The notes under the pieces: generated by a model
The model's database searches: none
What the model was told of the DNA's origin: nothing
Seen by the model: only the letters and a program-made list of their open reading frames with translations
Program-made: the position numbers and the translations under genes
Part shown: positions 1 through 64,000 of the stretch, piece by piece
How the letters are laid out: every line of letters begins with the position of its first letter
Position numbering within the stretch: position 1 is the first letter of the stretch
Virus record (IMG/VR): IMGVR_UViG_3300045988_101018
Span: 61,635 to 125,634 of that record
Origin: a virus
DNA length: 64,000 nt
Reading direction: 5' to 3' (one strand)

Positions 1-474
1 ATAATACATGAACCTGTGTGGTTTGACTTCACCGTGGTAAGGCATACAGGCGTATAGCCATCGTATTTCACGCTGGTGTCAAAGTCGGCAACCGCGCCAT
101 ACCTTAATGATTTGGCGGCAGACGTGAAGCTCTTTGTCGTGTACTGGGATACGGAATGCTATGTTAAAAAATAACAAAGGTTGCCCTTACGCTTCTGTTG
201 CCAGACTGTAAATATAAATATCCATTTTGATAATAGGCAGTTGCGTGTAGGCTTATGTCAGAAACATAATAGCAATCTACACAATCGTCAGGCCGTGTAT
301 TATTTTTAATAAAATGAGATATGGGAAACACTGTAGAACATAGCGGTCTATTATTGTAAACGCATATTAAACAACCCATTTTTGTTGTGGGTAAATTGAC
401 TTTAAATGATTCGTATGAAGTAGAACCGCTTGTTTTTGCCACCTCTACAGGAGCTTGGGATACGGAATCCCCAG

Positions 475-1371
475 TTAGCTTATAGCCCTTATTTTAGACT
501 TTCTAGCTTTGTCGAATATCAGCTTCTCAACAGCCGCCTGAGCTTCTTGGCAGATTGTTTTACGAGGAACGATATAGTGATTATATGCTGTGCTAATCTC
601 TGTATGACCAAGCATCATGGCAACGGTTTCGATGCCAACTCCTGCTTCAATTGCAAGTGTAGCCCATGTATGACGCATGTTAGTCATAGATACATATGGT
701 ACACCCATCTTCTTACACTGTGACTTGATAGCACGAGCTGCTTTATCGGGAGATACATCACCGATAAGAAGCCCATGTCCTTTAATCTGCTTTAGGCGCT
801 GACGTGCAAACTTAGGTAGATAGCAAGACCTAGTAGACTTTTCTGTCTTAGTTTTTACTGTGATGATTTGACCGTTCACATATTGGCGCGACTTGCTAAT
901 ACGCACCTCGCCAGTCTTAAGATTGATATCAGACCATTCGAGAGCGCAAGCTTCGCCACGGCGCAAACCAAGAGTTACAGCACAGATAGTTACGGCTTCA
1001 GCCCAATGACCCCACATGCCGCGAAGCATCTCTGATACCTCTTGTGCGTCTAAAACATCTGGGCGATAAGGCTTGGGGTGGTTTACTTCTATGTATGCGG
1101 TTGGATCGATAATATGTAGGCGCTTCTTGCGAATCCACCAACGGATGATTTGGCGAATACATTTAAACGCTTTCTCTCCTGCGCCAGCTTTTTCAAATGA
1201 GTCTACCCACTCCTGCAAATCATCAGGGCAGATATCTTCAATCTCACATTCGCCCCATCGCGGAAGTACATGAAGACGCATTGATGAGTCGTATCCAGCT
1301 ATGGTGGATGCCGCCATCTTCTGTGTTTTCTCGGGTAGATAATGCTGTTCATAGATGTCGATAAGTTTCAT
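475..1371 (-). CDS. tyrosine recombinase / phage-integrase family (Int1, XerC/D-like; no obvious arm-binding N-domain)
   Basis: 298 aa; catalytic-domain motifs GLRRGE (Arg), MRHTWAT (HxxR), C-terminal LGHTEISTAYNHY with nucleophile Tyr. Confidence 0.85.
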   Translation of the reverse strand: MKLIDIYEQHYLPEKTQKMAASTIAGYDSSMRLHVLPRWGECEIEDICPDDLQEWVDSFEKAGAGEKAFKCIRQIIRWWIRKKRLHIIDPTAYIEVNHPKPYRPDVLDAQEVSEMLRGMWGHWAEAVTICAVTLGLRRGEACALEWSDINLKTGEVRISKSRQYVNGQIITVKTKTEKSTRSCYLPKFARQRLKQIKGHGLLIGDVSPDKAARAIKSQCKKMGVPYVSMTNMRHTWATLAIEAGVGIETVAMMLGHTEISTAYNHYIVPRKTICQEAQAAVEKLIFDKARKSKIRAIS

Positions 1372-1390
1372 TTTTTAAATCCTTTCATTG

Positions 1391-1447
1391 AAAAAATCCC
1401 ACGCAATTTAACTCGAAATGAGTATATAACTTGCGTGGGATTTTTTC
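1391..1447. terminator. 17-bp perfect inverted repeat (GAAAAAATCCCACGCAA / TTGCGTGGGATTTTTTC) with 23-nt loop; bidirectional terminator/insulator between int1 start and tail-fibre operon
   Basis: stem read directly; T-run follows on plus strand, and on minus strand hairpin is followed by TTTTTTCAATG then int1 RBS. Confidence 0.5.
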
Positions 1448-1565
1448 AATGGTGCATATAAATTTATTTATATATAAATTAAAAGTTCTACAATTTTGAA
1501 TATTAGAAAACACATTTTATGTTACAATATTAACCATATTTATAAACTCTAATGACCAAGGAGGT

Positions 1566-2402
1566 ATGTCTATGTACGAAGTGCCTTGTTTAAATCTTAA
1601 CGGAGACACAATTAATAGATTCTATCAATGGGACATAGACCAGAAGATAGTTATCGACCTTAATGGATGCGATGAGAGATATCTTCAGAATCCACCTGAA
1701 GTACATTTCTCTAATTCAAGTAGGAAAGAAGCGTTGGTTGTTCGCTCTACTGTAAAATATAGTGGTGATGATGTAGCTGTTCAAGATGACAGTGTGGCAA
1801 CAATGCACGCAGGAGATATCATTATTGCCGATATTCCTAATATTCTATTGCAGGAGCCTTATCCTCTACTTGTCTATGTATATTTAACTGACGCAGATGA
1901 TTCGTCTTCTCAGAAAACAATTCTATATAGTGAGATCCCTGTTCGTAAACGTGCAAAGCCAAGCGATTATCTCTACGTTGAGAATATTACTCGCATTACT
2001 GCCGAGATGATTAAAAAAGAAATTGAATCTAGCACCGAGACGGCTAGAACAAATGCCATTAACGAGATTAATAACGTTAAAACAGAGTCTATAGCTACTG
2101 TTACAGATACAAGAGATGCTGCTGTAAATACCATAACACAGACTAAGACAAACGCCGTTAGCACTGTTGATGAAGCCAAAGAAGGCTTTATCACCACTGG
2201 CAACGCCCTTGTTAATACCGCCACTGAGATTAAGAATAATACTCAGAAGACATATGATAATGCCGTTTCTGTTGCAAATAAGACTCAGCAGACTATTGAG
2301 ACAAACATAAACACGCTCATCACAAAGAACGGCGTGTATCTTAAGACTGTTAACGATGGAAGCGGCAATGCAAATCTTGCCATTCTCGTAAACCAATCAT
2401 AA
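1566..2402 (+). CDS. tail-fibre-associated structural protein (Asn/Thr/Ala-rich repeat region, C-terminal LVNDGSGN motif)
   Basis: 278 aa; RBS AAGGAGG upstream; repetitive N/T/A-rich segments; paralogous C-terminus with next ORF. Confidence 0.6.
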   Translation: MSMYEVPCLNLNGDTINRFYQWDIDQKIVIDLNGCDERYLQNPPEVHFSNSSRKEALVVRSTVKYSGDDVAVQDDSVATMHAGDIIIADIPNILLQEPYPLLVYVYLTDADDSSSQKTILYSEIPVRKRAKPSDYLYVENITRITAEMIKKEIESSTETARTNAINEINNVKTESIATVTDTRDAAVNTITQTKTNAVSTVDEAKEGFITTGNALVNTATEIKNNTQKTYDNAVSVANKTQQTIETNINTLITKNGVYLKTVNDGSGNANLAILVNQS

Positions 2403-2417
2403 AGGAGGTGCGATGAT

Positions 2418-2885
2418 ATGTCAACTGCCTATCATGTTGAAACTATCGAGCGCATCACCGAGCAGATGTTGACAGAGGAAGTAATCAGCGATGTAAACAA
2501 GATAATGTGGGACGCAGACACACAGGTTAAAAAGATTAAAACTGATGCTGTTAATGAGATTGAAAAAATTACTCCCGAAGCTGTCAATACAATCAACAAA
2601 ATTGAACAAGATGCTTTAAAGTATATTGCCAGTGAAAAGCGGGATATGATTTTCACTTTGGGTGAGAATGATGCCGATGGTAATCCAGCAGTAAGGGGCA
2701 AACTGCGCAAAATTGATACTGATACTACTGCGATATATAATAAGCTTCTTGATGTCGCTCCCAATACAGAAGCAAAGATACAGCAAAATATAAGAATTAT
2801 GATTGTTAATGATGGTTATGCTATTGAGCTTGTAAACGATGGCAGTGGAAACATTGCCGTTAATTTAGCAAGGAGGTCTGTATAA
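2418..2885 (+). CDS. tail-fibre-associated protein, paralog of preceding ORF (C-terminal ELVNDGSGN motif)
   Basis: 155 aa; RBS AGGAGG; shares VNDGSGN C-terminal motif and repeat character with 1566-2402. Confidence 0.55.
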   Translation: MSTAYHVETIERITEQMLTEEVISDVNKIMWDADTQVKKIKTDAVNEIEKITPEAVNTINKIEQDALKYIASEKRDMIFTLGENDADGNPAVRGKLRKIDTDTTAIYNKLLDVAPNTEAKIQQNIRIMIVNDGYAIELVNDGSGNIAVNLARRSV

Positions 2886-2889
2886 AAAT

Positions 2890-3711
2890 ATGGATGGAAA
2901 TAAGATAATGAAATCCCTTGGCGGTCTTGAGGTGTATGACGAAGCTTGCAGACAGCGCGTTGTAGGTATTACAAGTGCTGGCACTGGTGCTGCATATACT
3001 GCTGCCGTTAAGGCAATTGAAGTTCTTTCTGTTGGTGCTAACTTTGTTATGGTGCCACATGTTACTAGCACTACTACTGCGCCAACATTAAATGTCAATG
3101 GTCTTGGCGCGAAGAATATTAGGATACGTATTTCTAGCTCTCCTAAATCTACTATTCAGCTGCCAAGTGAAGATTTCCTTACAAACGGCAAGCCAGTAAG
3201 ACTTATATATGACGGTCAATATTGGATTGTAGATGATATGGTTCAGCCTAATGCCAATGGCCTATACGGTACTGTTCCTGTGGCTTCTGGTGGCACTGGT
3301 GGCACAACTGTTGAAGAAGCCAGAAACAACTTGGGTCTTGGAAATACAAGCGGTGCTCTGCCTATTGCTAATGGCGGTACTGGATGTACAACACTTGCAG
3401 ATGCTAAGAAGCTATTTAGCGTAGCAGATGATACTGGTGTCATTCCAGTATCGAGTGGCGGCACTGGTGCCAAGACCGCTGCTGATGCTAGAACGAATCT
3501 CGGTATTACTCTTGCCAATATCGGAGCCGCTGCAAGTTCTCATAAGCATGATGCTTCAGATATTACAAGCGGCGCTCTTGCTATCGAGCATGGTGGTACT
3601 GGTGCAACAAATGCGAAAGCTGCCTTGAATAATCTCGGTATCAGATGGGGTAAAGATAAAGCCGAGGATTCTGGTACACCGAATACCATCTATATTCAGT
3701 TGCTTGATTAG
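2890..3711 (+). CDS. tail fibre protein with repeated GGTGxT...A(R/K)xNLG(I/L) motifs
   Basis: 273 aa; at least 5 copies of the GGTG[AC]xT..A..NLG repeat typical of phage tail fibres. Confidence 0.75.
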   Translation: MDGNKIMKSLGGLEVYDEACRQRVVGITSAGTGAAYTAAVKAIEVLSVGANFVMVPHVTSTTTAPTLNVNGLGAKNIRIRISSSPKSTIQLPSEDFLTNGKPVRLIYDGQYWIVDDMVQPNANGLYGTVPVASGGTGGTTVEEARNNLGLGNTSGALPIANGGTGCTTLADAKKLFSVADDTGVIPVSSGGTGAKTAADARTNLGITLANIGAAASSHKHDASDITSGALAIEHGGTGATNAKAALNNLGIRWGKDKAEDSGTPNTIYIQLLD

Positions 3712-3723
3712 GTGGTGATGTAG

Positions 3724-4557
3724 ATGGCTGTTGACAAATATGGTGGCGAAGATACGCACTCTTATAGCTGGGGTACTGGCACAAGCCAAGCATATGTATG
3801 GGCTGAAGTGACAAATAAAGACGATGATACATCTTATGTACATGTAAAAGGATGTGTTTCATCTAAAGGCAATTATAGAATTAGTCAATATGGTGTTCAT
3901 GTTCAATCTGGACAAAATGGGTCTAATCAATGGACTGACACAACCGCCGTATTTGACTATAATAATTGGGTCGGCAATATTGATAGCACATGGGAAGTAG
4001 CCCGTGGAAAAAACGATAAAAGCGTAAATTGTTGGACTAAGTATTGGGGAGAAAAGGTAGGCGGCATAGGCGCTGGTTCTTGGGCTGGCAGTGTATCTGT
4101 AGATGTTACAGTTCCAAAACGTCCATATCATGAGCATGGAACCCCAACTTTAACAACTATAAAGACAACCGCACACTATGGCGAAACCATAACATTGTCT
4201 TTTGCCAAAAGTGAAACACAGGGCAACGCAAACTTTAAGCGCTTTGAATTATATCAAGGAACTACTAAGCTATATAGTGGTACTGATACAAGCTATACAG
4301 TTACACCTTCTGATGTCACTGGTGTAGTAGGTGGTACTGCAACATATACTCTTAAAGAAGTGCATGAGTGGTATGATGAATACCCGTCTAAAGAAACCTC
4401 AATATCTATTAAGGTACAGTCTGGTGTTGTCACTATATATGATGAGAATAGGGTAAAGCACGTTGGTCTTGTCACAATGTATGATGAGCAGCGTGTCAAA
4501 CACTATGTATTGATTACTGCATATGACGAAAACGGCAAGGCTCATAATGTGGTATAA
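3724..4557 (+). CDS. tail fibre / receptor-binding protein (putative)
   Basis: 277 aa; position in fibre operon; C-terminal near-duplicate segments (VTIYDENRVKHVGLVTMYDEQRVKHYVLITAYDENGKAH). Confidence 0.5.
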   Translation: MAVDKYGGEDTHSYSWGTGTSQAYVWAEVTNKDDDTSYVHVKGCVSSKGNYRISQYGVHVQSGQNGSNQWTDTTAVFDYNNWVGNIDSTWEVARGKNDKSVNCWTKYWGEKVGGIGAGSWAGSVSVDVTVPKRPYHEHGTPTLTTIKTTAHYGETITLSFAKSETQGNANFKRFELYQGTTKLYSGTDTSYTVTPSDVTGVVGGTATYTLKEVHEWYDEYPSKETSISIKVQSGVVTIYDENRVKHVGLVTMYDEQRVKHYVLITAYDENGKAHNVV

Positions 4558-4598
4558 TATAGGTAACATAAGTTAGGCTGCGTTCTAATGAGAACATT

Positions 4599-5411
4599 AT
4601 GTCTGAAACATCAGAACAATCTTTTATTGGCACAATGTCAACCAATGAGATTTGGAGGGGCAATGATACAAGTCGGTGTCTAACTGACGATCTAAATGCT
4701 ATGGACACAATTCATGAATCTTTGCCAAACACTTATGCTGCTAAGAATCATACGCACTCTGGATATGCTGCTAAAAACCACACTCACAGTTATCTGCCTT
4801 TAAGCGGTGGCACACTCACAGGAAATGTCACAACAAGCAAAGACATTAATATGGGTGTAGAAGCTGCTATACAAGGCAAGACATCAGACGGAACTTTGAA
4901 GAATGTATTCGTCCCCGTGTCTGCTGCTGGCAATACGGCAATTGGATATGACAACTATCAAAAGTCTGACGGAACAACTAATCTATACGGAAACTCTGTT
5001 CGTATTTGGAGTAAAACTGGCGGTCTTACTGGTTCTAATTATGGTGAAAATAAGGTTCTGTGGAGCGGTGCCTTATACGTAAAAGAGGATACTACTATTG
5101 CCCTTTCTGGCAATGTGTCTGCGCAACCTCATGGCATTTCTCTAATATTCAGTGCATATGACGTTGACAATGCATCTCCTGTTAATTCTAGCTGGAACTC
5201 TTTCTTTGTTCCTAAATATGCTGTAGCAAATGATAACGGCGGTGGGTTCTCATTCATACTTGAGCGTGCTGGAAAGTTCTACAAGAAGTATCTTTATATT
5301 AATAATAATGAGATAAAAGGTAATGCTGTAAATAACAACTCAGCCCTTTCTCTTCATGGTCAAACAGTTGACAACAGAAACATGGTTCTTCGTTACGTAA
5401 TCGGTGTTTAA
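4599..5411 (+). CDS. tail fibre protein with (A)KNHTHS His-rich repeats
   Basis: 270 aa; tandem YAAKNHTHSGYAAKNHTHSY motif typical of phage distal tail fibres; followed by strong terminator. Confidence 0.65.
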   Translation: MSETSEQSFIGTMSTNEIWRGNDTSRCLTDDLNAMDTIHESLPNTYAAKNHTHSGYAAKNHTHSYLPLSGGTLTGNVTTSKDINMGVEAAIQGKTSDGTLKNVFVPVSAAGNTAIGYDNYQKSDGTTNLYGNSVRIWSKTGGLTGSNYGENKVLWSGALYVKEDTTIALSGNVSAQPHGISLIFSAYDVDNASPVNSSWNSFFVPKYAVANDNGGGFSFILERAGKFYKKYLYINNNEIKGNAVNNNSALSLHGQTVDNRNMVLRYVIGV

Positions 5412-5417
5412 ATAATT

Positions 5418-5453
5418 CAGGGAAACAGATTAATTTCTGTTTCCCTTTTTTTT
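5418..5453. terminator. rho-independent terminator (bidirectional hairpin GGGAAACAG...CTGTTTCCC + T8)
   Basis: perfect 9-bp stem followed by TTTTTTTT on plus strand; ends tail-fibre operon and abuts convergent small ORF. Confidence 0.75.
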
Positions 5454-5586
5454 ACGATTTTTGGTTGCCTTCTTTTTCAATAATGTATTTTAAATCACTG
5501 CAAATAGATTGTATTTCCTTTTGAACACTTTCTAATCTAGATAATATTTTATTTACTGAATCTCGCTGTAATGTCATTGAATCCAT
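5452..5586 (-). CDS. small hypothetical protein (~44 aa)
   Basis: ORF below 60-aa cutoff; RBS AAAGGAGATGG before ATG; stop abuts the bidirectional terminator. Confidence 0.35.
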   Translation of the reverse strand: MDSMTLQRDSVNKILSRLESVQKEIQSICSDLKYIIEKEGNQKS

Positions 5587-5639
5587 CTCCTTTTAGATAT
5601 TAATTATAGTATATAAAAAAGAGGTTCAATTAAGAACCT

Positions 5640-6030
5640 CAGTGAGTGTAAGGTGTTGTATATTTGAGCCTAGTTGCGTAGACTTAGCCGAAGGAAATGG
5701 ACGATAGTGTTTAAGCAAATCCATAAGCAAATATGACTCAAATACATACAACATTAATATAAGGTATTGCTTAATTTAAGCAAATATAGGAAATCCCAAA
5801 CCCTTTGTCTATCAAGGAGTCATAATTACTTACTCGTTGTTATCTCCTAGAACTCCAAATGCAAAGCCCTTATATATATTACTTTATTTATATGGCGTTT
5901 GCAAGCCTGTTTAGAAATTTTACGCAAACGATACGCAACTGCTTTAAAACGTAAAAAATAAATTTGCTTAAATTTCTACGCAAATTGAATCTCTACGCAA
6001 ATACGCAAATAATGAATATAAAAAAAGACT
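5640..6030. repeat. repeat-rich non-coding region, candidate attP with arm-type sites (TACGCAA[A/C] x>=6 both orientations; TAAGCAAAT x4)
   Basis: no ORF; direct/inverted short repeats counted by eye; sits between tail-fibre operon and arm-binding-type integrase as attP does in lambda. Confidence 0.4.
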
Positions 6031-6056
6031 CCCATTATAATAGGAAGTCTTCTGCT
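6022..6056 (-). terminator. rho-independent terminator after int2 (stem AAGACT/AGTCTT, U7 on minus strand)
   Basis: hairpin overlapping int2 stop codon followed by TTTTTTT on minus strand. Confidence 0.6.
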
Positions 6057-7231
6057 TTTGCCACTTCTTCATTCAGTTTTGTCTCTAACAAGTGGGTATA
6101 TTTCAAAGTGGTAGCATAACTAGTATGCCCCATGATTCTTTGTATAAACACTGGATCTAATTTCTTTTCAAAACACCTAGTAGCAAACGTATGTCTAAAC
6201 GCATGTGGATAGATGTGTTCCATTTTTTCTGGCGCTCTGCCTTCTATTGCCGCATTATATTCTTCTTTTTCGTTGATGTTCTTCAATACCTTTTCAATGT
6301 TATGGGACAATGCATATCTTGTTACTGGCGAGCCAAGTGTTGTCGTAAAAACTAAATCGCCTAACTCTGGTCGCAATCTCCATCTACTTCCAAGCTTTGC
6401 TTTGTATTGGTCTTGTTTTACCTTCCAATCTTTAAATAGTTCTCCTACATTCCCGAAGAACGGAATAGTTCTGTAGCTATTGCTCGTCTTTGGCGTTGTG
6501 AGATATTCCATTTTCTTGCCGTCAACATAGCCAATGCTCAGGCTTCTTTGTATCCTGATTGTTTTGTTTTGCCAGTTTATATCCTGCCATTGAAGGCCGC
6601 TGAATTCACCGATTCTCATGCCAGTAAGTAATAAGATTTGGTAAGCTTCATTGTAATACTCATGTTCTATTTCATCTAAAAACATTTTCATTTCACGAGA
6701 ACTCAAAACCCTACGTTCTTGAACAGCTTCATTCTCGTCTTTTATTGCTATATTAATACACGGGTTAGACTTAATGATTTGATTCATAACCGCTATATCC
6801 AAACACTCTCTGAGTACGCCAAGTGCTTCTCTCAGCGTTCTTGCTTTGAATTTACTAAGCAATTCGTTTGTTGTGTCTTGCATATTCATATGAGATATAT
6901 TCTCTATCTTTTTATCCCCTATTGCAGCAATGTATGTGTTAGATACTTTTCTATGATATGCCTTTTTAGACACTTCCGACTTCAATGCTGGCTTTTTGTA
7001 TTTTTCAAACCACTCTTCAAACCATTCAGACAGTGTAAGGTTTGGTCTAATATTCTTTTCGTCTCTTAGAATCTTAATTTTTTCTTCTTCAAAACGTTTC
7101 TTTAATGTTGGTAGATGCATATCGTATAAGCAAATTTTTGTACCATTAATCATTGCACGCGCTTCAAAACGTTTATCTTTTCGTTGACTGTATCCGCGCC
7201 CCAAGTCTTTGCCTTTAAGGTCTTTCCCCAT
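6035..7231 (-). CDS. int: phage integrase, tyrosine recombinase with N-terminal arm-binding-type domain (Int2)
   Basis: 398 aa; catalytic motifs TGMRIGE (Arg), HAFRHTFAT (HxxR), LGHTSYATTLKYTHL (Tyr); long N-terminal extension. Confidence 0.85.
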   Translation of the reverse strand: MGKDLKGKDLGRGYSQRKDKRFEARAMINGTKICLYDMHLPTLKKRFEEEKIKILRDEKNIRPNLTLSEWFEEWFEKYKKPALKSEVSKKAYHRKVSNTYIAAIGDKKIENISHMNMQDTTNELLSKFKARTLREALGVLRECLDIAVMNQIIKSNPCINIAIKDENEAVQERRVLSSREMKMFLDEIEHEYYNEAYQILLLTGMRIGEFSGLQWQDINWQNKTIRIQRSLSIGYVDGKKMEYLTTPKTSNSYRTIPFFGNVGELFKDWKVKQDQYKAKLGSRWRLRPELGDLVFTTTLGSPVTRYALSHNIEKVLKNINEKEEYNAAIEGRAPEKMEHIYPHAFRHTFATRCFEKKLDPVFIQRIMGHTSYATTLKYTHLLETKLNEEVAKAEDFLL

Positions 7232-7415
7232 GATGTTAACACACCTTTATAATATATTTTTACAACAATATTGTATCTTTGTTTTACGTAAATTACAAAA
7301 GATAAGTTCTATAAAGAATATTTGCACAAAAATGGGGCTTGTTATAGCCCCACTGCATATATATTTAGTTGTTATTTTGCCGCGGGTAATCCAACGGTAT
7401 GTTGACCACATCTAT

Positions 7416-7805
7416 CTAATTGTTCTTTGCCTGCGTAGTAAATGTATTAGAAACAATAATAAAACCACTTAGCTCTTTATACTTATTAAGATACCAACGA
7501 GACTTTTCCATGTTCTCTTCGATATCACCTTTATATGGCGCTCTATACCTGTATTTCCAGCAGTTTAGAAGACAAAAATTCATAACTGCTTCTTTTCCAA
7601 AGACAAGAATCATCTCATCAATACATTCCATTCCATGCTCATAATGAGGAGGTTCGTTTACCATATCAACATCATCCTCATCATTAACAGGCTTGTCATA
7701 CATACTGTTTACAAACTCAGCAACCTCCTTAAGCTCCTCCTCATTACCATGAACAATAAGAGAGTTGTTGCCGCTCTTGCTCTCGTTATAACTAATTACC
7801 GCCAT
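7416..7805 (-). CDS. DUF3310-like phage protein (PPHYEHGMECIDEMI motif)
   Basis: 129 aa; resemblance to the NHPxHY..G.IE.ID signature of DUF3310 recalled from memory. Confidence 0.45.
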   Translation of the reverse strand: MAVISYNESKSGNNSLIVHGNEEELKEVAEFVNSMYDKPVNDEDDVDMVNEPPHYEHGMECIDEMILVFGKEAVMNFCLLNCWKYRYRAPYKGDIEENMEKSRWYLNKYKELSGFIIVSNTFTTQAKNN

Positions 7806-7806
7806 G

Positions 7807-8538
7807 CTACTCCTCCTCGCCTGTAATCAATTCTGAATATGGAAGTGTTTTGATCCAGTCGCACAACGTATGCCACTCATTAAGCTTATGGTTCTTGCGA
7901 GACTTATACATGTTCGCAAGAACCTCATAATTCAGCATGACAGTGCGCTTCTGATTATACGAGCTAGGTAGAAGCTGAATCATTTGCCACCAATATTTTT
8001 TATCTTTCGTCTCAAGATAGGCGCTTCGATATTTGTTCAAGCCTTCAATGGTTAATTCGAGAAGATCTTTTGGCCAGATGGTAGTAGCATATTTAAAATA
8101 TGTGTAGTGTTCATCATCCGCATAGGGCTCGGCGACAAGCCTATCATTATCCGAGTCTTGGTCTGGATTCTCAGCCAAATGCTCATGACTAAAATCATCA
8201 ATAGTAAACTCTTTAGCCTGAATCTTATGCATTGTGCTGCAAGAGTTTGCGACTGTGCCAACCTTGTAAGTATCGAATTCCTTCCACCAGTATAGCGGAG
8301 CTGTGATATCGCAATACACAGTAATCATACGAAGATACTTACGATGGTCTGTGCCAGCATTGCGAAGGCGCTTCATAAGATTCAAATCGTTATTGCCGAC
8401 TTCAAATACGCCCTTATATGAATCTCCACCATAATACTTATATTCGCTGTCGCTCTTAGCCCAAGAGTTCATTGGGTTGCGCATACCACGAATAGCGGGT
8501 TCCAATCCACATATCTCGGTCTTTTCAATTTTCAGCAT
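7807..8538 (-). CDS. hypothetical protein in nucleotide-metabolism cluster
   Basis: 243 aa ORF; weak overall resemblance to ThyX fold but RHR-x7-S catalytic motif not found. Confidence 0.5.
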   Translation of the reverse strand: MLKIEKTEICGLEPAIRGMRNPMNSWAKSDSEYKYYGGDSYKGVFEVGNNDLNLMKRLRNAGTDHRKYLRMITVYCDITAPLYWWKEFDTYKVGTVANSCSTMHKIQAKEFTIDDFSHEHLAENPDQDSDNDRLVAEPYADDEHYTYFKYATTIWPKDLLELTIEGLNKYRSAYLETKDKKYWWQMIQLLPSSYNQKRTVMLNYEVLANMYKSRKNHKLNEWHTLCDWIKTLPYSELITGEEE

Positions 8539-8618
8539 ATATCCTCCTAGAACTTTATATGAAGTGCCAAAAGACTAATATCTTTATATGTCTTTTGGCA
8601 CTATTATAACATATGTAT

Positions 8619-9305
8619 TTATTTGTTTAGATAAGAATCAATGGCAATCTCTAAGAACTTTAGGTAGTCTTCCCAAAGACCACGCTTATAGATATAGCCC
8701 TTGACATCGCGTGTAAGACACAAAGACTTCATATCTTGCCTGTAGTCAAACAACTTGCGCTTACCCTTCGGCCTTAGTTTCTTCGCTAGAACTTCATTGA
8801 GAAATCTATCATTAAACTTCTTAATGACGATATAGTTGTCTAGCTTTGAAACTAGACTTTTATAACGAGCAAGCTCATTTTCGGGTATATCTACCTGCGC
8901 TTTTGGTAGGTTCTTTGACGAGAATGGGCTAGTTTTCGCACCACTAGTCTTAGGCTTCATTAAAGAAGCAACTTGATCCATATCAGAAGCGTTAAACTTA
9001 AATACTACCTCTCCATCTGATTCATCACAGTCAAAAACATTTACGCCATTTTTCTTGAGGGCTTTAACTACGTTATGACCACGTTGAACAGATGGAATAT
9101 AAGCAATAAGCTTAGACCTACCATAATGCCAAATTCTTGAATTGTAATAGCATGGAATATACACATTATCCTCGTCAATCTTACCATTACAATCACGACA
9201 GAAATCATTTGTTGCATTATTGATAACAGGTAAAATACGATATACAGATTTATAATGATTAACTAAATAACCACTCATTAAACCACCCCCCCTACAGATA
9301 ATCAC
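8619..9305 (-). CDS. hypothetical protein
   Basis: 228 aa ORF in minus-strand operon; start may be internal Met. Confidence 0.5.
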   Translation of the reverse strand: MIICRGGGLMSGYLVNHYKSVYRILPVINNATNDFCRDCNGKIDEDNVYIPCYYNSRIWHYGRSKLIAYIPSVQRGHNVVKALKKNGVNVFDCDESDGEVVFKFNASDMDQVASLMKPKTSGAKTSPFSSKNLPKAQVDIPENELARYKSLVSKLDNYIVIKKFNDRFLNEVLAKKLRPKGKRKLFDYRQDMKSLCLTRDVKGYIYKRGLWEDYLKFLEIAIDSYLNK

Positions 9306-9834
9306 CGATAGACCATCCGCTTAATACACCGTTGCCAATAAGATACATCATAAACATATCCACAGATTCTTTAACCTCAATAGCAGGTGCAAACTTTGGA
9401 TTACGCTCAAGCATACTCTGATAATCATATGGCTGAAGAAACTCTTCGTCCAATACGTCAATTTTTAAATCTTCTGGCTTATCTTTTGGAATTGTGACAT
9501 TGAATGTTATTGTCGGATATTTATGTACATGCTTGCATAGATACCATGATGAAGCACCTAAATCATAAAACCCGAGTCTATTCATTTCATCATCGGAGAG
9601 AATATGCGCTTTTACATTTGCATTCAATCCATTTTTATTAATAGGTACTTTGCGAAACATACAACGCGCCTTTCCAATTGGGCGAAAGCATTCACATGCG
9701 TTTAAGTCTTTATCAATATCATCATACTTGACTTCACAAGGAATCGCCCAGTCATTCCAACCAAGATAGTGCTTGCATACATCACATGTATACTTACTTT
9801 GCATCTGTTGACCCCAGACCACCATTGCGCACAT
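9292..9834 (-). CDS. hypothetical Cys-rich protein
   Basis: 180 aa ORF, several CxxC pairs. Confidence 0.5.
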   Translation of the reverse strand: MCAMVVWGQQMQSKYTCDVCKHYLGWNDWAIPCEVKYDDIDKDLNACECFRPIGKARCMFRKVPINKNGLNANVKAHILSDDEMNRLGFYDLGASSWYLCKHVHKYPTITFNVTIPKDKPEDLKIDVLDEEFLQPYDYQSMLERNPKFAPAIEVKESVDMFMMYLIGNGVLSGWSIGDYL

Positions 9835-10360
9835 CGCTGGTGTTATCGTCTAGGGTAATACCAAATGGAAGGAAAACGCCCTGACAGAAAGCATCTCCCT
9901 TGTTAATACGAATCTCCTTGGCTAGACAACTGTTATTTGTCAACTTTACAAAAATATTGCCTTCATTATCAGAGTCAAAGTAATCGCCATCAATAATAGA
10001 TACAGTGTTTGCCATTGACAAACCGTATTTGAAACCAAGTCCACTACGCGGGAATCCCATCAGAACCCAGCCATCATACATCTCACAGCGAATACCAGTC
10101 GGAATCTTAATGGAGTCGTTAGGCTCAAGAACAAAGCTCATTGGAGAAAAGAAATCATAACCTGCACTCTGAGCTGTGGCACGCTTAGGGAGCTTGATAC
10201 CATTATAGATATTGCGAAGATGCTTCTCAAGCTTATCGTTATCAGTCTCGTCCTTTAGGGCATCGAAGGTATCAAGCCAATCATCGTGGAACTGATTGTA
10301 GGATACCTTAGAGAACTCAGCCATACGCTTCATATAAATCACCTTTCTTTGTTGTCGCAT
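9794..10360 (-). CDS. dut: dUTP diphosphatase (dUTPase)
   Basis: dUTPase motifs AGYD, PRSGLG, IDGDY, GxxFxQG, RNGGLGSTD; start probably internal MKRMAEF preceded by AAAGAAAGGTGA. Confidence 0.85.
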   Translation of the reverse strand: MRQQRKVIYMKRMAEFSKVSYNQFHDDWLDTFDALKDETDNDKLEKHLRNIYNGIKLPKRATAQSAGYDFFSPMSFVLEPNDSIKIPTGIRCEMYDGWVLMGFPRSGLGFKYGLSMANTVSIIDGDYFDSDNEGNIFVKLTNNSCLAKEIRINKGDAFCQGVFLPFGITLDDNTSDVRNGGLGSTDAK

Positions 10361-10378
10361 ATAACGTTAATTATTATA
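10357..10378 (-). promoter_or_regulatory. early motif copy 1 (minus-strand reading TATAATAATTAACGTTATATGC) upstream of dut
   Basis: -10-like TATAAT directly followed by TTAACGTTATATGC, then RBS AAAGAAAGGTGA. Confidence 0.5.
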
Positions 10379-10936
10379 CAGTACAATCTTATTTGTTGCT
10401 AGAGTTTTTTGAACATTTATTACACGCTGATTTGAACTTCCACACCACTTTAAAGATATGTCATTAAGCTCATCAACATATTTACCATCGACAACAACAT
10501 CGCACATAGAAACAATGTTCTTTCGAGCTGTCTTAACTTTAACAGTCTTAAAAAAGTCTAATGGGTTTAAATCATTTAACATAGCTGGCTTAAAGATTTG
10601 TTCCCATGTAAATCCAGTATACAGCCAGATTTTCTTGTCTGGAAACTTGGCTTTAATGTCTTTGATGAGAGAAAGAACATCGTATACATTTTCAGGCTCA
10701 AGCGGCTCTCCACCAAGGATGGTTACTCTGGCAACAAACGACTGCGCAACAAGCTTAAGAAACTCTTCTTTAGTCTGCTTAGTCCATTCTTTGCCACCAG
10801 TAAATCCCCATGTCTCACTGTTAAAACAGTTTTTACAATGGGCGCGGCACCCTTGTACAAAAAGAGAAACGCCGATGCCGCTGCCATTTGAAATATCCAT
10901 CTTGCGAATTAATGCATACCTAATTTTAATCACCAT
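10367..10936 (-). CDS. nrdG: anaerobic ribonucleotide reductase activating protein NrdG (radical SAM)
   Basis: VQGCRAHCKNC = CxxxCxxC cluster at N-terminus; directly downstream of nrdD; true start probably at 10900 (MDISNGSG). Confidence 0.85.
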   Translation of the reverse strand: MVIKIRYALIRKMDISNGSGIGVSLFVQGCRAHCKNCFNSETWGFTGGKEWTKQTKEEFLKLVAQSFVARVTILGGEPLEPENVYDVLSLIKDIKAKFPDKKIWLYTGFTWEQIFKPAMLNDLNPLDFFKTVKVKTARKNIVSMCDVVVDGKYVDELNDISLKWCGSSNQRVINVQKTLATNKIVLYNN

Positions 10937-11045
10937 CTTCCGCTGGCATATCGTCTACATGAAGGACACGCTCTTTAATCTCTTGAGTGCGTCCAGCATT
11001 CCAGAAGTTACTTCCAATGTCCTTACTACCCTCGGTTTCCCGATA
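10926..11045 (-). CDS. nrdD: nrdD exon 2 (C-terminal 39 aa: YRETEGSKDIGSNFWNAGRTQEIKERVLHVDDMPAEDGD)
   Basis: translated by hand; continues the glycyl-radical motif RRTCG|Y and matches NrdD C-terminal NAG...E..RV.H; no start codon of its own. Confidence 0.6.
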   Translation of the reverse strand, partial: YRETEGSKDIGSNFWNAGRTQEIKERVLHVDDMPAEDGD

Positions 11046-11710
11046 TTTATTAGGGGAGTAGACTATACAATCTAATCATTACCAATACGTTAAAGCCCAC
11101 TTATGAAACGACCAGTTTCTTCATCTCGTTTTAAATTACCAAGCGATACTGCATAGCCAACATTTTCTTTTGTGGTACACCACTCTAGATTCTCTGCCCT
11201 ATTGTCATCTCTTTGGCAATTTTTATGATTAACCACATTTTTATTATCTGGATTCGGAATAAAGTATTTCGCAACTAACCTATGAACATATAAGTCTTTG
11301 CGTTTCCCAGTTGACATCTGCCTACAACATATTCTCATATATCCATTTTTTGTTGGCCTTGGATTTATTTCGTATAATTCTGTGGTTTTGTCGTTCCTTC
11401 TTCTATTTCCCTTACCTAAATTACAATATACCTTTCCGTCATCAGAAATAAAGTATCCATCAAAATCTTCTATTGGCTTCATCATGCGCATCACCTCATT
11501 AGAGGTAATGATTAGTCGGTATTATAGTCGTTGAAGGTTTCTCCTATTTAGGAGACTTCCCTGCGTTTGATTACCCAATTCTTAACGATGTTACCATACC
11601 AAGTCCGTTACTACTCGCCGCAATTATATTACTATAATTGTTTGGTTGTTAAGACTCTAAGGGCTTCCCCGCAATTTAACCGATTTAACGTGGACTACAT
11701 TTTACTTCAA
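11046..11710 (-). mobile_element. intron-like intervening sequence in nrdD (probable group I intron) carrying an HNH endonuclease ORF
   Basis: ~665 nt between nrdD exon 1 (ends RRTCG) and exon 2 (starts YRETEG); boundaries approximate, ribozyme core not verified. Confidence 0.5.
11090..11494 (-). CDS. HNH homing endonuclease (intron-encoded)
   Basis: 134 aa; VNHKNCQRDDNRAENLEWCTTKEN HNH motif. Confidence 0.8.
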   Translation of the reverse strand: MMRMMKPIEDFDGYFISDDGKVYCNLGKGNRRRNDKTTELYEINPRPTKNGYMRICCRQMSTGKRKDLYVHRLVAKYFIPNPDNKNVVNHKNCQRDDNRAENLEWCTTKENVGYAVSLGNLKRDEETGRFISGL

Positions 11711-13891
11711 TCCACATGTTCTGCGTGCCACGCTCATTTTATCATGGTCGCGGTTGCCACAGTTGGGGCATTCCCAAACAAGCTCGCCAGTATCCTTATC
11801 CTCTACAATAAGGATCTCCTTGTCCCAACCGCACACCATACAATAATCGCTCTTTGTATTCAGCTCAGCATACATAATATTGTCATAGATAAACTGAATA
11901 ATCTGAATCACTGCATCGATATTGTTTGTTAGATTTGGCACCTCAACATAGCTAATGGCACCGCCCTGAGAAAGCTTCTGGAACTTAGACTCGATAGCAA
12001 GCTTGCTAAACGCATCGATGTGTTCAGTAACATTAACATGATAAGAGTTGGTAATATAATCCTTATCAGTGATACCCTCGATTACACCAAAGCGCTTCTT
12101 TAAACACTTTGCAAATTTGTATGTGGTAGATTCAATTGGGCTACCGTATGGACTGTAATCAATGTTCTCTGCTTCCTTCCATTGATTGCACTTATCGGTA
12201 AGAGCCTGCATTACCTCAAGTCCAAACTTCTCACCAATATCACCATCTGTATGGCTATGACCAGTCATATACTTTACACACTCATAAAGCCCAGCGTATC
12301 CAAGTGAAATTGTTGAATATCCATTGTAAAGAAGCTTGTCAATCTTTTCACCCTTGTCCAAGCGAGCAAAAGCGCCATGCTGCCAAAGGATAGGTGCTAC
12401 ATCAGATGGAGTACCCATGAGCCTATTATGACGTGCCTGTAGCGCCTTGTGACAAAGTTCAGTGCGCTCATCAAAAAGCTTCCAGAACTTATCAAAGTCG
12501 CCGCCAGACGATAGTGCAACATCAGGAAGGTTGATTGTCACAACACCTTGATTTAGGCGACCATAATACTTCGGCTTGCCATCATAGTTCTTAGCCTTTG
12601 CAATGTTATCATATCCATTACCACTACGGTCTGGGGTAAGGAACGAGCGGCACCCCATACAAGGATAACAATCCCCATTTCCAACCTCTTCGCCCTTAGA
12701 TAGCTTATATTCCTTCATCTTCTTTTCAGAAATATAATCAGGCACCATACGCTTTGCGGTACACTTGGCAGCAAGCTTAGTGAGATAGAAATACTTATCG
12801 CCCTCATGGATATTATCATCCTCAAGGACATAAAGCAGCTTCGGGAATGCAGGCGTTACCCATACGCCCTTCTCATTCTTAACGCCCTGAATGCGCTGAT
12901 TAAGAACCTCTTCAATAACTAGAGCAAGGTCGTTCTTAGTTTGCTCATCTTTTGCTTCGTTAAGATACATGTTCACAGAAAGGAATGGAGCCTGTCCATT
13001 GGTTGTCATAAGTGTTACAACTTGATACTGAATAGTCTGAACGCCGCGCTTAATCTCGTCCTTCACCATAGACTCGACAATATCATTGTAATTGGCAATC
13101 TCGTCATCTGTCTTAGGCTCATGTCCGACAAACTCAACATATGTATCCATCGCCTGCTTCTTAATCTTCTGTCGACTCACGTCAACAAAAGGAGCAAGAT
13201 GTGTAAGGCTAATTGTCTGTCCACCATACTGACTTGATGCAACCTGAGCAATAATCTGAGTGGCGATATTGCAAGCGGTGGCAAAGCTATGCGGCTTCTC
13301 AATCATAACATTAGAGATAACAGTGCCATTCTGAAGCATGTCTTCTAGGTTAATTAGGCAGCAATTACTGAGAGCATTCTGCCCAAAATAATCAATGTCA
13401 TGAAAATGAATGATGCCAGCTTCATGAGCTTCAACAACATCCTCTGGTAGCAAAAAGCGCTTGGAGATATCTTCACTTACAACGCCAGCCATATAATCTC
13501 GTTGAGTGGTGACAAGACTGGCATTCTTATTTGAGTTTTCGTTATTCCAATAATCGCTGTCTCCGCTTAGCAGCTCCATAATTGTTTCATCTGTTGTATT
13601 GACCTCACGAATAATCTTACGCTTATAACGGTACTCAACGTAATGAGAAGCCACATCTTTGCGCGAGGTTGACATAAGCTTGTTCACAACCATGTCTTGA
13701 ATATCCTCAACGGACATTTTCTCTTTCTTGATATTTGCGATTTCATTTGAAATCTTATTTGCAATTTTATTTGCGTCCTCGGTAACATCGCCATCGACTT
13801 CAATAAATGCTTTCTTAATAGCGTTTGAAATCTTGTTCTTGTCAAAAGCGTCTTCTCGTCCATTTCTCTTAATAACAAACATCATACGCAT
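11711..13891 (-). CDS. nrdD: anaerobic ribonucleoside-triphosphate reductase NrdD, exon 1 (ATP-cone + catalytic barrel, ends at glycyl-radical RRTCG)
   Basis: 727 aa; N-terminal ATP-cone (VIKRNGREDAFDKNKI), CxxC zinc ribbon CPNCGN, RRTCG glycyl radical motif then an in-frame stop 2 codons later. Confidence 0.9.
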
Positions 13892-13976
13892 TACCTCCTA
13901 ATTAAAGCATATAACTTTATTTGATACAATTAAATATTATACAGCATTTAGCCACTAATATACATAAGAATATAAA

Positions 13977-14681
13977 TTAATATTCAAAAATATTTCTGTT
14001 GTATACCTTGATAGTTTTAATGGGACTGTCCCAATCTTTTAAACAGTAAGACATGTCACCGTGGAACTTAATATCCTCATTCAGCGCATCTGAATCAACG
14101 ATAAATTCACTCATACATCCATTGTGCTTTGTGATGATATTATCTGAATCGGTATCTACATCAGCCTTTTGATCTCCCAAAATACACGGGATAACAGTAC
14201 CATTTTCAAGTATAATATCAAAATACTGACCAACATCAGATGTAAAATATGTACCGATAGCCACGATATATCTGCTATCAGCCATCCTAATACCGTATTC
14301 GCCAGTCTCAGCATAATGCTGTTGTAGCCTGTACTGTTTAGAATCGGTATTAGTTATCGTTCTATAATCCATAAAAGATTTAAATCCACTATTCTTAGGA
14401 GCATCATAAGTCTCGTAGCTTACATATTTTGCAGTTAAATCAGCGTATTCATCATCAGACTCTTCTGCTTTCTCTTTGTCTTTAATAATTACAACACTTG
14501 TATCATCGCTATCCTTGCCATCATTGTCACTATGAACTGGTTGAAATACGAAGTACAAAATACTAAATAAAAGAACCGCAAATATACTCAACATACCAAT
14601 AGACACTAGAATATCTTTATTCTTCAATCCAATCACCTCTTTGCATATAACATTAGGAGTTTGCAGTATGTATAATACCAC
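13977..14681 (-). CDS. membrane-anchored hypothetical protein (N-terminal TM helix, C-terminal globular domain)
   Basis: 234 aa ORF; likely TTG start near 14614 after RBS AAGAGGTGA; hydrophobic MLSIFAVLLFSILYFVF segment. Confidence 0.5.
   Translation of the reverse strand: MVLYILQTPNVICKEVIGLKNKDILVSIGMLSIFAVLLFSILYFVFQPVHSDNDGKDSDDTSVVIIKDKEKAEESDDEYADLTAKYVSYETYDAPKNSGFKSFMDYRTITNTDSKQYRLQQHYAETGEYGIRMADSRYIVAIGTYFTSDVGQYFDIILENGTVIPCILGDQKADVDTDSDNIITKHNGCMSEFIVDSDALNEDIKFHGDMSYCLKDWDSPIKTIKVYNRNIFEY
14643..14665 (-). promoter_or_regulatory. early motif copy 2 (TATTATAC...CTAATGTTATATGC) upstream of membrane-protein gene
   Basis: same arrangement; flanked by inverted repeat GGAGTTTG/CAAACTCC. 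Confidence 0.45.
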
Positions 14682-14696
14682 AAACTCCTATTAATA

Positions 14697-16973
14697 TTAT
14701 GCAGATTTTGTGTCACATAGACGCAACATTTTCTGCATAAACGTTCGCCTTGACAAGTTGGCCTTCTTTTTAACTGCAATATTAACAGCATCTACGGAGC
14801 CTAAATGATAACAACGAGACGTTGTACGTGTTAAAGCTACATATACCAAGTTGCTGTTGAGCATGAAGATATCGCTCTTAGAAGTACATACGATTACATT
14901 CTTAATGCCAGAACCCTGTGACTTGTGTATTGTCGAAGCATAACCGAGTCCAACCGTTGTCATAACTTCTTTCCCGTATTTAACAATGGTGCCATCGAAA
15001 TCAAGAACAACATACGAGGGACATGCGTATAAAATCTTTGCAGTCTCTCCATTTGCAATAAATGCAGTCTCATATTCTTCACCATCGACACTCTCTTTGC
15101 CGTTCTCGTCACATATTACGGCTTTATAGTTGTTTTGTTTTTGCATAACTATGTCATCGTCATAATATAATACATCTCCGACCTTCATGCAGCGCTTAGA
15201 TCCGAAATTTTTATTAACTTCTTTTTGAACCATATTATTAAGCGTATTTACACCACATTCACCTACATTTTTTGCGGTAATGATTTGAATATCTTCAATG
15301 CGCTCGCCGCTGTTTAACAACTTCTTGTATAATGCAACTGCGTTTTTTGGTATATCTTCTTTCGCAAGGTCAATAAACATATAGTCCTTATTTGCACCAA
15401 ACCATGTTGCCTTATTCTTCATATCTTTATTAAGATATTGTTTGCAGAATCGTACATCTGTCGCAACAGTTGATACACCTCCTTCACCGTAACGAAATAC
15501 TTTGGTCAATGTCGTTGTTGGGATAACTTTGCTCTGCATGAAATCATGAAACAAATTGCCGCAACCGACAGAAGGTAGCTGTGCGCTATCTCCAATGAGC
15601 AACAATTTCGTACATCCAAAATCTATTGCATCGATAAGATGCGTAAACAAATTAACACTCACCATAGAGCACTCGTCTACTACGATAACATCATAATCAA
15701 GCTTATTATTTTTATTATAAGTCCAGCCGCTTCGTGGATTATACCCACACATCCTATGAATTGTAGAAGCTTTTCGTCTTGTGAATTCCGAAAGCACCTT
15801 TGAAGCTTTCCCCGTAGGTGCGCAGAGCGCATATCTTTTCCCCCCATCATCTAACATGTTGATAACGGCCTGCATAGATGATGACTTGCCTGTTCCTGCC
15901 GCACCATTAAGAATGCTAATGTTATATTTACATAAATTCTCTACAGTGTGCATCTGTTCGTCAGAAAGCTCAAATTCTCCAATTCTGCGATATCTATCTG
16001 TATCAAAATCCCAAACGTTGTTGTCGTTATAAACATTATTTGCAATCGTTTCGGCAATGTACAATTCCTTATTGTATGTTGATGCAATGGCTGCATTCAT
16101 TGTAAATTTATCATAATAAATATTGCTATTTTGAATCGCTTCGACAAAATGATTTGCACAAGCTGGAACCATTGAGCAGCACTGTTCTCGAAGATCGGCA
16201 AGGTTCATCCTTGTATTACCTTCATCTTCATTCTCTTTAAGTAAATATACAATACAAGCTAAGCATCTATCTTTGCTAGTTTTCACATCATGCCCAAAAT
16301 CAACAGCGCCTTCTTTTTGTAGATTAAGAATAATAGAGTCAGCTGTTTTAAAACCTACACCGCTAATCATAGTAAGCATAGCATACGGTTCTTCTCTAAG
16401 GCGTTCTCTCAAAACATTTATATCGCAATAAGTATTATAGATTTTTTTAACCATACTAAGTGAAATAGTGCCTTTAAATTCATCTACAATATCGACAAGC
16501 TTAAAATTTTCGATAATCTTATTCTTGATTTTCTCAAACGTCTTATCGCCTATGCCTTTAAGCTTACTAATGTCCACCACATCGTCTTTGCCCTGCATTA
16601 CAAGGTCAAGAATGTTAGGATAGTTTGCGTAAAGAGTTTCAGCCTGATTATGAGTAAGCACCTCTTCTAGAAACGCCTTTGTGCCAGTAGCGCTAGTTGG
16701 CATGTCTCTATGAACATTAATTGCGCGATAGCTAACGCTATACTTAGTTTGTTCCTCTGTAGCAACAATATCATATTCAAGATTTATAGTAAGGTCAGAT
16801 AAATCTCCAATGAGGGAAACGTTATTGAATTTATTGTGTTTGATGTTTGGATACTTTTCTTTGTCCACATCAAGTGCATAAGTTTTGAAATTAGGAGAAG
16901 AGTAGACACATTTAACAACAGTGCCTTTGAACTCTACCTGATTGTTATCCATTGTGTCTACCCTTTCATACAT
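14697..16973 (-). CDS. RecD-like SF1 DNA helicase
   Basis: 758 aa; Walker A GAAGTGKSS, VIVVDECSMV (Walker B), HhH N-terminal region. Confidence 0.8.
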   Translation of the reverse strand: MYERVDTMDNNQVEFKGTVVKCVYSSPNFKTYALDVDKEKYPNIKHNKFNNVSLIGDLSDLTINLEYDIVATEEQTKYSVSYRAINVHRDMPTSATGTKAFLEEVLTHNQAETLYANYPNILDLVMQGKDDVVDISKLKGIGDKTFEKIKNKIIENFKLVDIVDEFKGTISLSMVKKIYNTYCDINVLRERLREEPYAMLTMISGVGFKTADSIILNLQKEGAVDFGHDVKTSKDRCLACIVYLLKENEDEGNTRMNLADLREQCCSMVPACANHFVEAIQNSNIYYDKFTMNAAIASTYNKELYIAETIANNVYNDNNVWDFDTDRYRRIGEFELSDEQMHTVENLCKYNISILNGAAGTGKSSSMQAVINMLDDGGKRYALCAPTGKASKVLSEFTRRKASTIHRMCGYNPRSGWTYNKNNKLDYDVIVVDECSMVSVNLFTHLIDAIDFGCTKLLLIGDSAQLPSVGCGNLFHDFMQSKVIPTTTLTKVFRYGEGGVSTVATDVRFCKQYLNKDMKNKATWFGANKDYMFIDLAKEDIPKNAVALYKKLLNSGERIEDIQIITAKNVGECGVNTLNNMVQKEVNKNFGSKRCMKVGDVLYYDDDIVMQKQNNYKAVICDENGKESVDGEEYETAFIANGETAKILYACPSYVVLDFDGTIVKYGKEVMTTVGLGYASTIHKSQGSGIKNVIVCTSKSDIFMLNSNLVYVALTRTTSRCYHLGSVDAVNIAVKKKANLSRRTFMQKMLRLCDTKSA

Positions 16974-19900
16974 TCATAATTTTCAAGTACAATCTCGCGC
17001 TCATCTGACTTTTGCCATTCACCATTAATCTTCTTGTTCTTGAAGTCATATGTAAATCCTTCAATCTTCAAGATAGAATACATGCCAAATGGAGTCTCCT
17101 TGAACACCTTTGACTGCTTAATTCTACACCCTATCTCTTCGCCGTCACAAATTCTACGCAAAACAAGATTGGGAGTGCAGGGATTCTTGTATGTCACAAA
17201 GCCAGTGACAATATAATAATCGTCTGCCATATTGGAGTTAACATAATTCACATAGCCAAGATAATCCATCTCCGCTCTTACTTGAGAAACAATATCAAGA
17301 GATTTATTCTCAAGTCTATTACAAAGCTCATTGATTAATCCTTGGTTATCGAGCTGTCTCCACTGTGATTTCGTCTCCTTGCCAGCATACTTTTGCATCA
17401 GATAATCAGATACGCCAAGCTCCTCCATCTTCTTTTTGGCAATGATTTTTGAGTTGGCAAACTTATCATAGATATCAACAACATCTAACAGATACCTATT
17501 CTTACCAAAGTCTGAAAAGAAATTAAGACTGATAAGGATGGTCAGCTGTCTAGAGTTAATAGATGTCTTATCTTTAATGTCTTTCAGCAGCTCCGTAAAC
17601 GAATCATACTTGTTCTTAGATAGCTCAAGTAGTTCATCTGCGATTTGACGATTACAATGCTTTACACTGGCAATGCCCTTATATACACAGTTCTCCTTCT
17701 TATCCATTGTATAATCAGCAGTTGATTTACCAAACTTAATCGGCTTAAGCTCAATACCGTTTCTCTTCGCATATGCAATGATTTCCAAACACTTGGCATC
17801 GTCTTCTGCATAAATGTTTAAAGCTGTTGTAACTGTCTCAAGCTTGTAATAACAACGTAGATAACCAACAACATAGCCAAGAAAACTATATGGTACAGCG
17901 TGATTATGTGAGAATAGATATGAACTTGCATCAATAATTACCTTGATAAAATTCTCAATAAGCCTATCTGCTTCTTCCTTCTCTACACCATACTTTTCCT
18001 TCATTGTCTTGATAAATCCTTCCTTAATCTTAGGAATAAACTTATCAGTACCAGTCTTCTTAGCAAAGCCACGGCGAACAATGTCGGCTTCTCCCATTGT
18101 GTAACCACAGAAAGAATGCAGGAACTCGATAATCTGTTCCTGATATACCAAATATCCTAGCGTTGGAGCCAAAAATTTATTTAGTGCTTCATGTCCATTA
18201 TCACGATATTTACCAATAGAAAGTTCCTCTCGATAACTTGCACCAGCAGGTCTGATTGCGCCGTTTGCCATTGACATTAGTTCGATATATGAGAAGTCTG
18301 GGTTCTTTTCTCTAATCTTCGCAATCGTCTCATCGCTAAACAGCTGCTTAATATAGTCACCTGCATATGAAGACTCAAACTGAAAAATCATAGTACAGTC
18401 ATCCCTAATCTCATTCCATACTTTCACATCATCAAATGAGATATTATCAGGAGTAATTCTAGGAATGCCAGCTAAATCACACGTCTCATTGATAAGACCA
18501 ACGCAATCAAGACCAAGAACATCAAGTTTAACAAACTGTAAACCATCAAGTTCCTTCATGTTGATTTGAGAAATCATATTGTCGTTTGATTTAGTACTAC
18601 AAAGACCAAACCACTCGTCAACAGGATAAGGAGAAACAACCAGACCAGATGGATGATTGCCAATTGATACGATTGTACCTTTTACAATATCAACATATTT
18701 AAATAGCTCTGGATATTTATCTGTATAGTAGGCATCAATGCAATCCTTCTTTTTATCATCTTGGTAAACAGCATCGCTAATAGTCTGAGTATCCTCAACG
18801 CCCATACCAAGCGCCCTGCCAACATCTTTAATAGCGCCCTTCATGGCAATAGTGTTGAATGTAACAATATCGCAGCAATACAAGCCGTCCTTATTGAACA
18901 TATAATCTCTTACTTTATATCTGTCTTTTTTAGACCAGTCTGTATCAATATCAGCAAGCGACACACGCTCTTTATTCATAAAACGTTCAAAGTTAAGGTT
19001 ATATTTAATTGAATCTACCTCTGTAATACCAAGAAGATACGCAATTACACTGCCACTTACCGATCCACGGGAATATCCATACGACACACCATGCTTTTTA
19101 AGAGCGGCCTTATAATCCTCGTCAAGTAGCAGAAAGTCAACGGCTCCATTATGCTTATATGTATCTAGCTCATATTGAATCTTCTTCTTATACTCGTCAA
19201 AGTTTGGGTATTTATCAATACCCCTCTTCTTAATGCCATCAACAATTTTCTTCTTTAACGTTCCTTCAGAATCAGCATATAGCTTAGGGTACTTCTTTGA
19301 ATAGTCAAGCTCGAACTCTTCAATAGAATCAGCCATGATATTTGTGTTATCAATTGCCTGCATATATACGTTCTCTGGTAGTGAATTCTGGATCTTATAT
19401 GCAGCAACAAGCTCGTCATAGGTCTTGAAAGTTAAATCCCAATCATCTTCATCAGAAAAGAACACGTTCTTGGCTTTTTGAAGAATCTTTCGCCCCTCAA
19501 CATGCTCGTCATTAAGGCAGTGTGTATCTGTGCCAGCAATCAGAGGAATGCCAGTCTTCATACTAATAGCATATAATGCCTTATTATATGTAATTTGGTC
19601 TATACAATTATGATGTTGAATCTCAAGATAGCATCTATCCTTATTAGTAATAAGGAATTTCATAAATCTCTTCTTTGTATCATTGCTACCCTTGTTTAAC
19701 ACACCGCCAAGACAAGCGGTTGTAATAATGATATTGTCCGATGTTGCGAACAGCTCTTCAAAAGTAATGCGCGGCATATAGTAGAAGTGATAATCGTCTC
19801 GATGAAATGACTTAGACACCATCTTATTAAGCTCTTTAACGCCATCATAGTTCTTAGCAATCAGAACACAGTGATAATTATCCCTGTGCTTGTCTTCAAC

Positions 19901-20140
19901 ATCATTGTCTTCTGTTAGGTATGCTTCTACAGCATGAATGTATTTCATACCAGCAGCTTCAATCGCTTGCTTTTTATGAACCCACTCAAAGATGCAGCCA
20001 TGCTCACTAAATGCCATCGCTTTCATACCAATGGAAGCGGCATAATCAACATACTCTGTATATTTTGTAACCGAATCCACATTAGTGACCCCATTGCTTA
20101 GATCCGAATGGCAATGATACACACAATAGTTATCCTGCAT
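16958..20140 (-). CDS. DNA polymerase III alpha-type replicative polymerase (PHP domain + polymerase core)
   Basis: 1060 aa; N-terminal PHP motifs YHCHSDLSNG, AFSEHG; size and architecture of DnaE/PolC-family. Confidence 0.85.
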   Translation of the reverse strand: MQDNYCVYHCHSDLSNGVTNVDSVTKYTEYVDYAASIGMKAMAFSEHGCIFEWVHKKQAIEAAGMKYIHAVEAYLTEDNDVEDKHRDNYHCVLIAKNYDGVKELNKMVSKSFHRDDYHFYYMPRITFEELFATSDNIIITTACLGGVLNKGSNDTKKRFMKFLITNKDRCYLEIQHHNCIDQITYNKALYAISMKTGIPLIAGTDTHCLNDEHVEGRKILQKAKNVFFSDEDDWDLTFKTYDELVAAYKIQNSLPENVYMQAIDNTNIMADSIEEFELDYSKKYPKLYADSEGTLKKKIVDGIKKRGIDKYPNFDEYKKKIQYELDTYKHNGAVDFLLLDEDYKAALKKHGVSYGYSRGSVSGSVIAYLLGITEVDSIKYNLNFERFMNKERVSLADIDTDWSKKDRYKVRDYMFNKDGLYCCDIVTFNTIAMKGAIKDVGRALGMGVEDTQTISDAVYQDDKKKDCIDAYYTDKYPELFKYVDIVKGTIVSIGNHPSGLVVSPYPVDEWFGLCSTKSNDNMISQINMKELDGLQFVKLDVLGLDCVGLINETCDLAGIPRITPDNISFDDVKVWNEIRDDCTMIFQFESSYAGDYIKQLFSDETIAKIREKNPDFSYIELMSMANGAIRPAGASYREELSIGKYRDNGHEALNKFLAPTLGYLVYQEQIIEFLHSFCGYTMGEADIVRRGFAKKTGTDKFIPKIKEGFIKTMKEKYGVEKEEADRLIENFIKVIIDASSYLFSHNHAVPYSFLGYVVGYLRCYYKLETVTTALNIYAEDDAKCLEIIAYAKRNGIELKPIKFGKSTADYTMDKKENCVYKGIASVKHCNRQIADELLELSKNKYDSFTELLKDIKDKTSINSRQLTILISLNFFSDFGKNRYLLDVVDIYDKFANSKIIAKKKMEELGVSDYLMQKYAGKETKSQWRQLDNQGLINELCNRLENKSLDIVSQVRAEMDYLGYVNYVNSNMADDYYIVTGFVTYKNPCTPNLVLRRICDGEEIGCRIKQSKVFKETPFGMYSILKIEGFTYDFKNKKINGEWQKSDEREIVLENYECMKG

Positions 20141-20154
20141 ATATGCACCCTCTC

Positions 20155-20187
20155 AATAAAAAATTAGGGGAAACAAACGTCTCCCCT
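20155..20187 (-). terminator. rho-independent terminator (AGGGGA...TCCCCT + U-run on minus strand)
   Basis: hairpin read directly; followed on minus strand by AATTTTTTATT; just upstream of polymerase RBS. Confidence 0.55.
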
Positions 20188-20234
20188 AAGTATAGCATAT
20201 ATTCGCTTTAATTTGCCTGTGTTTTATTAAAATA

Positions 20235-20531
20235 TTATCGGTTTGAAATAAAAAATGCAATTGCAAACCCAATAAGCATTATTAATATACCAGCAAAACC
20301 AGACAGCAAAATTTTAATAATCGTTATGCCGACAATTGTTGCAGTCAAAGTACCAGCATCAAAGCACTGGCAAGCGTAAATAATAGGCTCAACTAGCATT
20401 ACCCAAATGCTCACATAGAATCCGATGATAATACTAATTGCATATACGATAGCGCCAAGCCAATCACGAATCTTATTAAACATATCCATACTATTACTCT
20501 TCATCGTCATCAACAGTACAGCGCGGAACAA
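20235..20531 (-). CDS. small membrane protein (two predicted TM helices)
   Basis: 98 aa hydrophobic ORF. Confidence 0.5.
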   Translation of the reverse strand: MFRAVLLMTMKSNSMDMFNKIRDWLGAIVYAISIIIGFYVSIWVMLVEPIIYACQCFDAGTLTATIVGITIIKILLSGFAGILIMLIGFAIAFFISNR

Positions 20532-20655
20532 AAACTACATCGTCCATTACGCCGTTCTCATCATGTAGCACAACGCAATCAAGCTCATCGTTGATTGCAA
20601 GATACTCCATATCAACATCAAATTCTACCATATTAACCACCTTAAAACAATAATT

Positions 20656-20967
20656 TTATATATCAGAACGCTTAATCACATATCGGTTACACTCTTCTAC
20701 CACCCAATTGGTATCAAGTATAGCTACATTGTCACGATATTTAACCTTGATTTCTGACCCATAATAAAGAACTGGGAAATAGCTAAGCGGCGTATTCAGC
20801 AAAATAGCAAATGATTTATCCATATTGTCATCTTGATATGCCCATACGTTTTCTGGTATACCATCTCTACACTCGATTAAAACTCTAATGGTTCCATTAT
20901 CAAGCTCTTCTTTTTTAAGAGACTTCAAGAATTCAGATTTATTGCAAATCATCTTGTTGGCCTTCAT
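20656..20967 (-). CDS. hypothetical protein
   Basis: 103 aa ORF. Confidence 0.45.
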   Translation of the reverse strand: MKANKMICNKSEFLKSLKKEELDNGTIRVLIECRDGIPENVWAYQDDNMDKSFAILLNTPLSYFPVLYYGSEIKVKYRDNVAILDTNWVVEECNRYVIKRSDI

Positions 20968-21268
20968 ACTTTGCCTTTAGTCTGGCAAGCTCTGCAAGCT
21001 CCTTATTTCTAAATTCTTCTTTCTCTTTCTTTTGCATTGCCTTCTCAGCTTCATCAAGTTCTTTAAGGAGTGCGGTATAATCAGTATCATCAAACTCATA
21101 TTTTTCTAAGCTATACGCATCGCACATATACTCATAGTCGCTTGGCTTTGTTCTCATGTAATATTCCATACATTTCTCTGTGTCTTCTTCGCTCGTAAAA
21201 TAGCCAAGACAAAACTCAGTATCGTAATCACGAAAACGAACAAGATAGATAGACATAATCAACCTCAT
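20939..21268 (-). CDS. hypothetical acidic protein
   Basis: 109 aa ORF. Confidence 0.45.
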   Translation of the reverse strand: MRLIMSIYLVRFRDYDTEFCLGYFTSEEDTEKCMEYYMRTKPSDYEYMCDAYSLEKYEFDDTDYTALLKELDEAEKAMQKKEKEEFRNKELAELARLKAKYEGQQDDLQ

Positions 21269-21447
21269 CTACTCAAGAACTATTACCATATCGCCATCTC
21301 TAATATTAATGTAGCCAATATAATCTATGTATCGCATATCATATTCACCATATGGATGGTCATAGGTTGCAGCAGATATAGGCACACGCACAACAACATC
21401 AAAGTCTGGATATTTCAGCAGCTCTTCTGCAAGCTCTTTTGCTTTCA
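21269..21447 (-). CDS. small hypothetical protein (~59 aa, below ORF-track cutoff; coordinates approximate)
   Basis: hand-translated MKAKELAEELLKYPDFDVVV...; fills gap between flanking genes. Confidence 0.3.
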
Positions 21448-21465
21448 TTGTAGCATATTCTTTCT

Positions 21466-21660
21466 TTAAAACAGGTTATAGAACAAAGCAGGCAGAGTTC
21501 TCTTCCACTCGCCGTTTTTATATTCATACCCATTCATATAAATCTTGTCACCGATAATGCTGATTGATGAGCGTTTTGAATTTGAAGGACATTTGGGAAG
21601 CGGTCTAGTATCGATATATACTTCACCGCAACACTGAACTATAGTATGCTCTGTATCCAT
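21466..21660 (-). CDS. hypothetical protein
   Basis: 64 aa ORF. Confidence 0.4.
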   Translation of the reverse strand: MDTEHTIVQCCGEVYIDTRPLPKCPSNSKRSSISIIGDKIYMNGYEYKNGEWKRTLPALFYNLF

Positions 21661-21674
21661 TAAACCAACATCTC

Positions 21675-21959
21675 CTACACTCTAAAGAAACCGAGCCAGC
21701 AGCGGCATCGCGTTCCCTCTTTAATAGCACCGCCGTCAATCATCTCTTGGCTTATAGTATATCCCTCTTCGATACCATCAATAGCCCAAGGATTAGTCTC
21801 ATACACATAAACCACTTGACAATAGAACCACTCAGAAGGATTTTTCGGCTTTCTAATCTTCTGCGTCTCTGTGTCTACGATATAGATATCGTTGTTTTTA
21901 ATATCTTCACCAGCTATGTAATCCTTTATGACCCCACCATGGGTAAGAATTGGCGGCAT
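21675..21959 (-). CDS. hypothetical protein
   Basis: 94 aa ORF. Confidence 0.45.
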   Translation of the reverse strand: MPPILTHGGVIKDYIAGEDIKNNDIYIVDTETQKIRKPKNPSEWFYCQVVYVYETNPWAIDGIEEGYTISQEMIDGGAIKEGTRCRCWLGFFRV

Positions 21960-21968
21960 TTTGTCTCC

Positions 21969-22166
21969 TTAAAATCGCTGTCGCAGGTTTAATACGATTG
22001 TTTTTGTCTTATCGTCTGCATACCCATCTACGGGACAGAAATGTAAGGACTCTGGACTACTCAAATCATGGCTGCAATTGTCATCAAAATCATAATCCCA
22101 AATAAAGCTTGTGATTTCGTAATCTGGATATCCCATCATTAAGTTCATTAAATCTCTGGCAGTCAT
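21969..22166 (-). CDS. hypothetical acidic protein
   Basis: 65 aa ORF. Confidence 0.4.
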   Translation of the reverse strand: MTARDLMNLMMGYPDYEITSFIWDYDFDDNCSHDLSSPESLHFCPVDGYADDKTKTIVLNLRQRF

Positions 22167-22774
22167 TACACTTTCTTTCTAAAGACCCTAAATTTAATTT
22201 CGTACTCTCGACCGGCTTTGCCCTTGTTAATGGCTTCGCCCTTAAACTTTAGCACGCCATTATCTTCACCGACATAGGTTACGCGCTCTTGCATATCGGG
22301 GTTTGGATATTGGTGCGTCACCTCGCCGTACTCGCTATTAAGGTCATGTCCTTTCTCATGGAACACAAAGTAAGAAGCGTCTTCAACGCTCTTAAAATAA
22401 GACGTTTTCAGCTCATCCTTTTTATATTCGCCGATAACATCAACGACATAGACATACTTCTCAAAGCTCTTGACGGTATCGACCATCTTGTTATCAATAT
22501 AAAATGCAAGCTCTGTCTCTGGGTCTACGATACCGTTTTTCGTATCGTATTCAGGTGATGATAGCTCAACGTAGATGTTTGTGTTAGCTTGCGACAGCCA
22601 CATTCTACCGCCATGACACGAACACATCTCCCACGTAATAGACACTGGCAGGCAACCAGCCTTGACTACGACCTTATAGGAGGATGCTTCCATAACAATA
22701 AATCCAGCTTCTTCTGCTTTCATTGCTATAGCCAACATGACCTTATCTTTTTTAACTAAATCAAGAGTAGTCAT
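22166..22774 (-). CDS. hypothetical protein
   Basis: 202 aa ORF. Confidence 0.5.
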   Translation of the reverse strand: MTTLDLVKKDKVMLAIAMKAEEAGFIVMEASSYKVVVKAGCLPVSITWEMCSCHGGRMWLSQANTNIYVELSSPEYDTKNGIVDPETELAFYIDNKMVDTVKSFEKYVYVVDVIGEYKKDELKTSYFKSVEDASYFVFHEKGHDLNSEYGEVTHQYPNPDMQERVTYVGEDNGVLKFKGEAINKGKAGREYEIKFRVFRKKV

Positions 22775-22783
22775 TATAATTCC

Positions 22784-23167
22784 TTAATCCTCGTCTGGAA
22801 GATACACGTCAATCGTATATCCAGTACCATAATAACCATTGCCATCCGTACCATATACATCAAGCAACTCTGTTGTCATGCCGTCTGCGATAACGAAAAT
22901 CTTATAGTGTTCATAATAACAATCATCCTCGAACTCTTCAACGAATTCAACGTTTGTAATTGCATTATTTACAGATGCAATATGCTCCAAATAATAATTA
23001 CCAGACTCACAGCCGCCGCACCCGATGTTTGGATTAATCTGAAGCACTACGCCGTTGTCAAGAACAAGGTTGTCATAATCATCTACTGTGACTTTATGCC
23101 CAATCAGCAGCTCTTCAATTTCTTTCTCGTTGCATTCGCAAAGCGTTCTATCTTTATACATTGTCAC
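22784..23167 (-). CDS. hypothetical protein, N-terminus paralogous to 23154-23393 (MxMxKDRTLCExNEK)
   Basis: 127 aa ORF; shared N-terminal motif. Confidence 0.45.
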   Translation of the reverse strand: MTMYKDRTLCECNEKEIEELLIGHKVTVDDYDNLVLDNGVVLQINPNIGCGGCESGNYYLEHIASVNNAITNVEFVEEFEDDCYYEHYKIFVIADGMTTELLDVYGTDGNGYYGTGYTIDVYLPDED

Positions 23168-23393
23168 TCCTTAAGGCGCTCAAATCCATGCCCAGAATCT
23201 TGCCAACCTCAAATGCCGCCATACAGGTTGCGCATTTATATCCTTTACTAAAGCCATCAATCGAGCTATCACTTAGGCATCTACTACCACATTCTTTTCT
23301 ATAACGTCCTTTTACCCAGTTTTCAAGATGTTCAATAATGTCAGGATTTTTCTCGTTGTATTCGCAAAGTGTTCTGTCTTTAGACATATCCAT
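23154..23393 (-). CDS. small Cys-rich protein, paralog family (C-terminal AAFEVGKILGMD)
   Basis: 79 aa; shares N-term with 22784-23167 and C-term with 23799-23981. Confidence 0.45.
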   Translation of the reverse strand: MDMSKDRTLCEYNEKNPDIIEHLENWVKGRYRKECGSRCLSDSSIDGFSKGYKCATCMAAFEVGKILGMDLSALRSDNV

Positions 23394-23416
23394 TCCTTAA
23401 AACATATTTTTATTAT

Positions 23417-23779
23417 CTAATCGCAGCTAATAGTTAAATTCCTTTTAGGCAAGGAATAATATGCTTCAATATCAACATATGGACTACAAGTACAAGCTAC
23501 GACATTGCTATTAAAATAATTATTTAGAGCCTTTTTAAGAATTCCATCAAGTGTAACCTCATCAACAAGAATATTGTCGTATTGTATTTTGCCAGTTACA
23601 ATATCAGAAATTAAAACTGGCTCTGAAATCTTGCATCCAAGTTTTGTAGCCGTACTTTTTATATTGTCAATCATTGTTTTATAAGCAACAACAATAGGAT
23701 AGCCAGTTGCTTCGCTAATATGAATTAATTGGGTTGTTTTACCCATGCCACGGTCTTTAATAATAAGTTTCATAATCAA
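23417..23779 (-). CDS. small P-loop NTPase-like protein
   Basis: 120 aa; Walker A-like DRGMGKTT. Confidence 0.4.
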   Translation of the reverse strand: MIMKLIIKDRGMGKTTQLIHISEATGYPIVVAYKTMIDNIKSTATKLGCKISEPVLISDIVTGKIQYDNILVDEVTLDGILKKALNNYFNSNVVACTCSPYVDIEAYYSLPKRNLTISCD

Positions 23780-23798
23780 TCCTTAAAATGTGTACTTA

Positions 23799-23981
23799 TT
23801 ACTCGATATCCATACCTAGAATTTTACCAACATCAAATGCCGCAAGGCTTGTACCACACGCAACACCATCTACAAAACAATTGTACGAATTGCCCTCTGA
23901 ACATTCATAAGTCAATTCACAATCGCGTGCGTTATAGTTCTCTTCTACCCAATTCTTAAGCTGCTCAATAACGTCAGGCAT
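23799..23981 (-). CDS. small Cys-rich protein, paralog of 23154-23393
   Basis: 60 aa; C-terminal AAFDVGKILGMD. Confidence 0.4.
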   Translation of the reverse strand: MPDVIEQLKNWVEENYNARDCELTYECSEGNSYNCFVDGVACGTSLAAFDVGKILGMDIE

Positions 23982-24004
23982 ATTATCTCCTTAGAATAAA
24001 TGTT

Positions 24005-24418
24005 TTACTCCACAATACGATAAGGTGGAACAATACTACTGATATACGTCATTACATCTTTATTTGAAGAAAAGCTTTCAAGTTTACTCTTGCTAATAAC
24101 AGAAGGTTCACGCTCCCAAACAAGCTCTGGTTTATATTTATCATATAAATCCTCTACGTTTAGTACAAACGGAAATTGAAGCGGGATTGAATCATATACA
24201 TCAGTAATGCTTGCTATCGGGTCGTTAATATTAATTAGATCATCGTTAAACTCTCGTTCTTTATAAAAAACAGCGCTTATGTCTTCATCCAATTCTTCTT
24301 CTGTTGGAGTGCCAACAACAAACCAATCATTATCTATGTCTTTGCCTTCAAGCAGAAGAAGCATATCACCATATCCATTGATAACAATCATATAGCTTTT
24401 CATGTCTGACTTTTTCAT
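24005..24418 (-). CDS. hypothetical acidic protein
   Basis: 137 aa ORF. Confidence 0.45.
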   Translation of the reverse strand: MKKSDMKSYMIVINGYGDMLLLLEGKDIDNDWFVVGTPTEEELDEDISAVFYKEREFNDDLININDPIASITDVYDSIPLQFPFVLNVEDLYDKYKPELVWEREPSVISKSKLESFSSNKDVMTYISSIVPPYRIVE

Positions 24419-24441
24419 ATTTGTTCCTTAAAATAGATATT

Positions 24442-25391
24442 TTACTGCTTCATAAAACTAAGGATCCATGCAATTACGTCAACAGTCCAACCATTGCCGA
24501 TCGCCTTGACCCTGTTGCTCCTAACCCAACCTTCTGTATACCCATCAGGCAGCGTTTGAAGGCGCTCTAGCTCGGTGCAAGTCAAACGTCTAATCGTATT
24601 GTCGTAATACACAGATGCATCGCAGGCACAATCAAGAGTAGATGACTTCTGCTTAATCACACGACCACGCCGAGTCTTGCTAGTCGGGAATGATAGATTA
24701 ACGCCATCACCATTATGCGCTACAATATAACCCTTCTTGGTTGCTTGATTGATACGTAGCTCGCCATCAACTCGATTAACAATGGCAACAGCATTCTCTG
24801 GAAAGTATGAATCGAACATGATTCCCTTATGCTCAACCAATTCAACATCGGGATTGTCTTCAAGAATATCAAGCAGCTTAATACCCTTGTCCTTTGGCTT
24901 TTCAACATTGGGGATATTAGTCCAATATGTACGCCAACGATTTTGTGCGCTCATAAGTTTACTGTTAATCTCAATAGGCTCAACGCCAAGCTTATCGGTG
25001 ATAATATCTTTCCACACATCTTTCATCTTGACATTCTCAAATAGAAACAAGACATCTGGATTCTTTGTCTTAATGTCATTAAGAATATCAACGAATTCAA
25101 AAAATAGTTTACTGCGCTCATCCTTGAAATTAAGCATCATACCAGCACGAGAGAAGCCCTGACAAGGCGTGCCTGACAAAACCAAGTCGATATGCGGCAA
25201 ATCCCATTCACGCCACTTAGTAATATCACCAAGACGAATAATACCATCGTGGTTCTTCTTAGAAATAGCAATGGCATTCTAGTCAATCTCGCTTGAAAAA
25301 TACTTATTCACCTTGATGCCAGCGCGGTCAAGAGCGACCTTGCCACACGAAATACCATCACATAGATTTAAAACGTTAATACCATTGCTCA
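24442..25391 (-). pseudogene. DNA (cytosine-5) methyltransferase interrupted by an in-frame amber (TAG) codon at 25279-25281
   Basis: hand translation: GTG start after GGAGG, motif I VLNLCDGISCGKVAL, ..SSEID then TAG, then NAIAISKKN..GDI..DLVLSGTPCQGFS (motif IV), ENV (motif VI); Lys-to-amber (AAG>TAG) position. Confidence 0.6.
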
Positions 25392-25410
25392 CTGTATATC
25401 CTCCTACAAG

Positions 25411-26619
25411 TTAGGCTAGTTCATCTAACCAAGATAAATCTACTTCATCGGTCTTATTATTGCATATATCCTGACTAGTTACAACATCGTTTTTAGAATT
25501 ATTACCGACATTATCGAATAAATCAATGCCATTCTTCTGTGCTTCTAGCTTATCTAGGTATTCTTTATATGGCTTATGTAGATTTGCACTGTATCCCATT
25601 AATGTCGAGAAGTAATACGACTGCGCTTTAACATCTTCCTCAGAATCCCAAAACGCGGCATCGCTCTTAGTCTCTTCGTAATCTTTCTCGCGCATGTTAA
25701 TATCTTGAATGGTAGACACAATCGTATCAGTCCACTTATCAATTAACTCCTGTGTAAATGGAATAAATACATGGCAATCTGTAATCACATACTTATCACG
25801 TACATCATCTGGCAATACATCAATGGTGTTTGTATCAATAAGAAGCTTCAGATAATTATCAACTTCGTCTTCCGAATACCCATCGGCTTTAAGCCACATC
25901 TTAACATTTGTCTTGAGACTGTCACCAAGCTTATAGCGCTCTACCTGTCGCTCTTTTACTGCGCCATTCTTCTGATGATACTGAACGTTACAATACTTTA
26001 AGAAATTAAAGCAAATCTTTACCTTATCAAGTGGAATACCAGCTTGTACTAGTCCTAATCCATAGATAGTTAGCTGCCCTGAATGCTCTTCAAGCGTCTT
26101 GCCCTTGTACATAGAGCTAGTTTTAAAATCTATGATATTATAGCAACCATTATCATCCTTGAACAATGCATCGATATAGCCAACAAATACATTATCACCA
26201 ACCTGTGCAATTACAGGCTTCTCAATAAGCAGTTTATGCTCATACTTAATATGGTTTTTAAAGAAGATTTGTAAATCTTCCTTGTATTTAGCCTTGATAC
26301 TAGCATCATGCTCTTCATCATTACGGTCAAGCTTAAGGTCTGCAATGTCAATGGCAGTAAGCCAACCATCCTCGAACTGACTAATCATATCTTCATATGA
26401 AATATCACCCTCATAGAATGCGTCAAGAGTGTCATGTGCGATAGATCCGAGTGGCGCATATCCGCAGTCTGTTCTATCTTCATTCACGTGCTTGACGTAT
26501 TTAAGATAATACTCGTACTTAGAAGTCATGTAGGTATTTACACGACTCCATGACCATATACGTGATACGCTGTATTTTTCTTTGATTTTATCAAGTTCTT
26601 CTTTTGACAAACGCGCCAT
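25411..26619 (-). CDS. PD-(D/E)XK nuclease (RecB/Cas4-like phage exonuclease, DUF2800-like)
   Basis: 402 aa; GYIDALFKDDNGCYNIIDFKTS (D..D/E.K) and QLTIYGLGL motifs. Confidence 0.6.
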   Translation of the reverse strand: MARLSKEELDKIKEKYSVSRIWSWSRVNTYMTSKYEYYLKYVKHVNEDRTDCGYAPLGSIAHDTLDAFYEGDISYEDMISQFEDGWLTAIDIADLKLDRNDEEHDASIKAKYKEDLQIFFKNHIKYEHKLLIEKPVIAQVGDNVFVGYIDALFKDDNGCYNIIDFKTSSMYKGKTLEEHSGQLTIYGLGLVQAGIPLDKVKICFNFLKYCNVQYHQKNGAVKERQVERYKLGDSLKTNVKMWLKADGYSEDEVDNYLKLLIDTNTIDVLPDDVRDKYVITDCHVFIPFTQELIDKWTDTIVSTIQDINMREKDYEETKSDAAFWDSEEDVKAQSYYFSTLMGYSANLHKPYKEYLDKLEAQKNGIDLFDNVGNNSKNDVVTSQDICNNKTDEVDLSWLDELA

Positions 26620-26840
26620 TAATACAACTCCTTTGTAATGTATTCAAACGGATAGTTATTCTCTAAACAAAACTTCTTAGCCTGTTTACGTTTGTTGAAA
26701 TAGTATTTCTCTTCTGGAATACAGACTTGTGTTTCTTCTGGTGTAATACCTATGCATGTGCCAAACTTTTTTGTGCTAAAAGAAATTTCTTTCTTTGTAT
26801 GTTCTGGAATCGTTACGACATAAAATGTGTCTAGCTCCAT
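26619..26840 (-). CDS. hypothetical protein
   Basis: 73 aa ORF. Confidence 0.4.
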   Translation of the reverse strand: MELDTFYVVTIPEHTKKEISFSTKKFGTCIGITPEETQVCIPEEKYYFNKRKQAKKFCLENNYPFEYITKELY

Positions 26841-26934
26841 ATCGTCTCCCTATACAAATAATGACCGCCTTATATACGGTCATTATTATATCACAATATT
26901 AAATTGAATTAGACGTTAAAGGTATGTTTTATTC

Positions 26935-27005
26935 TTTGATAATTCCAATATTTTTTGTTGCTTCCAATTGCTATTTGGAATTAACATTTTTATTGGAATT
27001 ATCAA
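26935..27005. promoter_or_regulatory. cluster of TTGGAAT/ATTCCAA palindromic repeats (4 copies) in the largest intergenic gap of the replication region
   Basis: aattccaat..cttccaattgctatttggaatt..attggaatt read directly. Confidence 0.35.
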
Positions 27006-27067
27006 ACTTTTAAAATCACGATTTTAAAGCTTTTTTCGTCAACAAAACCGCAGGTCAGAGCGTTGTT

Positions 27068-27337
27068 TTAGCGCACTTTCTTGTCAATATCGTACCACGC
27101 CGCGATATATCGACCGTCTGGCTCATTATACTGGATAGACTCGCTAAACTTATAAAGATATGCGTTAATAGGGCTATCCATAGACACATACGCCGCTTCA
27201 TTCCAGATTACACGGTCAACTAAATCAAGCGCATCCTCGGCGTGCGTGAAATAATATATTCGCTGCTCCTGCTCATACCAAGGCTTATCCTCATCCTCGA
27301 CTGTCCACCAATCAAATACAACTTTATATATAGCCAT
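27068..27337 (-). CDS. hypothetical acidic protein
   Basis: 89 aa ORF. Confidence 0.45.
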   Translation of the reverse strand: MAIYKVVFDWWTVEDEDKPWYEQEQRIYYFTHAEDALDLVDRVIWNEAAYVSMDSPINAYLYKFSESIQYNEPDGRYIAAWYDIDKKVR

Positions 27338-27622
27338 ATCAATTCCCTTCTATGAATCCTCTAACATCTTCAATGCGTTTGGCATCTCGGCAATGGTGTC
27401 TTCAATCACATTGCCAACAACCAAGCCCTTAAGCTTATTATCAACCGAATCCTTAAGTTTAAACTTAAACTTCTTCATCCAATAATCTTCAATTGCCGCA
27501 GTGACTCAATTGTACATAGTCCACTCTGGCTCATCGCAGCCTTCCATGTGGTGAAGACAATAGGTATAGAACGTTTCGATATCTCCATCTACGTCAAACC
27601 ATGTTAAATCCAACGCCATAAT

Positions 27623-27895
27623 CTACACCTCCTTCTTTAACCACTTACGGAACTCGCCTGAACAATCATCACATAAGTCAAGTCTATCTTCTATACTATC
27701 CCATAGGCAAAACCTATCAAACAATATACATGTATGATGATAAAACCTTTTACCTACATTGTATGGTACTTCCTTGCCACACCTATCGCAGATTATAGTG
27801 CTTTTCTTACTCATCATAACCATCTTCTTCATACCATTTATCCAAAACATCATTATGCTCTTCTGACATGAATGAATAAAAGGTACATGAATCAA
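27623..27895 (-). CDS. zinc-ribbon protein (CDRCGK...CDDC)
   Basis: 90 aa ORF; start probably internal. Confidence 0.4.
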   Translation of the reverse strand: MIHVPFIHSCQKSIMMFWINGMKKMVMMSKKSTIICDRCGKEVPYNVGKRFYHHTCILFDRFCLWDSIEDRLDLCDDCSGEFRKWLKKEV

Positions 27896-28100
27896 GTCCG
27901 TCTAGGTCGTTATCAAAACCTATGCTCCACAGCTCATCGACATACGGTTTGCATCTATCGCACTGATGAAACGTATACATCTCATTATAACAGACTAGAT
28001 TCTGAGCTTCGTACTCTTCACCGATTTCAATCTTCTTGCCGCACATATCACACTTATGCGGCTTGCGAGCCTTCACGCGGTCAATGCTTACAATTTCCAT
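27807..28100 (-). CDS. zinc-finger protein (CDMCGK...CDRC)
   Basis: 97 aa ORF. Confidence 0.45.
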   Translation of the reverse strand: MEIVSIDRVKARKPHKCDMCGKKIEIGEEYEAQNLVCYNEMYTFHQCDRCKPYVDELWSIGFDNDLDGLDSCTFYSFMSEEHNDVLDKWYEEDGYDE

Positions 28101-28116
28101 TATCGCACCGCTCTAT

Positions 28117-28326
28117 TTATTGCATATATTTCTTTCGGAACTCTATGATATCGTGCATTTCTTTGTGCATTTTTCGAAACATACGCAGCTCATCGTCTCG
28201 AAACCCACCGTATGATGAAGCGTCTGAGATATCCATAAATTCATCTACAATGCCCATCATATAATATGTCATTTCCATAAACTGCTGAATATCATCTTTA
28301 ATATAACTACCAGTCATATACAACAT
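28117..28326 (-). CDS. hypothetical protein
   Basis: 69 aa ORF. Confidence 0.4.
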   Translation of the reverse strand: MLYMTGSYIKDDIQQFMEMTYYMMGIVDEFMDISDASSYGGFRDDELRMFRKMHKEMHDIIEFRKKYMQ

Positions 28327-28328
28327 CC

Positions 28329-28646
28329 TTAATATAGTTCAAAAGAAGCACACGCATCGTCTTCGCCACTAAAATAATCACAGCATTCAATGCAATATCC
28401 CATGTCGGTTGCACAGATATCATCTGGAATCTTTGCGAACATCGAACACTGCTTACACTTCTTGTCGATGTAACCTTCATCGCTATTCCACGGTGCGTAG
28501 GAATCTTGTTCCCAAGTGTAGTCTGGATAGTTACTCATACTTATAACCCATTTCATTCCAATGATAATAGTCGGCAAGGAAGTCATACAAATCATCAACT
28601 GTCTTGATGACATAGTGCTCAACCTCATTGCCATACTCGCCGACAC
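28329..28646 (-). CDS. hypothetical Cys-rich protein
   Basis: 105 aa ORF; overlaps next ORF, true start uncertain. Confidence 0.35.
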   Translation of the reverse strand: MSASMAMRLSTMSSRQLMICMTSLPTIIIGMKWVISMSNYPDYTWEQDSYAPWNSDEGYIDKKCKQCSMFAKIPDDICATDMGYCIECCDYFSGEDDACASFELY

Positions 28647-28842
28647 TTACAGTATTGTTCACTTCACCATATCGAGTCGTATTGATATACCATGCAACCC
28701 ACTCATATTTATCACCAACAGAATCTACAAGCGTTTGGATTAGCGAGTTTTTAACGTAGCACTTATGACCATACTGATGATAGAAGTTCTCAACTTCTTT
28801 AATTGAATTCACTGCGGAAACAAAATCTTTTTTCGTAATCAT
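28531..28842 (-). CDS. hypothetical protein
   Basis: 103 aa ORF. Confidence 0.4.
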   Translation of the reverse strand: MITKKDFVSAVNSIKEVENFYHQYGHKCYVKNSLIQTLVDSVGDKYEWVAWYINTTRYGEVNNTVSVGEYGNEVEHYVIKTVDDLYDFLADYYHWNEMGYKYE

Positions 28843-29060
28843 TTCTGCCCCTTATTGTCTGGATACAGCTTAAAAAAGTCTACATGCGACCCAACGTCAT
28901 AGACTGCCGCACCATCATCGTCTTGCCAAACGCGGGTATAATAAATGTGAAAGTCTCGTTCTCTACAGAATTTTTTAATTTCAGAATATGCATCGTCAGC
29001 CGTTGCAACATCTGCAATAGTTCGCTCATGTCCTTGACTGTTCTGAAATACGAGCTTCAT
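28839..29060 (-). CDS. hypothetical protein
   Basis: 73 aa ORF. Confidence 0.4.
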   Translation of the reverse strand: MKLVFQNSQGHERTIADVATADDAYSEIKKFCRERDFHIYYTRVWQDDDGAAVYDVGSHVDFFKLYPDNKGQK

Positions 29061-29068
29061 TGTCTACC

Positions 29069-30154
29069 TCATTTCTTCTTAAGACCATTTAAATACTTTC
29101 GATGCTCTGACTCATCATACTTAACTCGATGCTTGATAAGAAAATTATACACCTTATTTTCTGCATCGGCGGGAGCATCCTTGTCCCCGAGTAAATTCCA
29201 TCGATCCTTCACATATGACACACTTTTGTGAAGATGCAATTGCTCACATATATATCGCACTTCTTCTATCGGAACGTCATTATCAAGAGCAACAATAATT
29301 TCATCAACATTTAACTTTAAGATAATTTGTTTTTGCTTTTCACTTAGCTTCTTTCCTTGAAGCGCAACGCAAGTTCCGTCATTGCGCGAATATCTCTTTA
29401 ATACAGATTTCTCAGACTCACAAATAACTATAACTTTCTTGCGTTCAATCTCTTCTTTGTTTTCCCAAAGTCCATAAAGATTAAGATTTTTCTTATATGA
29501 AGGTGTCAGGAAATATTTACGGATTCCTAGCTCTTCATAATTTTCAACAGTAGTTCTTTGATTAAACCCAACTAGCTCACCATCTTCCCAATATCTAATG
29601 GGAATAACTACACGATGATATTTATATGAATACGCCAACCCAAACTTCTTAGCAGCCCAAGGCATAATGCCTTCTCGCAACCAATCAATATAAAGCAAAG
29701 GAACGTAATCATTGATAGCTTCTTCTTTGATAGCCTGTATCTCTGATACGTCTGCTATATTTCTATGTCTATTGCGCCTATTACGTTTATTAATAGCATT
29801 CTTAAATACAGCAAGCGGGTCTTTCTTTTCTTCTTTTTTATACGGCGTTGATTCAAGTCCAAGAATGTTATGAAGATATTTAACAGCATCTACAAATGAA
29901 CACTTCTTATTGTATTGGACAAGAGAAATAATATCTGACATATCACCAAATTCATTCTCTCTAGTCCAATTATGTATTAATAAATATTTTGTATTATATA
30001 CATTAATTGCGCTAGCGTTGTCACCATTGTAATTAGCTGCACTGTAGAAATTTTTAGAGGAGTGATACTTAATTGACTTACAACCAATTTTCTCTAGAAC
30101 AAATTCAACCTTATTATTATTGAAGATATATTTCTTCAAAGAAGCTGCATCCAT
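29069..30154 (-). CDS. DNA primase (DnaG-like TOPRIM domain)
   Basis: 361 aa; TOPRIM motifs VIVICESEKSV (Glu) and ALDNDVPIEE (DxD). Confidence 0.7.
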   Translation of the reverse strand: MDAASLKKYIFNNNKVEFVLEKIGCKSIKYHSSKNFYSAANYNGDNASAINVYNTKYLLIHNWTRENEFGDMSDIISLVQYNKKCSFVDAVKYLHNILGLESTPYKKEEKKDPLAVFKNAINKRNRRNRHRNIADVSEIQAIKEEAINDYVPLLYIDWLREGIMPWAAKKFGLAYSYKYHRVVIPIRYWEDGELVGFNQRTTVENYEELGIRKYFLTPSYKKNLNLYGLWENKEEIERKKVIVICESEKSVLKRYSRNDGTCVALQGKKLSEKQKQIILKLNVDEIIVALDNDVPIEEVRYICEQLHLHKSVSYVKDRWNLLGDKDAPADAENKVYNFLIKHRVKYDESEHRKYLNGLKKK

Positions 30155-30206
30155 CTAAATATCACTCCTTTCACGTTTAGTCACTTATTAAAGTATAGCA
30201 CTATTT

Positions 30207-30223
30207 GCATATAACGTTAATAG
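30207..30223 (-). promoter_or_regulatory. early motif copy 3 (ATTAACGTTATATGC + TGCTATACT) upstream of primase
   Basis: read directly. Confidence 0.45.
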
Positions 30224-30228
30224 AAAAA

Positions 30229-31716
30229 TTAATAATCTACTGCTACAGTTGTATATCCAATGTCTTCATATCTATTGATTGAGAAGTCCGCTTCACTAAC
30301 AATCTGAATATCGCTTTGACCAAAACGATTCTTACTTAAAAAAGTAATCATATAATGTTCGCCTTTTTCAAGTTTAAATGGAATGGTCGTAGCACTATTC
30401 TCTGTTGGCTTCTTCCAGCAATATAGTTCTTCTTTTTCATCTTTGAACTCAGATGGTAGCGGCCTTCTAAAGAACATATTAACACTGAATACATCAAGAA
30501 TGCCCTTTGACACGCCAATATCGGCATTAGTAAGGTATTTACTCTTATTCTTTACAAGCTGATATGTGATAATCATGCACGTATTGGTATGCTTAATGCG
30601 GTCATAAAAATCAACACAGTCAGTCATTAACGATTTCCACGACTCTTGATTACGAGAGTCATAACTTTCTTTCAGTGTATCAAGAACTATAACGTCAATA
30701 CCCATCCTTGTATATTTCTTAATAAGCTTGATTACCGTCCTTGCAGTATATTGCTCAAGAGGAATAATTGTAATGTTGTGATTGTCTTTCTGACTTTCAA
30801 ACCATTCAGATGCTTTATAAAGAGCTTCTTTTGTTTCTTTGTCAAAACCACCATCACGAAGAACACGCTTCTGAACTGGATGTTTTAATACATTTGTACA
30901 ATACCAGACAAGCGCTTCTTTTTTAAACTTGTTTTGATCTTCCTCATTGATAATAAATAAAGCCTTAAGATTATATTTTATCATAGAAGGAAAAACATAA
31001 TTAATGCTCAAGGTACTCTTACCAACGCCGCTACTGGCACCCATGCCAATGATATTTCCTCCTAGCATACCACCAGTTTCCTTGTTAAGAATTGAACAAT
31101 TTGCAAACGGAATGCCAACATTCATTCCCTCATCAAGCTCATCAACAAGCTCTCGCATACCTTCAAAGCCATTATATGATTTAACATTGTTGTCAATGTT
31201 AGCAAAAATATCATTAAGATATACCGTATATTCAGCATAAATCTCGTCTGCTGACATATCACATAATTCGCTAATACGTTTTTTATCACAAGGGAATCCG
31301 CACTTAATAAGCTTGATTACAACATTCCACTTTCTAAGATCAGTTACATAACCATCAAAGTTTCCAGTATCGATATATGCATCAGAATCTTCAATAGTTT
31401 GATAGCCGCCATATTCATCGTATTTCTTAGAGAGCTTTGGATGTTTCTCAAGATAAAGAGCCACCGTAACATCGGTAAGAACGGTCTTCTTTTCGTTGAT
31501 AATTAGGTCACGAGCAATCTCAAAATATACGCGCCATGCATTATTGTGAAACTCATTAATATCTAGATTGCTTTCAATAAGAAAATCTGGTTGCTTATAA
31601 ATCATTGGCACAATGGATGCTTCTGCACCAAGTTTATATTCTAGAACCTGCTCAGCAGCTTTCTTTTGTTGTTGCTCAAATGGGCTTAACTTAGTGTTTT
31701 TTTCTGCCATGCACAC
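30229..31716 (-). CDS. replicative DNA helicase, DnaB family
   Basis: 495 aa; Walker A GMGASSGVGKST in C-terminal RecA-like domain; DnaB-like N-terminal domain. Confidence 0.8.
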   Translation of the reverse strand: MCMAEKNTKLSPFEQQQKKAAEQVLEYKLGAEASIVPMIYKQPDFLIESNLDINEFHNNAWRVYFEIARDLIINEKKTVLTDVTVALYLEKHPKLSKKYDEYGGYQTIEDSDAYIDTGNFDGYVTDLRKWNVVIKLIKCGFPCDKKRISELCDMSADEIYAEYTVYLNDIFANIDNNVKSYNGFEGMRELVDELDEGMNVGIPFANCSILNKETGGMLGGNIIGMGASSGVGKSTLSINYVFPSMIKYNLKALFIINEEDQNKFKKEALVWYCTNVLKHPVQKRVLRDGGFDKETKEALYKASEWFESQKDNHNITIIPLEQYTARTVIKLIKKYTRMGIDVIVLDTLKESYDSRNQESWKSLMTDCVDFYDRIKHTNTCMIITYQLVKNKSKYLTNADIGVSKGILDVFSVNMFFRRPLPSEFKDEKEELYCWKKPTENSATTIPFKLEKGEHYMITFLSKNRFGQSDIQIVSEADFSINRYEDIGYTTVAVDY

Positions 31717-31726
31717 ACCACCTTTA

Positions 31727-32197
31727 TTACCACAAGTCAGAAAACTTATCTGTCTTTACAGTTTGTTTCTTAGGTTTATATTGTACATCTTTATATGCTG
31801 GTTCAATAGCAGAAGTTTTAATCGCTTCTTCTTTTGCTTTCTCTACATTCTTCATGCGCATATACACTGTATTGATATTGTTCTCTACAATTCTCATAAT
31901 ATAGTTAAACTTACCGCATGTATCCTTAAAAGCAATACGCCCAACAGCACGTTGAATATCTGGCATACAATACTTAAATGTATTTAAAATAAGTTTATAA
32001 GAGTAATGCGCCTTGTCTTTAATCTTTTTATTTGCAATAGTCTTACCGTCAGCAAGACCTTTTAGTCTTAATACGATATAAGGCTCTAACGATTGGTTCT
32101 TATCGTAGCCCATTACTTTTGAACGCACATACTCATAAAGCTCGTCCCAATCTGCAAGCTCTTGCTCTGTCATTTTTTTCTTAGATGTCTTAGCCAC
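31727..32197 (-). CDS. hypothetical protein (between helicase and recombination genes)
   Basis: 156 aa ORF. Confidence 0.5.
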   Translation of the reverse strand: MAKTSKKKMTEQELADWDELYEYVRSKVMGYDKNQSLEPYIVLRLKGLADGKTIANKKIKDKAHYSYKLILNTFKYCMPDIQRAVGRIAFKDTCGKFNYIMRIVENNINTVYMRMKNVEKAKEEAIKTSAIEPAYKDVQYKPKKQTVKTDKFSDLW

Positions 32198-32261
32198 GGC
32201 GGAACCTCCTTATACAAAACTGCCCACGACTGTTATGTCATGGGCAGAACATTCAAGTCAA

Positions 32262-32690
32262 TTAATTATCTAGCAAATTCAAGTCGATATACTTGTCTTT
32301 CCAATAAACAAAGTCTTTCCACTTTACATGCGGAATATTTTCGCCAGACCAGTTTGCAAAGCTCTGCCACTCTTTATTGCTCTTGTTGTAAGTTAAACCG
32401 ATACAAAAACCGAATGTACCAACTCGAATATTTGGGAAAATCTTTGCAATCTCATCAGTTTCCTGAAAGCTGTTCAGCTTGCCGCAAATAGGACAATAAC
32501 TTACATAAGTATCAGTCCATTTGCCAGCCACCTTATCATACGACTGAATAATTAAATTCTTATATTCATGTTTATGATTAGACTTCTTAGGCTTTTGCTT
32601 CTTCGTCTTCTTTAATGGCTCATTGGAAGCATCGTCTGAAATATACTCATACTTGTTTTTCAGGAACTCTTGTTTAAGGTCGGAAGACAT
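32262..32690 (-). CDS. hypothetical protein (start trimmed to MSSDLKQEF after GGAG RBS)
   Basis: ORF-track N-terminal extension overlaps neighbouring small gene in another frame. Confidence 0.45.
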   Translation of the reverse strand: MSSDLKQEFLKNKYEYISDDASNEPLKKTKKQKPKKSNHKHEYKNLIIQSYDKVAGKWTDTYVSYCPICGKLNSFQETDEIAKIFPNIRVGTFGFCIGLTYNKSNKEWQSFANWSGENIPHVKWKDFVYWKDKYIDLNLLDN

Positions 32691-32730
32691 ATAGGCTCCT
32701 TTCGCTGAAGTAACATTCCATGAAGATATG

Positions 32731-32871
32731 CTAGGAAAGAATAATGCCGTTCTTAGCCTTATTAATCTTACGGCGTAGCTTGCGCATAATGCCAACATTC
32801 TCGGAGTTCTTACCCTTGCGGTTGAGTAGCATCTGATAACGCTGCTCCATGACCTCAATAGACTGTGCCAT
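32731..32871 (-). CDS. small basic protein (~46 aa, MAQSIEVMEQRYQMLLNRKGK...)
   Basis: below ORF cutoff; RBS AAAGAAAGG 7 nt upstream of ATG. Confidence 0.4.
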   Translation of the reverse strand: MAQSIEVMEQRYQMLLNRKGKNSENVGIMRKLRRKINKAKNGIILS

Positions 32872-32952
32872 AATCAAACCTTTCTTTAGTACGTACAACC
32901 ATGCTACATTTTTCTATATTTTGTAGCACGGTTGTACATTATATCAGAATTA

Positions 32953-34107
32953 CTAAGAAATTAGAGCGAGAATCTTGTTTGCGTCCTCGATATTGTCAAT
33001 AGACTTGGGGTTGTCATACCCAAGATTCTTGACGGCTGCAAGAACTGGCTTAATCTTTGCAATGTCAGACTTGTTCTCAGTAAAGAAATCAACAATCTGA
33101 GCAACTACATCATCCACAGCAGCCTGAGACTTAGCCTGCTCTTCCTGCTCGGCAACGCGCTTCTCAAGCTCCTTCTCCTGCTTAGCCTGCTTCTTCTTAG
33201 CTGTATCAAGTGACACGCCAGACTTAGACTGCTCAGACTTGATTGCGTCTGTAAGCGCCTGAATAAATGCATCTGCATTCATATCAATCTCTGGAATGAT
33301 ATTAGCAAAACGAGAACCAGAATCAACAGCGTAGTTATCGTCACGGAACTTAATCTTGCGCGACTCTGACGCGACCTTGTTTACAGTCTCGTCCTTCTTT
33401 GTCACAGCGTTCTTGCGCCCAGTCTTCTCCTTGATAACATCACGGTCAATGTATGCTAGACCAAGGAAGTGTAGATTCTTCTTAAGCGCGTTAAAATAAT
33501 TCTGCTGCTGATCTGAAGTAAGAATCTGATAAGACTCACCAGAGACTACATCAGAAATCTCTTTCGTCTTAACATGCCCGATGATAATAGAAGCAACTCC
33601 AACATTACGAAGTCGAGCCATCATATCAAACATAATCTCAATGGCCTTTTTCTCACCGCGACCATAGCCAGACCACGCCTGATTAATGCTCTTTACACAC
33701 TTCTCGGCATGTCCGCTATTGCGGCACTCCTTGTTCCACATATCGATTGACTTCTGTTCCGCAATGTCAATCAGGTGGTCATATGTATCGAAAATTACCG
33801 CCTTAAGATTGGGATACTCGCTAGTCTTATTCTCGATAATATCCTCACAAACATCAGCTAGACCAGCGCTGTTTGTAAGCTCATCATAATCCATATCCCA
33901 CTCAGGACAGTTAATATAGTTAATTCCCTGAATGGCATCGGCTCCTCGCTCAGTGCCACATTCTAGGAACAGATAGCCGTCATCGCCTGCAAGCTTCTCA
34001 CAAACCTCTTTCATAAGGGTAGTCTTACCAACTTTAGACTCGCCAAGAAGACAAATGTTATATGCAAGAGGGTCTAAACGCACATTATTTTTTTTACCAA
34101 ACGCCAT
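32953..34107 (-). CDS. AAA_24-like phage ATPase (Walker A LLGESKVGKTT), replication/recombination module
   Basis: 384 aa; P-loop near N-terminus; Lys/Glu-rich C-terminal coiled region. Confidence 0.6.
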   Translation of the reverse strand: MAFGKKNNVRLDPLAYNICLLGESKVGKTTLMKEVCEKLAGDDGYLFLECGTERGADAIQGINYINCPEWDMDYDELTNSAGLADVCEDIIENKTSEYPNLKAVIFDTYDHLIDIAEQKSIDMWNKECRNSGHAEKCVKSINQAWSGYGRGEKKAIEIMFDMMARLRNVGVASIIIGHVKTKEISDVVSGESYQILTSDQQQNYFNALKKNLHFLGLAYIDRDVIKEKTGRKNAVTKKDETVNKVASESRKIKFRDDNYAVDSGSRFANIIPEIDMNADAFIQALTDAIKSEQSKSGVSLDTAKKKQAKQEKELEKRVAEQEEQAKSQAAVDDVVAQIVDFFTENKSDIAKIKPVLAAVKNLGYDNPKSIDNIEDANKILALIS

Positions 34108-34143
34108 ATGTATTCACCTTTCTAAGATGTTAATTGAGAATGA

Positions 34144-34172
34144 GCGGGAGAGTTCAAACTTATCTCTCCCGC
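34144..34172 (-). promoter_or_regulatory. 9-bp perfect hairpin (GCGGGAGAG...CTCTCCCGC) in the 5' UTR of the ATPase gene, immediately downstream of early motif copy
   Basis: read directly; no U-run so not a canonical terminator. Confidence 0.4.
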
Positions 34173-34191
34173 ATATAACCTTAATAGTATA
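34171..34191 (-). promoter_or_regulatory. early motif copy 4 (TATACTATTAAGGTTATATGC) upstream of AAA ATPase gene
   Basis: read directly; followed by 5' UTR hairpin. Confidence 0.45.
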
Positions 34192-34197
34192 TATTGT

Positions 34198-35346
34198 TTA
34201 CAGGGAATCAAGCCAAGACATGTCCGAGTCATCTGAAGACTTCTCATCAGTATCAAATGGCGCATCCTCATCGCTACCAGTGTTAATTACAAGCTCATCC
34301 TCTTCATACTTATCATCAAAGATTTGGACAACAGGAGTCTTGTCATCGCCAACAAGCTTAATCACTGGCTTCTGAAGAATCATACGGCGCTCACGAGAGC
34401 CGCTTGCACTACACTTGGCAAGTGCTTCCTCCTCAGAATAAATACCCGCATCAATTAGATCCTTGATATCATCGGGAACATCATCCATTGTTGCGGTAAC
34501 AGTAGCTCCGCCCTCAACAAAGATACCATCAAATGTTACCTGACGAACATTCTTCTTAATCTTAAAGAGCTTATCATAAACCTTCTTGCAAAGCTCAGGC
34601 TTAGTGAAGTCCATTGGAAACTCGAACTGCTCTGTGAACGGATACTGACCATTAATCTCAGTACCGTTAAGCTCACTCACATAATCAAGAACACGAGCAT
34701 TCACATACATAACGCCCTTGTCCTTGTCAACATCCTTAAGGCTTGCAGAATCCTTATCAAGAAGAACAGACTGAGTGAATCGAGCATAGTACTTAGAAGG
34801 CTCATCTGCGCTGCTAAGAACAATGCTCTGAATAGTCTTACGAACCTGAACGGTATCATTGTACATACTGTACTGCAAACGACCCTTGACGTTTACGACC
34901 ATGCCGTCCTCAAGATGCTCCTGAGCATAGGCAATGGCATCATACTCGCTAAGAAAGTTCTTATAATAAGTCTTTCCAGTCGTAGTCTTCTCAAGACCGA
35001 CAACGATGAACGAAAGGTCGCCAACCTCATCTAGAATCGTATCATCAAAGCGGTCTTCCCAAGCAACAGTCATCTGCTTAGAGAAGTCATCATTGCCGTT
35101 ATCGTCCTTGCCGTGGGCATAGATAATGTTCTCGCGGTCTGGGGAATATCCACCAAACATCTCGGCGCGTACAGTACCATACTTCTCACCGCAGTCAATG
35201 TTAAGGCTCATAGAATTATAAACCCAAGAACTACGCTCACTCTGCTTGTCGATAGTAAAAGTATAATCATTTACCTTTACAGCGCCAACTAGAACAAAGT
35301 TTGACTTCCAGTCAGTCTTCTTAATGCCACTCTTCTCATTTGCCAT
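34198..35346 (-). CDS. putative ssDNA-binding / annealing protein with acidic C-terminal tail (DUF2815-like N-terminus?)
   Basis: 382 aa; acidic tail ...DEDAPFDTDEKSSDDSDMSWLDSL; genomic context with AAA_24 ATPase and PD-(D/E)XK nuclease. Confidence 0.4.
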   Translation of the reverse strand: MANEKSGIKKTDWKSNFVLVGAVKVNDYTFTIDKQSERSSWVYNSMSLNIDCGEKYGTVRAEMFGGYSPDRENIIYAHGKDDNGNDDFSKQMTVAWEDRFDDTILDEVGDLSFIVVGLEKTTTGKTYYKNFLSEYDAIAYAQEHLEDGMVVNVKGRLQYSMYNDTVQVRKTIQSIVLSSADEPSKYYARFTQSVLLDKDSASLKDVDKDKGVMYVNARVLDYVSELNGTEINGQYPFTEQFEFPMDFTKPELCKKVYDKLFKIKKNVRQVTFDGIFVEGGATVTATMDDVPDDIKDLIDAGIYSEEEALAKCSASGSRERRMILQKPVIKLVGDDKTPVVQIFDDKYEEDELVINTGSDEDAPFDTDEKSSDDSDMSWLDSL

Positions 35347-35372
35347 CTAAGATACCTCCGTATATTTATTAA

Positions 35373-35396
35373 GGCATATAACATTAGTTATTATAT
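35373..35396 (-). promoter_or_regulatory. early motif copy 5 (GATATAATAACTAATGTTATATGC) upstream of SSB-like gene, adjacent to ACTAATGTA iterons
   Basis: read directly. Confidence 0.5.
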
Positions 35397-35435
35397 CATA
35401 AGTACAAACTAATCTAGCAGATAATCTAAAAATTT

Positions 35436-35469
35436 TTTACATTAGTCTACATTAGTTTTACATTAGTTT
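35436..35469. repeat. three direct repeats TACATTAGT(C/T)T (iterons) sharing the CTAATGT core of the early motif
   Basis: ttacattagtctacattagttttacattagttta read directly. Confidence 0.5.
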
Positions 35470-35470
35470 A

Positions 35471-35908
35471 TTACGCCATCAAATGCTGACATGCAACATA
35501 GTCGATAAGCTCGTCAAATGTATCGCACATGCGCGTTGTACACTCAATCAACCAAGGATGCAGCTCAACGTTATCTTCGTTCAATCCAGCAACGGGAATA
35601 CGATTCTCCTTGGCGATAGCAAGCTCCATAGCAGTACCGATTGACGAAGGCGAGTTGAAGTTTACAATAACCAAGTCAGACCTGCGGACATTATAAGTCT
35701 CAAGCTCAAACACTTCGCGTTCACTCTTATGAAGTTCTTCCTCTAAAGTGTAGTGCATCAAAGGATTGAAGAACACGGGCATATAATCATACCTATAAAA
35801 ATCAATGCTCTCAAGAATCTTAGTGCGCACGTCCTTATGCCATTGCCACTGCTCATCACGACTAAGCCCACTCATGCCACCAGCAAGATAAAGCAACTTA
35901 TTTTCCAT
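35471..35908 (-). CDS. nucleoside 2-deoxyribosyltransferase
   Basis: 145 aa; LYLAGGM and SIGTAMELAIA motifs of the NDT family. Confidence 0.8.
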   Translation of the reverse strand: MENKLLYLAGGMSGLSRDEQWQWHKDVRTKILESIDFYRYDYMPVFFNPLMHYTLEEELHKSEREVFELETYNVRRSDLVIVNFNSPSSIGTAMELAIAKENRIPVAGLNEDNVELHPWLIECTTRMCDTFDELIDYVACQHLMA

Positions 35909-36170
35909 TTACACCATCCTTAACAATCTTAAACATATCGGCGATATCATCCATCAAATCATAACGCTCGGTAGACACAGAACTCTTAGCGAACTGTCGA
36001 TTAACAGCATCTACATACATAGTGCAGACATAGATTGAAAAAACACAGGCACTACTTCACTTCCCACCTAAAATCACCAAGCTCACGTTCGACTTCTTTT
36101 CTCCAAGCCCAACGTTGCTTGTTGGCGATGCCGTTCCTGCCACCTGATAAGAGAATCTTGAATTTATCCA

Positions 36171-36917
36171 TTAGGCAACACCTCTCACATTATCAGGCAC
36201 ATCCTTCTGGCTGTTGTCATAACTCCACTCGCCAAAATATTTTTCTTCTGCTTCTTTTCGGGCAGACACAGCATCTTCAAAGTCGTTAAATTTTCCTAAA
36301 TGAATGCGTTTATTATCTATTCCGATATACGCTTCCCATTTATCACTTTTCTTATTGAAAGATACACCAGTAACACCAGAGGTATTGGTTTGCAACAACA
36401 CTCTGTTCATAGCATTTTGATTTGGTGTTGCGATTCTAAGATTAGATTTCCTATTATCGAACCTTGATTTTTCTCCATGTTTGTGATCGATATATACCTC
36501 TGTGTTATCGCATTCCATAATAATTCTATGTAACAACACTCTATTTCTATTCTTTGGATTATATGCCGAAACATATCCCTTATTGGTAATAGTCCAACAA
36601 TAATCCTTTATTTTATCATAATCCTCTAAATCAAACCAAAATTCATTCCCATTTGATGTATAACCAATTCCATATTCGCCAGATAAATCATATGTATTAT
36701 ACTTTTTTCTTGCTTTTGCAAATGCTTCATCATGTAAACATCCGCACGATTGTGTATTTCCCGATGTTAACATATACCCAAGCACAGTTGCATAATTACC
36801 ACAATCACATTTACACAACCATTGCGACCTTTTCTGTCCACTTGGAAGAATACGATTCTCGACTCGTTTTATTATTGTTAGTCTACCAAATCTTTTTCCA
36901 TTTAAATCTAATGCCAT
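36171..36917 (-). CDS. free-standing HNH homing endonuclease with AP2 DNA-binding domain
   Basis: 248 aa; IDHKHGEKSRFDNRKSNLRIATPNQN HNH motif; C-terminal GVSFNKKSDKWEAYIGIDNKRIHLGKFNDFEDA AP2-like. Confidence 0.8.
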   Translation of the reverse strand: MALDLNGKRFGRLTIIKRVENRILPSGQKRSQWLCKCDCGNYATVLGYMLTSGNTQSCGCLHDEAFAKARKKYNTYDLSGEYGIGYTSNGNEFWFDLEDYDKIKDYCWTITNKGYVSAYNPKNRNRVLLHRIIMECDNTEVYIDHKHGEKSRFDNRKSNLRIATPNQNAMNRVLLQTNTSGVTGVSFNKKSDKWEAYIGIDNKRIHLGKFNDFEDAVSARKEAEEKYFGEWSYDNSQKDVPDNVRGVA

Positions 36918-37807
36918 TATTCATTTACTTTCTTAAACATGTCCGCAATATCGTCCGTTATTGGGAATCGCTCTACAGATACGGAACTTTTTGCAAATTC
37001 TCGTTTAACACTATCTACGTATAAAGAAAATTTACCATCATCACCCATATAAAATTCTTTATAGTCTTTATCACTCATAAGGCGCTTAGGTTCAAGCTGC
37101 TTAATTGCAAGGTTATCAAAACTAATGCACTTAAACCAACCATCGTTCACAATCTTAGGTAGCATATCATAGAACTGGGATTTTAGATAATCAATTTGGC
37201 TACCGCACTCATCATATAGGGTTTTGCCACGCCTAAAATCCTTATATCCAAGAATGAGAATCTTCAAATCATTATTGGCAAGGGCTTCTAGACCGTCCAT
37301 ATGCACAATACCGTTAATAACATGAACAACAGCATTTGGAAATTGCTTGATTGCTTCAATGCAATTGCTATGACGGCCACCGATATATGAGATACCAAGA
37401 CCATAGATTAACTTATTATCAGTAAGCTCTTTTAGCAAATCAATATTCTGCATAAAGTGCATTTGATTCACCGTCATACTTGCGATAATCTTACGCTCTT
37501 TAAGATGCTCAAGAAACTCAATCAGGTCTGGATGGGTCAAAGGATTACCGCCACCGATTGCAACCTCGCTATAGGGAAACATGGTATCGATAAACGGAAG
37601 GTTCAGAATATCGCCATGCTTCCCATCTGGCGTTGAGTTCTCGTGGCACATGTTACACGCCATATCGCACCTGTTAGTAATCTTAAGGTCGATTGACTCA
37701 GGCTTGATTGGGTTAAATGAATCCTTATCATTCCACCTAATTTTAGTACCGTCTGAGAACATGGTACAGGTATAGTCGTTGTTCTTATAACTGCCAAGAA
37801 TCTTCAT
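36917..37807 (-). CDS. radical SAM domain protein (CDMACNMC cluster), function unknown
   Basis: 296 aa; CxxxCxxC near N-terminus; glycine-rich SAM-binding-like GGGNPL. Confidence 0.65.
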   Translation of the reverse strand: MKILGSYKNNDYTCTMFSDGTKIRWNDKDSFNPIKPESIDLKITNRCDMACNMCHENSTPDGKHGDILNLPFIDTMFPYSEVAIGGGNPLTHPDLIEFLEHLKERKIIASMTVNQMHFMQNIDLLKELTDNKLIYGLGISYIGGRHSNCIEAIKQFPNAVVHVINGIVHMDGLEALANNDLKILILGYKDFRRGKTLYDECGSQIDYLKSQFYDMLPKIVNDGWFKCISFDNLAIKQLEPKRLMSDKDYKEFYMGDDGKFSLYVDSVKREFAKSSVSVERFPITDDIADMFKKVNE

Positions 37808-37815
37808 TACTTCTC

Positions 37816-38288
37816 CTAGCGATATCCATATGCTCCGAATGCAATCATATCATCACCAGACGGAGTTGTAAAGGATGTCTCATACTGCTCTAGTTCGTCA
37901 TTATATCTACACCAATCATCATATGTATAGATACCTAGGTCGTACAGTCTTGAATCCTCGCGGCTAGACTCTACCTCTTCGTCATCGCTATACTCCAACA
38001 TGTCAACATCGACAGGAGTATACCATTGCTCATCTTTATACTTCTCTTCATAATACTTTGCGTACTTTTCGATAGCCTGCTTCACTGCTTCTTTATCATA
38101 GATTCCGCTTCCAACACCATCAGCAAAACAACGATTAAAAGAATAGCCATATCCATCTCCATCAACAAAATAATATTCACCATGATTACTCGAAACCCAT
38201 TTATTAAAATCGTCTTTCGTCATAATACATAGTGAGTGCGTTGAACTTGAATTAGTCTCGAACACACCAGCGCGAATCTGAATCATTA
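37816..38288 (-). CDS. hypothetical protein, paralog family MIQIR(A/N)GVFETNSSSTHS
   Basis: start trimmed to internal MIQIRAGVFE; tandem paralog of next gene. Confidence 0.45.
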
Positions 38289-38296
38289 TATAACAC

Positions 38297-38878
38297 CTAG
38301 TTTCCCTTATAGAAGTATTCGTATTTCTCTTCATCATGATTGGGGTTTGGCTCTTCCCAGCCGTTGTGCCAATCCGTATCCCACTTCCAGATAGTAGGCT
38401 CTGCGGCATTGCACATCATGCCACCCTCGTCATTGTCATTGCCAGTATACACATGACTATCGCTAAAGAGATAGCGAATCAGCATATCGTCATTGTCAAG
38501 CACTGCATGTACGAACTCATATGTATCATATCCGTGGTCGATATAGCCAACATCAAGCTCGTCCCATTCATTTCCATCACCATAATCATAGTGAACTGTC
38601 TTGGGCTTTTCAAACGTATAGGTGATACCATGAGCATCGAGAATATCCTTTAGCTTATCGAGAAGCCCGTCTTTGCCACTACGGTCAAGCTCATAGATTG
38701 CCGTGTATAGATAATCCGCTACATCGGCATCTCCATTCTCCCAGCCAAACTCTCCAAAATGAAAGTCAACATGGCAACCATCTGCATCAACAGGTTTCTT
38801 GGAGATACAAATGCTGTGCGTACTTGAGCTATTAGTCTCAAATACTCCATTGCGAATCTGAATCATATCAATCACCAC
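38297..38878 (-). CDS. hypothetical protein, paralog family MIQIRNGVFETNSSSTHS
   Basis: 193 aa; shares N-terminal 20-aa motif with 37816-38288. Confidence 0.5.
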   Translation of the reverse strand: MVIDMIQIRNGVFETNSSSTHSICISKKPVDADGCHVDFHFGEFGWENGDADVADYLYTAIYELDRSGKDGLLDKLKDILDAHGITYTFEKPKTVHYDYGDGNEWDELDVGYIDHGYDTYEFVHAVLDNDDMLIRYLFSDSHVYTGNDNDEGGMMCNAAEPTIWKWDTDWHNGWEEPNPNHDEEKYEYFYKGN

Positions 38879-38880
38879 TC

Positions 38881-39000
38881 ATCCCAAATACCATAGTCTT
38901 CATTCCCATACCTACGAAGTTCATCTTCCTTGTGGGAAATCTTACAGCACGTATATGATACCACAATTACCGCCACCATAACGATTGCAATTACTATCAT
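38881..39000 (-). CDS. small membrane protein (~39 aa, MIVIAIVMVAVIVVSY...)
   Basis: below cutoff; ATGA start/stop overlap with upstream gene. Confidence 0.35.
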
Positions 39001-39413
39001 GCTGCACCCACCTCATTTTTCCAATCAAAATCATCAAATACATTGCCAATGACCTCAATGATTAGATTAATGTCTTCGCCAAAGCTATAATACTTAGAAT
39101 GCTCCCAGTCAAACATGAAATAAGAAGCACGCTCTTCGACATATGCAATTTCGACAGTAATCGTATTGCCATCCTCATGTCCTTCTTCCATGTCAACTGT
39201 ACAGATATCGCCTTCATATAGCTCGACACCATGTTTATCCACAATTCCTAGGCTTTTGTGGAATAAGTACCTATCTTCAGGCAATTCCTTCAATTTTTGC
39301 CATCCGAACACAGCGTTTCCGCAGGTCAGAAGCTTGTTTTCTCCGCATGAAATTAGAATTTTATCGGGGTCTGCCCATTCACGATTTTTTAGATCAAAAA
39401 CCCTATACGACAT
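38997..39413 (-). CDS. hypothetical protein
   Basis: 138 aa ORF. Confidence 0.5.
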   Translation of the reverse strand: MSYRVFDLKNREWADPDKILISCGENKLLTCGNAVFGWQKLKELPEDRYLFHKSLGIVDKHGVELYEGDICTVDMEEGHEDGNTITVEIAYVEERASYFMFDWEHSKYYSFGEDINLIIEVIGNVFDDFDWKNEVGAA

Positions 39414-39425
39414 ATAAAAACTCCT

Positions 39426-40367
39426 TTAGTGTGCGGCCTTATCTGCTTCATGTAGAATCATAACACACTGCATGAAGTAATCGCCCCACAATTTTTTATA
39501 TTTGTTATACATCTTCTCGTTGTTATCCCTCTCCCACACCCAAGGTTTCATGTGATTTGAGATAAGCGCTGAAACAAATAAGGAACTGATGCCAGCAACA
39601 TATGTAAAGAACAGGCTGTCATATGCACCTACATGTTCATGTCCATAATAGTGGGCTATGTCTGTAGTTTCGCCTTTGTTATTCTTAAATGTCTTACAAA
39701 ATGGCTTGCCGCAATCATGGATTAGCGCCGCATCTATTATGGCTCCAATTGAAGCGTGATGGAACCAATCGCTGCCATATAGCCAATACGCAGCCTTCAT
39801 ACAATGCACACCAAGGGTTGACTCGTGGTGCGGATTATCTTGATTATAATTCTTATAACTTAGCGCCCAAGACATTGGAAGTAATGAGCCGTTGCAGCTA
39901 CCTTTCCAATACTCAATGCTAATACAGTCAAAAGATTCATAATGATACGGTGTGTCAAAGCTTTTGTACATACGCTCAATAATATAATCTGGTACACGTC
40001 TGTCTCTGCTCGCATTATTTCTCAGACATTGCTCATATGGAGTAGCGGCGATGATACATTCTTTCCGACAAGGGATGCGTTTCAGCTCTTGCAAAAAAGC
40101 AATGCGTCTTTTAGAGCTTAGATTGCAAGCGTCATAGATAACATTATTACCTTCTTTTAATGCCGTCTTAATACGCTTATGTAGCTCTATAAACAACTCA
40201 TGGTTATGCGTCTGGTCGTTAATATCTCCGTAAAGTTCTTCTCTTAATTCATCTGAGCTGAATATAATATAATTATTTTCTTTGGCTAGATTATAAGCGA
40301 TGGTGGACTTGCCACTTGCAGGCAAACCCACCATCATCACTAGCACTGGCTTTGTGCTAGTCTCCAT
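39426..40367 (-). CDS. polynucleotide kinase (P-loop) fused to HD-domain phosphohydrolase (RNA end-healing enzyme, Pnk-like)
   Basis: 313 aa; N-terminal GLPASGKST Walker A + SSDELRE; C-terminal HD-domain residues H..HD..H..H..D. Confidence 0.7.
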   Translation of the reverse strand: METSTKPVLVMMVGLPASGKSTIAYNLAKENNYIIFSSDELREELYGDINDQTHNHELFIELHKRIKTALKEGNNVIYDACNLSSKRRIAFLQELKRIPCRKECIIAATPYEQCLRNNASRDRRVPDYIIERMYKSFDTPYHYESFDCISIEYWKGSCNGSLLPMSWALSYKNYNQDNPHHESTLGVHCMKAAYWLYGSDWFHHASIGAIIDAALIHDCGKPFCKTFKNNKGETTDIAHYYGHEHVGAYDSLFFTYVAGISSLFVSALISNHMKPWVWERDNNEKMYNKYKKLWGDYFMQCVMILHEADKAAH

Positions 40368-41546
40368 TTATTCACCAGCTTTAAGCAAGAATTTGCGGGA
40401 GACGTTCTTGAAACTGCGCTGTCCATCCTGACTACGATACACAAAGCCCTCGCGTAGACACTTCTTATTGATTACACTCTTGCCATCAGCAGACTGCTTG
40501 AACTCCTCAAAGTCATCAGCATCGGGCAAGATATAGTTATCATCAATAATAGGCACGAATGGAATATCGTACTCGGCTAGAATCTTCTTTGCTTCGACAG
40601 AACCAAGACGCTCTCCATCAAAGATTAGATTGAATGCTGCAAAGCGGCGCTCATCAAGCTTGTACTTGTTACCCTGTACGGACTCACCGTATGTCTCACC
40701 CTGTAGTACAACGTGCTTATGGTTATGCTTCTTTGCAATATCCTTAAGAGCATCCTCGACATTGTACTTGAAAGCCATTTCCCAGTAGACGTTTCCGATA
40801 CCAGACATATCAGAAACAAAGTTCTTCTGGTCTGCATCCATCTGACGAACATTGCGTGAACACACACCAAAATCAGGCTTACGACCACTCAAATCAAGGA
40901 AGAACGTAGTAGAAGTGCCATCAATCTTCTCAGTCACAACATAAGGATTCTTGTCTTCGAGCATGAACATAACATTCTCGATGCGATCCTCATCTGTTTT
41001 CTTTACCCATACAGGCCAATTCTTAGGATTGTCTTTCTTACGACCAAAGAAAACAAACAGTAGCTTGCGACCCCATGCACGCTTCATAAGCCACTTCCAC
41101 CACTTCTTCTTGGCAAGCTTAGAATTGCGTGCGCACATATTATTGTACTTGGCGTTGGGATTAGACTTAGCCTTACGAGCATTATCCTCGGCTACATAAT
41201 ACTTAATACCAAGCAGATTTGTCACGTCCTCGTGAACGTCCTTATCCTTAATCTCAGGGAACACATCAATGGGCATGAGAAGTCCCTGCGAATAGACCTT
41301 ACACATCTTAATGGTCTTAACCTTATAATGCTTTTTCTCAAGGAATGCAAAGCGCTCATCGTTACTAGGAACAAGCGAATCAGTCTCGATATACAAAGCC
41401 TTATCGCCTACCTTAAACTGATTCTTCTGGGCGATAATCCACCAGCCGCCGACACGTGCATGTTCAACACGGTCATAGTTTGGAATAGGCTTAATCTCCT
41501 CAACGATAACTGGATAAGCCAATGCACGCTCGCCATTTACTAGCAT
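40368..41546 (-). CDS. ATP-dependent polynucleotide (RNA) ligase, KxDG nucleotidyltransferase with N-terminal extra domain
   Basis: 392 aa; VVTEKIDGTSTTFF motif I lysine at ~215; stop/start overlap with Pnk-like gene. Confidence 0.6.
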   Translation of the reverse strand: MLVNGERALAYPVIVEEIKPIPNYDRVEHARVGGWWIIAQKNQFKVGDKALYIETDSLVPSNDERFAFLEKKHYKVKTIKMCKVYSQGLLMPIDVFPEIKDKDVHEDVTNLLGIKYYVAEDNARKAKSNPNAKYNNMCARNSKLAKKKWWKWLMKRAWGRKLLFVFFGRKKDNPKNWPVWVKKTDEDRIENVMFMLEDKNPYVVTEKIDGTSTTFFLDLSGRKPDFGVCSRNVRQMDADQKNFVSDMSGIGNVYWEMAFKYNVEDALKDIAKKHNHKHVVLQGETYGESVQGNKYKLDERRFAAFNLIFDGERLGSVEAKKILAEYDIPFVPIIDDNYILPDADDFEEFKQSADGKSVINKKCLREGFVYRSQDGQRSFKNVSRKFLLKAGE

Positions 41547-41629
41547 ATCGTAACCTTTCTACTCTAGTAAACTTGTTGTTATCATATTATAGCAACTGTT
41601 TTAGTTTCAAACACGTCAAAGCAACGGAT

Positions 41630-42796
41630 TTAGTTGCTATTCCTTATAATCTTCATAATCTTTACTACTTTTTCAATAACATAATCAATGGCTTCATATG
41701 TAATGTCAGAAGAAATCGTAAATCTAATAGACCTTGCACATTCTTCATCCGTTAATCCAAGGGCTTTGAGAACATAAGACGGCTTCTTAGAATGACTATT
41801 GCAGGCAGAACCAGTGCTGCATTGAATATCATCTAGGTCAAGCATATACAAAAGCTCTTCTGAACCAATGCCTTCAGGCAACCTTACATTAATATTATTT
41901 GGCAGTCTTGACGCTAAACTGCCATTTGGAACACATCCTCTTGTGACAAGCTCACGCATGAAATAATTACGCTTCATACATATGGCATCTTTATTTTCCA
42001 TTTCCTCAGATGCGAGTTCAACGGCTTTCGCAAAGCCGACAATACCAGCAACATTTTCAGTTCCCCCTCTAAGTCCAGAATTCTGGCTACCATAGATAAT
42101 GGGCTGAATTTCAATGCCGTTTTTCTTGTATAAGAACCCAACCCCTTTAACACCTCCAATCTTATGTGCCGATGCGCTTAACATATCAATACCCATTTCC
42201 TTAACATCAATAGGAATCTGTCCAAAGGCTTGCGTTGCATCTACATGAAGAACGCCACCATATTTATGAACAATCTCAGAGACATCCACGATGTTCTGAA
42301 TAGTGCCAACCTCGTTATTCGCCATCTGAATCGACACTAAAACATCATAATAAGTAGGTTCTTCACGCTCTTCGAATACAGACTCAAGTTGGTCTACATC
42401 TACAAACCCAAATTCATCAACATCAAGATATGTTACATCACAATAGTAAGTACTGCTACCAAGTCGCTCCATAGCATCAACACATTCCATGATAGACTTG
42501 TGCTCAATCTTGGTTGTAACAATGGAAGTACTGGAAATATCCATCATACCAGCAAGCACATAACCCTGAATAGCCCAGCAATTGCTTTCAGAACTGCCAG
42601 AAGTGAAATAGATTTCATCTACATCCGCATTGATGAAGTTTGCAATCGTCTGGCGTGAATCTTCAATGGCGTGCTTGACCCTAGCGCCGCTACTATAAAT
42701 AGCAGAAGGATTATAAAACTCGTCCTTCAAATATGGCATCATGGCTTCAAGAACTTCTGTGTTAACCATAGTAGTTCCTGCATTGTCTAAGTACAT
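41630..42796 (-). CDS. cysteine desulfurase (NifS/IscS-like class V aminotransferase)
   Basis: 388 aa; PLP-lysine SASAHKIGG, active-site CSTGSACNS. Confidence 0.75.
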   Translation of the reverse strand: MYLDNAGTTMVNTEVLEAMMPYLKDEFYNPSAIYSSGARVKHAIEDSRQTIANFINADVDEIYFTSGSSESNCWAIQGYVLAGMMDISSTSIVTTKIEHKSIMECVDAMERLGSSTYYCDVTYLDVDEFGFVDVDQLESVFEEREEPTYYDVLVSIQMANNEVGTIQNIVDVSEIVHKYGGVLHVDATQAFGQIPIDVKEMGIDMLSASAHKIGGVKGVGFLYKKNGIEIQPIIYGSQNSGLRGGTENVAGIVGFAKAVELASEEMENKDAICMKRNYFMRELVTRGCVPNGSLASRLPNNINVRLPEGIGSEELLYMLDLDDIQCSTGSACNSHSKKPSYVLKALGLTDEECARSIRFTISSDITYEAIDYVIEKVVKIMKIIRNSN

Positions 42797-42898
42797 ACAT
42801 TAACTCCTTAACAATATGGAGAATAGCAGCGACTAGTATTCTATCAGAATACATATTATCCAAACCATTCTCCATATAATTTATATGTATTCTATTGT

Positions 42899-43453
42899 TT
42901 AGCAGTAAACCTTATTATAATAGTCATTACGATAAGGATTAAACTCACGATAGCGGCGCTTATGACTATGACGCGCTAAATCATCAAGATAATCATCAAC
43001 ATAATCTAGATAATCACTGTAAGTCTGAATGAGCTTATCCCAATAATCATCGTCCTCATCATCATGATTCTTGCGCTTCGGCTCATCCTTTACATCATCC
43101 TCGTCCTGAGAATCATATAGGTCGCAATGCTCGCAATCTCCATCGCAATCTTGCTCATCAACGACATCATCGCCATCGGAAACATCTGAATAATGGTATA
43201 GTTTGTTCTGTAGGAGATAGCCCTCAAGCTCCCACACCTTGCGCTCAATATTCTTCATGCAAATGTCAATACCCATATCTTCATCATAATTAGCAGGATC
43301 AACGCAAGAAGAAGATTCGACAATTACAAAACCATTTGGCAGCTGACATGCCACAATAGTACACTTATCAAATGCCTTGGTAATTGCAATATCGGAACTC
43401 TCAATAAGTTCATCTACAACAGCCTGAGTTACCGTATTCTTTGTACGTGCCAT
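42899..43453 (-). CDS. highly acidic early protein (candidate DNA mimic / anti-restriction)
   Basis: 184 aa; C-terminal half ~45% D/E with Tyr (DDEDDDYWDKLIQTYSDYLDYVDDYLDD); preceded by early motif. Confidence 0.5.
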   Translation of the reverse strand: MARTKNTVTQAVVDELIESSDIAITKAFDKCTIVACQLPNGFVIVESSSCVDPANYDEDMGIDICMKNIERKVWELEGYLLQNKLYHYSDVSDGDDVVDEQDCDGDCEHCDLYDSQDEDDVKDEPKRKNHDDEDDDYWDKLIQTYSDYLDYVDDYLDDLARHSHKRRYREFNPYRNDYYNKVYC

Positions 43454-43473
43454 AATAAATCACCTTTCTATTG

Positions 43474-43494
43474 GCATATAACCTTAATTATAAG
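43474..43494 (-). promoter_or_regulatory. early motif copy 6 (CTTATAATTAAGGTTATATGC) upstream of acidic-protein gene
   Basis: read directly; followed by RBS AAAGGTGA. Confidence 0.5.
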
Positions 43495-44026
43495 ACAGAA
43501 AATCAATAGCTTTTGTGCCGAGTCTTTCCACAGTCCTAGTGACATTCTGTCTTGTACAATCCATTGTATCACTAATCTCTTGATGTGTCATCCCATTTAA
43601 TAGACATGATAAAATATATTTTTCATTGTCGTTTAAGCTGTCGATAAATTCTTTAACCATCATGTCACTGATAATTCTATCATCAAAATCATAATCAATC
43701 AAATTTTGGTTAATTTCTTCATCAGAAACACACATGTTTTCATATGAATAATAATCTGCCAATTCTTTTTCTTCGTTTAACAGATAATATGGGTTTGCAT
43801 CGTTAAGCGCACCATCAATGATTCTATTCATTTCATCTGTCTCGCCATTAGAAAACTCTCTAAGTTTATATTCGTTTTCCAATAGCCATTCAATAGCTTC
43901 TAATGAACAGTCACCAGCATGATCGCAATTATAATCCGCATCTGATATCTCAATATCAAGACAACTATAAAAATCATAGTAGAAATCATCGTTTTCTACT
44001 GTTTGTTCTTTAATGGGTGTTTCCAT
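43484..44026 (-). CDS. sigma-70 region-4-like HTH protein (putative phage sigma factor / transcription regulator)
   Basis: 180 aa; C-terminal EKYILSCLLNGMTHQEISDTMDCTRQNVTRTVERL HTH; acidic N-terminus. Confidence 0.5.
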   Translation of the reverse strand: METPIKEQTVENDDFYYDFYSCLDIEISDADYNCDHAGDCSLEAIEWLLENEYKLREFSNGETDEMNRIIDGALNDANPYYLLNEEKELADYYSYENMCVSDEEINQNLIDYDFDDRIISDMMVKEFIDSLNDNEKYILSCLLNGMTHQEISDTMDCTRQNVTRTVERLGTKAIDFLSYN

Positions 44027-44152
44027 ATATCATATTCCAACTTTCTTTCAATCTATTTACATCACAAAGAATCTTCCATCAGAAAATTCTGTTTTATTCT
44101 TATGATATTATATCAGAAAAGTAACACAAATGGAACTCTCTTCACAAAATAA

Positions 44153-44593
44153 TTACACATCAAGTTGGAGATAGCTATAACCATCGTTATCAGTATAATA
44201 GATATGCCTAATACCAAGGTTTTTCAGGGCGTTCATACAAGCAGGACATGGCTTTGCACACGCCATTTTAGTATCGTTCATCGGTCTATAGATATAGATA
44301 CTAGCCTTATCCCATCTCACATTTATTCCGACAGTATATGAAATTGAGCATATTGCAGAAATCTCTGCGTGTAATTTATCTGGGGAGTATACATCGGCAT
44401 TGTTGTAATCTCTATATCTATTAAACTCCTTCTGTAAAGGATGGGTTTTATTGCTGTTGCATCCTCGGCCTATGATATGCCCCTTATATGTTATGACAGC
44501 ACCGACATGTTGCGAACGTCTTTTATACGTGCTTTTTATTGCTTCTTTATGCGCTTCGTTGAACATTCGCATATCGAACTTTGAGAACTCCAC
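44153..44593 (-). CDS. dCMP deaminase (CMP/dCMP deaminase zinc-binding family)
   Basis: 146 aa; HAEISAI and CAKPCPAC zinc ligand motifs. Confidence 0.8.
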   Translation of the reverse strand: MEFSKFDMRMFNEAHKEAIKSTYKRRSQHVGAVITYKGHIIGRGCNSNKTHPLQKEFNRYRDYNNADVYSPDKLHAEISAICSISYTVGINVRWDKASIYIYRPMNDTKMACAKPCPACMNALKNLGIRHIYYTDNDGYSYLQLDV

Positions 44594-44601
44594 TTTAACC
44601 C

Positions 44602-44994
44602 TTAATCATATAGCCTGTTTTTACTTCTTGCATTTGCATATTCATCCTGTGGGTTGTACCCATCAGAACAATTATGCGTTAAATGCCATCGCTTACATAT
44701 CTTGCACTTATATGGCATCAGTATATTTCCAGAACTGTTAAATATCTTCCTTGCCGCACATAGGGCATCATATCTACACGAGTATACCTTCTTTGATTTA
44801 CAAGTGTCGATATTCTTTCCGCGCACATGTATAAAGTTTGGACAAAGGAATGACTTGTCATACAGCTTAGTTGTATCTTCAATCATATCGTGAGTTGTAT
44901 TGTCATACCCACAAAGAACTGAACTTCCATGTTCTTTAATTCTGTTTTGGCATACTGTGCATATAAATGTCGGCATATATATTCTCCAATACAC
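44602..44994 (-). CDS. Cys-rich zinc-ribbon protein
   Basis: 130 aa; multiple CxxC pairs. Confidence 0.5.
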   Translation of the reverse strand: MYWRIYMPTFICTVCQNRIKEHGSSVLCGYDNTTHDMIEDTTKLYDKSFLCPNFIHVRGKNIDTCKSKKVYSCRYDALCAARKIFNSSGNILMPYKCKICKRWHLTHNCSDGYNPQDEYANARSKNRLYD

Positions 44995-45031
44995 TTGCTT
45001 TGCGTATATATTATATCATCTAGATATAAAA

Positions 45032-45064
45032 AGAGAGGGTACATCCAAAAGGACGTACCCTCTC
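45032..45064 (-). terminator. rho-independent terminator (11-bp stem AGAGAGGGTAC/GTACCCTCTCT + U-run on minus strand)
   Basis: read directly; downstream of SPFH gene stop. Confidence 0.7.
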
Positions 45065-45179
45065 TACATATATTAAACACAATTGCTTTCGCGTTAAGAT
45101 TTCAAGAACGCATTCTCTACTTTCACATAGCCGAAACTATCCGTCTTTCATGGGCTTAAACCAAGGCTATTCAAACAAG

Positions 45180-46202
45180 CTAATTACCAGTGTTAATCAT
45201 TGGAGTAGAACCGTTAGGAACCACAACAAGATTGCCTTCCTTGCCGACATCCTTTAGTGCATCAATGTAATGCTGCTGCAACACTTGGTCATTAAGGCTC
45301 TGTGCAAGAACAGCATTTGCATCTGCTTCACCCTGAGCTTCAATCTTCTTAGTCTCAGCCTGAACCTTGGCAGTCTCCTGCTCATTCTTCGCCTTCTGCT
45401 TTGCCACTTCAGCTGCCTGAGCCTGTGAATAGCTATCGGTAATAGACTTAGGATAGCGTACATCCTGTACGCTTACCTGCTCAACAGTAAGACCGATTTT
45501 ATTCCACTTCTTAGTCAGCGCATCCTGAACCGCCTTAGTGAACTGAGAGCGATCGGTCAGCATGGTAACGGTATCAAACTTACCAGAAACCTCACGGGTA
45601 ACAGCACGAACATCATTGGAAATATACTTCTCAACAAAGCTCTCCTGAGTACCATACTCAGAATAAAGATTAAGTGCTGAGTCTGGATTTAAACTATAGT
45701 TAACCTGAATATCAATGTTGGCACTGGCACCAGACTTATCATTGATTGATACCTGCTTGCCCTCATATGAGCCACCATCAACCTTGTAATCGGTATCGCC
45801 ATAGAAATTGATAAGATTGTTGCGTACATCATACGTAATAACATCTTGCCAAGGCATCTTGATATGGAAACCAGCTTCAGAAGTTGAATCGGCAAGAGAA
45901 CCACCGAGATTACGAATTACGCAAACCTCACCAGTGTCCTGTGTATAGATGCAAGAACCACTGATAAATGCAAAGGCAAAGACAATACATACTACTGCAA
46001 CGCCACGAGCGCAAGTGTGCGCAAATTTTACAGTCTTAATATCCGTCTCGTTTTTAATATATGACTTCCCAAGAATATTGGTGTCTTCGACAGGTTCGGG
46101 AATCTTTGTGCGAATATCAAAGACAATGAATGGAATTGCAATAAGTAGTGCAATAATTCCGACAACAAACGTTATCATACCAACCCTTTCTACGTACAAC
46201 AT
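45180..46202 (-). CDS. SPFH/band-7 (prohibitin/HflC-like) membrane protein
   Basis: 340 aa; N-terminal TM helix, SPFH core, Ala/Gln/Glu-rich coiled C-terminal region. Confidence 0.75.
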   Translation of the reverse strand: MLYVERVGMITFVVGIIALLIAIPFIVFDIRTKIPEPVEDTNILGKSYIKNETDIKTVKFAHTCARGVAVVCIVFAFAFISGSCIYTQDTGEVCVIRNLGGSLADSTSEAGFHIKMPWQDVITYDVRNNLINFYGDTDYKVDGGSYEGKQVSINDKSGASANIDIQVNYSLNPDSALNLYSEYGTQESFVEKYISNDVRAVTREVSGKFDTVTMLTDRSQFTKAVQDALTKKWNKIGLTVEQVSVQDVRYPKSITDSYSQAQAAEVAKQKAKNEQETAKVQAETKKIEAQGEADANAVLAQSLNDQVLQQHYIDALKDVGKEGNLVVVPNGSTPMINTGN

Positions 46203-46207
46203 TCAAA

Positions 46208-46241
46208 CAAAAAAAACAGGATGCGTATTCACGGCACATCC
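46208..46241 (-). terminator. rho-independent terminator ending the tRNA operon (GGATG..CATCC stem + U8 on minus strand)
   Basis: read directly. Confidence 0.65.
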
Positions 46242-46420
46242 AGAGGATCTGTTTTTACGGTGTTTCAGCTCACCAATTACTCCGTGAAAGCACTTGCTTA
46301 TCTCCTAGCAAGAAGGCTCGCTATCCTCCCGAATAGCTATGCGGCGTTGCCTATTCTTCCGCGAAAGATTGTTTTCGGGGACAATCTTGAAACCCACTGC
46401 CAATAGGGGCAGGATGTATA

Positions 46421-46506
46421 TGGCGGAGACATTGGGAATCGAACCCAAACTAGATTGCTCTAGGACACCTTAGCAGGGTGCTGCGCTACCTTTACGCCAT
46501 GTCTCC
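46421..46506 (-). tRNA. tRNA-Ser (anticodon GCU), type II with long variable arm
   Basis: cloverleaf folded by hand: acceptor GGAGACA/TGTCTCC, anticodon loop CUGCUAA, T-loop GGTTCGATTCC, CCA encoded. Confidence 0.8.
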
Positions 46507-46596
46507 TTCGTTGCGGGGTGCGTTGCCAACTACACCACATGTCTTTTGTAAAATAACATAATAATAAGCACATGGCTACTTATTTTCCGTCTATAC

Positions 46597-46680
46597 TGAG
46601 ACACGTCTGGACTCGAACCAGAGACAGTTGAGCCGTTATCATCCATGAGAATCTGGCTTTATCGTGATTATATCCACGCC
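46597..46680 (-). ncRNA. tRNA-like 3' fragment (T-arm TCTGG-TTCGAGT-CCAGA plus acceptor-like strand) with no matching 5' acceptor; preceded by extended -10 promoter TTGACATTGTATAAT
   Basis: T-arm consensus present but no cloverleaf could be completed; possible degenerate tRNA or small RNA. Confidence 0.3.
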
Positions 46681-46720
46681 CCGATTATTATACAATGTCA
46701 ACTATGACAAGAAAAAATCA

Positions 46721-46796
46721 TGGAGCCGATGACAGGAATCGAACCTGCAACAGACTGATTACAAATCAGTTACTCTACCAATTGAGTCACATCGGC
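46721..46796 (-). tRNA. tRNA-Thr (anticodon UGU)
   Basis: acceptor GCCGATG/CATCGGC, anticodon loop TTTGTAA, T-loop GGTTCGATTCC, CCA encoded. Confidence 0.8.
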
Positions 46797-46815
46797 AATT
46801 GTGCAATTGATTGTG

Positions 46816-46889
46816 TGCGCTATGTAGGATTCGAACCTACGACCTACAGATTAGAAGTCTGTTACTCTATCCAGCTGAGTTAATAGCGC
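46816..46889 (-). tRNA. tRNA-Arg (anticodon UCU)
   Basis: acceptor GCGCTAT/ATAGCGC, anticodon loop CTTCTAA, T-loop GGTTCGAATCC. Confidence 0.8.
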
Positions 46890-46940
46890 ACACAATCAAT
46901 TGTTGTATATAAAAGATATTATATCATATCTTAATATATC

Positions 46941-47025
46941 TGGTAGGGAAGAAGGGATTCGAACCCTCACGCTCTATGAGCAAGAGATTTTAAGTCTCCG
47001 ATGTCTGCCATTCCATCACTTCCCC
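46941..47025 (-). tRNA. tRNA-Leu (anticodon UAA), type II
   Basis: acceptor GGGGAAG/CTTCCCT, anticodon loop CTTAAAA, long variable arm, CCA encoded. Confidence 0.8.
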
Positions 47026-47031
47026 GAGTTT

Positions 47032-47106
47032 TGGTATCGGCTACGGGAATCGAACCCGTGTTTCCACCTTGAAAGGGTGATGTCCTAACCGTTAGACGAA
47101 GCCGAC
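47032..47106 (-). tRNA. tRNA-Glu (anticodon UUC)
   Basis: acceptor GTCGGCT/AGCCGAT, anticodon loop CTTTCAA, T-loop GGTTCGATTCC, CCA encoded. Confidence 0.8.
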
Positions 47107-47109
47107 ATT

Positions 47110-47195
47110 TGGTGCCGCATCTAGGTAACGCTCCTAGCCAGTCATAGACATTGGATTTACAGTCCAACCCTCGTCTTTAAAGGATTACTGCGGCA
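47110..47195 (-). tRNA. tRNA-Tyr (anticodon GUA), type II, non-canonical T-loop (AGCGTTA)
   Basis: perfect 7-bp acceptor TGCCGCA/TGCGGCA, anticodon loop CTGTAAA, CCA encoded; D- and T-arms atypical. Confidence 0.6.
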
Positions 47196-47197
47196 AT

Positions 47198-47274
47198 TGG
47201 TGGACACAGTAGGATTTGAACCTACGACCTTATGCGTGTAAAGCATCTGCGCTAACCAGCTGCGCCATGCGTCC
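47198..47274 (-). tRNA. tRNA-Val (anticodon UAC)
   Basis: acceptor GGACGCA/TGTGTCC, anticodon loop TTTACAC, T-loop GGTTCAAATCC, CCA encoded. Confidence 0.8.
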
Positions 47275-47275
47275 G

Positions 47276-47351
47276 TGGTGGGGTCGGTGGGGGTCGAACC
47301 CACGACCTTGGGATTAAAAGTCCCCTGCTCTTCCAACTGAGCTACAACCCC
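47276..47351 (-). tRNA. tRNA-Lys (anticodon UUU)
   Basis: acceptor GGGGTTG/CGACCCC, anticodon loop CTTTTAA, T-loop GGTTCGACCCC, CCA encoded. Confidence 0.8.
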
Positions 47352-47355
47352 GTTA

Positions 47356-47430
47356 TGGTGGGAGATGAGTGAGTCGAACACTCTTCAATCCGTTATAAGC
47401 AGACTGCCCTAACCGTTGTGCTAATCTCCC
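47356..47430 (-). tRNA. tRNA-Ile-like with anticodon UAU (AUA decoder) - unusual
   Basis: acceptor GGGAGAT/ATCTCCC, anticodon stem GTCTG/CGGAT with loop CTTATAA, T-arm GAGTG-TTCGACT-CACTC, CCA encoded. Confidence 0.6.
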
Positions 47431-47461
47431 ATAGCCATTACAATAGACGGTAATATATCGT

Positions 47462-47547
47462 TGGCAGTGACAAGATTTGAACTTGTATACAGGAGCTACC
47501 TGTTTTGCCCATTAAAGCATAGCGTATACCGATTTCGCCACACCGCC
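47462..47547 (-). tRNA. type II tRNA-like gene (Leu/Ser/Tyr-class architecture) with unresolved anticodon arm containing UUUAAUGG (possible 8-nt loop)
   Basis: acceptor GGCGGTG/CACTGCC, T-arm ACAAG-TTCAAAT-CTTGT, variable arm ACAGG-TAGCT-CCTGT; no standard 5-bp/7-nt anticodon stem-loop could be drawn. Confidence 0.5.
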
Positions 47548-47560
47548 AAGTCACATTACC

Positions 47561-48700
47561 GTCTATGGAATATATACTTTTCAAGCATGGTCTATATGCT
47601 CTTAGATCGATTCTGGCAATAAATCTGTTCATACCATACAACAACACGCAATGATAATATATACTCCATAGACGGTGGTAGCTTACTAAAGTCCTCACCA
47701 ACTACCAGAGGGGTCACTTATTTTAAATACCGTCCGCGCTGGCAGACCTTCCAACGCTACCGATTTTACGCAACGGTGTACGCTTAACAGTCCGCTTCCT
47801 CCGTTAAGACAAGGGGTAACATTACGCCGTTACCATGCGCCCAAGACTTGTCAGGTAGCTATCTCCATCGTAAACCTTGGGACTAAGCGTTAACGGAAAA
47901 TACGTTTGAGTTAAATTGGAGCAACCATGAAACCAAAACAGAAAGGAGCCATTGTATTTTCCGTCTGCGGAATCGTACCGCACCATCTGTATCAGCAAAG
48001 CAACCAAAAACCTAATACAGAATCGAACCTCGCTTTGTCGGTCAAGCAAACCAACGCGAAAGATTGTCTCAGGCCTTCGCCTTACCTTCATAAAACGTAG
48101 TGGTAATTCGGTCACATAGGAAATGGAGCTGAGACACAAGGAGCGACCTCGTATCTTTCCATCCCAACTTGCGTCAATCTATGGCTGGATTGGCTACCAA
48201 CAACTTTCACCCACCATTCAGCATATTAATCTTCTATACTATCCAAATTTGGGCTACTCGTACTCACGTCTGGTCTTATAGCTGATTACCAGCATCAATT
48301 GGACAACTATCTTGTGGCACTCCAAGCGATTGGCATAGCTGCCACACTATCCTCTACTTGGTTCAATGAAGTGCGTACCTCATATCTATTGCGATAGCGA
48401 CCAGTTAGCGATACCATTTTCTTGCGTTTCATCACAGCACCGTGTCTGCCCTCAGTTGAGATTTTCCATCTCTCCTGCCCTTCTAAAGATGTCAGTTACC
48501 TGCATCAGGCAAAGCCTACCTATAGGGTATCCTCTATAGTGGAACTCTTTGAACACGTCCATGACCCAATGGAATTTGGAATACACATGGTTGAAACAAT
48601 CCTTCGCGTTGATTTCTCAACGCTGATACTTTATGCAAATATCAAGGTGCAACTGGAAACTTCCGTTTCTCTGTGTCAGATATTATAGCATCTAACTTTA
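47561..48700 (-). ncRNA. ~1.1-kb ORF-poor, GC-richer region adjacent to tRNA array: candidate large structured ncRNA (ROOL/GOLLD-like?); strand not determined
   Basis: only short random-looking ORFs; 18-bp near-perfect inverted repeat 47569-47587/47650-47668; composition differs from flanks; context typical of phage large ncRNAs. Confidence 0.35.
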
Positions 48701-48857
48701 TCAGTTGCAAGAACTTTTTTGAACTTTTTTCCATCTTCTTTTCTCAAGGTGCTCATCAGATTGATCTGCGATTTGTCCGCGTCTCTTTCTGACATCAACT
48801 ATATTACACGGTGCCTATATCTATGTCAACAACTTTTTTAGAAAATTTTGAAAACTT

Positions 48858-48882
48858 TTTTCGTGGCAGTCCGCATTGCATC
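48858..48882 (-). promoter_or_regulatory. hairpin AGTCCGC-ATTGCATCA-GCGGACT at 3' end of gene 48900-49241 (weak terminator, no U-run)
   Basis: read directly. Confidence 0.3.
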
Positions 48883-48899
48883 AGCGGACTAAATATGTA

Positions 48900-49241
48900 T
48901 CAACAAACATAGGCAATGATATTATAGCAGATATTTGCAATGGTAAAAAATATAGAACACCTAAAATCTTCCGTCAATTTAAACTGCACATCACATACGC
49001 TGTCAAAAGAGAAATTTGAAATAGTAGTTTTAAAGCAGTCATTCCGTCTGATTATCATTCTATCGTCCTCTAGCGAAGCTGTGACATTTTCTTCAAAAGA
49101 CCTTAAAATAAATGTATATGGTCTTGCTATATATGTATCTATGTTTACCGATTCAAACTCTATCTTGTCTTCGAGAACACGTTTAAGCTCGGTCTTATCG
49201 CCATTGGAAAATCCGTATTTACTATAGTCGAACATATGCAA
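48900..49241 (-). CDS. hypothetical protein
   Basis: 113 aa ORF. Confidence 0.45.
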   Translation of the reverse strand: MHMFDYSKYGFSNGDKTELKRVLEDKIEFESVNIDTYIARPYTFILRSFEENVTASLEDDRMIIRRNDCFKTTISNFSFDSVCDVQFKLTEDFRCSIFFTIANICYNIIAYVC

Positions 49242-49350
49242 ATGCTCCTCTCAAGAAGTGTGTTGTGAAATATTTAGAATATAGCAATACTTCACAACAC
49301 TAAGATATTAGCACCAAACCATATCATTTGCATCATATAAAATATTCCAT

Positions 49351-50292
49351 CTAAGAAGAGAAAATATCTATATGGCCTTTGACCATTTCCCTGAAGTTAC
49401 GCACTGGCGTATCGCACATGCTGCGCTTCAATTCATCTGAAATTATTCCATTCACTTTTCTATCCTTGTTATTATCCGCAAAGGCATCTTTGATATTTAT
49501 CCCGCACTTGTCTAATTCCAATGTTATCCTGTGCATTATTCCGCTCACATATATCTGTAGCGGCAGCAGATTATATCCAACATAGTTCTTAGATATATTC
49601 CGCAATAGCCTATAGTAACTGAACCTATAGGAATATTCCGAACTGCCTTTGCGATTCTCCACCTTGAAACAGCTGTCTTCATGCAATCCGACTATTGGTA
49701 TCTTGCATGTCCCATACCTGTTCCGTCTTTCCCATATATCAATTTCGCTCAGCTTAATCAAATCATCGGCTAATTTTTCCGATATAGATATATCATACGG
49801 CTCGCCATTATCGGGCTTTAACGTTGCTCCATCCCACCATATATTTTCCGCTCTAAGGTTTTTCACAACGCTCATATCATCATTATAGACACCTTCATAT
49901 AGGCTTCTAAACAATGTCTGTATATAAAATCCGTTATAGTCCTCATACATTCCTATATCATGGTATATCTTTTCAAACTGCGCATTGGAAATAAATTTCT
50001 TAGAAGCATTTGGTTTGGCTAATGACCAAAGAATATTCCGATCCAAATCATTCAACATATATTCCATATCTTTATTGCCAAGATATTTGGCATACAAACC
50101 AAGGATATATATAATAGTCGTTATAGCCTTTGGGCTATTAGGATTCATTCCTAATATAATATTCTGTAAATCAACAGGTGTGCAATTTGAATAATCATAT
50201 TCGCCTATAACACATAATGATTTAGCCACCTTTGCCGTGTTATCGGAATCAAATGTCTGTATAAAGTCATCAAAATTTTTCCGCAAAGACAA
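49351..50292 (-). CDS. hypothetical protein (313 aa)
   Basis: long ORF downstream of Int3; no recognised motifs. Confidence 0.5.
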   Translation of the reverse strand: MSLRKNFDDFIQTFDSDNTAKVAKSLCVIGEYDYSNCTPVDLQNIILGMNPNSPKAITTIIYILGLYAKYLGNKDMEYMLNDLDRNILWSLAKPNASKKFISNAQFEKIYHDIGMYEDYNGFYIQTLFRSLYEGVYNDDMSVVKNLRAENIWWDGATLKPDNGEPYDISISEKLADDLIKLSEIDIWERRNRYGTCKIPIVGLHEDSCFKVENRKGSSEYSYRFSYYRLLRNISKNYVGYNLLPLQIYVSGIMHRITLELDKCGINIKDAFADNNKDRKVNGIISDELKRSMCDTPVRNFREMVKGHIDIFSS

Positions 50293-50394
50293 GCGCTCCC
50301 TTCTCTTAGTTTTGTTTTATCACTCCAACGCTCTCCAATATCTAAGATTATAATAAACAAAGGCGGCTGTCAAAAAACAACCGCCTTATATCAA

Positions 50395-50580
50395 TTACTT
50401 TGCGTATGCCGCTACTGAAATTTTTCCGTATGACTGTTCGGCCTTACTCACATAGTAATCAAGATTTTCCATCTTCTTGACTATAGTTTTATTATCAACG
50501 CCACTCTCAATATCTTTCCAGTACAAATCCCAGTCAAATACCATGTTTGTAATGTCTTTTTTCCGACCAAAGATACCCAT
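50395..50580 (-). CDS. small hypothetical protein
   Basis: 61 aa ORF. Confidence 0.4.
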   Translation of the reverse strand: MGIFGRKKDITNMVFDWDLYWKDIESGVDNKTIVKKMENLDYYVSKAEQSYGKISVAAYAK

Positions 50581-50595
50581 GATACCAACCTTTCA

Positions 50596-51405
50596 TTAGA
50601 TAAAATCGTAACCAAGCTCAAGACTGTCGAACACGTCTTTGATTTCATCGTCCATAATGCCGATGTATTTTCGTGTAGTAGCCACGCTGCTATGATTGAA
50701 CACATAGCTTAGAATGACAAGCGCCTTGTCCTTATCTTCCGCATCATGCCACGCCCTAAAGCCGAATGATTTCCTCAAGGAATGGCTACCGATATTCTGA
50801 TTGATCCCAGCTTCCTTGGCTGCGCTCTTAACGATACGCCAAAGGGTAGTAGCCGCAATAGCACCGTCACCCTCACGGGATTTAAACATATACTCGTTTA
50901 AATTATCCACAGGAAATTCATTAAGGTACTCTACGACAACCTTCTTGACAGTGTTATTAAAGAACAGCTTAACAAACTTCTTCTGCTTGCGTGTTTTTTT
51001 AGGTTGCAAAGTATAGAAGTCCTTAAACTTATACTCCCCGTCCTTAACGCAGTCCAAGAAGAAACTCCATTTAAGCGTAATCAAATCGCTTGCACGCAGA
51101 CCGACATTGATGCCGATAACGAACAGCAACTTATTCCGACTGGCAAGCTGACGATGATGCTCATCGGTGGCTTCATTGATATGCTTGTCAAACACATCAA
51201 TCATAGACTTAATCTCTTCATCGGTACGGAAAGCATACACCTCAGAAGATACACCAGCAGGCTTTAATCCGCCGCTATTATCACGAGCCTTCGGACTTTT
51301 GGGTTTAACGTCTTTGGTGCCTATGATAACGCTAAACGGAATGATATTGTTCTGCTGCTTTTCTTCCACAACAACTGGCGCAAATGCTGGACTAGCCATT
51401 ATCAA
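50596..51405 (-). CDS. tyrosine recombinase (Int3), short form
   Basis: 269 aa; GLRASD (Arg), HSLRKSFG (HxxR), SVATTRKYIGI (Tyr); preceded by GTAGTTATCAAGTAG motif. Confidence 0.75.
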   Translation of the reverse strand: MIMASPAFAPVVVEEKQQNNIIPFSVIIGTKDVKPKSPKARDNSGGLKPAGVSSEVYAFRTDEEIKSMIDVFDKHINEATDEHHRQLASRNKLLFVIGINVGLRASDLITLKWSFFLDCVKDGEYKFKDFYTLQPKKTRKQKKFVKLFFNNTVKKVVVEYLNEFPVDNLNEYMFKSREGDGAIAATTLWRIVKSAAKEAGINQNIGSHSLRKSFGFRAWHDAEDKDKALVILSYVFNHSSVATTRKYIGIMDDEIKDVFDSLELGYDFI

Positions 51406-51450
51406 TCCCTTCCTCTCGTCTTTCTTTACTATATTCTACCTTATATCAAT

Positions 51451-51470
51451 GTAGTTATCAAGTAGTTAGC
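51451..51470 (-). promoter_or_regulatory. conserved motif GTAGTTATCAAGTAG (copy 1 of 4) upstream of Int3
   Basis: read directly; ~45 nt upstream of start codon. Confidence 0.4.
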
Positions 51471-51555
51471 TCATATTTTTGCAGTCAATTTTGAAAATAA
51501 AAAAGGGTGGAACGATAAACATTCCACCCATCTATTATAACCTATATATAAGGTG

Positions 51556-51774
51556 TTATTCTTCTAAATCAAGATCCAACTTATTCTTTTCAAACTTAAT
51601 ACGAAACTCGCCATTTGCAAACTGTCGCATAAGAATCTCTAGCACCGTATTCATAGAGAAACCAACCTGTTTGCAATAGGCACTGAAAGCGTCTTTAACA
51701 TCCTTGTCGATGGTTGTATTGAGTACAACCTTATTGTTTTCCACCATGCTAATCCCAATCCTCGTCACGCACAC
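51556..51774 (-). CDS. ribbon-helix-helix protein (RelB/DinJ/CopG-like) paralog 1
   Basis: 72 aa; LNTTIDKDVKDAFSAYCKQVGFSMNTVLEILMRQFA matches RHH antitoxin/repressor pattern. Confidence 0.55.
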   Translation of the reverse strand: MCVTRIGISMVENNKVVLNTTIDKDVKDAFSAYCKQVGFSMNTVLEILMRQFANGEFRIKFEKNKLDLDLEE

Positions 51775-51961
51775 GGGTAGACTTTACGGCCACAAAATCA
51801 TCGCACCATGAATCATCATCCAAGTATACAATCTCCCACTCATGCGCCTTGCAATAGCCTGCTTCATCGTCCTCAACTTCAAAGCCATTATCAAACGGCT
51901 CGCAATTACGACAGTTAGCGCAGCAGCGTGGATGAATCTTAGACATTTTTTCTCCTAACAA
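51749..51961 (-). CDS. small Cys-rich acidic protein
   Basis: 70 aa ORF, CCANCRNC. Confidence 0.4.
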   Translation of the reverse strand: MLGEKMSKIHPRCCANCRNCEPFDNGFEVEDDEAGYCKAHEWEIVYLDDDSWCDDFVAVKSTRVRDEDWD

Positions 51962-52303
51962 TTAGTACAAATCAAACTCACGAATGAAATAACATGAATT
52001 ATTATATGGATATTCCTCGTCATATGGCACATGCCACTCTATATATTCTCCACCATATCCGTTCTCGACCTGCTTTATATAGCCGCAATCATCAAGATAT
52101 TTAGCGGCATCATCATAGCTGGAAAAGATTCTATCTATGTCTTGATAGTTATCATCATACTCTTCTCCGTTATCATACCATACAACATATACCTTGTCTT
52201 TGACTGCCTGTGCCATCTTGGTAAACGTATCATCAATCTTTTTCGTTGCCGCCTGCGGAACTACAGTTGGCTCTTCCATGACAATAAAACCAACATCACT
52301 CAT
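51962..52303 (-). CDS. hypothetical acidic protein
   Basis: 113 aa ORF. Confidence 0.45.
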   Translation of the reverse strand: MSDVGFIVMEEPTVVPQAATKKIDDTFTKMAQAVKDKVYVVWYDNGEEYDDNYQDIDRIFSSYDDAAKYLDDCGYIKQVENGYGGEYIEWHVPYDEEYPYNNSCYFIREFDLY

Positions 52304-52458
52304 AATTTTCCAACCTAACTATATATATGGATAAACTCTAAGACAAGAAATGTCGTACAAAAAATAAAACAAAAGATTATAGTTTTCCAGTCATCGCTAT
52401 TCATACCCACGGTCTATCCTTTCTTCCGACTATCAACATACATGATACTACTTATCAT

Positions 52459-52480
52459 ATAGTTGTCAAGTAGATATTCC
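52459..52480 (-). promoter_or_regulatory. conserved motif ATAGTTGTCAAGTAG (copy 2)
   Basis: read directly. Confidence 0.35.
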
Positions 52481-52503
52481 AAACAAAAAAGACTAGCTAA
52501 ATG

Positions 52504-52713
52504 CTAGTCTTTAATATCAATCTTATTGCCCTTGCCTATCTTCAATACAAACTCGCCTGATACAAACTGTACCATGAACGTCTCCAATACCGTGTTCATA
52601 GGCATCCCAGCGCCTTTACAATGGGCTTTAAAGCTATCTAAAACGTCTTTATTTATTGTCGTATTAAGCATGGCACGCTCATTTTTCTGGACATTTACTT
52701 TCATACTTGACAT
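52504..52713 (-). CDS. ribbon-helix-helix protein paralog 2
   Basis: 69 aa; LNTTINKDVLDSFKAHCKGAGMPMNTVLETFMVQFV. Confidence 0.55.
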   Translation of the reverse strand: MSSMKVNVQKNERAMLNTTINKDVLDSFKAHCKGAGMPMNTVLETFMVQFVSGEFVLKIGKGNKIDIKD

Positions 52714-52766
52714 ACATAAGCACTCCTTTATATGTTACATTAGTCTAACTATATTGTATTGCATAT

Positions 52767-52790
52767 AAAAGTAGTTATCAAGTAGATAAG
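52767..52790 (-). promoter_or_regulatory. conserved motif AAAAGTAGTTATCAAGTAGATAAG (copy 3) upstream of RHH paralog 2
   Basis: read directly; ~55 nt upstream of start. Confidence 0.4.
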
Positions 52791-52853
52791 AAAGCAGGGC
52801 TTAAACAGCCCTGCTAAAACGTTTTACTTTTCCGTATAAGACACGATTAAAAA

Positions 52854-53267
52854 CTAATCGTCATACTCACCATACTTGCCATTAAGCCAGTCATTAGTGG
52901 TCTTTAGCATCTGTCCAAACGTCCAATAATAAGCGCCCTCGACATATTTATTCGTGAGAACGTTGTTAATAATATCGTTCTTAGTGATAGCAAAATCGAC
53001 CAGCTCGTCAAATGAACCGTTACCATCATAGACATAGTAAGTAACCACAAACAATTCATCATCAGACAACATCATTTCATTTGTCTGTAAAGAATCAGTA
53101 TACCAATCATTACCATTTGGATCAAGGGCAGAAGCCACGCACTCATGCTCGCCAGCACAATGCTCACTGTCAGCTACATAGACAATATCCTCAAGAACAT
53201 CCTCAATCGTATCGTCATAAGCCCAATAATCAGCATCTTCCATACTCTTGCAAATCGCAGTCAGCAT
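52854..53267 (-). CDS. hypothetical acidic protein
   Basis: 137 aa ORF. Confidence 0.45.
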   Translation of the reverse strand: MLTAICKSMEDADYWAYDDTIEDVLEDIVYVADSEHCAGEHECVASALDPNGNDWYTDSLQTNEMMLSDDELFVVTYYVYDGNGSFDELVDFAITKNDIINNVLTNKYVEGAYYWTFGQMLKTTNDWLNGKYGEYDD

Positions 53268-53290
53268 ATTATACTCCTTTTATGCGGACA

Positions 53291-54103
53291 CTAATAAACC
53301 TGCGATAGATTATTGCACATATTGAGCAGCGCGTCAAGGTGCCTTTGTATATCTTCTTTGAGCTTTTCTAAATCGGACTCATTCTTAATAACATTACCGT
53401 CAGCATCAAGCAGATAGCAATTGAAAAGCTCGCCGTCCTCGTCATAGTCACTGAATACAGCGACAACCATTCCATTCTCATACTTCACAGCATAGTCATA
53501 AGGCGTGAAATCTTCTGAAATAGTCTGTACACAATTATCAATAAAGCCATACTGATAACTGTTGTCGCCTACAAAATTATAGTTATCGTCAACGTCAACA
53601 CACGAAAGCATGATAAGCATGAAATAAAGCAGGGCAGATACGCAATTAGCATTATCCTTGACGTATCCATCATACCAATCATCCCAGTTGTTAGGTGTGA
53701 ACGATACATAACCATCGTGAGAAGTATACTTCTTCTCAAGAAACTCCTCAAAATTATCACGGTTCATGGCAGCATAGCCAAGCATATACTCACACAGTTC
53801 ATCCGTGTATGCAAAATCAAACAGGGTCGAATCAGTTTCAAAATTATACCACTTCGGATGATACGTGCCAGTATATGTCACTTCAAACTCATCATAATAA
53901 GACGGGAAAATATCAGTAAAAAAAGCATCCTCGATATAATCCACAGCGCACTTACCGATTTCATCATCAGCCTTGCCGCGCGTTGCATACGGGATACCTC
54001 CCCAAAGCTCTCCAAGATACGTCTCGTAAAGCCCACTGTCGATAAAGTTTCCGATACAAGTAGTGGAAGTCTGAATCTTATGGGTCATAGTTTCTTTCAT
54101 CAT
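53291..54103 (-). CDS. hypothetical acidic protein (start trimmed to MMKETM after AGAGAAAGG RBS)
   Basis: ~270 aa ORF. Confidence 0.5.
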   Translation of the reverse strand: MMKETMTHKIQTSTTCIGNFIDSGLYETYLGELWGGIPYATRGKADDEIGKCAVDYIEDAFFTDIFPSYYDEFEVTYTGTYHPKWYNFETDSTLFDFAYTDELCEYMLGYAAMNRDNFEEFLEKKYTSHDGYVSFTPNNWDDWYDGYVKDNANCVSALLYFMLIMLSCVDVDDNYNFVGDNSYQYGFIDNCVQTISEDFTPYDYAVKYENGMVVAVFSDYDEDGELFNCYLLDADGNVIKNESDLEKLKEDIQRHLDALLNMCNNLSQVY

Positions 54104-54321
54104 TGTAGTACCTTTCTCTAAGGTTCTTTCTCTTTCCTTGCCTAATAGTATATATAGTTGGCAACTACATGTCAACTATATTTCAAGTTCATATTTCCTC
54201 CACAAAAAAAATACCACGCCTTATAGACGGCAACGCAATGAAAGGAAAGAAAGTGAGAAAAAGGCGTGGGATAGCGTTGCCGCCTATGAGACGTGATATT
54301 ATATATTCCCATATGGTAAAA

Positions 54322-54549
54322 TTATAAGTTGCACCAAAAGTCATCTTCGGTAAACTCTGTACCGTGGTAAAGATTGTACATCAGCCAATCTGGAATATCC
54401 GTGGGGTATGTCGCGCTTGCCAAAACATTACGCTCCGTTGCAATCATCGGCGGCAACGCTTCTTGATTGTAGTAAAAATCAGTATACAGCTTGTCTTTAA
54501 GCTCATACATTTCATCATCGCTAAGCTGTTCAACCTTCATGGTAACCAC
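54322..54549 (-). CDS. small hypothetical protein
   Basis: 75 aa ORF. Confidence 0.4.
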   Translation of the reverse strand: MVTMKVEQLSDDEMYELKDKLYTDFYYNQEALPPMIATERNVLASATYPTDIPDWLMYNLYHGTEFTEDDFWCNL

Positions 54550-54583
54550 CTTTCTAAGTCATTGTAGTACGATTTAAGACACG

Positions 54584-54946
54584 CTAAGCCCAAGCGCGTG
54601 TACCAAACCCAACCTTGTCCCAACCACCCATTAAAAAGGCATACATCCATCCATCCACGATAAAGCACGCCTTCATCGGGTTGCTCTTATGGTCTTTCGC
54701 TTCGTCCTCATAGTATACGTTGACGATATTAACGATGCCCATACTTTGCAAATGCAACAATGCTTTACGTACATTGCTACATAGCTTTTCATCGCCAATA
54801 GCTTTTGCAAGCTCGCTATACGTACCCTCGAATACATCCATCTTCATAAGATAATCCATGATACGTACTTCTTGTTTGGTAAGCTCACGAAACTTGCGCA
54901 TAAGTGTATAAGTCTCGTCATAATCAAAACCCATAGTATTAGCCAA
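54584..54946 (-). CDS. winged-helix transcriptional regulator (MarR/PadR-like HTH?)
   Basis: 120 aa; EVRIMDYLMK...GTYSELAKAIG HTH-like segment. Confidence 0.4.
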   Translation of the reverse strand: MANTMGFDYDETYTLMRKFRELTKQEVRIMDYLMKMDVFEGTYSELAKAIGDEKLCSNVRKALLHLQSMGIVNIVNVYYEDEAKDHKSNPMKACFIVDGWMYAFLMGGWDKVGFGTRAWA

Positions 54947-54971
54947 TGTTATATCCTTTCAGTTAAAATTA

Positions 54972-55469
54972 CTAGAACTCACGGTTGCGTTTGCCTTTAA
55001 GAAAATCAATATGATTTTCTGCCTGCTTCATGGTCTTGCAATTAAAATCATTCTTTCCATCTTCAAATGTAGAATAATTATATCCAATTGTTTTAAGGTT
55101 ATCACTCGCTTCACGAATCTCCATGTTAGGCAAACGATAATTACTTTGCTGATAAACAATAACCTTGTCAATAGTAATCTTAACAATGCTGTCATCAAGA
55201 ATACCAGTGCCGCCAATAGAACGACTATTCTTAATCAGCAAAGGAATCTTGACGTTACCACAACTGCGGCTAACATAACCAATGGTATCGTAAATCTCCA
55301 TCCAGTCACGACCAGTTTCAGTATCTCCATAGAAAACACGAATACGCTCATGGTTTTTCATTGCACCATCGAGAATCTGAATAACCCTATCAGGCGTATC
55401 AAGACAATACCAAGTGTCGTTGTAAATCTTATAGTGCCTGCCATTGAACTCTTTAACCTGAATGTCCAT
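54972..55469 (-). CDS. hypothetical protein (start trimmed to MDIQVKEF after GAGAAAGG RBS)
   Basis: ~165 aa ORF. Confidence 0.45.
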   Translation of the reverse strand: MDIQVKEFNGRHYKIYNDTWYCLDTPDRVIQILDGAMKNHERIRVFYGDTETGRDWMEIYDTIGYVSRSCGNVKIPLLIKNSRSIGGTGILDDSIVKITIDKVIVYQQSNYRLPNMEIREASDNLKTIGYNYSTFEDGKNDFNCKTMKQAENHIDFLKGKRNREF

Positions 55470-55624
55470 CGCAGTTCCTTTCTCGTCTGCTCTTTCCTTG
55501 TCTATATAATACTCTAATCCAAAGAGATACAGTCGAGATTTTCCACCTTCACAGATCATACACAATTCATTTCAGTGTAATTTCAATTCATTACTGAAAC
55601 GACACCAAAACAAAAAGGGGCGAA

Positions 55625-55810
55625 TTACTTCGCCCCAAAAACATAATGCCACACACACCCATTACAGCATGGCACCCAAGTTTTCTTAGCACTACCATCG
55701 CTAGGCACAAGAATCGGCACATCATATTTCACACTAAGTTTTGAATGGCAGAAAGTACACTCACGCTCTTTATCTTCCCACCACTTGTTAACGCGCCTAT
55801 ATCTATCCAT
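55625..55810 (-). CDS. small zinc-binding protein
   Basis: 61 aa ORF, CTFCH...CCNGC. Confidence 0.4.
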   Translation of the reverse strand: MDRYRRVNKWWEDKERECTFCHSKLSVKYDVPILVPSDGSAKKTWVPCCNGCVWHYVFGAK

Positions 55811-55940
55811 GATAACTCCTAAAAGAACTATTTTAAGCTGTTATATACAGCCACCACAGCAACCCCATTCAACGTTCTCATTGACACAACGCTCAATCTC
55901 GTCTTTAATGTCTGCATATTTTCTCCGTTAAGATTCTATT

Positions 55941-56240
55941 TTAATCAGCGTTTAAAATAAGTCCGTTTAAATAATCACAACTAAAATCATTCGTAACATA
56001 ATAGACATCGTTGTCTAAGTCAAGCCAATAGACAAAATAGTTTGTATCCTTATGCCACTCCGCATACACATAATTTCGTGTTGCTTCAATGCTGTCATAT
56101 TCCTTCTCGTACTTATCAAGAATAGGCTTATAATGTTCCGCGACAATATCAGGGATATGAATCTCGACAAATCGCGTATCCTTATCGTCATTAAGTACAC
56201 GAATATCATCAGAAGCAATTTCAGAAAGCATTGCAATCAT
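55941..56240 (-). CDS. hypothetical acidic protein
   Basis: 99 aa ORF. Confidence 0.45.
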   Translation of the reverse strand: MIAMLSEIASDDIRVLNDDKDTRFVEIHIPDIVAEHYKPILDKYEKEYDSIEATRNYVYAEWHKDTNYFVYWLDLDNDVYYVTNDFSCDYLNGLILNAD

Positions 56241-56273
56241 AATTATTCCTTCCGTTAAAAGCGTGCTTTTATT

Positions 56274-56615
56274 CTAAGCCAAAACCCAGCTCATATCAAC
56301 GCCCATCTCGTACATGCCGAAAATATCAGGCTCGACACACGTAATATCGCCCTCATAATCCTCGATAAACGTATCGGTTTCAAACAAATAATCATAGCGC
56401 GTGCCATCGCCGATACCGTTATCCGCATCACGATTCAATACGCGCATGACGCGCATCGCTTCGGGCTTGGTGAAATGCGGATGCTCATAACCTCCGCTAT
56501 TCTTCTCGCAGAAACCGCGCCTACCGTATCCAACCAAATAAGCGTCAAAGACATTGCAATCGTCACCATCAAGACAAACCTTGACGGGCTTGAGAGTGTA
56601 AACCATATCGCTCAT
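56274..56615 (-). CDS. hypothetical protein ending in VDMSWVLA (shared C-terminal D[LM]SW motif)
   Basis: 113 aa ORF; C-terminus resembles those of the nuclease (25411-26619) and SSB-like (34198-35346) proteins. Confidence 0.45.
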   Translation of the reverse strand: MSDMVYTLKPVKVCLDGDDCNVFDAYLVGYGRRGFCEKNSGGYEHPHFTKPEAMRVMRVLNRDADNGIGDGTRYDYLFETDTFIEDYEGDITCVEPDIFGMYEMGVDMSWVLA

Positions 56616-56799
56616 TTCTGCTCCTTTTTTCCGAGCGCCTTTCCTTGACTACATATTACCAAAGATTTATTCCATATAGCCGAGAATCTTTGTCTACATA
56701 TCTTCTCCACGGATCCTCCACATTTATGTGTGTTGCAAATGTCTGATATTTTCCGACAATCGAAACAAAAAGCGCCCACAATAGGGCGCTTATATTGCA

Positions 56800-57432
56800 C
56801 TATCGTCTAACTGGCATAACCATTCCGAAACAAGTACGTGTATTCTTATAATCGCTAGTCATAATCTCCATAGCGCGTCCCTCGTACCCCATCATAATCT
56901 GAATAGGTGTATCTTTTCCGTAAGCGAGTTTTACAGCCGCGCAAATATCAGACATATAATCAGCATTTACCCATGCACTATACCCTTGGTGAGCCGTTCC
57001 GCCATTCTCACGCTGCGTCTCAATGATAGACTTATAGTCGATATACTTCCATCCAAACGCGGAAAGGTTGTTGAACTCAACAACATCACGCAACCAATTA
57101 TCAGACTTGTTCTCCTTATAGATATGCGCTGTCAAAGTATCATCATTAGGAAAATAACCAATGGTCACAGCGCTATCGGTTGACTTAATGTATTTCTTGA
57201 CCTCCTCGACATAGACAAGGAAATCAGCGTCATATTTTTCCGAAACATCAGCGGCATTATAATCAAGTTTATGCTCAAACTCAATCAGTTTATACCCATC
57301 GCTACCGACAATCGTATATTTGTCGTGACGAACCTTAATGAGCAGGCACTTAGCCCAGCTACGAATCTGGTCTTTATCGTATGCCAAACGAGCAGCTGCC
57401 AAAAGTTCTTTTGCATCCAAAGTAACGAGCAT
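56800..57432 (-). CDS. possible DNA sliding-clamp-like protein (start trimmed to MLVTLDAKELL after GGAAGGA RBS)
   Basis: ~211 aa; weak beta-clamp-like N-terminal pattern; very tentative. Confidence 0.3.
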   Translation of the reverse strand: MLVTLDAKELLAAARLAYDKDQIRSWAKCLLIKVRHDKYTIVGSDGYKLIEFEHKLDYNAADVSEKYDADFLVYVEEVKKYIKSTDSAVTIGYFPNDDTLTAHIYKENKSDNWLRDVVEFNNLSAFGWKYIDYKSIIETQRENGGTAHQGYSAWVNADYMSDICAAVKLAYGKDTPIQIMMGYEGRAMEIMTSDYKNTRTCFGMVMPVRR

Positions 57433-57517
57433 TGCGATTCCTTCCGTCTGGTTTGCTCCATGGCTTAATAATATCACGATTATGGCTACAACATATTTTC
57501 TCCACATAATTTTCCAC

Positions 57518-57548
57518 AAAAGAAAAGGGGAGCGGCTATGCGCTCCCC
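57518..57548 (-). terminator. rho-independent terminator (GGGGAGCGC...GCGCTCCCC + U-run on minus strand)
   Basis: read directly. Confidence 0.65.
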
Positions 57549-57685
57549 TAATCCGCTTGAAAGAACCACCAATCAAGCATCAACCACATTCATACCAACA
57601 CCAAACAAGGGCAGTATGCAACATAAAAGCTAGTTCGTTTTTGTTCCGTATCATTTATGTTGTACCAAACATTGTAATAAGTTGC

Positions 57686-57708
57686 TGCGTAGCTGTCAAG
57701 TAGTTTTC
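57686..57708 (-). promoter_or_regulatory. conserved motif GTAGCTGTCAAGTAG (copy 4) next to GAAAACTTTTTTCG element
   Basis: read directly. Confidence 0.35.
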
Positions 57709-57721
57709 AAAACTTTTTTCG

Positions 57722-58297
57722 CTAATTTTCCGCGCTGATATATCCAAGGTTAACCAACGTATTGCGCATACTACGGTAACGATGCACACTTACGTAGCTC
57801 GACACGGCACCATAAGGACTAAGCCCCTTATATTGATTCTTTTGAGGGAAGTATTCCACCACGGTATCACGCTTGTACACGATAGTCTTTTTGCGATTGA
57901 CCGTCATGCCATAGGGATGAAACACAAAGGTATTATTATCTTCCGTGTGAACGATAACGTTAGTCCTCAATAGGTCGAACACATCTTTAATGCGATGCTC
58001 CGTCACGTATAGATAGCCACTGATAGATTCATCTGTTGACTTAAAGCGATACCACGTCTTTTGATTCTTCACGATAGGCACATCGTACTCGACATTTCCG
58101 ACAAACCTATAGCCCTCTTTGTATTTCTTCCGAAGCTCGTCAACATCAGAATACTCCGATACCCAAATGTTACCGTCAACAAACATATGAAACCTTTCCG
58201 TCTTGCGTTTGCTTTGCTTTGCCCAAAGTATATCACACATATAACTAAAGGTATTTAATCCGATGCGTTTAAATCTAGTGATCCATATTCTCTCCAT
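57722..58297 (-). CDS. hypothetical protein downstream of DnaA-box-like/palindrome cluster (candidate origin-binding or regulator)
   Basis: start trimmed to MERIWITRF; ORF-track 5' extension covers the repeat cluster. Confidence 0.4.
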   Translation of the reverse strand: MERIWITRFKRIGLNTFSYMCDILWAKQSKRKTERFHMFVDGNIWVSEYSDVDELRKKYKEGYRFVGNVEYDVPIVKNQKTWYRFKSTDESISGYLYVTEHRIKDVFDLLRTNVIVHTEDNNTFVFHPYGMTVNRKKTIVYKRDTVVEYFPQKNQYKGLSPYGAVSSYVSVHRYRSMRNTLVNLGYISAEN

Positions 58298-58322
58298 AAA
58301 TATATATTCCGTCTCGTTATAT

Positions 58323-58470
58323 ATTCCACAAATAATAATCAAAGTGTGGAATATCTTTAACTTGTCCACAAAAAGCGTGGGAAACTCGCAAAAGTATCTC
58401 ACTTGTCCACACTTTCCGTGGACAACCATACCAAAGTAGGGTGAGTTGTCCACGTTTTTTGTGGAAAAAT
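58323..58470. repeat. cluster of TTGTCCACA / TATTCCACA DnaA-box-like 9-mers arranged as inverted repeats
   Basis: cttgtccacaaaaagcgtgg, cttgtccacactttccgtggacaacc, gttgtccacgttttttgtggaaaa read directly. Confidence 0.45.
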
Positions 58471-58762
58471 GAACATTCCTAACAAAATAGATATAATACA
58501 AAATAGATAAATATGCTTCGCAAGATTTTTCCGTATCAGTATATATAAGAAAATAAAAAAGGGCGGATAATTTTCCGTCCTCATATGATACTTTTCTTAT
58601 CTTGTCTTTGGTCGTGTATTTTATGGTCGTGTACCCCACTTTCAAAAGGGTCGATTTAAAGGCTTAGAGCGCGTTATTTACCCATATTTGCCCCGATAAG
58701 CACTCGACCCTAGTAAGTACCCATATTAAAAATACAAAGGCAAATAAAGCGTTTTATCGCGT

Positions 58763-58809
58763 AAAAAATGCAATACCCTACAAACGCATTTTATGGTGCA
58801 TCTGTAGGG
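58763..58809 (-). terminator. rho-independent terminator after hicA (CCCTACA...TGTAGGG + U-run)
   Basis: read directly. Confidence 0.6.
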
Positions 58810-58817
58810 TAATATGT

Positions 58818-59024
58818 TTATAAGTCAACGATTAAATTGTTCTCTTTGATAAGCCGCCTTGCAATACATGGGTTAATATGTTTCTTTTTAGCTAGCACAA
58901 TAGTACCGTTACCGTCTCCACGTTTGTATATACAATGGTCGCCAGTACACCGCACATAGGCATACCCATTGCGCTTGACAATCTTAGTCATTTCAAGGTA
59001 GGTGTATTGCCGCATTTTCGCCAT
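58818..59024 (-). CDS. hicA: HicA-family toxin (mRNA interferase-like), no adjacent HicB
   Basis: 68 aa; KIVKRNGYAYVRCTGDHCIYKRGDGNGTIVLAKKKHINPCIARRLIKE matches HicA G-DH-IY...G consensus. Confidence 0.6.
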   Translation of the reverse strand: MAKMRQYTYLEMTKIVKRNGYAYVRCTGDHCIYKRGDGNGTIVLAKKKHINPCIARRLIKENNLIVDL

Positions 59025-59121
59025 GACTGCCCCAATCTCTAGCAGGTTTTAACTTAATATAAATATATCATATGCTTGCCATGTATGTAGGTTATTCATA
59101 TAATCTACATATTTATATTGA

Positions 59122-59153
59122 TAAAAGAAAAGGGACTAGTCTCCCAGTCCCTT
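59122..59153 (-). terminator. rho-independent terminator (GGGACTGG..AGTCCC + U-run)
   Basis: read directly. Confidence 0.6.
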
Positions 59154-59158
59154 AGTTA

Positions 59159-59398
59159 TTAAAAAAGCGATGCAAGGGCGCTATTACGACTACCAACAGC
59201 ATACAGCTCACCATCTGCTCGGCTAATCCATTCAGCGCCATTTATGCCATAGGTGCCACGGCTATATGCGATGCACTGTAGCTTGAGGTTTCGCGTGTAC
59301 TCATACCAATCATCGCGCCCATACTCGGCACTTAGGTCGTGGGCGATGCCGTATGCAATATCCTCTCGTATGTCCTTCTGACGCACTCGCTTAGTCAA
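59159..59398 (-). CDS. hypothetical small protein
   Basis: 79 aa ORF between two terminators. Confidence 0.45.
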   Translation of the reverse strand: MTKRVRQKDIREDIAYGIAHDLSAEYGRDDWYEYTRNLKLQCIAYSRGTYGINGAEWISRADGELYAVGSRNSALASLF

Positions 59399-59545
59399 TT
59401 TAGGTGCCTTCTTTCTGCTCGGCTTTGCTTTACTTGTCTATATAATACCTAATATCTATTCTATATTGTCGTGAATGTTTTACTTCACAAAGTCTACACA
59501 TCTATATCGACAAAAGAAAAGGCGGTATCTCTACCGCCTTAATCT

Positions 59546-59713
59546 CTGCTAGGCAATCATGATAATATCGAATGGCTCGATACTGTCAAGGATATACCAA
59601 TCACATGCGCCGTCTAAAGCCTTTACGTCCTCTGGTGCATCGCCCCAAGTGCCGCTATAGACCTCCTTGCCGCCCACGTAGGTAATGACCTTCTGCTCGT
59701 CCCTAACGTCCAT
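59546..59713 (-). CDS. small hypothetical protein (~55 aa, MDVRDEQKVITYVGGKEVYSG...)
   Basis: below cutoff; RBS GGGTAAGAAG; flanked by conserved CTTCACAAAGTCTACACAT element and terminator. Confidence 0.35.
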
Positions 59714-59874
59714 CTTCTTACCCTTCTGCTATTGTCAACCCATCGGGCTTATCCCCTTTGGTTGATATTATTATTGCACTGATAGAGTCTATGAGTATCG
59801 AGAATCTTTAACTTCACAAAGTCTACACATATCAATGGTCAAAAAAAGACCGCCTAAATATAGGCGGTCTAGCT

Positions 59875-60120
59875 TTAGCAAAAGTCATCCAAGGTAAACA
59901 TAAATGCCGCTGCTTCTCTATCGCTAGAGATAAAATCGCCACGGTAATTCACGAACTCGCGCACAAAATCTCTATGCTGCTTCACAAAATCATCAAATGC
60001 TTCTGTCGCTTCTCGCTGTCCCGCTACCTCCCTATTATGCTTATTTGCATCATAGATAAAATCATAGTTACTATCGAACTTAGCGAGAAAATCAGCAATG
60101 TTAAAATTGAAAACCATCAT
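59875..60120 (-). CDS. hypothetical small acidic protein
   Basis: 81 aa; conserved leader GGGAAACCAAAAGAAAGG upstream. Confidence 0.45.
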   Translation of the reverse strand: MMVFNFNIADFLAKFDSNYDFIYDANKHNREVAGQREATEAFDDFVKQHRDFVREFVNYRGDFISSDREAAAFMFTLDDFC

Positions 60121-60236
60121 TCAACCTTTCTTTTGGTTTCCCTTGTTGGTTAAATGATACCATAGCTTTGCTATGTTCACGTTATCTTCACATATATACA
60201 CGCAAAAATAAGCCCACCATTTAGGTGGGCTTGTCG

Positions 60237-60455
60237 CTATCCCCTATAGTCTAGCTTGACAACGCAACTAGAGTGACCATCACGTTGCACATATGCGTCT
60301 GGTTCAATAGCCCTTACCTTGCAATTGTCAAGCCACGGGCGCTTTTGCACCATATCAAACGGGTAGCCCTCAATCGTAAGCGGTGCCTTATCTATGGCAA
60401 ATACCGAAACGTTGACCATGCCGCTCCATACACTTCGCAAATCTTTGAATAACAT
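60237..60455 (-). CDS. hypothetical small protein (start trimmed to MLFKDLRS)
   Basis: conserved leader GAAACCAAACGAAAGG 8 nt upstream of ATG. Confidence 0.45.
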   Translation of the reverse strand: MLFKDLRSVWSGMVNVSVFAIDKAPLTIEGYPFDMVQKRPWLDNCKVRAIEPDAYVQRDGHSSCVVKLDYRG

Positions 60456-60689
60456 TTTGTACCGCCTTTCGTTTGGTTTCTTTCGTTGATTAGATATTAC
60501 CATGCTTTACTTGTCTCCATACCATCTTCACAAAATTATATCCAGACAAAAGTTTCTAATGGTTAACTAAAAAAATAGACATAACTGTAGCTCAATAAAT
60601 AAGTCATTATGAGTGGCGTATGTAGGTCGCTTTGTCCTCCCGACTAGTTACATAATACCATACTTTTAGGTTGTGTAAGTGTGATCTAC

Positions 60690-61150
60690 GAACTCCATAA
60701 TTTCTCCACAAATGAACACACAATAATATAATTCCGTATAGGCTGTCAATAGATTTTCCATGTTGATTTTCCAACCATAGAACCTCCATAATCTTCCGCG
60801 CTAGTCTCAAATGTTCCGCTATCTTTTCCGACTAGTCCGATAACATTTATCCGTATAAGGCACTGCAAGGCGATTTAAGACGTGGTTTTTTCCGCGCCTT
60901 GTCCGACTAGGGACTATCGTTTTTCCATGCCTTAAAACGCATTTGGTGGGCTTGTTTTTTCCATGCTTGCTAGATTTTCCGTAGTTCTTCCGTGGTGTGA
61001 GTGTCTAGTTTGTCCAGCAAAGTGTTATCTTTTTCGTAGTATTTTCCGTAACGTGTGCGTAGTTTATCCGTAATGCGATTATTCCAGTAGCATTTTTCCG
61101 TATTATTTTTCGTGATATGGTTTTGTTTTAGTAGCATTTTTTCCAAAAAA
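60690..61150. repeat. array of >20 degenerate TTTTCCGT / TTTTCCAT / TTATCCGTA / TTCTCCACA motifs (DnaA-box-like), no credible ORF
   Basis: motifs counted by eye; AT-rich, ORF-track hits look spurious. Confidence 0.45.
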
Positions 61151-61174
61151 AAAGAGCGGATATTTAATCCGCTC
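61146..61174 (-). terminator. rho-independent terminator (GAGCGGAT...ATCCGCTC + U9)
   Basis: read directly. Confidence 0.65.
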
Positions 61175-61182
61175 AATTTTTC

Positions 61183-61344
61183 CTAGCCGAAAATATGCCA
61201 AACATCCGCAGGGTATCCAGTTGCTAGGCACACCAAAAAGCAAAACAACCTAACCGCGATTATTCCAACGAAACCCCAGAAAACCCCAGTCAAAACCTCC
61301 TTGCCGCTTTCAGTGCTTGCCCAGTCTGCAATTTTCCGAAACAT
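61183..61344 (-). CDS. small membrane protein (~53 aa, MFRKIADWASTESGKEVLTGVFWGFVGIIAVRLFCFLV...)
   Basis: RBS GGAAAGGTGA before ATG; one TM helix. Confidence 0.4.
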   Translation of the reverse strand: MFRKIADWASTESGKEVLTGVFWGFVGIIAVRLFCFLVCLATGYPADVWHIFG

Positions 61345-61399
61345 TTTTTCACCTTTCCAGTCTGTTTCGCGTACCACTCTATTTTAGCGCGTTTTGATA

Positions 61400-61700
61400 T
61401 TTTCCAGCCTATGATTTTCCAGCGCGTCAAATCTCCACAAATGCTCCACGGTTTCTCCATATTCCAGTCTAGGATTTTCTCCATGAAACCTCTACAAAGA
61501 TTCCATAATTCCTCCATCAAAGTTCCACGAAACTTCCATCAAAGCTCCATAGCTTTTCCATCAGATGCACATAAAATCTCCATCAAAGTTCCATAGATTC
61601 TCCACATTTTCTCCATAATTATGGATCCTCCACAATGTCTACATATTTTCTCCACAGCTTCTCCATGAAAAAATTACAGAATCTCCATAACTTTTTCCAT
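61400..61700. repeat. phased array of TCCA(T/C) motifs at 11-bp (and 22-bp) spacing over ~24 helical turns
   Basis: TCCA start positions 61434,61445,61456,61502,61513,61524,61535,61546,61557,61579,61590,61601,61612,61651,61662,61684,61696 measured from sequence. Confidence 0.6.
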
Positions 61701-61731
61701 AAAAAAAGGGGAACTCGGGATAGAGTTCCCC
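61701..61731 (-). terminator. rho-independent terminator (GGGGAACTC...GAGTTCCCC + U7)
   Basis: read directly; immediately downstream of gene 61741-62163. Confidence 0.65.
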
Positions 61732-61740
61732 TAATTCTAG

Positions 61741-62163
61741 CTAGTATTCGGGTTCCTCCCAATACCAGTAATGTATGGTCGCTTCATTCATGATAGCACA
61801 TGCAACATCGGTTGCCGAAAAATCGCTATTGTCGTCAATGTCGGTGTGCTCGTATATGTCTTTTGCGATATGCTCCACAACGTCAAGATATTTGCCGCTA
61901 TCGTCCTCGATAGTTTCGTTATCGCGGACAAAATCAAGCATATGCTCATATGCAACGCTACTACCAGCGTTATACCAGTCGCGTTTGATGCACATATTCA
62001 TGATGCACCTTGGTGACGTGTTCCAGCAGTAGTGACGCAGCGCGTTACGTGTAGTGTTCATGATTGTACCTTTCTTTTTGGTGGTTGGTTGGTTGGTTGG
62101 TTGATAACCCACAATACGGGCGCACGGTAGTAGTTTTAGATAGCGTAGTAAATATACGTCCAA
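61741..62163 (-). CDS. hypothetical protein (GC-richer module); leader carries (AACC)6 tract
   Basis: 140 aa ORF; probable start MNTTRNAL after ACCAAAAAGAAAGG. Confidence 0.45.
   Translation of the reverse strand: MDVYLLRYLKLLPCARIVGYQPTNQPTTKKKGTIMNTTRNALRHYCWNTSPRCIMNMCIKRDWYNAGSSVAYEHMLDFVRDNETIEDDSGKYLDVVEHIAKDIYEHTDIDDNSDFSATDVACAIMNEATIHYWYWEEPEY
62063..62087. repeat. tetranucleotide microsatellite (GGTT)6 in the 5' leader of gene 61741-62163
   Basis: ggttggttggttggttggttggtt read directly. Confidence 0.8.
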
Positions 62164-62167
62164 GGTT

Positions 62168-62455
62168 CTAAAGTGGTTGGATTAAGGCACGCAACACGGT
62201 AGAAGTCGTATCCGTTAATATGGTACTTTTCAACGCTAGTGTGCGAGCTATCGAGTCTGCTATGTTCGCCGTCCTCGCGGATAAAGTCAAGGCCATAGCT
62301 TTTCTTGACGGCTTTACGCCGTTGCGCCGTTGACAATACGTCCCAGTTAATTTTTGTGCAAGGTCGCCATCGTCAAGTGCGGTGCGAAACGTACCGATAT
62401 AGATACTAGTTTGTGCAACGCACTCGCGCATAAATTGAGCGGTGGAAACTTTCAT
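62168..62455 (-). CDS. hypothetical protein
   Basis: 95 aa ORF. Confidence 0.4.
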   Translation of the reverse strand: MKVSTAQFMRECVAQTSIYIGTFRTALDDGDLAQKLTGTYCQRRNGVKPSRKAMALTLSARTANIADSIARTLALKSTILTDTTSTVLRALIQPL

Positions 62456-62546
62456 AGTATGCTCCAGTCTTGCGCCCCGTATTGTAGGCTATCAACTTAT
62501 AGGTGCCACTTTAGGCAGGTGCTCAATCGAGCGCCTACCCGTGCCG

Positions 62547-62888
62547 TTATGCCCAGCTTGCGCGGTATACCGCTACGCCATAGCCGATGACGCTATCGTT
62601 TTTGAGAGCGTTACGCAGGTCTGTTATGGTAGCAGATACGCCCACGTAGTCCTCACAGAACTTGCGCACGTGCATCATCGTGGTGTTACTACAATCGTAG
62701 TCTTCGCCCAGCAGTAGCGCCATACCGTGATGCTCATGCTCAACGCCGTTATCATCGATAACAGTACCGTCAATCATGCCCAGCAGGGCAACGGGGGTTG
62801 CATAGCTAATTAGTTCGTAGCTGTTGTAAAAACCGTTGTTGTTGATATTGACGTGGGCAGAGCAATGCCGTAGTTGTTTCGTGGTCAT
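62547..62888 (-). CDS. hypothetical protein
   Basis: 113 aa ORF. Confidence 0.45.
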   Translation of the reverse strand: MTTKQLRHCSAHVNINNNGFYNSYELISYATPVALLGMIDGTVIDDNGVEHEHHGMALLLGEDYDCSNTTMMHVRKFCEDYVGVSATITDLRNALKNDSVIGYGVAVYRASWA

Positions 62889-63010
62889 AGTATGATCTCC
62901 ATTCTACTAGTTTACACGGGTTAACTATTTACCCGCCTAGAATGGCACCGATAATCGTTGCACAGTCCTGTTTTGGGCGGGTGCCCTATAAGGCGGGCAC
63001 CCTTGCACGG

Positions 63011-63322
63011 CTAGTAACCCAGTCGTTTGTCGAGATATTGACAATACAGTTCCTCAAGCGCCCAGTGAATTGTATATGCTCGATGATATTCAAGGTCGTT
63101 ATCTAACCCGCCATCTGTGACGCTGTTAACAGCGCCCTCAATCGTATTGGCGTATTGATAGACAAACCCGTCATACAACCGTGTAATCAACTCTGTTTCA
63201 AACGGCCCCGTACAGTCGCTATGCTCAATCTCGTATTGAGCGGTAAAAACGGCCTGTGCGGCGTTGTTCAATTCATCGTTGCCACTGATATAGGCGATGA
63301 TAGTTACCTCTGTGTTAGTCAT
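63011..63322 (-). CDS. hypothetical protein (start trimmed to MTNTEVTIIAY)
   Basis: conserved leader AACCAAACGAAAGG upstream of ATG. Confidence 0.45.
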   Translation of the reverse strand: MTNTEVTIIAYISGNDELNNAAQAVFTAQYEIEHSDCTGPFETELITRLYDGFVYQYANTIEGAVNSVTDGGLDNDLEYHRAYTIHWALEELYCQYLDKRLGY

Positions 63323-63739
63323 TTTATGCATCCTTTCGTTTGGTTTTGACGGATATTTACCCGCCCAAAACAGGACTTGCAACCACCCGCGCGGCGCGGG
63401 GTCAGTTTGTTTGGTTCGATATACAATTCTCAAGGTTCAAGATAGCTTTCCTGTAGTCTTGCAATGGTTTATCAGTTTGACCCACATCGCCACGCGCAAC
63501 AGGTACGCTACGCTGTCTCAAGACAGCACACCTATATAGATAACAGGTGCCTATATGTGTTTGGGTTGCTAACCCGCTGTTTGCTTTCGTCCTTTCGTTT
63601 GGGTTCCTGTTTGACGGCTCAAACTATGCAGTGCATAAAGTGGTTTGTGCGGTAATTCATATTTTGAACACAATTGCAATAAAACAGCAGGTAAACGATG
63701 GTATGGCAACGACCGAAACGGCTATATGCTACTAACACA

Positions 63740-64000
63740 TAGCTATATCACGTGCATAAAACAGGTCGATATATGCAAAAACGTGCATACTTAAGGTTCA
63801 AGTTTAGGTTTAAGGTTTCGGGGTCGATATGCATAAAACAGGTCGTTTTTTGCATAAAAACGCGGGTTTTTTGGGTGAAAACTGTATATTTTTATTTTTA
63901 GTTTCTACTGAAAGATATGTTGAAAACTTTGTTGTACAACTTTTTTTGTTGAAAACTTTGTTGAAAAGTCGTGGATCTGTTGAAAAGTTGTTGAAAACTT
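63740..64000. repeat. terminal repeat-rich region: TGCATAAAACAGGTCG x2, AAGGTTCAAG x2 and >=5 direct repeats of GTTGAAAA(C/G)T running off the window
   Basis: read directly; no ORF. Confidence 0.5.

Follow-up and report, generated by a model that had tools for sequence, protein, structure and literature searches.

Gene content of the locus

The window, that is, the whole stretch of 64,000 nucleotides that was analysed, belongs to a large phage (~130 kb) of gut Clostridia. Three of its ORFs encode a P-loop kinase fused to an HD domain (Pnk-HD), an RNA ligase and a cysteine desulfurase of the NifS type (Table 1). A previous sequence-only reading had called them a kinase-HD Pnk, a KxDG RNA ligase and a NifS-like cysteine desulfurase. 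The three ORFs are present at the given positions, on the minus strand, and these domain calls were correct, the Pfam HD match being below cutoff. The stop codon of the ligase gene abuts the start codon of Pnk-HD with a gap of 0 nt. The cassette lies in the half of the window that carries replication and nucleotide-metabolism genes (NrdD, PolIII alpha, RecD2-like, DnaB-like, dUTPase and deaminase). The radical-SAM protein encoded downstream is homologous to p108 of RM378, whose gene is located two genes from the RM378 HD-Pnk gene.

Table 1. Positions of genes, RNA elements and the hairpin in the window
Feature	Position	Strand	Remarks
Downstream neighbours	36917-39413	-	YopX, two paralogous phrog_28997 ORFs, radical-SAM protein
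Radical-SAM protein	36917-37807	-	Pfam Radical_SAM 32.7 bits; phrog_16999 'Fe-S oxidoreductase' 3e-47
YopX	38997-39413	-	Pfam YopX 43.9 bits
Pnk-HD	39426-40367	-	313 aa; N-terminal P-loop kinase domain (~1-150), C-terminal HD phosphoesterase domain (~175-313)
RNA ligase, Rnl5-type, ATP-dependent	40368-41546	-	392 aa; N-terminal OB, nucleotidyltransferase domain with K207 in KIDG
Class-I (NifS/IscS-type) cysteine desulfurase	41630-42796	-	388 aa; 83 nt upstream of ligase gene
N4 gp49-like ORF	42899-43453	-	Pfam/PHROGs
Sigma-like ORF	43484-44026	-	Pfam/PHROGs
Cytidine/dCMP deaminase-like ORF	44153-44593	-	Pfam/PHROGs
Cys-rich 130-aa ORF	44602-44994	-	Pfam/PHROGs
Terminator-like hairpin	45065-45032		Between NifS and tRNA array
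SPFH/Band-7 ORF	45180-46202	-	Pfam/PHROGs
tRNA array	46421-47548	-	ARAGORN, Rfam; 3.6 kb upstream of NifS
Ser-GCU	46421-46506	-	ARAGORN/Rfam
Trp-like element	46598-46682		Relaxed ARAGORN only
Thr-UGU	46721-46796	-	ARAGORN/Rfam
Arg-UCU	46815-46889	-	ARAGORN/Rfam
Leu-UAA	46941-47025	-	ARAGORN/Rfam
Glu-UUC	47032-47106	-	ARAGORN/Rfam
Tyr-GUA-like	47110-47194	-	Relaxed ARAGORN only, sub-threshold
Val-UAC	47198-47274	-	ARAGORN/Rfam
Lys-UUU	47276-47351	-	ARAGORN/Rfam
Ile-UAU	47356-47430	-	ARAGORN/Rfam
Type-II tRNA, 89 nt, 6-nt anticodon loop	47460-47548	-	ARAGORN/Rfam; covariation
ROOL RNA, full length	48052-48614	-	Same strand, ~500 nt upstream of first tRNA

The same reading described an adjacent array of 10 tRNA genes. 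ARAGORN and Rfam each found nine at default thresholds (Rfam tRNA scores of 40-73 bits), and Tyr-GUA appeared only at a relaxed ARAGORN threshold, which also yields false calls. Because this element requires the relaxed threshold and its D arm and T loop are non-canonical, we count nine firm tRNAs and one or two sub-threshold tRNA-like elements. The first tRNA of the array, a type-II tRNA with covariation evidence, has an abnormal anticodon loop of 6 nt, which is conserved and had gone unmentioned. The word adjacent is loose, as the interval from NifS to the array holds five ORFs and a strong terminator-like hairpin; the order of these ORFs is kept in close relatives, and they have no obvious relation to RNA repair. 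Seven of the nine anticodons have U34, in agreement with the remark that the set mostly reads A-ending codons, but the genes of the window favour T-ending (41%) over A-ending codons (21%).

The array is headed by a ROOL RNA absent from the sequence-only reading (Rfam RF03087, 288 bits, gathering score 99, covering all model positions from 1 to 574). Rfam scans of seven relatives placed it at the same position in every one of them, and nhmmer did so in 14 relatives. The tRNA array and ROOL are separate elements of already known kinds that share one accessory-gene island.

Domains and active-site residues of the three proteins

The kinase part of Pnk-HD matches Pfam AAA_33 with 83.1 bits (residues 9-140), and the C-terminal part matches Pfam HD with 19.4 bits (residues 213-310), under the Pfam cutoff of 22 bits. 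The P-loop GLPASGKS (14-21) is followed by SSDELR (37-42), and among homologues H181, H217, H243/E244, H272 and D309 are invariant and D218 nearly so. The nearest kinase-domain sequence is that of Clostridium thermocellum Pnkp (CthPnkp; 4gp7, 5e-10), and the CthPnkp kinase was also the top PDB fold match of the full-length model (pLDDT 94; Foldseek 4gp6, TMt 0.76, rmsd 2.3). The best matches of a model of the HD domain by itself (pLDDT 92) were exclusively HD-fold proteins (TMq <= 0.61), led by 3wfo-3wfs, PDB deposits titled 'tRNA processing enzyme'. RM378 p110 could be aligned with both domains in swapped order (kinase, 31% over 100 aa, 9e-9; HD motif region, 32% over 37 aa, 4e-4). Besides this short motif match, the detectable sequence relatives of the HD domain among GenBank phages were confined to those of Bacillus and Lysinibacillus, plus a single record of an uncultured faecal phage. 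By its domains, residues and fold, Pnk-HD is a P-loop polynucleotide kinase with a C-terminal HD phosphoesterase.

The ligase combines an OB fold (Pfam PHA02142, 70.9 bits, residues 15-93) with an RNA_ligase domain (70.3 bits, residues 201-380). Its KIDG motif is located at 207-210, so the stretch of about 200 aa previously noted ahead of this motif is real. The Naegleria RNA ligase NgrRnl (5cot) matches over both domains at 2.4e-34, with KxDG, QGE, REG and FK conserved, and of the former label 'Rnl3/Rnl5-like' we retain Rnl5 and drop Rnl3. A basic insert of ~60 aa (117-176) between the two domains is missing from the NgrRnl alignment. The protein reached 112 bits against TIGR02306, the NCBIfam equivalog of DRB0094, which is below the cutoff of 151, and matched phrog_968 'RNA ligase' at 3.4e-66 in PHROGs. 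The characterised Rnl5 enzymes DraRnl and NgrRnl seal duplex nicks having a 3'-OH RNA strand, and we know of no anticodon-loop repair by them. RLIG1, for which NgrRnl is the closest structure, joins breaks in tRNA anticodon loops in vitro (PMC11494293).

The desulfurase matches Pfam Aminotran_5 over its full length (204.7 bits) and PDB cysteine desulfurases (9wep, 5.8e-76; 4eb5; 1ecx). Its PLP lysine K212 (SAHK) and catalytic cysteine C332 (GSACNS) are invariant among nine phage NifS homologues. It scores 370.7 bits against TIGR03402 NifS (cutoff 530.75), and it falls short of the IscS and DndA equivalog cutoffs as well.

Gene neighbourhoods in related phages and alternative explanations

All comparative counts were obtained by tblastn with a handful of queries, from loci that are partly kin by descent. 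Clustering at 70% identity gave 60 Pnk-HD lineages, and at least 39 of them, a lower bound, have an RNA ligase within -4 to +2.5 kb of Pnk-HD. The family of the partner changes: in some lineages it is of an Rnl5-like OB+NTase type, in others Rnl1-like (PF09511). Bacillus phages Sophrita (gp164/165) and Kirov (99/98) have the ligase followed by Pnk-HD at ~33% identity. A Pol-beta-fold gene often lies between the two (22/75 lineages); since its Pfam match is weak and is not to the RlaP model, we only infer that it is RlaP-like. Domain identities, catalytic residues, folds and conserved gene pairing are what the analysis shows directly. The ligase and Pnk-HD genes are a conserved module, maintained across deep divergence with ligases of differing families. 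The domain calls and the conserved adjacency support the pair of healing and sealing enzymes proposed earlier. In some relatives YopX directly follows NifS without ligase or Pnk, suggesting that the pair is inserted or deleted as a unit of its own.

The desulfurase is an accessory neighbour of this pair and not a core part: NifS occurs within 10 kb of Pnk-HD in 13/60 lineages and is missing in 47. It lies immediately upstream of the ligase (gaps of 26-35 nt) in lineages with 37-55% Pnk-HD and 32-54% NifS identity to the window. Viewed from NifS, at least one of RNA ligase, Pnk-HD, RlaP, CCA-adding enzyme and RtcB is encoded within 8 kb in 16/32 lineages, including an RtcB-NifS pair with a 12-nt gap and, elsewhere, the string metallophosphoesterase-NifS-RlaP-CCA enzyme. 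The RNA-repair and tRNA-maturation neighbours of phage NifS are of unrelated chemistries (Rnl5-like, Rnl1-like, RtcB, RlaP and CCA-adding enzyme). We found no report of phage NifS beside RNA-repair genes in the literature searched, and this recurring link seems to be unreported. The previous suggestion that the desulfurase serves tRNA thiolation gained more comparative support than expected from this recurrence; that few Pnk-HD lineages have NifS and that no sulfur acceptor was found in the window speaks against it.

The enzyme would most likely supply persulfide sulfur, which host enzymes would use to thiolate phage or repaired tRNAs, or which would go into the Fe-S clusters of nearby enzymes such as the radical-SAM protein; the evidence favours neither role. 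We regard as rather unlikely a general metabolic role, in which this auxiliary gene would feed Fe-S cluster assembly for phage Fe-S and radical-SAM enzymes and its place beside the ligase would be inherited synteny of no functional significance. Such a role fits the radical-SAM gene 2.5 kb downstream, the presence of NifS in 6/8 Pnk-HD lineages having this radical-SAM family, the anaerobic ribonucleotide reductase of the phage and the relatives with NifS-YopX adjacency. It also fits the other 16/32 NifS lineages, where no RNA-repair gene was found nearby (in five sampled ones the neighbours are genes for replication, DNA modification, integrase or phosphoesterase), and the window, in which none of the acceptors MnmA, ThiI, TusA and IscU was found. 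However, a NifU/IscU scaffold was likewise not found in the window, and the gaps of only 12-46 nt between NifS and RNA-repair genes of unrelated families (Rnl5-like, RtcB, RlaP with CCA enzyme) in different lineages make a single inherited arrangement hard to invoke. The array, for its part, may be an ordinary means of codon supplementation or of replacing depleted host tRNAs, merely sharing an accessory region with the ligase, Pnk-HD and NifS; we consider this quite possible, if somewhat doubtful. The 3.6 kb with five unrelated ORFs and the hairpin would agree with such independence, as would the variation from 4 to 9 tRNA genes among close relatives with a constant cassette, and the many phages having ROOL and tRNA islands without ligase, Pnk-HD or NifS. 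Arrays of at least three genes were found within 10 kb of Pnk-HD in only 14/60 lineages, leaving 46 without, and the association of NifS with tRNAs among the 60 was not significant (OR 4.2, p = 0.058). Against independence, the order array, NifS, ligase, (Pol-beta-like), Pnk-HD is found again in lineages with as little as 37% identity in Pnk-HD, U34 tRNAs, the predominant class here, are commonly hit by anticodon nucleases, and the codon usage of the window does not favour the A-ending codons read by the array.

The pair itself could act on DNA or RNA-DNA junctions during phage replication, with Pnk-HD healing 5'-OH/3'-phosphate DNA ends and the ligase sealing nicks whose 3'-OH strand is ribonucleotide-ended, and with no tRNA repair. 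The nick-sealing activity of Rnl5 enzymes and the location of the cassette among replication genes are in keeping with this. Also compatible with a DNA-end role are the DNA ligase genes that Sophrita, Kirov and two further relatives (L014 and L015) have 1-6 kb away from Pnk-HD, and a cited work, going by its title, calls the Runella HD-Pnk a DNA/RNA end-healing enzyme. We consider a DNA role unlikely, as the partner may be an Rnl1-like ligase, as Pol-beta-like, RlaP, CCA-adding enzyme and YqeY genes and tRNA arrays are recurrent nearby, and as an RNA ligase is kept even in phages with a neighbouring DNA ligase. It is highly improbable that Pnk-HD is instead a tRNA-directed or small-molecule kinase like PSTK or KTI12, fused with an HD hydrolase of the nucleotide or alarmone type. 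PSTK did precede bacterial Pnkp in NCBIfam (56.9 and 47.7 bits, each far under its own cutoff), further Pfam matches were to KTI12 and Zeta-toxin, and alarmone hydrolases were among the weak HD fold matches, reaching TM ~0.3 only. However, both sequence and structure are best matched by polynucleotide kinases (CthPnkp, mammalian PNKP and T4 Pnk), CthPnkp aligns at the Asp/Arg motif SSDxxR, the similarity to RM378 p110 extends to both domains, and the constantly neighbouring gene encodes an RNA ligase.

Proposed end healing and sealing, compared with known systems

We think it reasonably likely that the ligase and Pnk-HD form an abutting two-gene module for RNA end healing and sealing, with the desulfurase as an accessory and the array and ROOL as separate elements. 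A host or competitor ribonuclease would cut RNA, leaving 2',3'-cyclic phosphate (or 3'-phosphate) and 5'-OH ends. The C-terminal HD domain would turn the blocked 3' end into a 3'-OH, the N-terminal P-loop domain would phosphorylate the 5'-OH, and the Rnl5-type ligase, via Lys207-AMP, would join the 3'-OH/5'-PO4 break where the ends sit duplex-like. Broken tRNA stem-loops would be the likeliest substrate, and other structured RNAs are possible. We infer these activities, the RNA (tRNA) substrate and a role in counter-defence. The T4-like response to anticodon nucleases suggested earlier stands as an analogy only, given that neither a nuclease nor another trigger was identified, that the Rnl5 enzymes characterised so far are nick sealers and that few Pnk-HD lineages have tRNA arrays nearby.

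The earlier claim that an HD domain replaces the HAD phosphatase holds, but such healing enzymes are already known. RM378 has a PNKP with an HD-based 3'-phosphatase (PMC1997131), and the HD-Pnk gene of Runella is overlapped by a ligase ORF directly upstream of it (PMC6097658), the same gene order as in the window. RM378 Rm378p110, Runella slithyformis HD-Pnk and Deinococcus radiodurans PNKP all have a P-loop kinase and an HD domain in one polypeptide, like Pnk-HD. In these enzymes the HD domain is N-terminal and the kinase C-terminal (HD 35-94 and kinase 189-325 in RM378 p110; H81/D82 and R371 in Deinococcus; HD-first by description in Runella), unlike the window protein. As judged from sequence, the novelty relative to known HD-Pnk is the reversed domain order, which also appears in annotated, uncharacterised Bacillus phage genes. 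Pairs from Sophrita, Kirov, PBC2 and the Tsamsa group share the kinase-HD architecture (97-100% coverage, 30-35% identity) and the ligase immediately upstream; they are known to us from annotation only, and we know of no biochemical characterisation. They differ from the window in that NifS, tRNA array and ROOL are all absent within 8 kb, and the partner ligase of Sophrita is Rnl1-like instead of Rnl5-like.

The window ligase shares with NgrRnl and Deinococcus DraRnl (DRB0094) the order OB then nucleotidyltransferase, the lack of a C-terminal domain, and the conserved KxDG and downstream Glu/Lys motifs. It differs from them in the added basic segment, its sub-cutoff TIGR02306 score, its phage origin and its pairing with an end-healing enzyme. 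T4 Pnkp and Rnl1, which act against PrrC, are likewise a phage kinase/phosphatase, kinase-first, and an RNA ligase, presumably healing and then sealing. However, the T4 phosphatase is HAD and its ligase Rnl1, a cognate nuclease is known for T4 only, and the window system is known from sequence alone. The desulfurase has the full-length Aminotran_5 fold, PLP lysine and catalytic cysteine loop of NifS/IscS, but it is sub-cutoff and phage-encoded, has neither a scaffold nor an acceptor that could be found in the window, and recurs by RNA ligases, RtcB, RlaP and CCA-adding enzyme. ROOL directly upstream of a phage tRNA array is as described (PMC12286853) and is itself ordinary; its association with repair genes is restricted to this phage clade. 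The repair unit, a few kb from the phage's own tRNA genes, is of the known HD-Pnk/ligase kind in rearranged form.

Gene order and source phage

The sequence-only reading had described a tRNA-repair cassette and a NifS-like cysteine desulfurase (NifS) beside a tRNA array, and as an observation it was confirmed as a whole. Every gene of the cassette and array region lies on the minus strand, and the desulfurase, the RNA ligase and the kinase-HD enzyme (Pnk-HD) are consecutive. The rest of the window is devoted to replication and nucleotide metabolism, with NrdD (anaerobic ribonucleotide reductase), PolIII alpha, and RecD2-like and DnaB-like helicases. It also holds a C5 methylase, a PD-(D/E)XK nuclease, a dUTPase, a deoxyribosyltransferase, HNH endonucleases and three tyrosine-integrase-like genes. 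Promoter and terminator scans of the window gave counts equal to the shuffled expectation and were unusable for operon definition; one strong terminator-like hairpin was found.

Tyrosine-recombinase genes of the window, followed by the features of the region in minus-strand order, 5' to 3'
Feature	Window position	Strand	Remark
Tyrosine-recombinase genes	475-1371, 6035-7231, 50596-51405	(-)	Phage_integrase
Promoter-like site	48710-48682	(-)	TG extension; just upstream of ROOL
ROOL RNA	48614-48052	(-)	RF03087
RAGATH-36 match	47813-47985	(-)	sub-threshold
tRNA array	47548-46421	(-)	
First array gene	47460-47548	(-)	6-nt anticodon loop
Tyr-GUA-like element	47110-47194	(-)	relaxed ARAGORN only
Trp-CCA-like element	46598-46682	(-)	Thr-Ser spacer; relaxed ARAGORN only
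SPFH/Band-7		(-)	
Terminator-like hairpin	45065-45032		between array and cassette
Cys-rich ORF		(-)	130 aa
Cytidine/dCMP-deaminase-like		(-)	
Sigma-like		(-)	
N4-gp49-like		(-)	
Cysteine desulfurase	42796-41630	(-)	388 aa
RNA ligase	41546-40368	(-)	392 aa
Kinase-HD	40367-39426	(-)	313 aa
YopX		(-)	
Two paralogous ORFs	37816-38409 and 38297-38878	(-)	phrog_28997; overlapping
Radical-SAM protein	37807-36917	(-)	phrog_16999 'Fe-S oxidoreductase'
HNH gene; radical-SAM relic	36171-36917; 35916-36023	(-)	homing endonuclease; 36-aa relic copy

We found the same gene order in ten IMG/VR contigs, which range from 35 to 131 kb and in seven cases exceed 89 kb. GenBank phages hold no near-identical DNA to the window except tRNA fragments, and the phage was found in metagenomes only. 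Gut Clostridia (Roseburia, Oscillospiraceae, Dysosmobacter, Lachnospira) and Bacillaceae have genomes and MAGs that carry relatives of the kinase-HD protein, and the element is therefore likely to be a large phage of anaerobic Bacillota. The three tyrosine-recombinase genes fall within 64 kb of a phage of ~130 kb, and one of them lies just upstream of the ROOL/tRNA island. HNH homing-endonuclease genes are mobile in the region. In the window, one follows the radical-SAM gene, and beyond it lies a 36-aa relic copy of the radical-SAM C terminus; in related loci, one sits between the ligase and Pnk-HD (L008/L009; L008 9282-9992) or between gp49 and NifS (L007, 6862-7563). The motif IQIRxGVFETNSSSTHS is N-terminal in both phrog_28997 paralogues, and both ORFs are kept in all close relatives.

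The kinase-HD enzyme and the adjoining RNA ligase

The N-terminal domain of the kinase-HD protein is a polynucleotide-kinase-type P-loop domain (Pfam AAA_33, 83.1 bits). Its closest solved relative is the kinase domain of Clostridium thermocellum Pnkp (CthPnkp, 5e-10), and PSTK, Pnkp1 and T4 Pnk match as well (7e-4 for T4 Pnk). The AlphaFold model (pLDDT 94) superimposes on the CthPnkp kinase with a TM score of 0.76 and an rmsd of 2.3 Å (Foldseek, 4gp6). The P-loop (G14-S21) and the Asp/Arg motif SSDxxR align with CthPnkp, and the P-loop, D39, R42 and D79 are conserved in the kinase domain.

For the C-terminal half, the Pfam HD profile gave 19.4 bits, just below its 22-bit cutoff. H181, H217, H243/E244, H272 and D309 do not vary among 43 homologues, and D218 is nearly invariant. 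A model of residues 150-313 alone (pLDDT 92) matched HD-fold structures only, with TMq of 0.45-0.61 and a probability of 1.0 for the top eight matches. The best were 3wfo-3wfs (TMq 0.52-0.61), deposited as 'tRNA processing enzyme' and presumably a class-II tRNA nucleotidyltransferase, and the next were PhnZ, TmpB, PPX/GppA and MESH1. The HD motif region also aligns with the HD-kinase protein p110 of phage RM378. The conserved residues, the matches of the HD-only model and the p110 alignment together assign the C-terminal half to the HD superfamily. No HAD match was found in the protein, and the earlier proposal that an HD domain replaces the HAD phosphatase holds.

The domain order differs from that of the characterised HD-Pnk enzymes, in which the HD domain is N-terminal and the kinase C-terminal. 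The window protein has the reverse arrangement (kinase 9-140, HD 175-313), similar in its kinase-first order to T4 Pnkp. RM378 p110 (361 aa), which we checked directly, has its HD domain at 35-94 and its kinase at 189-325, and both domains of the window protein align to it in swapped order. Therefore, the window enzyme is a domain-order variant of the characterised HD-kinase enzymes. The family phrog_6931 matches the protein through the C-terminal half of phrog_6931 only. Detectable sequence relatives of the HD domain in GenBank phages come only from Bacillus and Lysinibacillus phages and one uncultured faecal phage record, besides a match to RM378 p110 confined to a short motif.

The ligase contains an N-terminal OB domain (PF21189, 70.9 bits, residues 15-93) and the RNA_ligase domain found when the Pfam family suggested from the sequence was searched (PF09414, 70.3 bits, residues 201-380), and, as in Rnl5, it has no C-terminal accessory domain. 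Both the OB and the nucleotidyltransferase domains match the Naegleria gruberi RNA ligase (NgrRnl, 2.4e-34), and the NgrRnl motifs have aligned counterparts in K207 (EKIDG), E284 (LQGE), E366 (REG) and K380 (SFK). The score against the equivalog TIGR02306 (RNA_lig_DRB0094) is below the cutoff (112.2 vs 151.15 bits). Judged by its sequence, the ligase is an Rnl5 relative and not an equivalog. The domain order had been called Rnl3/Rnl5-like; the Rnl5 half of that description stands, and the Rnl3-like reading is excluded because both domains match Rnl5. A basic insert of ~60 aa (residues 117-176) separates the OB and nucleotidyltransferase domains. It is strongly basic and Trp-rich (…KKKWWKWLMKRAWGRKLLFVFFGRKK…), lacks a counterpart in the NgrRnl alignment and is covered by phrog_968; it may be an RNA-binding or membrane-associating element.

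The ligase and Pnk-HD ORFs abut with a 0-nt gap, the ligase upstream, and the same architecture and gene order occur at ~33% identity in large Bacillus phages (Sophrita gp164/165, Kirov 99/98). At E ≤ 1e-5 the kinase-HD family comprises 2,252 protein clusters. We assembled 140 Pnk-HD loci from viral and genome collections; they represent 75 lineages at 70% identity, 60 of which had enough flank. An RNA ligase lies within -4 to +2.5 kb of Pnk-HD in at least 39 of the 60 and within 10 kb in at least 43, counts that are lower bounds obtained with five tblastn queries. The partner ligases belong to different families, namely several Rnl5-like OB+NTase subtypes and an Rnl1-like type (PF09511). Persistent adjacency despite exchange of the partner family is what a functional healing-and-sealing unit usually shows, and the pair is thus very probably an RNA end-healing and sealing module. 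A gene of the Pol-beta fold (~270 aa; L014 9163-9981 and homologues; weak Pfam Polbeta match, E = 0.029) was found within the ±10-kb locus in 22 of the 75 lineages, mostly between ligase and kinase, and probably encodes an RlaP-like end-filling enzyme. No Pol-beta/RlaP gene was found in the window.

The tRNA array and the ROOL RNA

Nine tRNA genes were called by both ARAGORN and Rfam. Ten had been counted by eye; the tenth, Tyr-GUA, is sub-threshold and was called by relaxed ARAGORN only, at a threshold that also gives spurious calls. The acceptor stem of this element is 7 bp long, its CCA is encoded and its anticodon loop carries GUA; the D arm and T loop (AGCGUUA) are non-canonical. It is 99% conserved in the four relatives carrying it. 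The Trp-CCA-like element has a G-U-rich acceptor stem and a canonical T arm. U34 is present in seven of the nine anticodons, in agreement with the claim that the set mostly reads A-ending codons. The window ORFs prefer T-ending codons (41%) over A-ending ones (21%), and the cognate codons account for no more than a fraction of their own families (AGA 24%, UUA 16%, AUA 15%); phage codon bias alone therefore does not explain the array.

The first array gene is a type-II tRNA with a long variable arm, Leu/Tyr-like and without an encoded CCA. Its 6-nt anticodon loop, UUAAUG, is invariant in 13 relatives, and the closing pair covaries from U-G to A-U. All 23 of its 23 pairs are kept in all sequences, with compensatory changes in nine. 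It always comes first, and the remainder of the array is variable. Possible roles are a decoding tRNA, a decoy or a processing signal. ARAGORN called unusually long tRNAs in related arrays (L037, L038, L045, L052, L058 and related loci; array at about 1-4.6 kb), with Phe-GAA at 92 nt, Thr-UGU at 85 nt and Ile-UAU at 90 nt, and Met-CAU at 92 nt in L019; in L110 a single tRNA was called with an 'anticodon' of four bases. Departures from the canonical tRNA form seem to be common in this group of phages.

The ROOL RNA shares the strand of the array and precedes the first tRNA by ~500 nt. It matches its model over positions 1-574 of 574 (288.1 bits vs a gathering score of 99.1), and its position is kept in all close relatives. 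A blastn search with it against GenBank phages gave no match. The association of ROOL with tRNA islands is already known. Among 119 loci with the conserved ROOL motif, Pnk, Rnl and NifS appeared in the window's own clade only, a comparison of low power owing to short flanks, and we rejected ROOL as a general partner of repair genes on this basis. Within the 500 nt that separate ROOL from the first tRNA falls the RAGATH-36 match, which covers the full model length at 39.6 bits vs a gathering score of 70 and may be another structured RNA or chance.

The cysteine desulfurase, the substrate and known systems

The desulfurase is a full-length class-I NifS/IscS-type enzyme (5.8e-76 to 9wep), matching the expected family Aminotran_5 over its full length with 204.7 bits, and its PLP lysine K212 and catalytic cysteine C332 are invariant. 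All equivalog scores fall below cutoff (NifS 370.7 vs 530.75; IscS 282.5 vs 643.2; DndA 281.1 vs 480). No NifU/IscU, TusA, ThiI or MnmA Pfam family was found among ~50 ORFs scanned in the window, which is half of the phage genome. A DndA/SspA-type role in DNA phosphorothioation was rejected, since the DndA score is below its cutoff and no Dnd/Ssp partners were found. Likewise, a role specific to s2U34 is not supported, as tRNAs for Lys, Glu and Gln, the usual carriers of s2U34, are absent from several NifS-bearing arrays.

Relative to Pnk-HD, NifS is an accessory gene, present within 10 kb in 13 of the 60 lineages; in seven it directly precedes the ligase. These seven are deeply diverged (Pnk-HD 37-59% and NifS 32-54% identical to the window), and the NifS-to-ligase gap is 26-35 nt in four of them (L022/L030, L037/L038, L103/L108, L113). 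NifS stands directly before YopX in some relatives; the ligase-Pnk pair thus behaves like an insertion or deletion independent of NifS. From the side of NifS, the best 80 viral loci gave 42 lineages, 32 with enough context. RNA-repair or tRNA-maturation genes lie within 8 kb in 16 of the 32, and 12 of these 16 have an Rnl5-like or Rnl1-like ligase with or without Pnk-HD. In one lineage (six loci), RtcB (PF01139, 196 bits) ends 12 nt before NifS. In another (seven loci), the string is metallophosphoesterase, NifS, RlaP (PF10127, 64.5 bits) and a CCA-adding enzyme with an HD domain, with variants in L325 and L310/L314. No RNA-repair gene was found within 8 kb in the remaining 16. Five sampled among these have replication, DNA-modification, integrase or phosphoesterase neighbours (PolIII fragment, Mom, PD-(D/E)XK, integrases, deoxyribosyltransferase, metallophosphoesterase), and in one more a DUF1064 protein is the sole neighbour. 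NifS and RNA repair are genuinely but only partially linked, and the range of unrelated ligase chemistries involved makes a single inherited arrangement an unlikely explanation.

What NifS does there can be read in more than one way. It could be a dedicated third component of phage tRNA-restoration systems, providing a 're-modification' step. Host nucleases would cut or excise thiolated tRNA positions; the ends would be healed, refilled by Pol-beta/RlaP or the CCA enzyme, and sealed by Rnl5-like or Rnl1-like ligases or RtcB; and the phage NifS would supply persulfide sulfur for re-installing thio-modifications on tRNAs that were repaired or are encoded by the phage. Such a step would account for the close packing of NifS with chemically unrelated RNA-repair genes in many phage lineages; we nevertheless consider this reading improbable. 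Set against sulfur supply for tRNA thiolation in general, an equally good reading is that NifS supplies Fe-S clusters to the radical-SAM enzyme, because NifS is also present in six of the eight Pnk-HD lineages having this radical-SAM family (NifS and the radical-SAM gene, here 2.5 kb downstream, occur together in the window) and because the protein is homologous to RM378 p108 (2.7e-8), whose gene is two genes away from that of the RM378 HD-Pnk. Neither PDB nor NCBIfam gave an informative match that would identify the radical-SAM protein or its substrate; the corresponding locus in L347 is 46543-47382.

That tRNA is the substrate of the module is an inference. Characterised Rnl5 enzymes are duplex nick sealers, which counts against tRNA, as do the presence of three or more tRNAs within 10 kb in only 14 of the 60 Pnk-HD lineages, the DNA ligase genes that are also frequent neighbours of Pnk-HD, and the five unrelated genes and terminator-like hairpin that split the cassette from the array in the window. 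In favour is the analogy with T4. Pol-beta-like, RlaP, CCA-adding enzyme and YqeY genes, like tRNA arrays, also turn up repeatedly in the neighbourhoods, and RLIG1, whose closest structure is NgrRnl, joins breaks in tRNA anticodon loops in vitro (PMC11494293). No cognate anticodon nuclease was identified, the clue to the host being the relatives in Clostridia and Bacillaceae genomes. A tRNA substrate is plausible on this balance, and by analogy an anti-anticodon-nuclease role is plausible as well. Of the interpretation offered by the sequence-only reading, the healing and sealing module is thus very probably correct, and its tRNA-directed role is plausible rather than proven.

Phage RNA repair is among the few known direct answers to tRNA-targeting immunity, which is now known to be widespread. 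The locus shows a large family of domain-swapped kinase-HD healing enzymes (>2,200 clusters, mostly from phages of gut Clostridia and Bacillaceae) paired with interchangeable RNA ligase families, and a cysteine desulfurase recurring beside several chemically unrelated RNA-repair and tRNA-maturation genes. The desulfurase association appears to be the one new element; no report of it was found in the literature searched, whose coverage was incomplete, so that a prior mention is possible. The association is worth testing: if functional, it would extend the toolkit of RNA repair by sulfur trafficking or re-modification and give a phage 'metabolic' gene a concrete, testable role, and if not, the locus would be a further example of a known counter-defence module. 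Compared with T4-type Pnkp/Rnl1, which combines a HAD 3'-phosphatase with an Rnl1-type ligase, the window has no HAD match and a ligase without PF09511. HD-based end healing is already established. The PNKP subfamily joins a kinase to an HD phosphohydrolase domain, and 3'-phosphatase activity was demonstrated for phage RM378 (PMC1997131). Runella HD-Pnk is a 2',3'-phosphoesterase/5'-kinase whose gene lies just downstream of, and overlaps, a ligase ORF (PMC6097658). The pair described here is a domain-swapped variant of this known kind, already annotated in the Bacillus phages Sophrita and Kirov as 'RNA ligase' and 'polynucleotide kinase'.

Follow-up and report, generated by a model that had tools for sequence, protein, structure and literature searches.

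In the 64,000-nucleotide stretch of viral DNA analysed here, which we call the window, the interval that separates the last tRNA-like gene (47460-47548) from the next gene that looks plausible (48900-49241, minus strand) holds only short, overlapping ORFs, the longest being of 105 aa at 47822-48139. The first-pass annotation, made from the sequence alone, had described more than 1.1 kb of such DNA, and the ORF list agrees with it. The same annotation took the region to be richer in GC than its flanks, which holds insofar as 44.4% of the bases at positions 47549-48614 are G or C, compared with 39.1% over the window as a whole, 36.4% at 48615-48900 and 38% at 48901-52000; the difference is modest, however, and the neighbouring tRNA array, at 45.7%, is equally GC-rich. 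We assign the RNA to the minus strand, since the predicted fold of 47549-48051 is better than that of shuffled sequences on this strand (z -3.7, with none of 100 shuffles equally good) and no better than shuffles on the plus strand (z -1.3), and since the substitutions observed among relatives give G.U pairs on the minus strand. All of the RNA features and putative promoters described below lie on the minus strand, and are given in the numbering of the window.

Because a blastn search of 47400-48900 against the INPHARED phages, run in distant mode, gave no match, relatives were taken from IMG/VR by pattern scans. Thirteen of these, on viral contigs of about 78-131 kb, have the whole layout in common with the window; a clade-specific 28-mer, with which the clade was sought as a prophage, had no matches among representative bacterial genomes. 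The window also contains phage replication genes and integrases, and encodes a DNA polymerase III alpha subunit that shares 50% identity with its counterpart in Clostridioides phage pCD1602_4 and about 45% with those in Bacillus phages. By sequence comparison, then, the source is a large phage whose DNA polymerase has its nearest matches in Clostridioides and Bacillus phages.

Positions 48052-48614 are a ROOL RNA of 563 nt. ROOL is the Rfam family RF03087 (Weinberg et al. 2017, PMC5737381), and the match covers the whole model (1-574 of 574, not truncated) and scores 288.1 bits, where the gathering score is 99.1 (E 4.8e-65). A large structured non-coding RNA, of the ROOL or GOLLD kind that sits beside tRNAs, had been put forward in the first-pass annotation, with covariance-model searches and alignment of related phages as ways to check it; the former returned ROOL, and the latter revealed compensatory changes both in ROOL and in the helices of the RNA that follows it. 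In the alignment to RF03087 non-canonical pairs are few, in nested and pseudoknot helices alike, and across nine relatives of the clade (90-99.6% identity) 13 predicted pairs change on both sides yet stay paired, broken pairs being rare. ROOL shares its strand with nine tRNA or tRNA-like genes, the first of them about 500 nt downstream; a same-strand tRNA within 1.5 kb downstream is likewise present in 34 of 59 other ROOL loci, these being the loci with enough flanking sequence. Its membership of the family is thus evident from the full-model score at a length of 563 nt, from the conserved multi-junction, pseudoknotted structure and from its location in a phage upstream of a same-strand tRNA array, in all of which it is like known ROOLs. 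It differs from them in that the variable internal linker (model positions about 355-395) is short, and in that another large structured RNA, rather than a tRNA or a terminator, is found 16 nt past its 3' end. The original ROOL proposal was therefore incomplete rather than wrong, as ROOL accounts for only 563 nt of the approximately 1.1 kb.

The second RNA, which we refer to as the companion RNA, is of the RAGATH-36 type and occupies about 365 nt (47670-48035), beginning 16 nt past the ROOL 3' end. In a search of 521 nt it matched the Rfam model RF03104 over its full length (1-128) with 39.6 bits and an E value of 1.3e-6; the score is below the gathering score of 70 because P2 contains an insertion of 61 nt and the distal part of P3 diverges. 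Read from 5' to 3', the companion RNA consists of a 5' module AAGCGAGGUUCGAUUC (48020-48035), the hairpin P0 (47987-48020), the part matched by the Rfam model (47813-47985), a clade-specific insert (47758-47812), the hairpin P6 (47736-47757), the P7 5' strand GGACGG (47730-47735), a core GUGACCCCUC (47708-47717), the hairpin P8 (47676-47707) and the P7 3' strand CCGUCU (47670-47675). Within the Rfam-matched part are the T-loop-like hairpin P1 (47966-47983), the P2 stem with its 61 nt insertion (47954-47964 / 47893-47903), the junction AACGCUUAG (47883-47891), P3, with the base UCCCAAG/CUUGGG, and the hairpin P4 (47815-47834). The RAGATH-36 blocks UGGUGCGGUACGAUUCCGCA and UAACGCUUAG, the P3 base and the P4 hairpin are all present and in order. 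In comparison with the 128 nt model, the companion RNA has the same UGG-NNCGGUACGAUUCCGNN and UAACGCUUAG blocks, the same phage context and P1, P2, the P3 base and P4 in identical order, and it differs in its sub-threshold score, in the P2 insertion and in distal P3; on these sequence grounds it is homologous to RAGATH-36-type RNAs.

The modules that flank the Rfam-matched part (5', AAGCGAGGUUCGAU and P0; 3', P6, P7, the core and P8) are a definition made here and not that of Rfam, in which no family covers them. Both are also found in bona fide RAGATH-36 loci that score 96-152 bits for RF03104, such that here and in canonical members alike the RNA extends beyond the model by about 24-50 nt upstream (AAGCGAGGUUCGAU and hairpin P0) and by about 75-250 nt downstream (P6, the long-range P7, the GUGCAUCCUU core and P8). 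Fifty or more loci share the blocks AAGCGAGGUUCGAU, CGGUACGAUUCCG and UAACGCUUAG together with the loop of P6 and the core GUGNNNCCNN, and what Rfam models as RAGATH-36 seems to represent just the middle of an RNA two to three times as large. P0 covaries, and so do P6, P7 and P8, for which 97% of cells are paired and 15 of 15 pairs have changes on both sides in excerpts whose registers were chosen by hand. Two partner-swap controls were applied to these excerpts; when registers were left free, the maximum score was reached by 15 of 18 true partners and by 10% of swapped partners, so that the covariation signal is clear, albeit less overwhelming than the hand-registered 15/15 suggests. Automatic parsing of P7 and P8 by longest complement was discarded, as it picked spurious G.U-rich matches, and, because a MAFFT alignment of the 3' modules contained 1 nt register shifts between clades, neither pair counts nor a covariance model were based on it. 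A scan of bacterial genome contigs for GCGAGGTTC-N19-49-GGTACGATTCC gave 28 matches, of which only 10 are accompanied by the remaining motifs of the family; 18 matches, in genomes such as those of Streptomyces and Planctomycetota, were rejected as chance, about 40 chance matches being estimated for a database of this size. RAGATH-36 was reportedly described in the same study as ROOL; among the papers searched in full text, none names 'RAGATH-36' or records a role for it.

Adjoining the companion RNA is a long hairpin, found by a repeat search at 47558-47676, whose 19 nt arms (in plus-strand letters, ACCGTCTATGGAATATATA at 47558-47576 and TATATACTCCATAGACGGT at 47658-47676) are complementary at 18 of 19 positions and lie 81 nt apart, with a loop at 47577-47657. 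The one mismatch is a G.U pair in a minus-strand RNA and A.C on the plus strand, and the 5' arm begins with 6-7 nt that double as the P7 3' strand of the companion RNA. These arms are the long-range complementary segments noticed in the first-pass annotation; the pair is real, although it had been placed about 10 nt off and its second string slightly misquoted. The segments lie outside ROOL, in a system of hairpin and repeats (47443-47676) that follows the companion RNA and contains four copies of ACCGTCTAT/ATAGACGGT, for which two ways of pairing are possible.

The same search revealed a stalk of 13-14 bp (47443-47566), formed by AUAGACGGUAAUGU (47553-47566) and AUAUUACCGUCUAU (47443-47456), around an element at 47462-47547 that ARAGORN lists as 'tRNA-???' with a 2 nt anticodon and a 6 nt loop. 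The Rfam tRNA model matches it with 40 bits (gathering score 29), acceptor, D, variable and T arms being present, and the consensus that RNAalifold predicts for 10 relatives is a cloverleaf whose T stem has four compensatory pairs; in these 10 relatives the anticodon arm is replaced by an invariant 5 bp stem with a UAAU tetraloop. Lacking the 7 nt anticodon loop of a normal tRNA, the element is tRNA-like and not a normal decoder. It is followed by eight canonical tRNA genes (46421-47430; ARAGORN, and Rfam tRNA scores of 50-73 bits), those for Ile-UAU, Lys, Val, Glu, Leu-UAA, Arg-UCU, Thr and Ser-GCU.

Upstream of ROOL, a consensus scan identified two sigma-70-like putative promoters, each with 10 of 12 matches. 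The distal one (48801-48829) has a -35 hexamer TTGACA (48829-48824), a 17 nt spacer and an extended -10 TGTAATAT (48808-48801), and is preceded by an A/T-rich stretch; its hexamers are kept in all 10 aligned relatives, including two (L034 and L038) that are unrelated further upstream. The proximal one (48682-48710) has a -35 TTGCAA (48710-48705), a 17 nt spacer and an extended -10 TGCTATAAT (48690-48682) with TG before the -10, is preceded by GGAAAAAAGTTCAAAAAAGTTC, and is also kept in 10 of 10 relatives, with one change in L038. From the proximal site a leader, read from the sequence, would extend to ROOL (48615-48675, its start being an estimate about 7 nt past the -10); it is nearly invariant among the relatives and holds GCGUUGAGAAAUCAACGC, for which the 5' strand of the helix that closes ROOL is a possible pairing partner. 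The 16 nt linker between ROOL and the companion RNA (GUUUGCUUGACCGACA, 48036-48051) is identical in 12 of 13 aligned relatives and differs in L036. Between ROOL and 47549 the consensus scan found no promoter-like site on the minus strand, and the sole terminator-like match there is the P4 hairpin, a weak pattern. Within the long hairpin no convincing promoter could be seen by eye, the scan having given only one 9/12 match, on the plus strand.

We consider it highly probable (about 0.9) that a large phage has a non-coding RNA operon here, of which the ORF-free region forms the front half. Transcripts would start at the two putative promoters (48829-48801 and 48710-48682), read leftwards on the minus strand and pass in turn through a short leader, ROOL (48614-48052), the 16 nt linker, the companion RNA (48035-47670), the 19 bp hairpin (47676-47558), the stalked tRNA-like element (47566-47443) and the eight tRNAs (47430-46421). 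That the companion RNA would be made from the ROOL transcript is suggested by its fixed spacing, 168-169 nt past the ROOL core in all 12 of the core-pattern matches that carry it, by the conservation of the linker and the putative promoters, and by the lack of a promoter between the two RNAs. The tRNAs would presumably be excised by RNase P and RNase Z, and the companion RNA could either remain tethered to the ROOL 3' end or be freed by cleavage in the long hairpin or the stalk, both of which resemble sites for processing by a double-strand-specific (RNase III-type) enzyme. Processing stalks flank rRNAs, and RNase III hairpins occur in phage polycistronic transcripts; here too, a structured RNA (the tRNA-like element) is enclosed, or the units of a transcript are separated, by long-range helices of 13-19 bp, a likeness that is no more than an analogy.

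The hairpin and repeats at 47443-47676 might instead act mainly at the DNA level, as a hotspot for recombination or insertion or as a small mobile cassette. The hairpin loop is hypervariable, in that relatives with 92-100% identity in the flanks have at least four loop sequences, unrelated to one another and 52-154 nt long, and in L038 the repeats delimit a tandem duplication; in a blastn search against all retrieved sequences, the loop sequences matched their own homologues only. The substitutions, however, obey RNA pairing, and do so for the minus strand only: the mismatched hairpin position is G.U, G-C or A-U in the relatives and never A.C, and a position in the stalk forms the series U-A, U.G and C-G. 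Moreover, P7 of L036 carries a compensatory change from A-U to G-C (GGGCGG/CCGCCU), and one copy of the repeat is itself the P7 3' strand, part of a helix that is conserved throughout the family while its sequence differs between clades. A mainly DNA-level role is accordingly quite unlikely in our view. The DNA-level and RNA-structure readings of the repeats are compatible with each other.

The fixed spacing, the linker conserved in the clade and the lack of a promoter or convincing terminator between ROOL and the companion RNA would also suit a single giant RNA at 47549-48614, of which the downstream 500 nt or so would be a clade-specific 3' domain of ROOL. We think this very improbable, as RNAs of the companion type with both modules are found in over 50 other phage or prophage loci that lack ROOL, where their neighbours are tRNAs, ORFs, RAGATH-4/-16 or tmRNA. 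Conversely, only 12 of the 114 ROOL core-pattern matches examined carry the companion RNA (the window and 11 of its 13 relatives), and the RF03087 match stops cleanly at 48052 with the closing helix complete.

A protein-coding gene over part of the region, for which the 105 aa ORF at 47822-48139 would be the candidate as the longest there, is scarcely credible: the ORF has a TTG start and overlaps both ROOL and the companion RNA, it is broken or frame-shifted in most relatives despite more than 90% nucleotide identity (stop-free runs of 34-108 aa in shifting frames in the 13 phage contigs), and indels of 1, 2, 13 and 20 nt fall in RNA loops. A gene spanning the region, which the first-pass annotation had also named for checking, is likewise rejected, no ORF being conserved among the relatives. 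Inverted repeats, A/T-rich tracts and proximity to a tRNA array, where such elements occur, would fit a replication origin or an intron-like RNA, both offered originally as alternatives, or a tmRNA, RNase P RNA or GOLLD, but the likelihood of any of these is negligible, given that Rfam models of GOLLD, group I and II introns, tmRNA and RNase P had no listed match at gathering thresholds in the whole window or at E<=1 to 10 in 47300-49300, that the cumulative GC skew passes through the region without inflection, and that the region is fully explained by the other RNAs.

Within the proposed operon, ROOL and the companion RNA can be placed only in the tRNA-supply module of the phage. Few natural RNAs are known to form a closed cage that consists of nothing but RNA, and ROOL is among them. 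Cryo-EM structures (PMC12286853; reviewed in PMC12990946) revealed homo-oligomeric nanocages for the env-120, E. faecalis and L. salivarius ROOLs, octamers in two of the three and a hexamer in the other, and by homology with these the ROOL described here probably folds and self-assembles into a hollow homo-oligomeric cage. The oligomer state is not readable from sequence, one solved ROOL being a hexamer and not an octamer (PMC12990946). GOLLD is likewise a large, ornate phage RNA found beside tRNA clusters, and forms cages, as ROOL here is expected to; some GOLLDs embed a tRNA (PMC12990946). The two differ in sequence and fold, and there is no GOLLD match at this locus.

According to the account in PMC12515178 of the work of Ling et al. 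(Nature 2025), engineered ROOLs that carry 3' cargos (an aptamer, a precursor of a suppressor tRNA, or a pri-miRNA) still form octamers and display the cargos radially. As far as that account goes, the present arrangement resembles the engineered one in having an RNA attached to the ROOL 3' end, and differs in that the fusion would be natural and clade-specific, and is predicted from sequence. A natural cargo-bearing cage in this clade, with ROOL and the companion RNA (possibly together with the tRNA-like element) as one covalent molecule whose companion copies are displayed outside, strikes us as rather unlikely. By itself, a further ROOL next to a phage's tRNA array contributes little; the family is known and its context is the textbook one, and the tandem of ROOL and companion RNA is modestly novel. 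In the window and 13 phage contigs a second large structured RNA lies 16 nt past ROOL, at the site where engineered cargos are tolerated and displayed, and the tandem is thus a natural test construct and a possible handle on function.

The companion RNA contains two T-loop-like motifs (GGUUCGAU and GGUACGAUUCC); as part of the same rather unlikely reading, it might serve as a multivalent mimic of tRNA or bind the tRNA elbow, for example so as to recruit, or act as a decoy for, factors of the infected host that process or target tRNAs. Whether or not the cage idea holds, RAGATH-36 would become the core of a class of RNAs of 250-450 nt, which would change how this orphan RNA is modelled, searched for and tested. 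In several clades the 3' end of the extended RAGATH-36-type RNA abuts the 5' end of a tRNA.

Between the tRNA-like gene at 47460-47548 and the next plausible gene at 48900-49241, both on the minus strand, there is no credible ORF, as the first-pass annotation had held for 47561-48700. Protein coding is rejected: among 13 related phage contigs of >90% nucleotide identity, most break the longest ORF (105 aa, TTG start, 47822-48139) or shift its frame. The higher GC content described there is also real, at 44.4% in 47549-48614 versus 39.1% in the window and 36-38% in the flank past 48615. When the entire window was scanned against Rfam 15 at gathering thresholds, the sole non-tRNA match was ROOL (RF03087) at 48052-48614 on the minus strand, with 288.1 bits (gathering 99.1; E 4.8e-65) over the complete model (1-574/574). 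The earlier suggestion of ROOL or GOLLD beside the tRNA cluster, to be checked with Rfam, thus proved correct for ROOL, with nine tRNA or tRNA-like genes on the ROOL strand from 47548 down to 46421; a replication origin, introns, GOLLD, tmRNA and RNase P were each tested and none gained support. The window is phage DNA; its DNA polymerase III alpha subunit shares 50% identity with the Clostridioides phage pCD1602_4 protein and about 45% with its counterparts in large Bacillus phages, and other genes encode a DnaB-like helicase, an exonuclease, a dCMP deaminase and integrases. For ROOL, a place adjoining the tRNA array of a phage is the textbook setting (34/59 other ROOL loci have a same-strand tRNA within 1.5 kb downstream), and because of this setting the locus is to be regarded as another member of the known family.

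The ROOL helices are maintained in nine relatives whose ROOLs are 90-99.6% identical, with 13 predicted pairs changed on both sides yet still paired, and broken pairs rare. The defining features that can be examined in sequence are present, and assembly into a cage is predicted here by homology; cages are known from three other ROOLs, those of env-120 and E. faecalis forming octamers and that of L. salivarius a hexamer (PMC12286853, PMC12990946). The leader at 48615-48640 (minus strand) contains GCGUUGAGAAAUCAACGC, invariant in ten relatives, which is able to pair with the helix that closes ROOL, on its 5' strand, and would there compete with the true 3' strand; it may guide co-transcriptional folding.

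The ROOL match leaves 47549-48051 unaccounted for, a segment whose minus strand folds better than shuffled sequences (z -3.7) and whose plus strand does not (z -1.3). In a permissive Rfam scan it matched RAGATH-36 (RF03104) at 47813-47985 on the minus strand, with a sub-threshold 39.6 bits (gathering 70; E 1.3e-6), covering all 128 model positions with a 61-nt insertion in the second hairpin, P2. The full extent of this companion RNA is 48035-47670 on the minus strand. A 31-nt direct repeat (47920-47950 and 47999-48029, 74% identical) is also present, and the insertion may have arisen by partial duplication of the 5' module and P0 of the same RNA, or the likeness may be due to chance. In an IMG/VR scan with the two invariant blocks of the RF03104 model, hairpin 2 was short in 33 loci (CGGTACGATTCCG ... 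AACGCTTAG). These score up to 152 bits as canonical or variant RAGATH-36, frequently have tRNAs, RAGATH-4, RAGATH-16, tmRNA or a Pistol ribozyme as neighbours, and are never adjoined by ROOL. The scan also gave six loci with a long hairpin 2, and in all six the matched blocks lie about 69 nt downstream of ROOL. Seven further relatives were found with a ROOL core pattern, and the companion RNA occurs in 12 of the 114 core matches (the window itself and 11 relatives), always 168-169 nt past the core; the two remaining relatives lie outside these 12 through an inexact fit to the pattern. Taken together, these counts show the tandem to be confined to one clade. Among the IMG/VR loci L001-L033 and L149-L167, those of the canonical RAGATH-36 clade are preceded, at a distance of about 2 kb and in fixed order, by RAGATH-16 and RAGATH-4 on their own strand (for example L003 671-742, 919-1053 and 2840-2968), and other variants are found inside tRNA arrays, near tmRNA (L009, L032) or a Pistol ribozyme (L026). 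True members of the larger family in reference genomes are mostly in Clostridia MAGs (Oscillospiraceae, Ruminococcus, Roseburia, Herbinix, Acutalibacteraceae).

Comparison of 66 members (52 unique) from all loci collected supports a larger RNA of which RAGATH-36 is the core. All of them begin with an invariant (A)AGCGAGGUUC, in most cases followed by GAU, and in all clades except one a hairpin, P0, comes next, with a clade-dependent stem (GCC/GGC, UCGC/GCGA, CCUGCG/CGCAGG, UCAAC/GUUGA; CUGUAUUAG/CUGAUACAG in the window). On the 3' side of the modelled part follow P6, with the loop AA(A/G)NNCUG, the P7 5' strand, a conserved core GUGCAUCCUU (GUGACCCCUC in the window), P8 and the P7 3' strand. 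The long-range helix P7 occupies one structural position with at least 12 different sequence pairs, among them ACGGGA/UCCCGU, GUGGGA/UCCCAU, GUGGGG/CCCCAU, GAGGGU/ACCCUU, GAGAGCC/GGCUCUU, CAGCAG/CUGCUG and GCGGUAGU/ACUACCGU, and is GGACGG/CCGUCU in the window. In hand-registered excerpts of the 3' module from 18 clade representatives, 97% of cells were paired and 15/15 pairs had changes on both sides, the covariation score being 1.08 versus 0.28 in shuffles (0/500 reaching 1.08) and at most 0.24 with slid partners; swapping P7 partners between clades lowered pairing from 5.0 to 2.7 of 5. Because these registers were chosen by us, the swap was repeated with anchor-defined windows and free registers, where 15/18 true partners reached the maximum versus 10% of swapped ones, a weaker signal than the hand-registered one, but still clear. 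No Rfam family matches the 5' extension or the 3' modules, whether those of the window or those of a canonical locus.

In several clades (L004, L010, L026, L152, L159) the P7 3' strand runs straight into the 5' end of a tRNA, an arrangement suggesting that the 3' end of the companion RNA is set there by RNase P; in others it is followed by a ribosome-binding site and start codon. With a tRNA as 3' neighbour in some clades and a coding start in others, the companion RNA is a free-standing module rather than the leader of one gene. Its two T-loop-like motifs (GGUUCGAU, 5' module; GGUACGAUUCC, P1) and its usual position amid tRNA genes invite speculation about a tRNA-related role.

The complementary segments of the first-pass annotation are genuine, although the positions quoted were about 10 nt off: two 19-nt arms, at 47558-47576 and 47658-47676, are complementary at 18/19 positions across a gap of 81 nt. 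The P7 3' strand CCGUCU (47675-47670) doubles as the start of the hairpin 5' arm, and one repeat motif occurs in four RNA copies: GGACGGUAU (P7 5' strand), ACCGUCUAUGGAG (hairpin 5' arm), CCAUAGACGGUAAUGU (hairpin 3' arm) and AUAUUACCGUCUAU (downstream of the tRNA-like element). These could form either the full 19-bp hairpin or three helices, namely P7, a 12-bp distal hairpin and a 13-14-bp stalk (47553-47566/47443-47456, minus strand) around the tRNA-like element. Substitutions among the relatives favour the three-helix scheme: P7 of L036 is GGGCGG/CCGCCU, compensatory in P7 and disruptive of one full-hairpin pair; the stalk passes from U-A through U.G in other relatives to a compensatory C-G in L038; and at the only position that varies in the distal hairpin the pair is G.U, G-C or A-U, never A.C. 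The substitutions in all three fit RNA pairing on the minus strand only. Among the window and L034-L040, L051, L101, L110, L116, L122 and L126, the hairpin loop (47577-47657) comes in four or more unrelated versions, 52-154 nt in length, between flanks that are 92-100% identical, a turnover that looks like cassette replacement; the loop sequences match nothing else among those fetched. L038 carries, at about 10738-11142, a tandem duplication of the hairpin with the 5' part of the tRNA-like element, and since its junction resembles the ACCGTCTAT repeat, this suggests that the repeats recombine at the DNA level. That they are a DNA-level recombination hotspot is thus a possible additional property, in keeping with the loop replacement and the duplication, but the substitution pattern reveals selection on RNA pairing.

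Upstream of ROOL are two sigma-70-like sites on the minus strand, each preceded by an A/T-rich tract: a distal one at 48829-48801 (TTGACA-17-TGTAATAT) and a proximal one at 48710-48682 (TTGCAA-17-TGCTATAAT). Promoter-like matches are no more numerous in the scanned region than in shuffles, and the one argument from which we infer that the two act as promoters is their conservation in 10/10 aligned relatives, including two with unrelated sequence further upstream. No promoter-like site was found in the scan on the minus strand from ROOL to the tRNA-like element, and the sole terminator-like match between them is the P4 hairpin of the companion RNA.

ROOL, the RAGATH-36-type RNA, the hairpin, the tRNA-like element and eight tRNAs lie on one strand in conserved order. 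The whole series would be carried on a single transcript, from which ROOL would self-assemble into a cage and RNase P and RNase Z would cut out the tRNAs; the companion RNA would be either tethered to the ROOL 3' end or freed at the double-stranded hairpin or stalk. According to a summary of Ling et al. 2025 (PMC12515178), RNAs engineered onto the ROOL 3' end leave the octamer undisturbed and are displayed radially, so that tethering would be physically plausible, but we rate it as improbable here. It is unlikely that ROOL and its companion form one giant RNA, since the companion occurs without ROOL in >50 loci and is absent from 102/114 ROOL core matches. What is modestly new is a natural tandem of ROOL and a companion in one clade, and the evidence placing RAGATH-36 at the centre of a larger RNA.

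The 'tRNA' closest to the ORF-free region (47462-47547, minus strand) is only tRNA-like. Acceptor stem, D arm, long variable arm and T arm are all present, and four pairs of the T stem are compensatory among relatives. Its anticodon arm is an invariant 5-bp stem ending in a UAAU tetraloop, with which normal decoding is impossible. A 91-nt spacer between tRNA-Glu and tRNA-Val (47107-47197, minus strand) has a tRNA-like fold (z -2.1). Its acceptor stem has 7 bp, its 3' end reads ACCA, the loop CUGUAAA resembles an anticodon loop (GUA, Tyr) and a T-like arm carries AGCGUUA as its loop, but there is no D arm. The spacer is called by neither ARAGORN nor the Rfam tRNA model, and may be a degenerate or unusual tRNA-Tyr. 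ARAGORN also reports 'tRNA-???' genes with 2-nt anticodons at L007 69-143 and L026 5997-6082, both in phage tRNA arrays with RAGATH-36-type RNAs, and tRNA-like elements with abnormal anticodon loops may recur in such arrays.

Follow-up and report, generated by a model that had tools for sequence, protein, structure and literature searches.

The question raised by this locus is what a long array of closely phased TCCA motifs, lying between two small genes of a phage, could be for, and which protein would be likely to bind it. The locus was studied within a window of 64 000 nucleotides (the whole stretch of DNA that was analysed, positions 61 635–125 634 of the IMG/VR virus record IMGVR_UViG_3300045988_101018), and all positions below refer to this window. 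The array and its parts were as follows.

61403–61699, minus strand: the array, about 23–27 head-to-tail 11-bp units
61480–61622, minus strand: the longest single-register block, 13 consecutive 11-bp units, 11 with TCCA and 2 degenerate
61637–61646, minus strand: SPBRE-like variant unit ATATGTAGAC within the array, with GTGGAGAT instead in three relatives

Between 61401 and 61700 we counted 22 TCCA motifs, compared with about 1.6 expected (the window mean being 5.5 per kb). All 17 start positions listed in the original prediction were correct upon recounting, and another five (61403, 61418, 61463, 61480 and 61629) could be added. The repeated unit reads t-R-TGGA-R-a-w-w-n on the minus strand, as exemplified by ATGGAGAAAAT and GTGGAACTTTG, corresponding to TTYTCCAYA plus 2 bp on the plus strand. 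TCCA was the sole 4-mer in the whole window that made an 11-bp chain (chains of at least five units), and the pattern TCCA-N7-TCCA-N7-TCCA occurred seven times, always inside the array, with no occurrence in 100 dinucleotide-preserving shuffles. Autocorrelation of base identity along the array confirmed that the predicted 11-bp periodicity is significant (z 4.5–6.7 at lags 11, 22, 33 and 44), with values of 0.423 at lag 11 versus 0.277 ± 0.025 (z 5.8), 0.450 at lag 22 (z 6.7), z-scores of 5.2 at lag 33 and 4.5 at lag 44, and no peak at lags 10 or 12. Tandem Repeats Finder (TRF) gave periods of 11, 22 (score 81) and 44 bp (score 126), the latter two scoring best, and the strongest period of the array was found to be the 22-bp doublet.

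The extent of the phasing had been described too generously. Nearly all spacings had been said to be 11 or 22 bp, but just 14 of the 21 TCCA spacings are, and instead of about 24 helical turns in phase, the longest in-register run covers about 143 bp. Taken modulo 11, the TCCA positions run along the array as 1, 5 / 10, 10, 10 / 6 / 1 (13 units) / 7, 7, 7, 7 / 8, with the two degenerate units of the longest block reading TCTA at 61491 and CACA at 61568. Because the register is broken five times, and because a period of 11.0 bp drifts in relation to the 10.5 bp of a helical turn, the placement of all sites on one face of the helix was overstated, and the same breaks or drift can account for the modest Rayleigh power found across the entire 310 bp.

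A combination of pattern and protein searches in IMG/VR revealed a homologous array in nine related contigs, eight of these being 3300045988_094709, _095267, _072261, _126380, _127807, _126970 and _098468 together with 3300030093_000028, with the ninth ending inside the gene for a 53-aa protein that flanks the array. The matches listed from a first IMG/VR scan for five TCCA motifs were mostly unrelated tandem repeats, and Megablast and blastn searches of the region against the INPHARED phages gave no match. With regards to more distant relatives, the phage pCD1602_4 was considered as a carrier of the array and rejected, since it holds only an unrelated array of six 11-bp units, GACATCATTCA, and the repeats of L296 were ordinary promoters and tRNA arms only. 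From 105 units we built a position weight matrix (PWM), in which TGGA is invariant by construction. It was preceded by A or G in 89 of these units (85%) and never by T, and it was followed by G or A, with 57 of the 105 units reading TGGAG. The TGGA core and its flanking purines are thus kept, with diverging spacers.

The length of the array changes among the relatives, by −66, −67, −22 and +24 bp, with the terminator-to-start interval that holds it being 300–391 bp. In an alignment of six relatives the indels were of 11, 22 and 44 nt and hence mostly changes by whole units; by this alignment, the register within blocks is maintained among relatives. These indels are the reason why the array has no conserved reading frame. 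Open reading frames of 60–80 aa do overlap it, and a coding reading was considered, but indels of 11, 22, 44 and 66 bp between the relatives break every frame, whereby coding could be ruled out. The array is non-coding, in agreement with the initial claim that coding sequence had not produced it.

The shifts in unit number are slippage-like in their steps, as would be expected of a neutral repeat. That the array is nothing but a functionless product of slippage, or else the site of some other host regulator such as an OmpR/PhoB-type winged-helix protein or AbrB, is nonetheless a very improbable explanation. The core and the in-block register were kept in all nine contigs despite the diverged spacers, which argues for selection acting on the array. 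Sites of the Pho-box type have an 11-bp period, and the sites of OmpR/PhoB-type proteins are also alike the array in having a 6–7-bp core with a 4–5-bp A/T-rich spacer and in that units stand in for a poor −35 region; the known sites comprise 2–6 units, however, compared with more than 20 here, a matching consensus is not known, and no such regulator was identified. AbrB recognizes pairs of TGGNA with 4–5 A/T bp between them (PMC3025583), and such sites were rejected here on the spacing, which is 6 bp in the array, where more than half of the units (the 57 mentioned above) read TGGAG.

The surroundings of the array were also well defined, with the following features.

61741–62061, minus strand: upstream gene, encoding a 106-aa acidic ORFan without family match
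61707–61732, minus strand: intrinsic terminator of the upstream gene, 10-bp stem and T7 tail, with the array beginning directly after it
61381–61386, minus strand: candidate −10 box for the 53-aa gene, a conserved TAAAAT/TACAAT, putative and read from the sequence
61183–61344, minus strand: gene encoding a single-pass membrane protein of 53 aa (MFRKIADW...), found together with the array in every case
61154–61174, T-runs on both strands: terminator after the 53-aa gene

The module of terminator, array, 53-aa gene and terminator was kept in the nine contigs, with the upstream gene occurring in two unrelated forms; in L128, L136 and L298 the gene for the 106-aa ORFan is swapped for an unrelated one. 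The 53-aa membrane protein had been named as a flank of the array in the original prediction. Its gene starts about 60 bp from the end of the array, with two CTGGAAAAT units ahead of its candidate −10 box and no good −35 element. Searches of the neighbouring genes using PHROGs and Pfam gave no useful function.

Read as a minus-strand RNA, the array would form a row of GGAG-N5-RUG, and could then be thought of as a leader that loads ribosomes or stabilizes the transcript, or as a sponge that titrates a protein binding GGA (CsrA). Most units do read ATG or GTG, with GGAG 5 nt ahead of the next RTG, and the minus strand folds better than shuffled sequences (MFE z = −3.95). We give very little credence to this reading, however, as there is a terminator directly upstream of the array and no promoter was found there, and the strict lack of 1–2-nt indels within blocks would be needless for such roles. 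Moreover, for six relatives RNAalifold gave a covariation term of −0.33 and a single compensatory pair, and the fold therefore reflects the repeats themselves. Rfam, used with both gathering and E-value thresholds, gave nothing within the array, with a CsrB match of 13.6 bits covering a terminator only. An RNA structure as well as a GGA sponge of the CsrB/RsmZ type were accordingly rejected, the latter on the lack of an Rfam match in the array and on the covariation term. The array had been predicted to be a set of cooperative protein-binding sites, and this stood as far as a sequence-level analysis can carry it, with a core that is kept, gain and loss of whole units, a non-coding nature and no RNA fold. 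We thus consider it supported, at that level, that the array offers phased non-coding sites to a protein that binds cooperatively.

The unit was not confined to the array. In a PWM scan of the window, tandem pairs of units outside the array were seen only on the minus strand and only at 56.7–60.7 kb, with none on the plus strand and none in a shuffle. Elements of two to three units stand ahead of other early genes, where they follow terminators or come directly after a promoter-like site, with minus-strand starts at 60710, 59830, 59501, 59112, 57518 and 56722 and none on the plus strand. The family consensus, on the same strand as the array, is T-R-TG-[G/T]-AGA(-n3). The clearest members are these.

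60689–60710, minus strand: two-unit copy TGTGGAGAAAT TATGGAGTTCG (second part TATGGAG), just after a TTGACA/TATTGT promoter-like site
59483–59501, minus strand: dispersed element ATGTGTAGACTTTGTGAAG, behind a terminator
57495–57518, minus strand: two-unit copy TGTGGAAAATTA TGTGGAGAAAAT, behind a terminator
56690–56722, minus strand: three-unit copy TGTGGAGGATCC GTGGAGAAGAT ATGTAGACAA (the third also given as ATGTAGAC), behind a terminator

The ATGTGTAGACTTTGTGAAG element has an identical copy at 59812–59830 and a variant starting at 59112, both on the minus strand. AT[AG]TGTAGA was found six times on the minus strand of the window and not at all on the plus strand, with five of these lying between early genes or within the array (61646) and one at 45071; in the AT[AG]TGTAGA(C/T) variant, TGAAG or TGGAG comes 11 bp later, and the variant was likewise strand-specific in every relative. 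The site orthologous to 60689–60710 reads TGTGTAGA in L009 and L122, and in general the orthologous sites (60710 and 61646) exchange TGTGGAGA and TGTGTAGA between relatives. Because of this swapping, the dispersed element and the unit of the array belong to one family, and the array can therefore be considered an expanded copy of a small operator-like element. The TGTAGAC element was also considered as a −10 box for sigma-A, which was rejected as the interchangeable GGAGA form loses key −10 bases.

The recurrence of the unit bears directly upon the comparison with partition centromeres such as parC and tubC, which had been part of the original prediction and which fared poorly. A parC- or tubC-type centromere of a plasmid-like prophage is suggested by the 11-bp direct repeats next to a promoter, recalling parC of R1 (ParMRC), in which the RHH protein ParR binds ten iterons of 11 bp and where cooperative coating by a small DNA-binding protein would be expected as well. 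The nearest cultured relative by DnaE, the Clostridioides phage pCD1602_4, has a name that suggests a plasmid-like element, and a weak, sub-threshold RelB-like RHH open reading frame of 72 aa is found at 51556–51774, 10 kb away. Unlike R1, however, there is no parM or parR downstream, as the next gene encodes the 53-aa membrane protein and is followed by a terminator, not by a par operon. Pfam and PHROG scans of the open reading frames of at least 60 aa in the 64-kb window, out of a genome of about 130 kb, showed no ParA, ParM, TubZ, ParR, Rep or AbrB domain (the scan covered those other than the NrdD and DnaE frames and spurious frames over the tRNA/ROOL region), which confirmed that no partition ATPase, actin-like or other, is visible in the window. 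The window also holds two integrase genes. Since the 11-bp unit recurs as 2–3-unit elements before other early genes, it would rather belong to an operator family than to a single centromere, and a centromere appears about as improbable to us as a role in RNA form.

Iterons of a phage replication origin, with a phage-encoded initiator as binder, are improbable, too, albeit slightly less so. The setting of the direct repeats, a sizeable non-coding part of the early region in which other repeat families also occur, would be in line with this possibility, and in the unrelated phages L142 and L155 a gene for a primase-helicase/polymerase directly follows units of the same kind. On the other hand, no initiator gene adjoins the array, where the neighbours are ORFans, no Rep family was seen in the window, the helicase, primase and organiser-like genes are 30 kb away, the unit is scattered before several genes, and no DUE was identified. 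Taken together, the centromere, the initiator-iteron origin and the RNA-level readings are less likely explanations of the array.

The kind of genome gave further guidance with regards to the binding protein. Between about 6 and 62 kb, nearly every gene lies on the minus strand, and the window carries nucleotide-metabolism genes, a tRNA array, a ROOL RNA and, in addition to the integrase genes, a DnaE-type polymerase that is 45–50% identical to those of pCD1602_4 and of large Bacillus siphophages, a DnaB-like helicase and one open reading frame that is primase-like by eye. In the relative L121, the sequence past the right end of the window has a 1.8-kb non-coding divergent region followed by the gene for a 966-aa YonO homologue, 43.6% identical to SPβ yonO and with more matches in Clostridium, Enterocloster and Thomasclavelia phages. 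The layout parallels that of SPβ, where yonO and yonP are followed by a non-coding gap and then by yonR, yonS, yonT and so on; many of these small early genes of SPβ have an annotated stem-loop of their own, and yonT encodes a 58-aa toxin. As a relative has the YonO homologue and the window encodes a repressor of the MrpR/SroF fold, as given below, the phage is SPβ-like.

49351–50292, minus strand: gene for a 313-aa protein with a predicted MrpR/YopR/SroF-type (tyrosine-recombinase-like) repressor fold, candidate binder by its homologues and model

For this 313-aa protein we found 463 homologues, most with a precomputed match to Pfam family PF22823, which a scan of SPβ YopR showed to be MrpR_C_cat. 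The best PDB matches of its AF2 model (pLDDT 89) were MrpR (8a0a), YopR (8bpz and 8bj6) and DNA-bound SroF of phi3T (9rd5, TM-score 0.67), all of them ranking above Cre and other recombinases. BLASTP of the recombinase-like proteins of the window versus SPβ YopR and YopP revealed no significant similarity, hhalign of the 313-aa protein versus YopR gave a collinear match of 215 columns that was marginal (E 0.0098, probability 4%), and no counterpart of the MrpR-like protein turned up in a tblastn search of the INPHARED phages. In SPβ, the recombinase-fold master repressor MrpR (YopR) binds the element SPBRE ahead of about ten early genes, including the toxin gene yonT (PMC10516654).

We tentatively favour the explanation that the array is an operator-like platform in expanded form, to which a regulator of the phage, probably the MrpR-like repressor, would bind, although this is still somewhat short of an even chance. 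With two dozen units between the terminator of an early gene and the weak promoter of the 53-aa gene, the array would be a platform for a regulator. As for the identity of the bound protein and the effect of its binding, we infer that the likeliest binder would be the MrpR/YopR/SroF-type repressor of the phage itself (49351–50292), which, sitting on successive 22-bp doublets, may hold the membrane-protein gene repressed during lysogeny. The coated array might then also block read-through, and its many weaker sites could serve as a reservoir that sets the threshold for the repressor.

Several likenesses to SPBRE and MrpR of SPβ and phi3T point in this direction. The lineage is the same, with a YonO homologue and an MrpR-fold protein, and in both cases an element on one strand recurs before several early genes, including that of a small membrane protein or toxin. 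From seven promoter regions of SPβ we derived SPBRE as ACAAAAAATATGTATA, and this has a 10-bp core, AAAATATGTA, in common with GAGAAAATATGTAGAC of the window, in the TGTAGA variant only. Most units of the array have GG where the SPBRE-like core has GT, with the two forms interchanging at orthologous sites. Furthermore, a SroF monomer reads a box of 24–26 bp via successive major grooves (bioRxiv 10.1101/2025.11.27.690993), a length close to that of the 22-bp doublet of the array, as is the operator of about 24 bp in SPβ. Points against an MrpR-like binder are that the known proteins of the MrpR/SroF type act as monomers, each on one long box of which nearly every base is read (bioRxiv 10.1101/2025.11.27.690993), unlike the at least 20 short and degenerate tandem units seen here, that no such 11-bp array is present in SPβ at 50–100 kb, which holds its early region, and that the repressor gene is found 11 kb from the array. 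In addition, the same GTGGAGAAAAT units are present in L142 and L155, two phages that are not related to this one, and an hmmsearch detected no MrpR-like open reading frame in the about 11 kb of their sequence that was searched, which suggests a binder supplied by the host.

The foremost host protein to consider in that context is DnaA. The array would then consist of degenerate DnaA boxes (9+2, TTCTCCACA) upon which host DnaA-ATP polymerizes, and which could serve the phage as a DnaA-dependent origin, titrate DnaA as a sink or sense the replication state of the host; we consider this rather unlikely, although it is the main rival explanation. The plus-strand unit is indeed a 9-mer, TTYTCCAYA, plus 2 bp, repeated head to tail (12 bp at 57518/57506), and E. 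coli DnaA favours pairs of boxes 2–3 bp apart (PMC11317965). The best array units, TTCTCCACA at 61598 and 61648, agree with TTATCCACA at 8 of 9 positions; TTTTCCACA and TTGTCCACA occur both in the neighbouring elements and within an inverted-repeat cluster at 58357–58473. On the plus strand, the two-unit copy at 57495–57518 reads as TTTTCCACA and TTCTCCACA, 3 bp apart, and 8 of the 28 boxes with at most one mismatch in the window fall within 57.5–61.7 kb. The G/T swap between relatives furthermore hits position 5, at which TTWTNCACA allows any base. In L297, a distant relative, seven perfect TTTTCCACA boxes stand upstream of the MrpR-like gene, some as pairs 11–12 bp apart, and L121 has TTTTCAACA arrays.

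Set against this, once TCCA is given, the array units are barely nearer to TTATCCACA than other sequences, with at most two mismatches in 7 of 22 units versus 57 of 328 random TCCA 9-mers from the window. One mismatch was found in two units, two in five units and three to five in the remaining 15, with the central units having four to five. Conservation is strongest at position 5, and T predominates at position 8, which is contrary to the requirements of DnaA, and the array has no canonical box, whereas other array-bearing phages use perfect boxes. The phage also encodes its own helicase, primase and polymerase. The closest known counterparts would be the low-affinity DnaA-box arrays of oriC and double DnaA boxes with a spacing of 2–3 bp, which likewise have degenerate head-to-tail 9-mers in one orientation with a 2-bp gap, and to which the best units seen here, TTCTCCACA and TTTTCCACA, are alike. 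The array of this phage is however five to ten times longer, with three to five mismatches in most units, a fixed TCCA and mostly T at position 8, and there is no adjoining dnaA or DUE.

A wider survey revealed many canonical arrays of this type in viral contigs. An IMG/VR scan for TATCCACA-N3 repeated three times gave at least 120 loci, typically with three to six copies of TTATCCACAGG, so that canonical TTATCCACA repeated three to six times at exactly 11 bp is found in at least 120 IMG/VR contigs; an arbitrary control pattern gave zero loci in IMG/VR. The matches listed fell into at least 66 unrelated flank groups with GC contents of 30–67%, and some of the contigs with canonical arrays hold in-phase TTGTCCATA units. 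A threefold TCTCCACA-N3 pattern gave 8 viral (IMG/VR) and 24 genomic loci, counts that lack a matched 8-mer control and prove little, and a DnaA signature was found within 8 kb of none of the 24 genomic arrays. The array might be an extreme, degenerate member of an undescribed and widespread class of 11-bp head-to-tail DnaA-box arrays (at least 120 IMG/VR contigs, at least 66 lineages), providing on phage DNA a template along which host DnaA-ATP forms a filament, as sink or sensor, and letting phages read or manipulate the initiation state of their host; this more specific proposal we hold to be unlikely.

The two possibilities have different implications. Should a repressor of the MrpR/SroF type bind the array, it would represent the first multi-site 'super-operator' for recombinase-fold repressors, a recently described class that has so far been known only as monomer readers of single long boxes, and it would suggest that titration controls a small, toxin-like membrane-protein gene in those SPβ-like phages that infect gut Firmicutes. 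If DnaA binds, phages would template DnaA filaments, with a link from this array to the canonical 11-bp-phased DnaA-box arrays of phages. Co-variation of the element with the DNA-reading residues of the repressor would point to a phage binder, and a constant TTNTNCACA-like motif to a host binder. The array fragment itself, at 330 bp, is short and well delimited. Next to it, beyond the terminator of the 53-aa gene, we also observed a looser field of motifs in one orientation.

60730–61150, minus strand: looser field of 10 YGGAAAA motifs, all in one orientation, extending up to about 1.8 kb in relatives

Units of the 11-mer that makes up the main array were also found in contigs of unrelated phages, where they were positioned directly upstream of a large primase-helicase/polymerase gene.

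L142 9185-9240, L155 9682-9740 and L156: 4-5 units of the 11-mer (GTGGAGAAAAT / GTGGAGATTTT)

In the relative L121, approximately 13 copies of (A/C)(G/T)TTTTCAACA with a spacing of 11-12 bp were found at 8090-8270, just past the right end of the window. They were part of a 1.8-kb non-coding region that separates the yonO-like block from the early genes and also contained the further repeat families ATCAAAGAYATA and AACCCCCCATATAACGTTC. Clostridioides phage pCD1602_4 (L124-L126) carried an 11-bp array at 54489-54555 that differed from the main array, consisting of six copies of GACATCATTCA in an AT-rich intergenic region, with a site resembling a promoter, and a very short ORF, downstream.

Arrays of canonical DnaA boxes, having three to six head-to-tail copies of TTATCCACA(G/A)N at a period of exactly 11 bp, were found in at least 120 viral contigs of IMG/VR (loci L004, L041, L066, L074, L084, L089, L112 and L182-L294). 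Among the contigs listed there were at least 66 unrelated flank groups, and the listed groups had a GC content of 30-67%. A literature search for the tandem 11-bp DnaA-box sequence gave no paper with that sequence. In the distant relative L297, seven TTTTCCACA boxes, all perfect and read as TGTGGAAAA, were located at 9480-9660, in a 1-kb non-coding stretch upstream of an MrpR-like gene, and were arranged as tandem pairs 11-12 bp apart together with one inverted pair. A DnaA-box-like cluster was furthermore seen in the window and its relatives, and a possible one in two cyanobacterial genomes (L160 and L164).

Window 58357-58473 and L121 6809-6970: DnaA-box-like inverted-repeat cluster of TTGTCCACA/G and TTTTCCACA
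L160 5200-5400 and L164 ~4250-4450: three copies of TTCTCCACA with an 11-bp period, and TTTTCCACA and TTTCCACA on the flanks

The window copy of the inverted-repeat cluster fell within an implausible ORF with a TTG start, and the copy in the relatives occupied a divergent non-coding region beside the yonO-like gene block. The intergenic TTCTCCACA cluster, conserved between the two cyanobacterial genomes and adjoining a PD-(D/E)XK nuclease gene, may be an origin-like DnaA-box cluster.

A further repeat field, together with the MrpR-like gene and its neighbours, was as follows.

Window 60730-61150, minus strand, and L122 (a relative) 1544-3300: (A/T/G)CGGAAAA motif field, one orientation, irregular spacing
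Window 49351-50292, minus strand: 313-aa protein with the MrpR/YopR/SroF repressor fold, best PDB matches 8a0a, 8bpz and 9rd5
Window 51556-51774, minus strand: 72-aa ORF whose RelB-like ribbon-helix-helix match falls below the threshold (E 9e-4)

The motif occurred 10 times in the window and about 48 times across 1.8 kb in L122, with zero copies on the opposite strand of the field. BLASTP showed no similarity between the 313-aa protein and YopR, and tblastn of the protein against INPHARED phages gave no match; its 463 homologues constitute a large metagenomic family. Its gene and an integrase-family ORF (50596-51405) both lie downstream of the 72-aa ORF, an order reminiscent of SPβ yopO-yopP-yopQ-yopR.

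Three additional features were noted in the window.

46421-47548, minus strand: array of nine tRNA genes, adjoining the ROOL RNA
48052-48614, minus strand: full-length ROOL RNA (RF03087, 288 bits)
62078-62103: (TTGG)n microsatellite, directly upstream of the ribosome-binding site of the 106-aa gene

One of the nine tRNAs (47460-47548) was assigned an odd two-base anticodon, 'aa', by ARAGORN. The microsatellite may be variable in length, since its copy number, 6.8 in the window, was higher in L065, another locus from the database searches.
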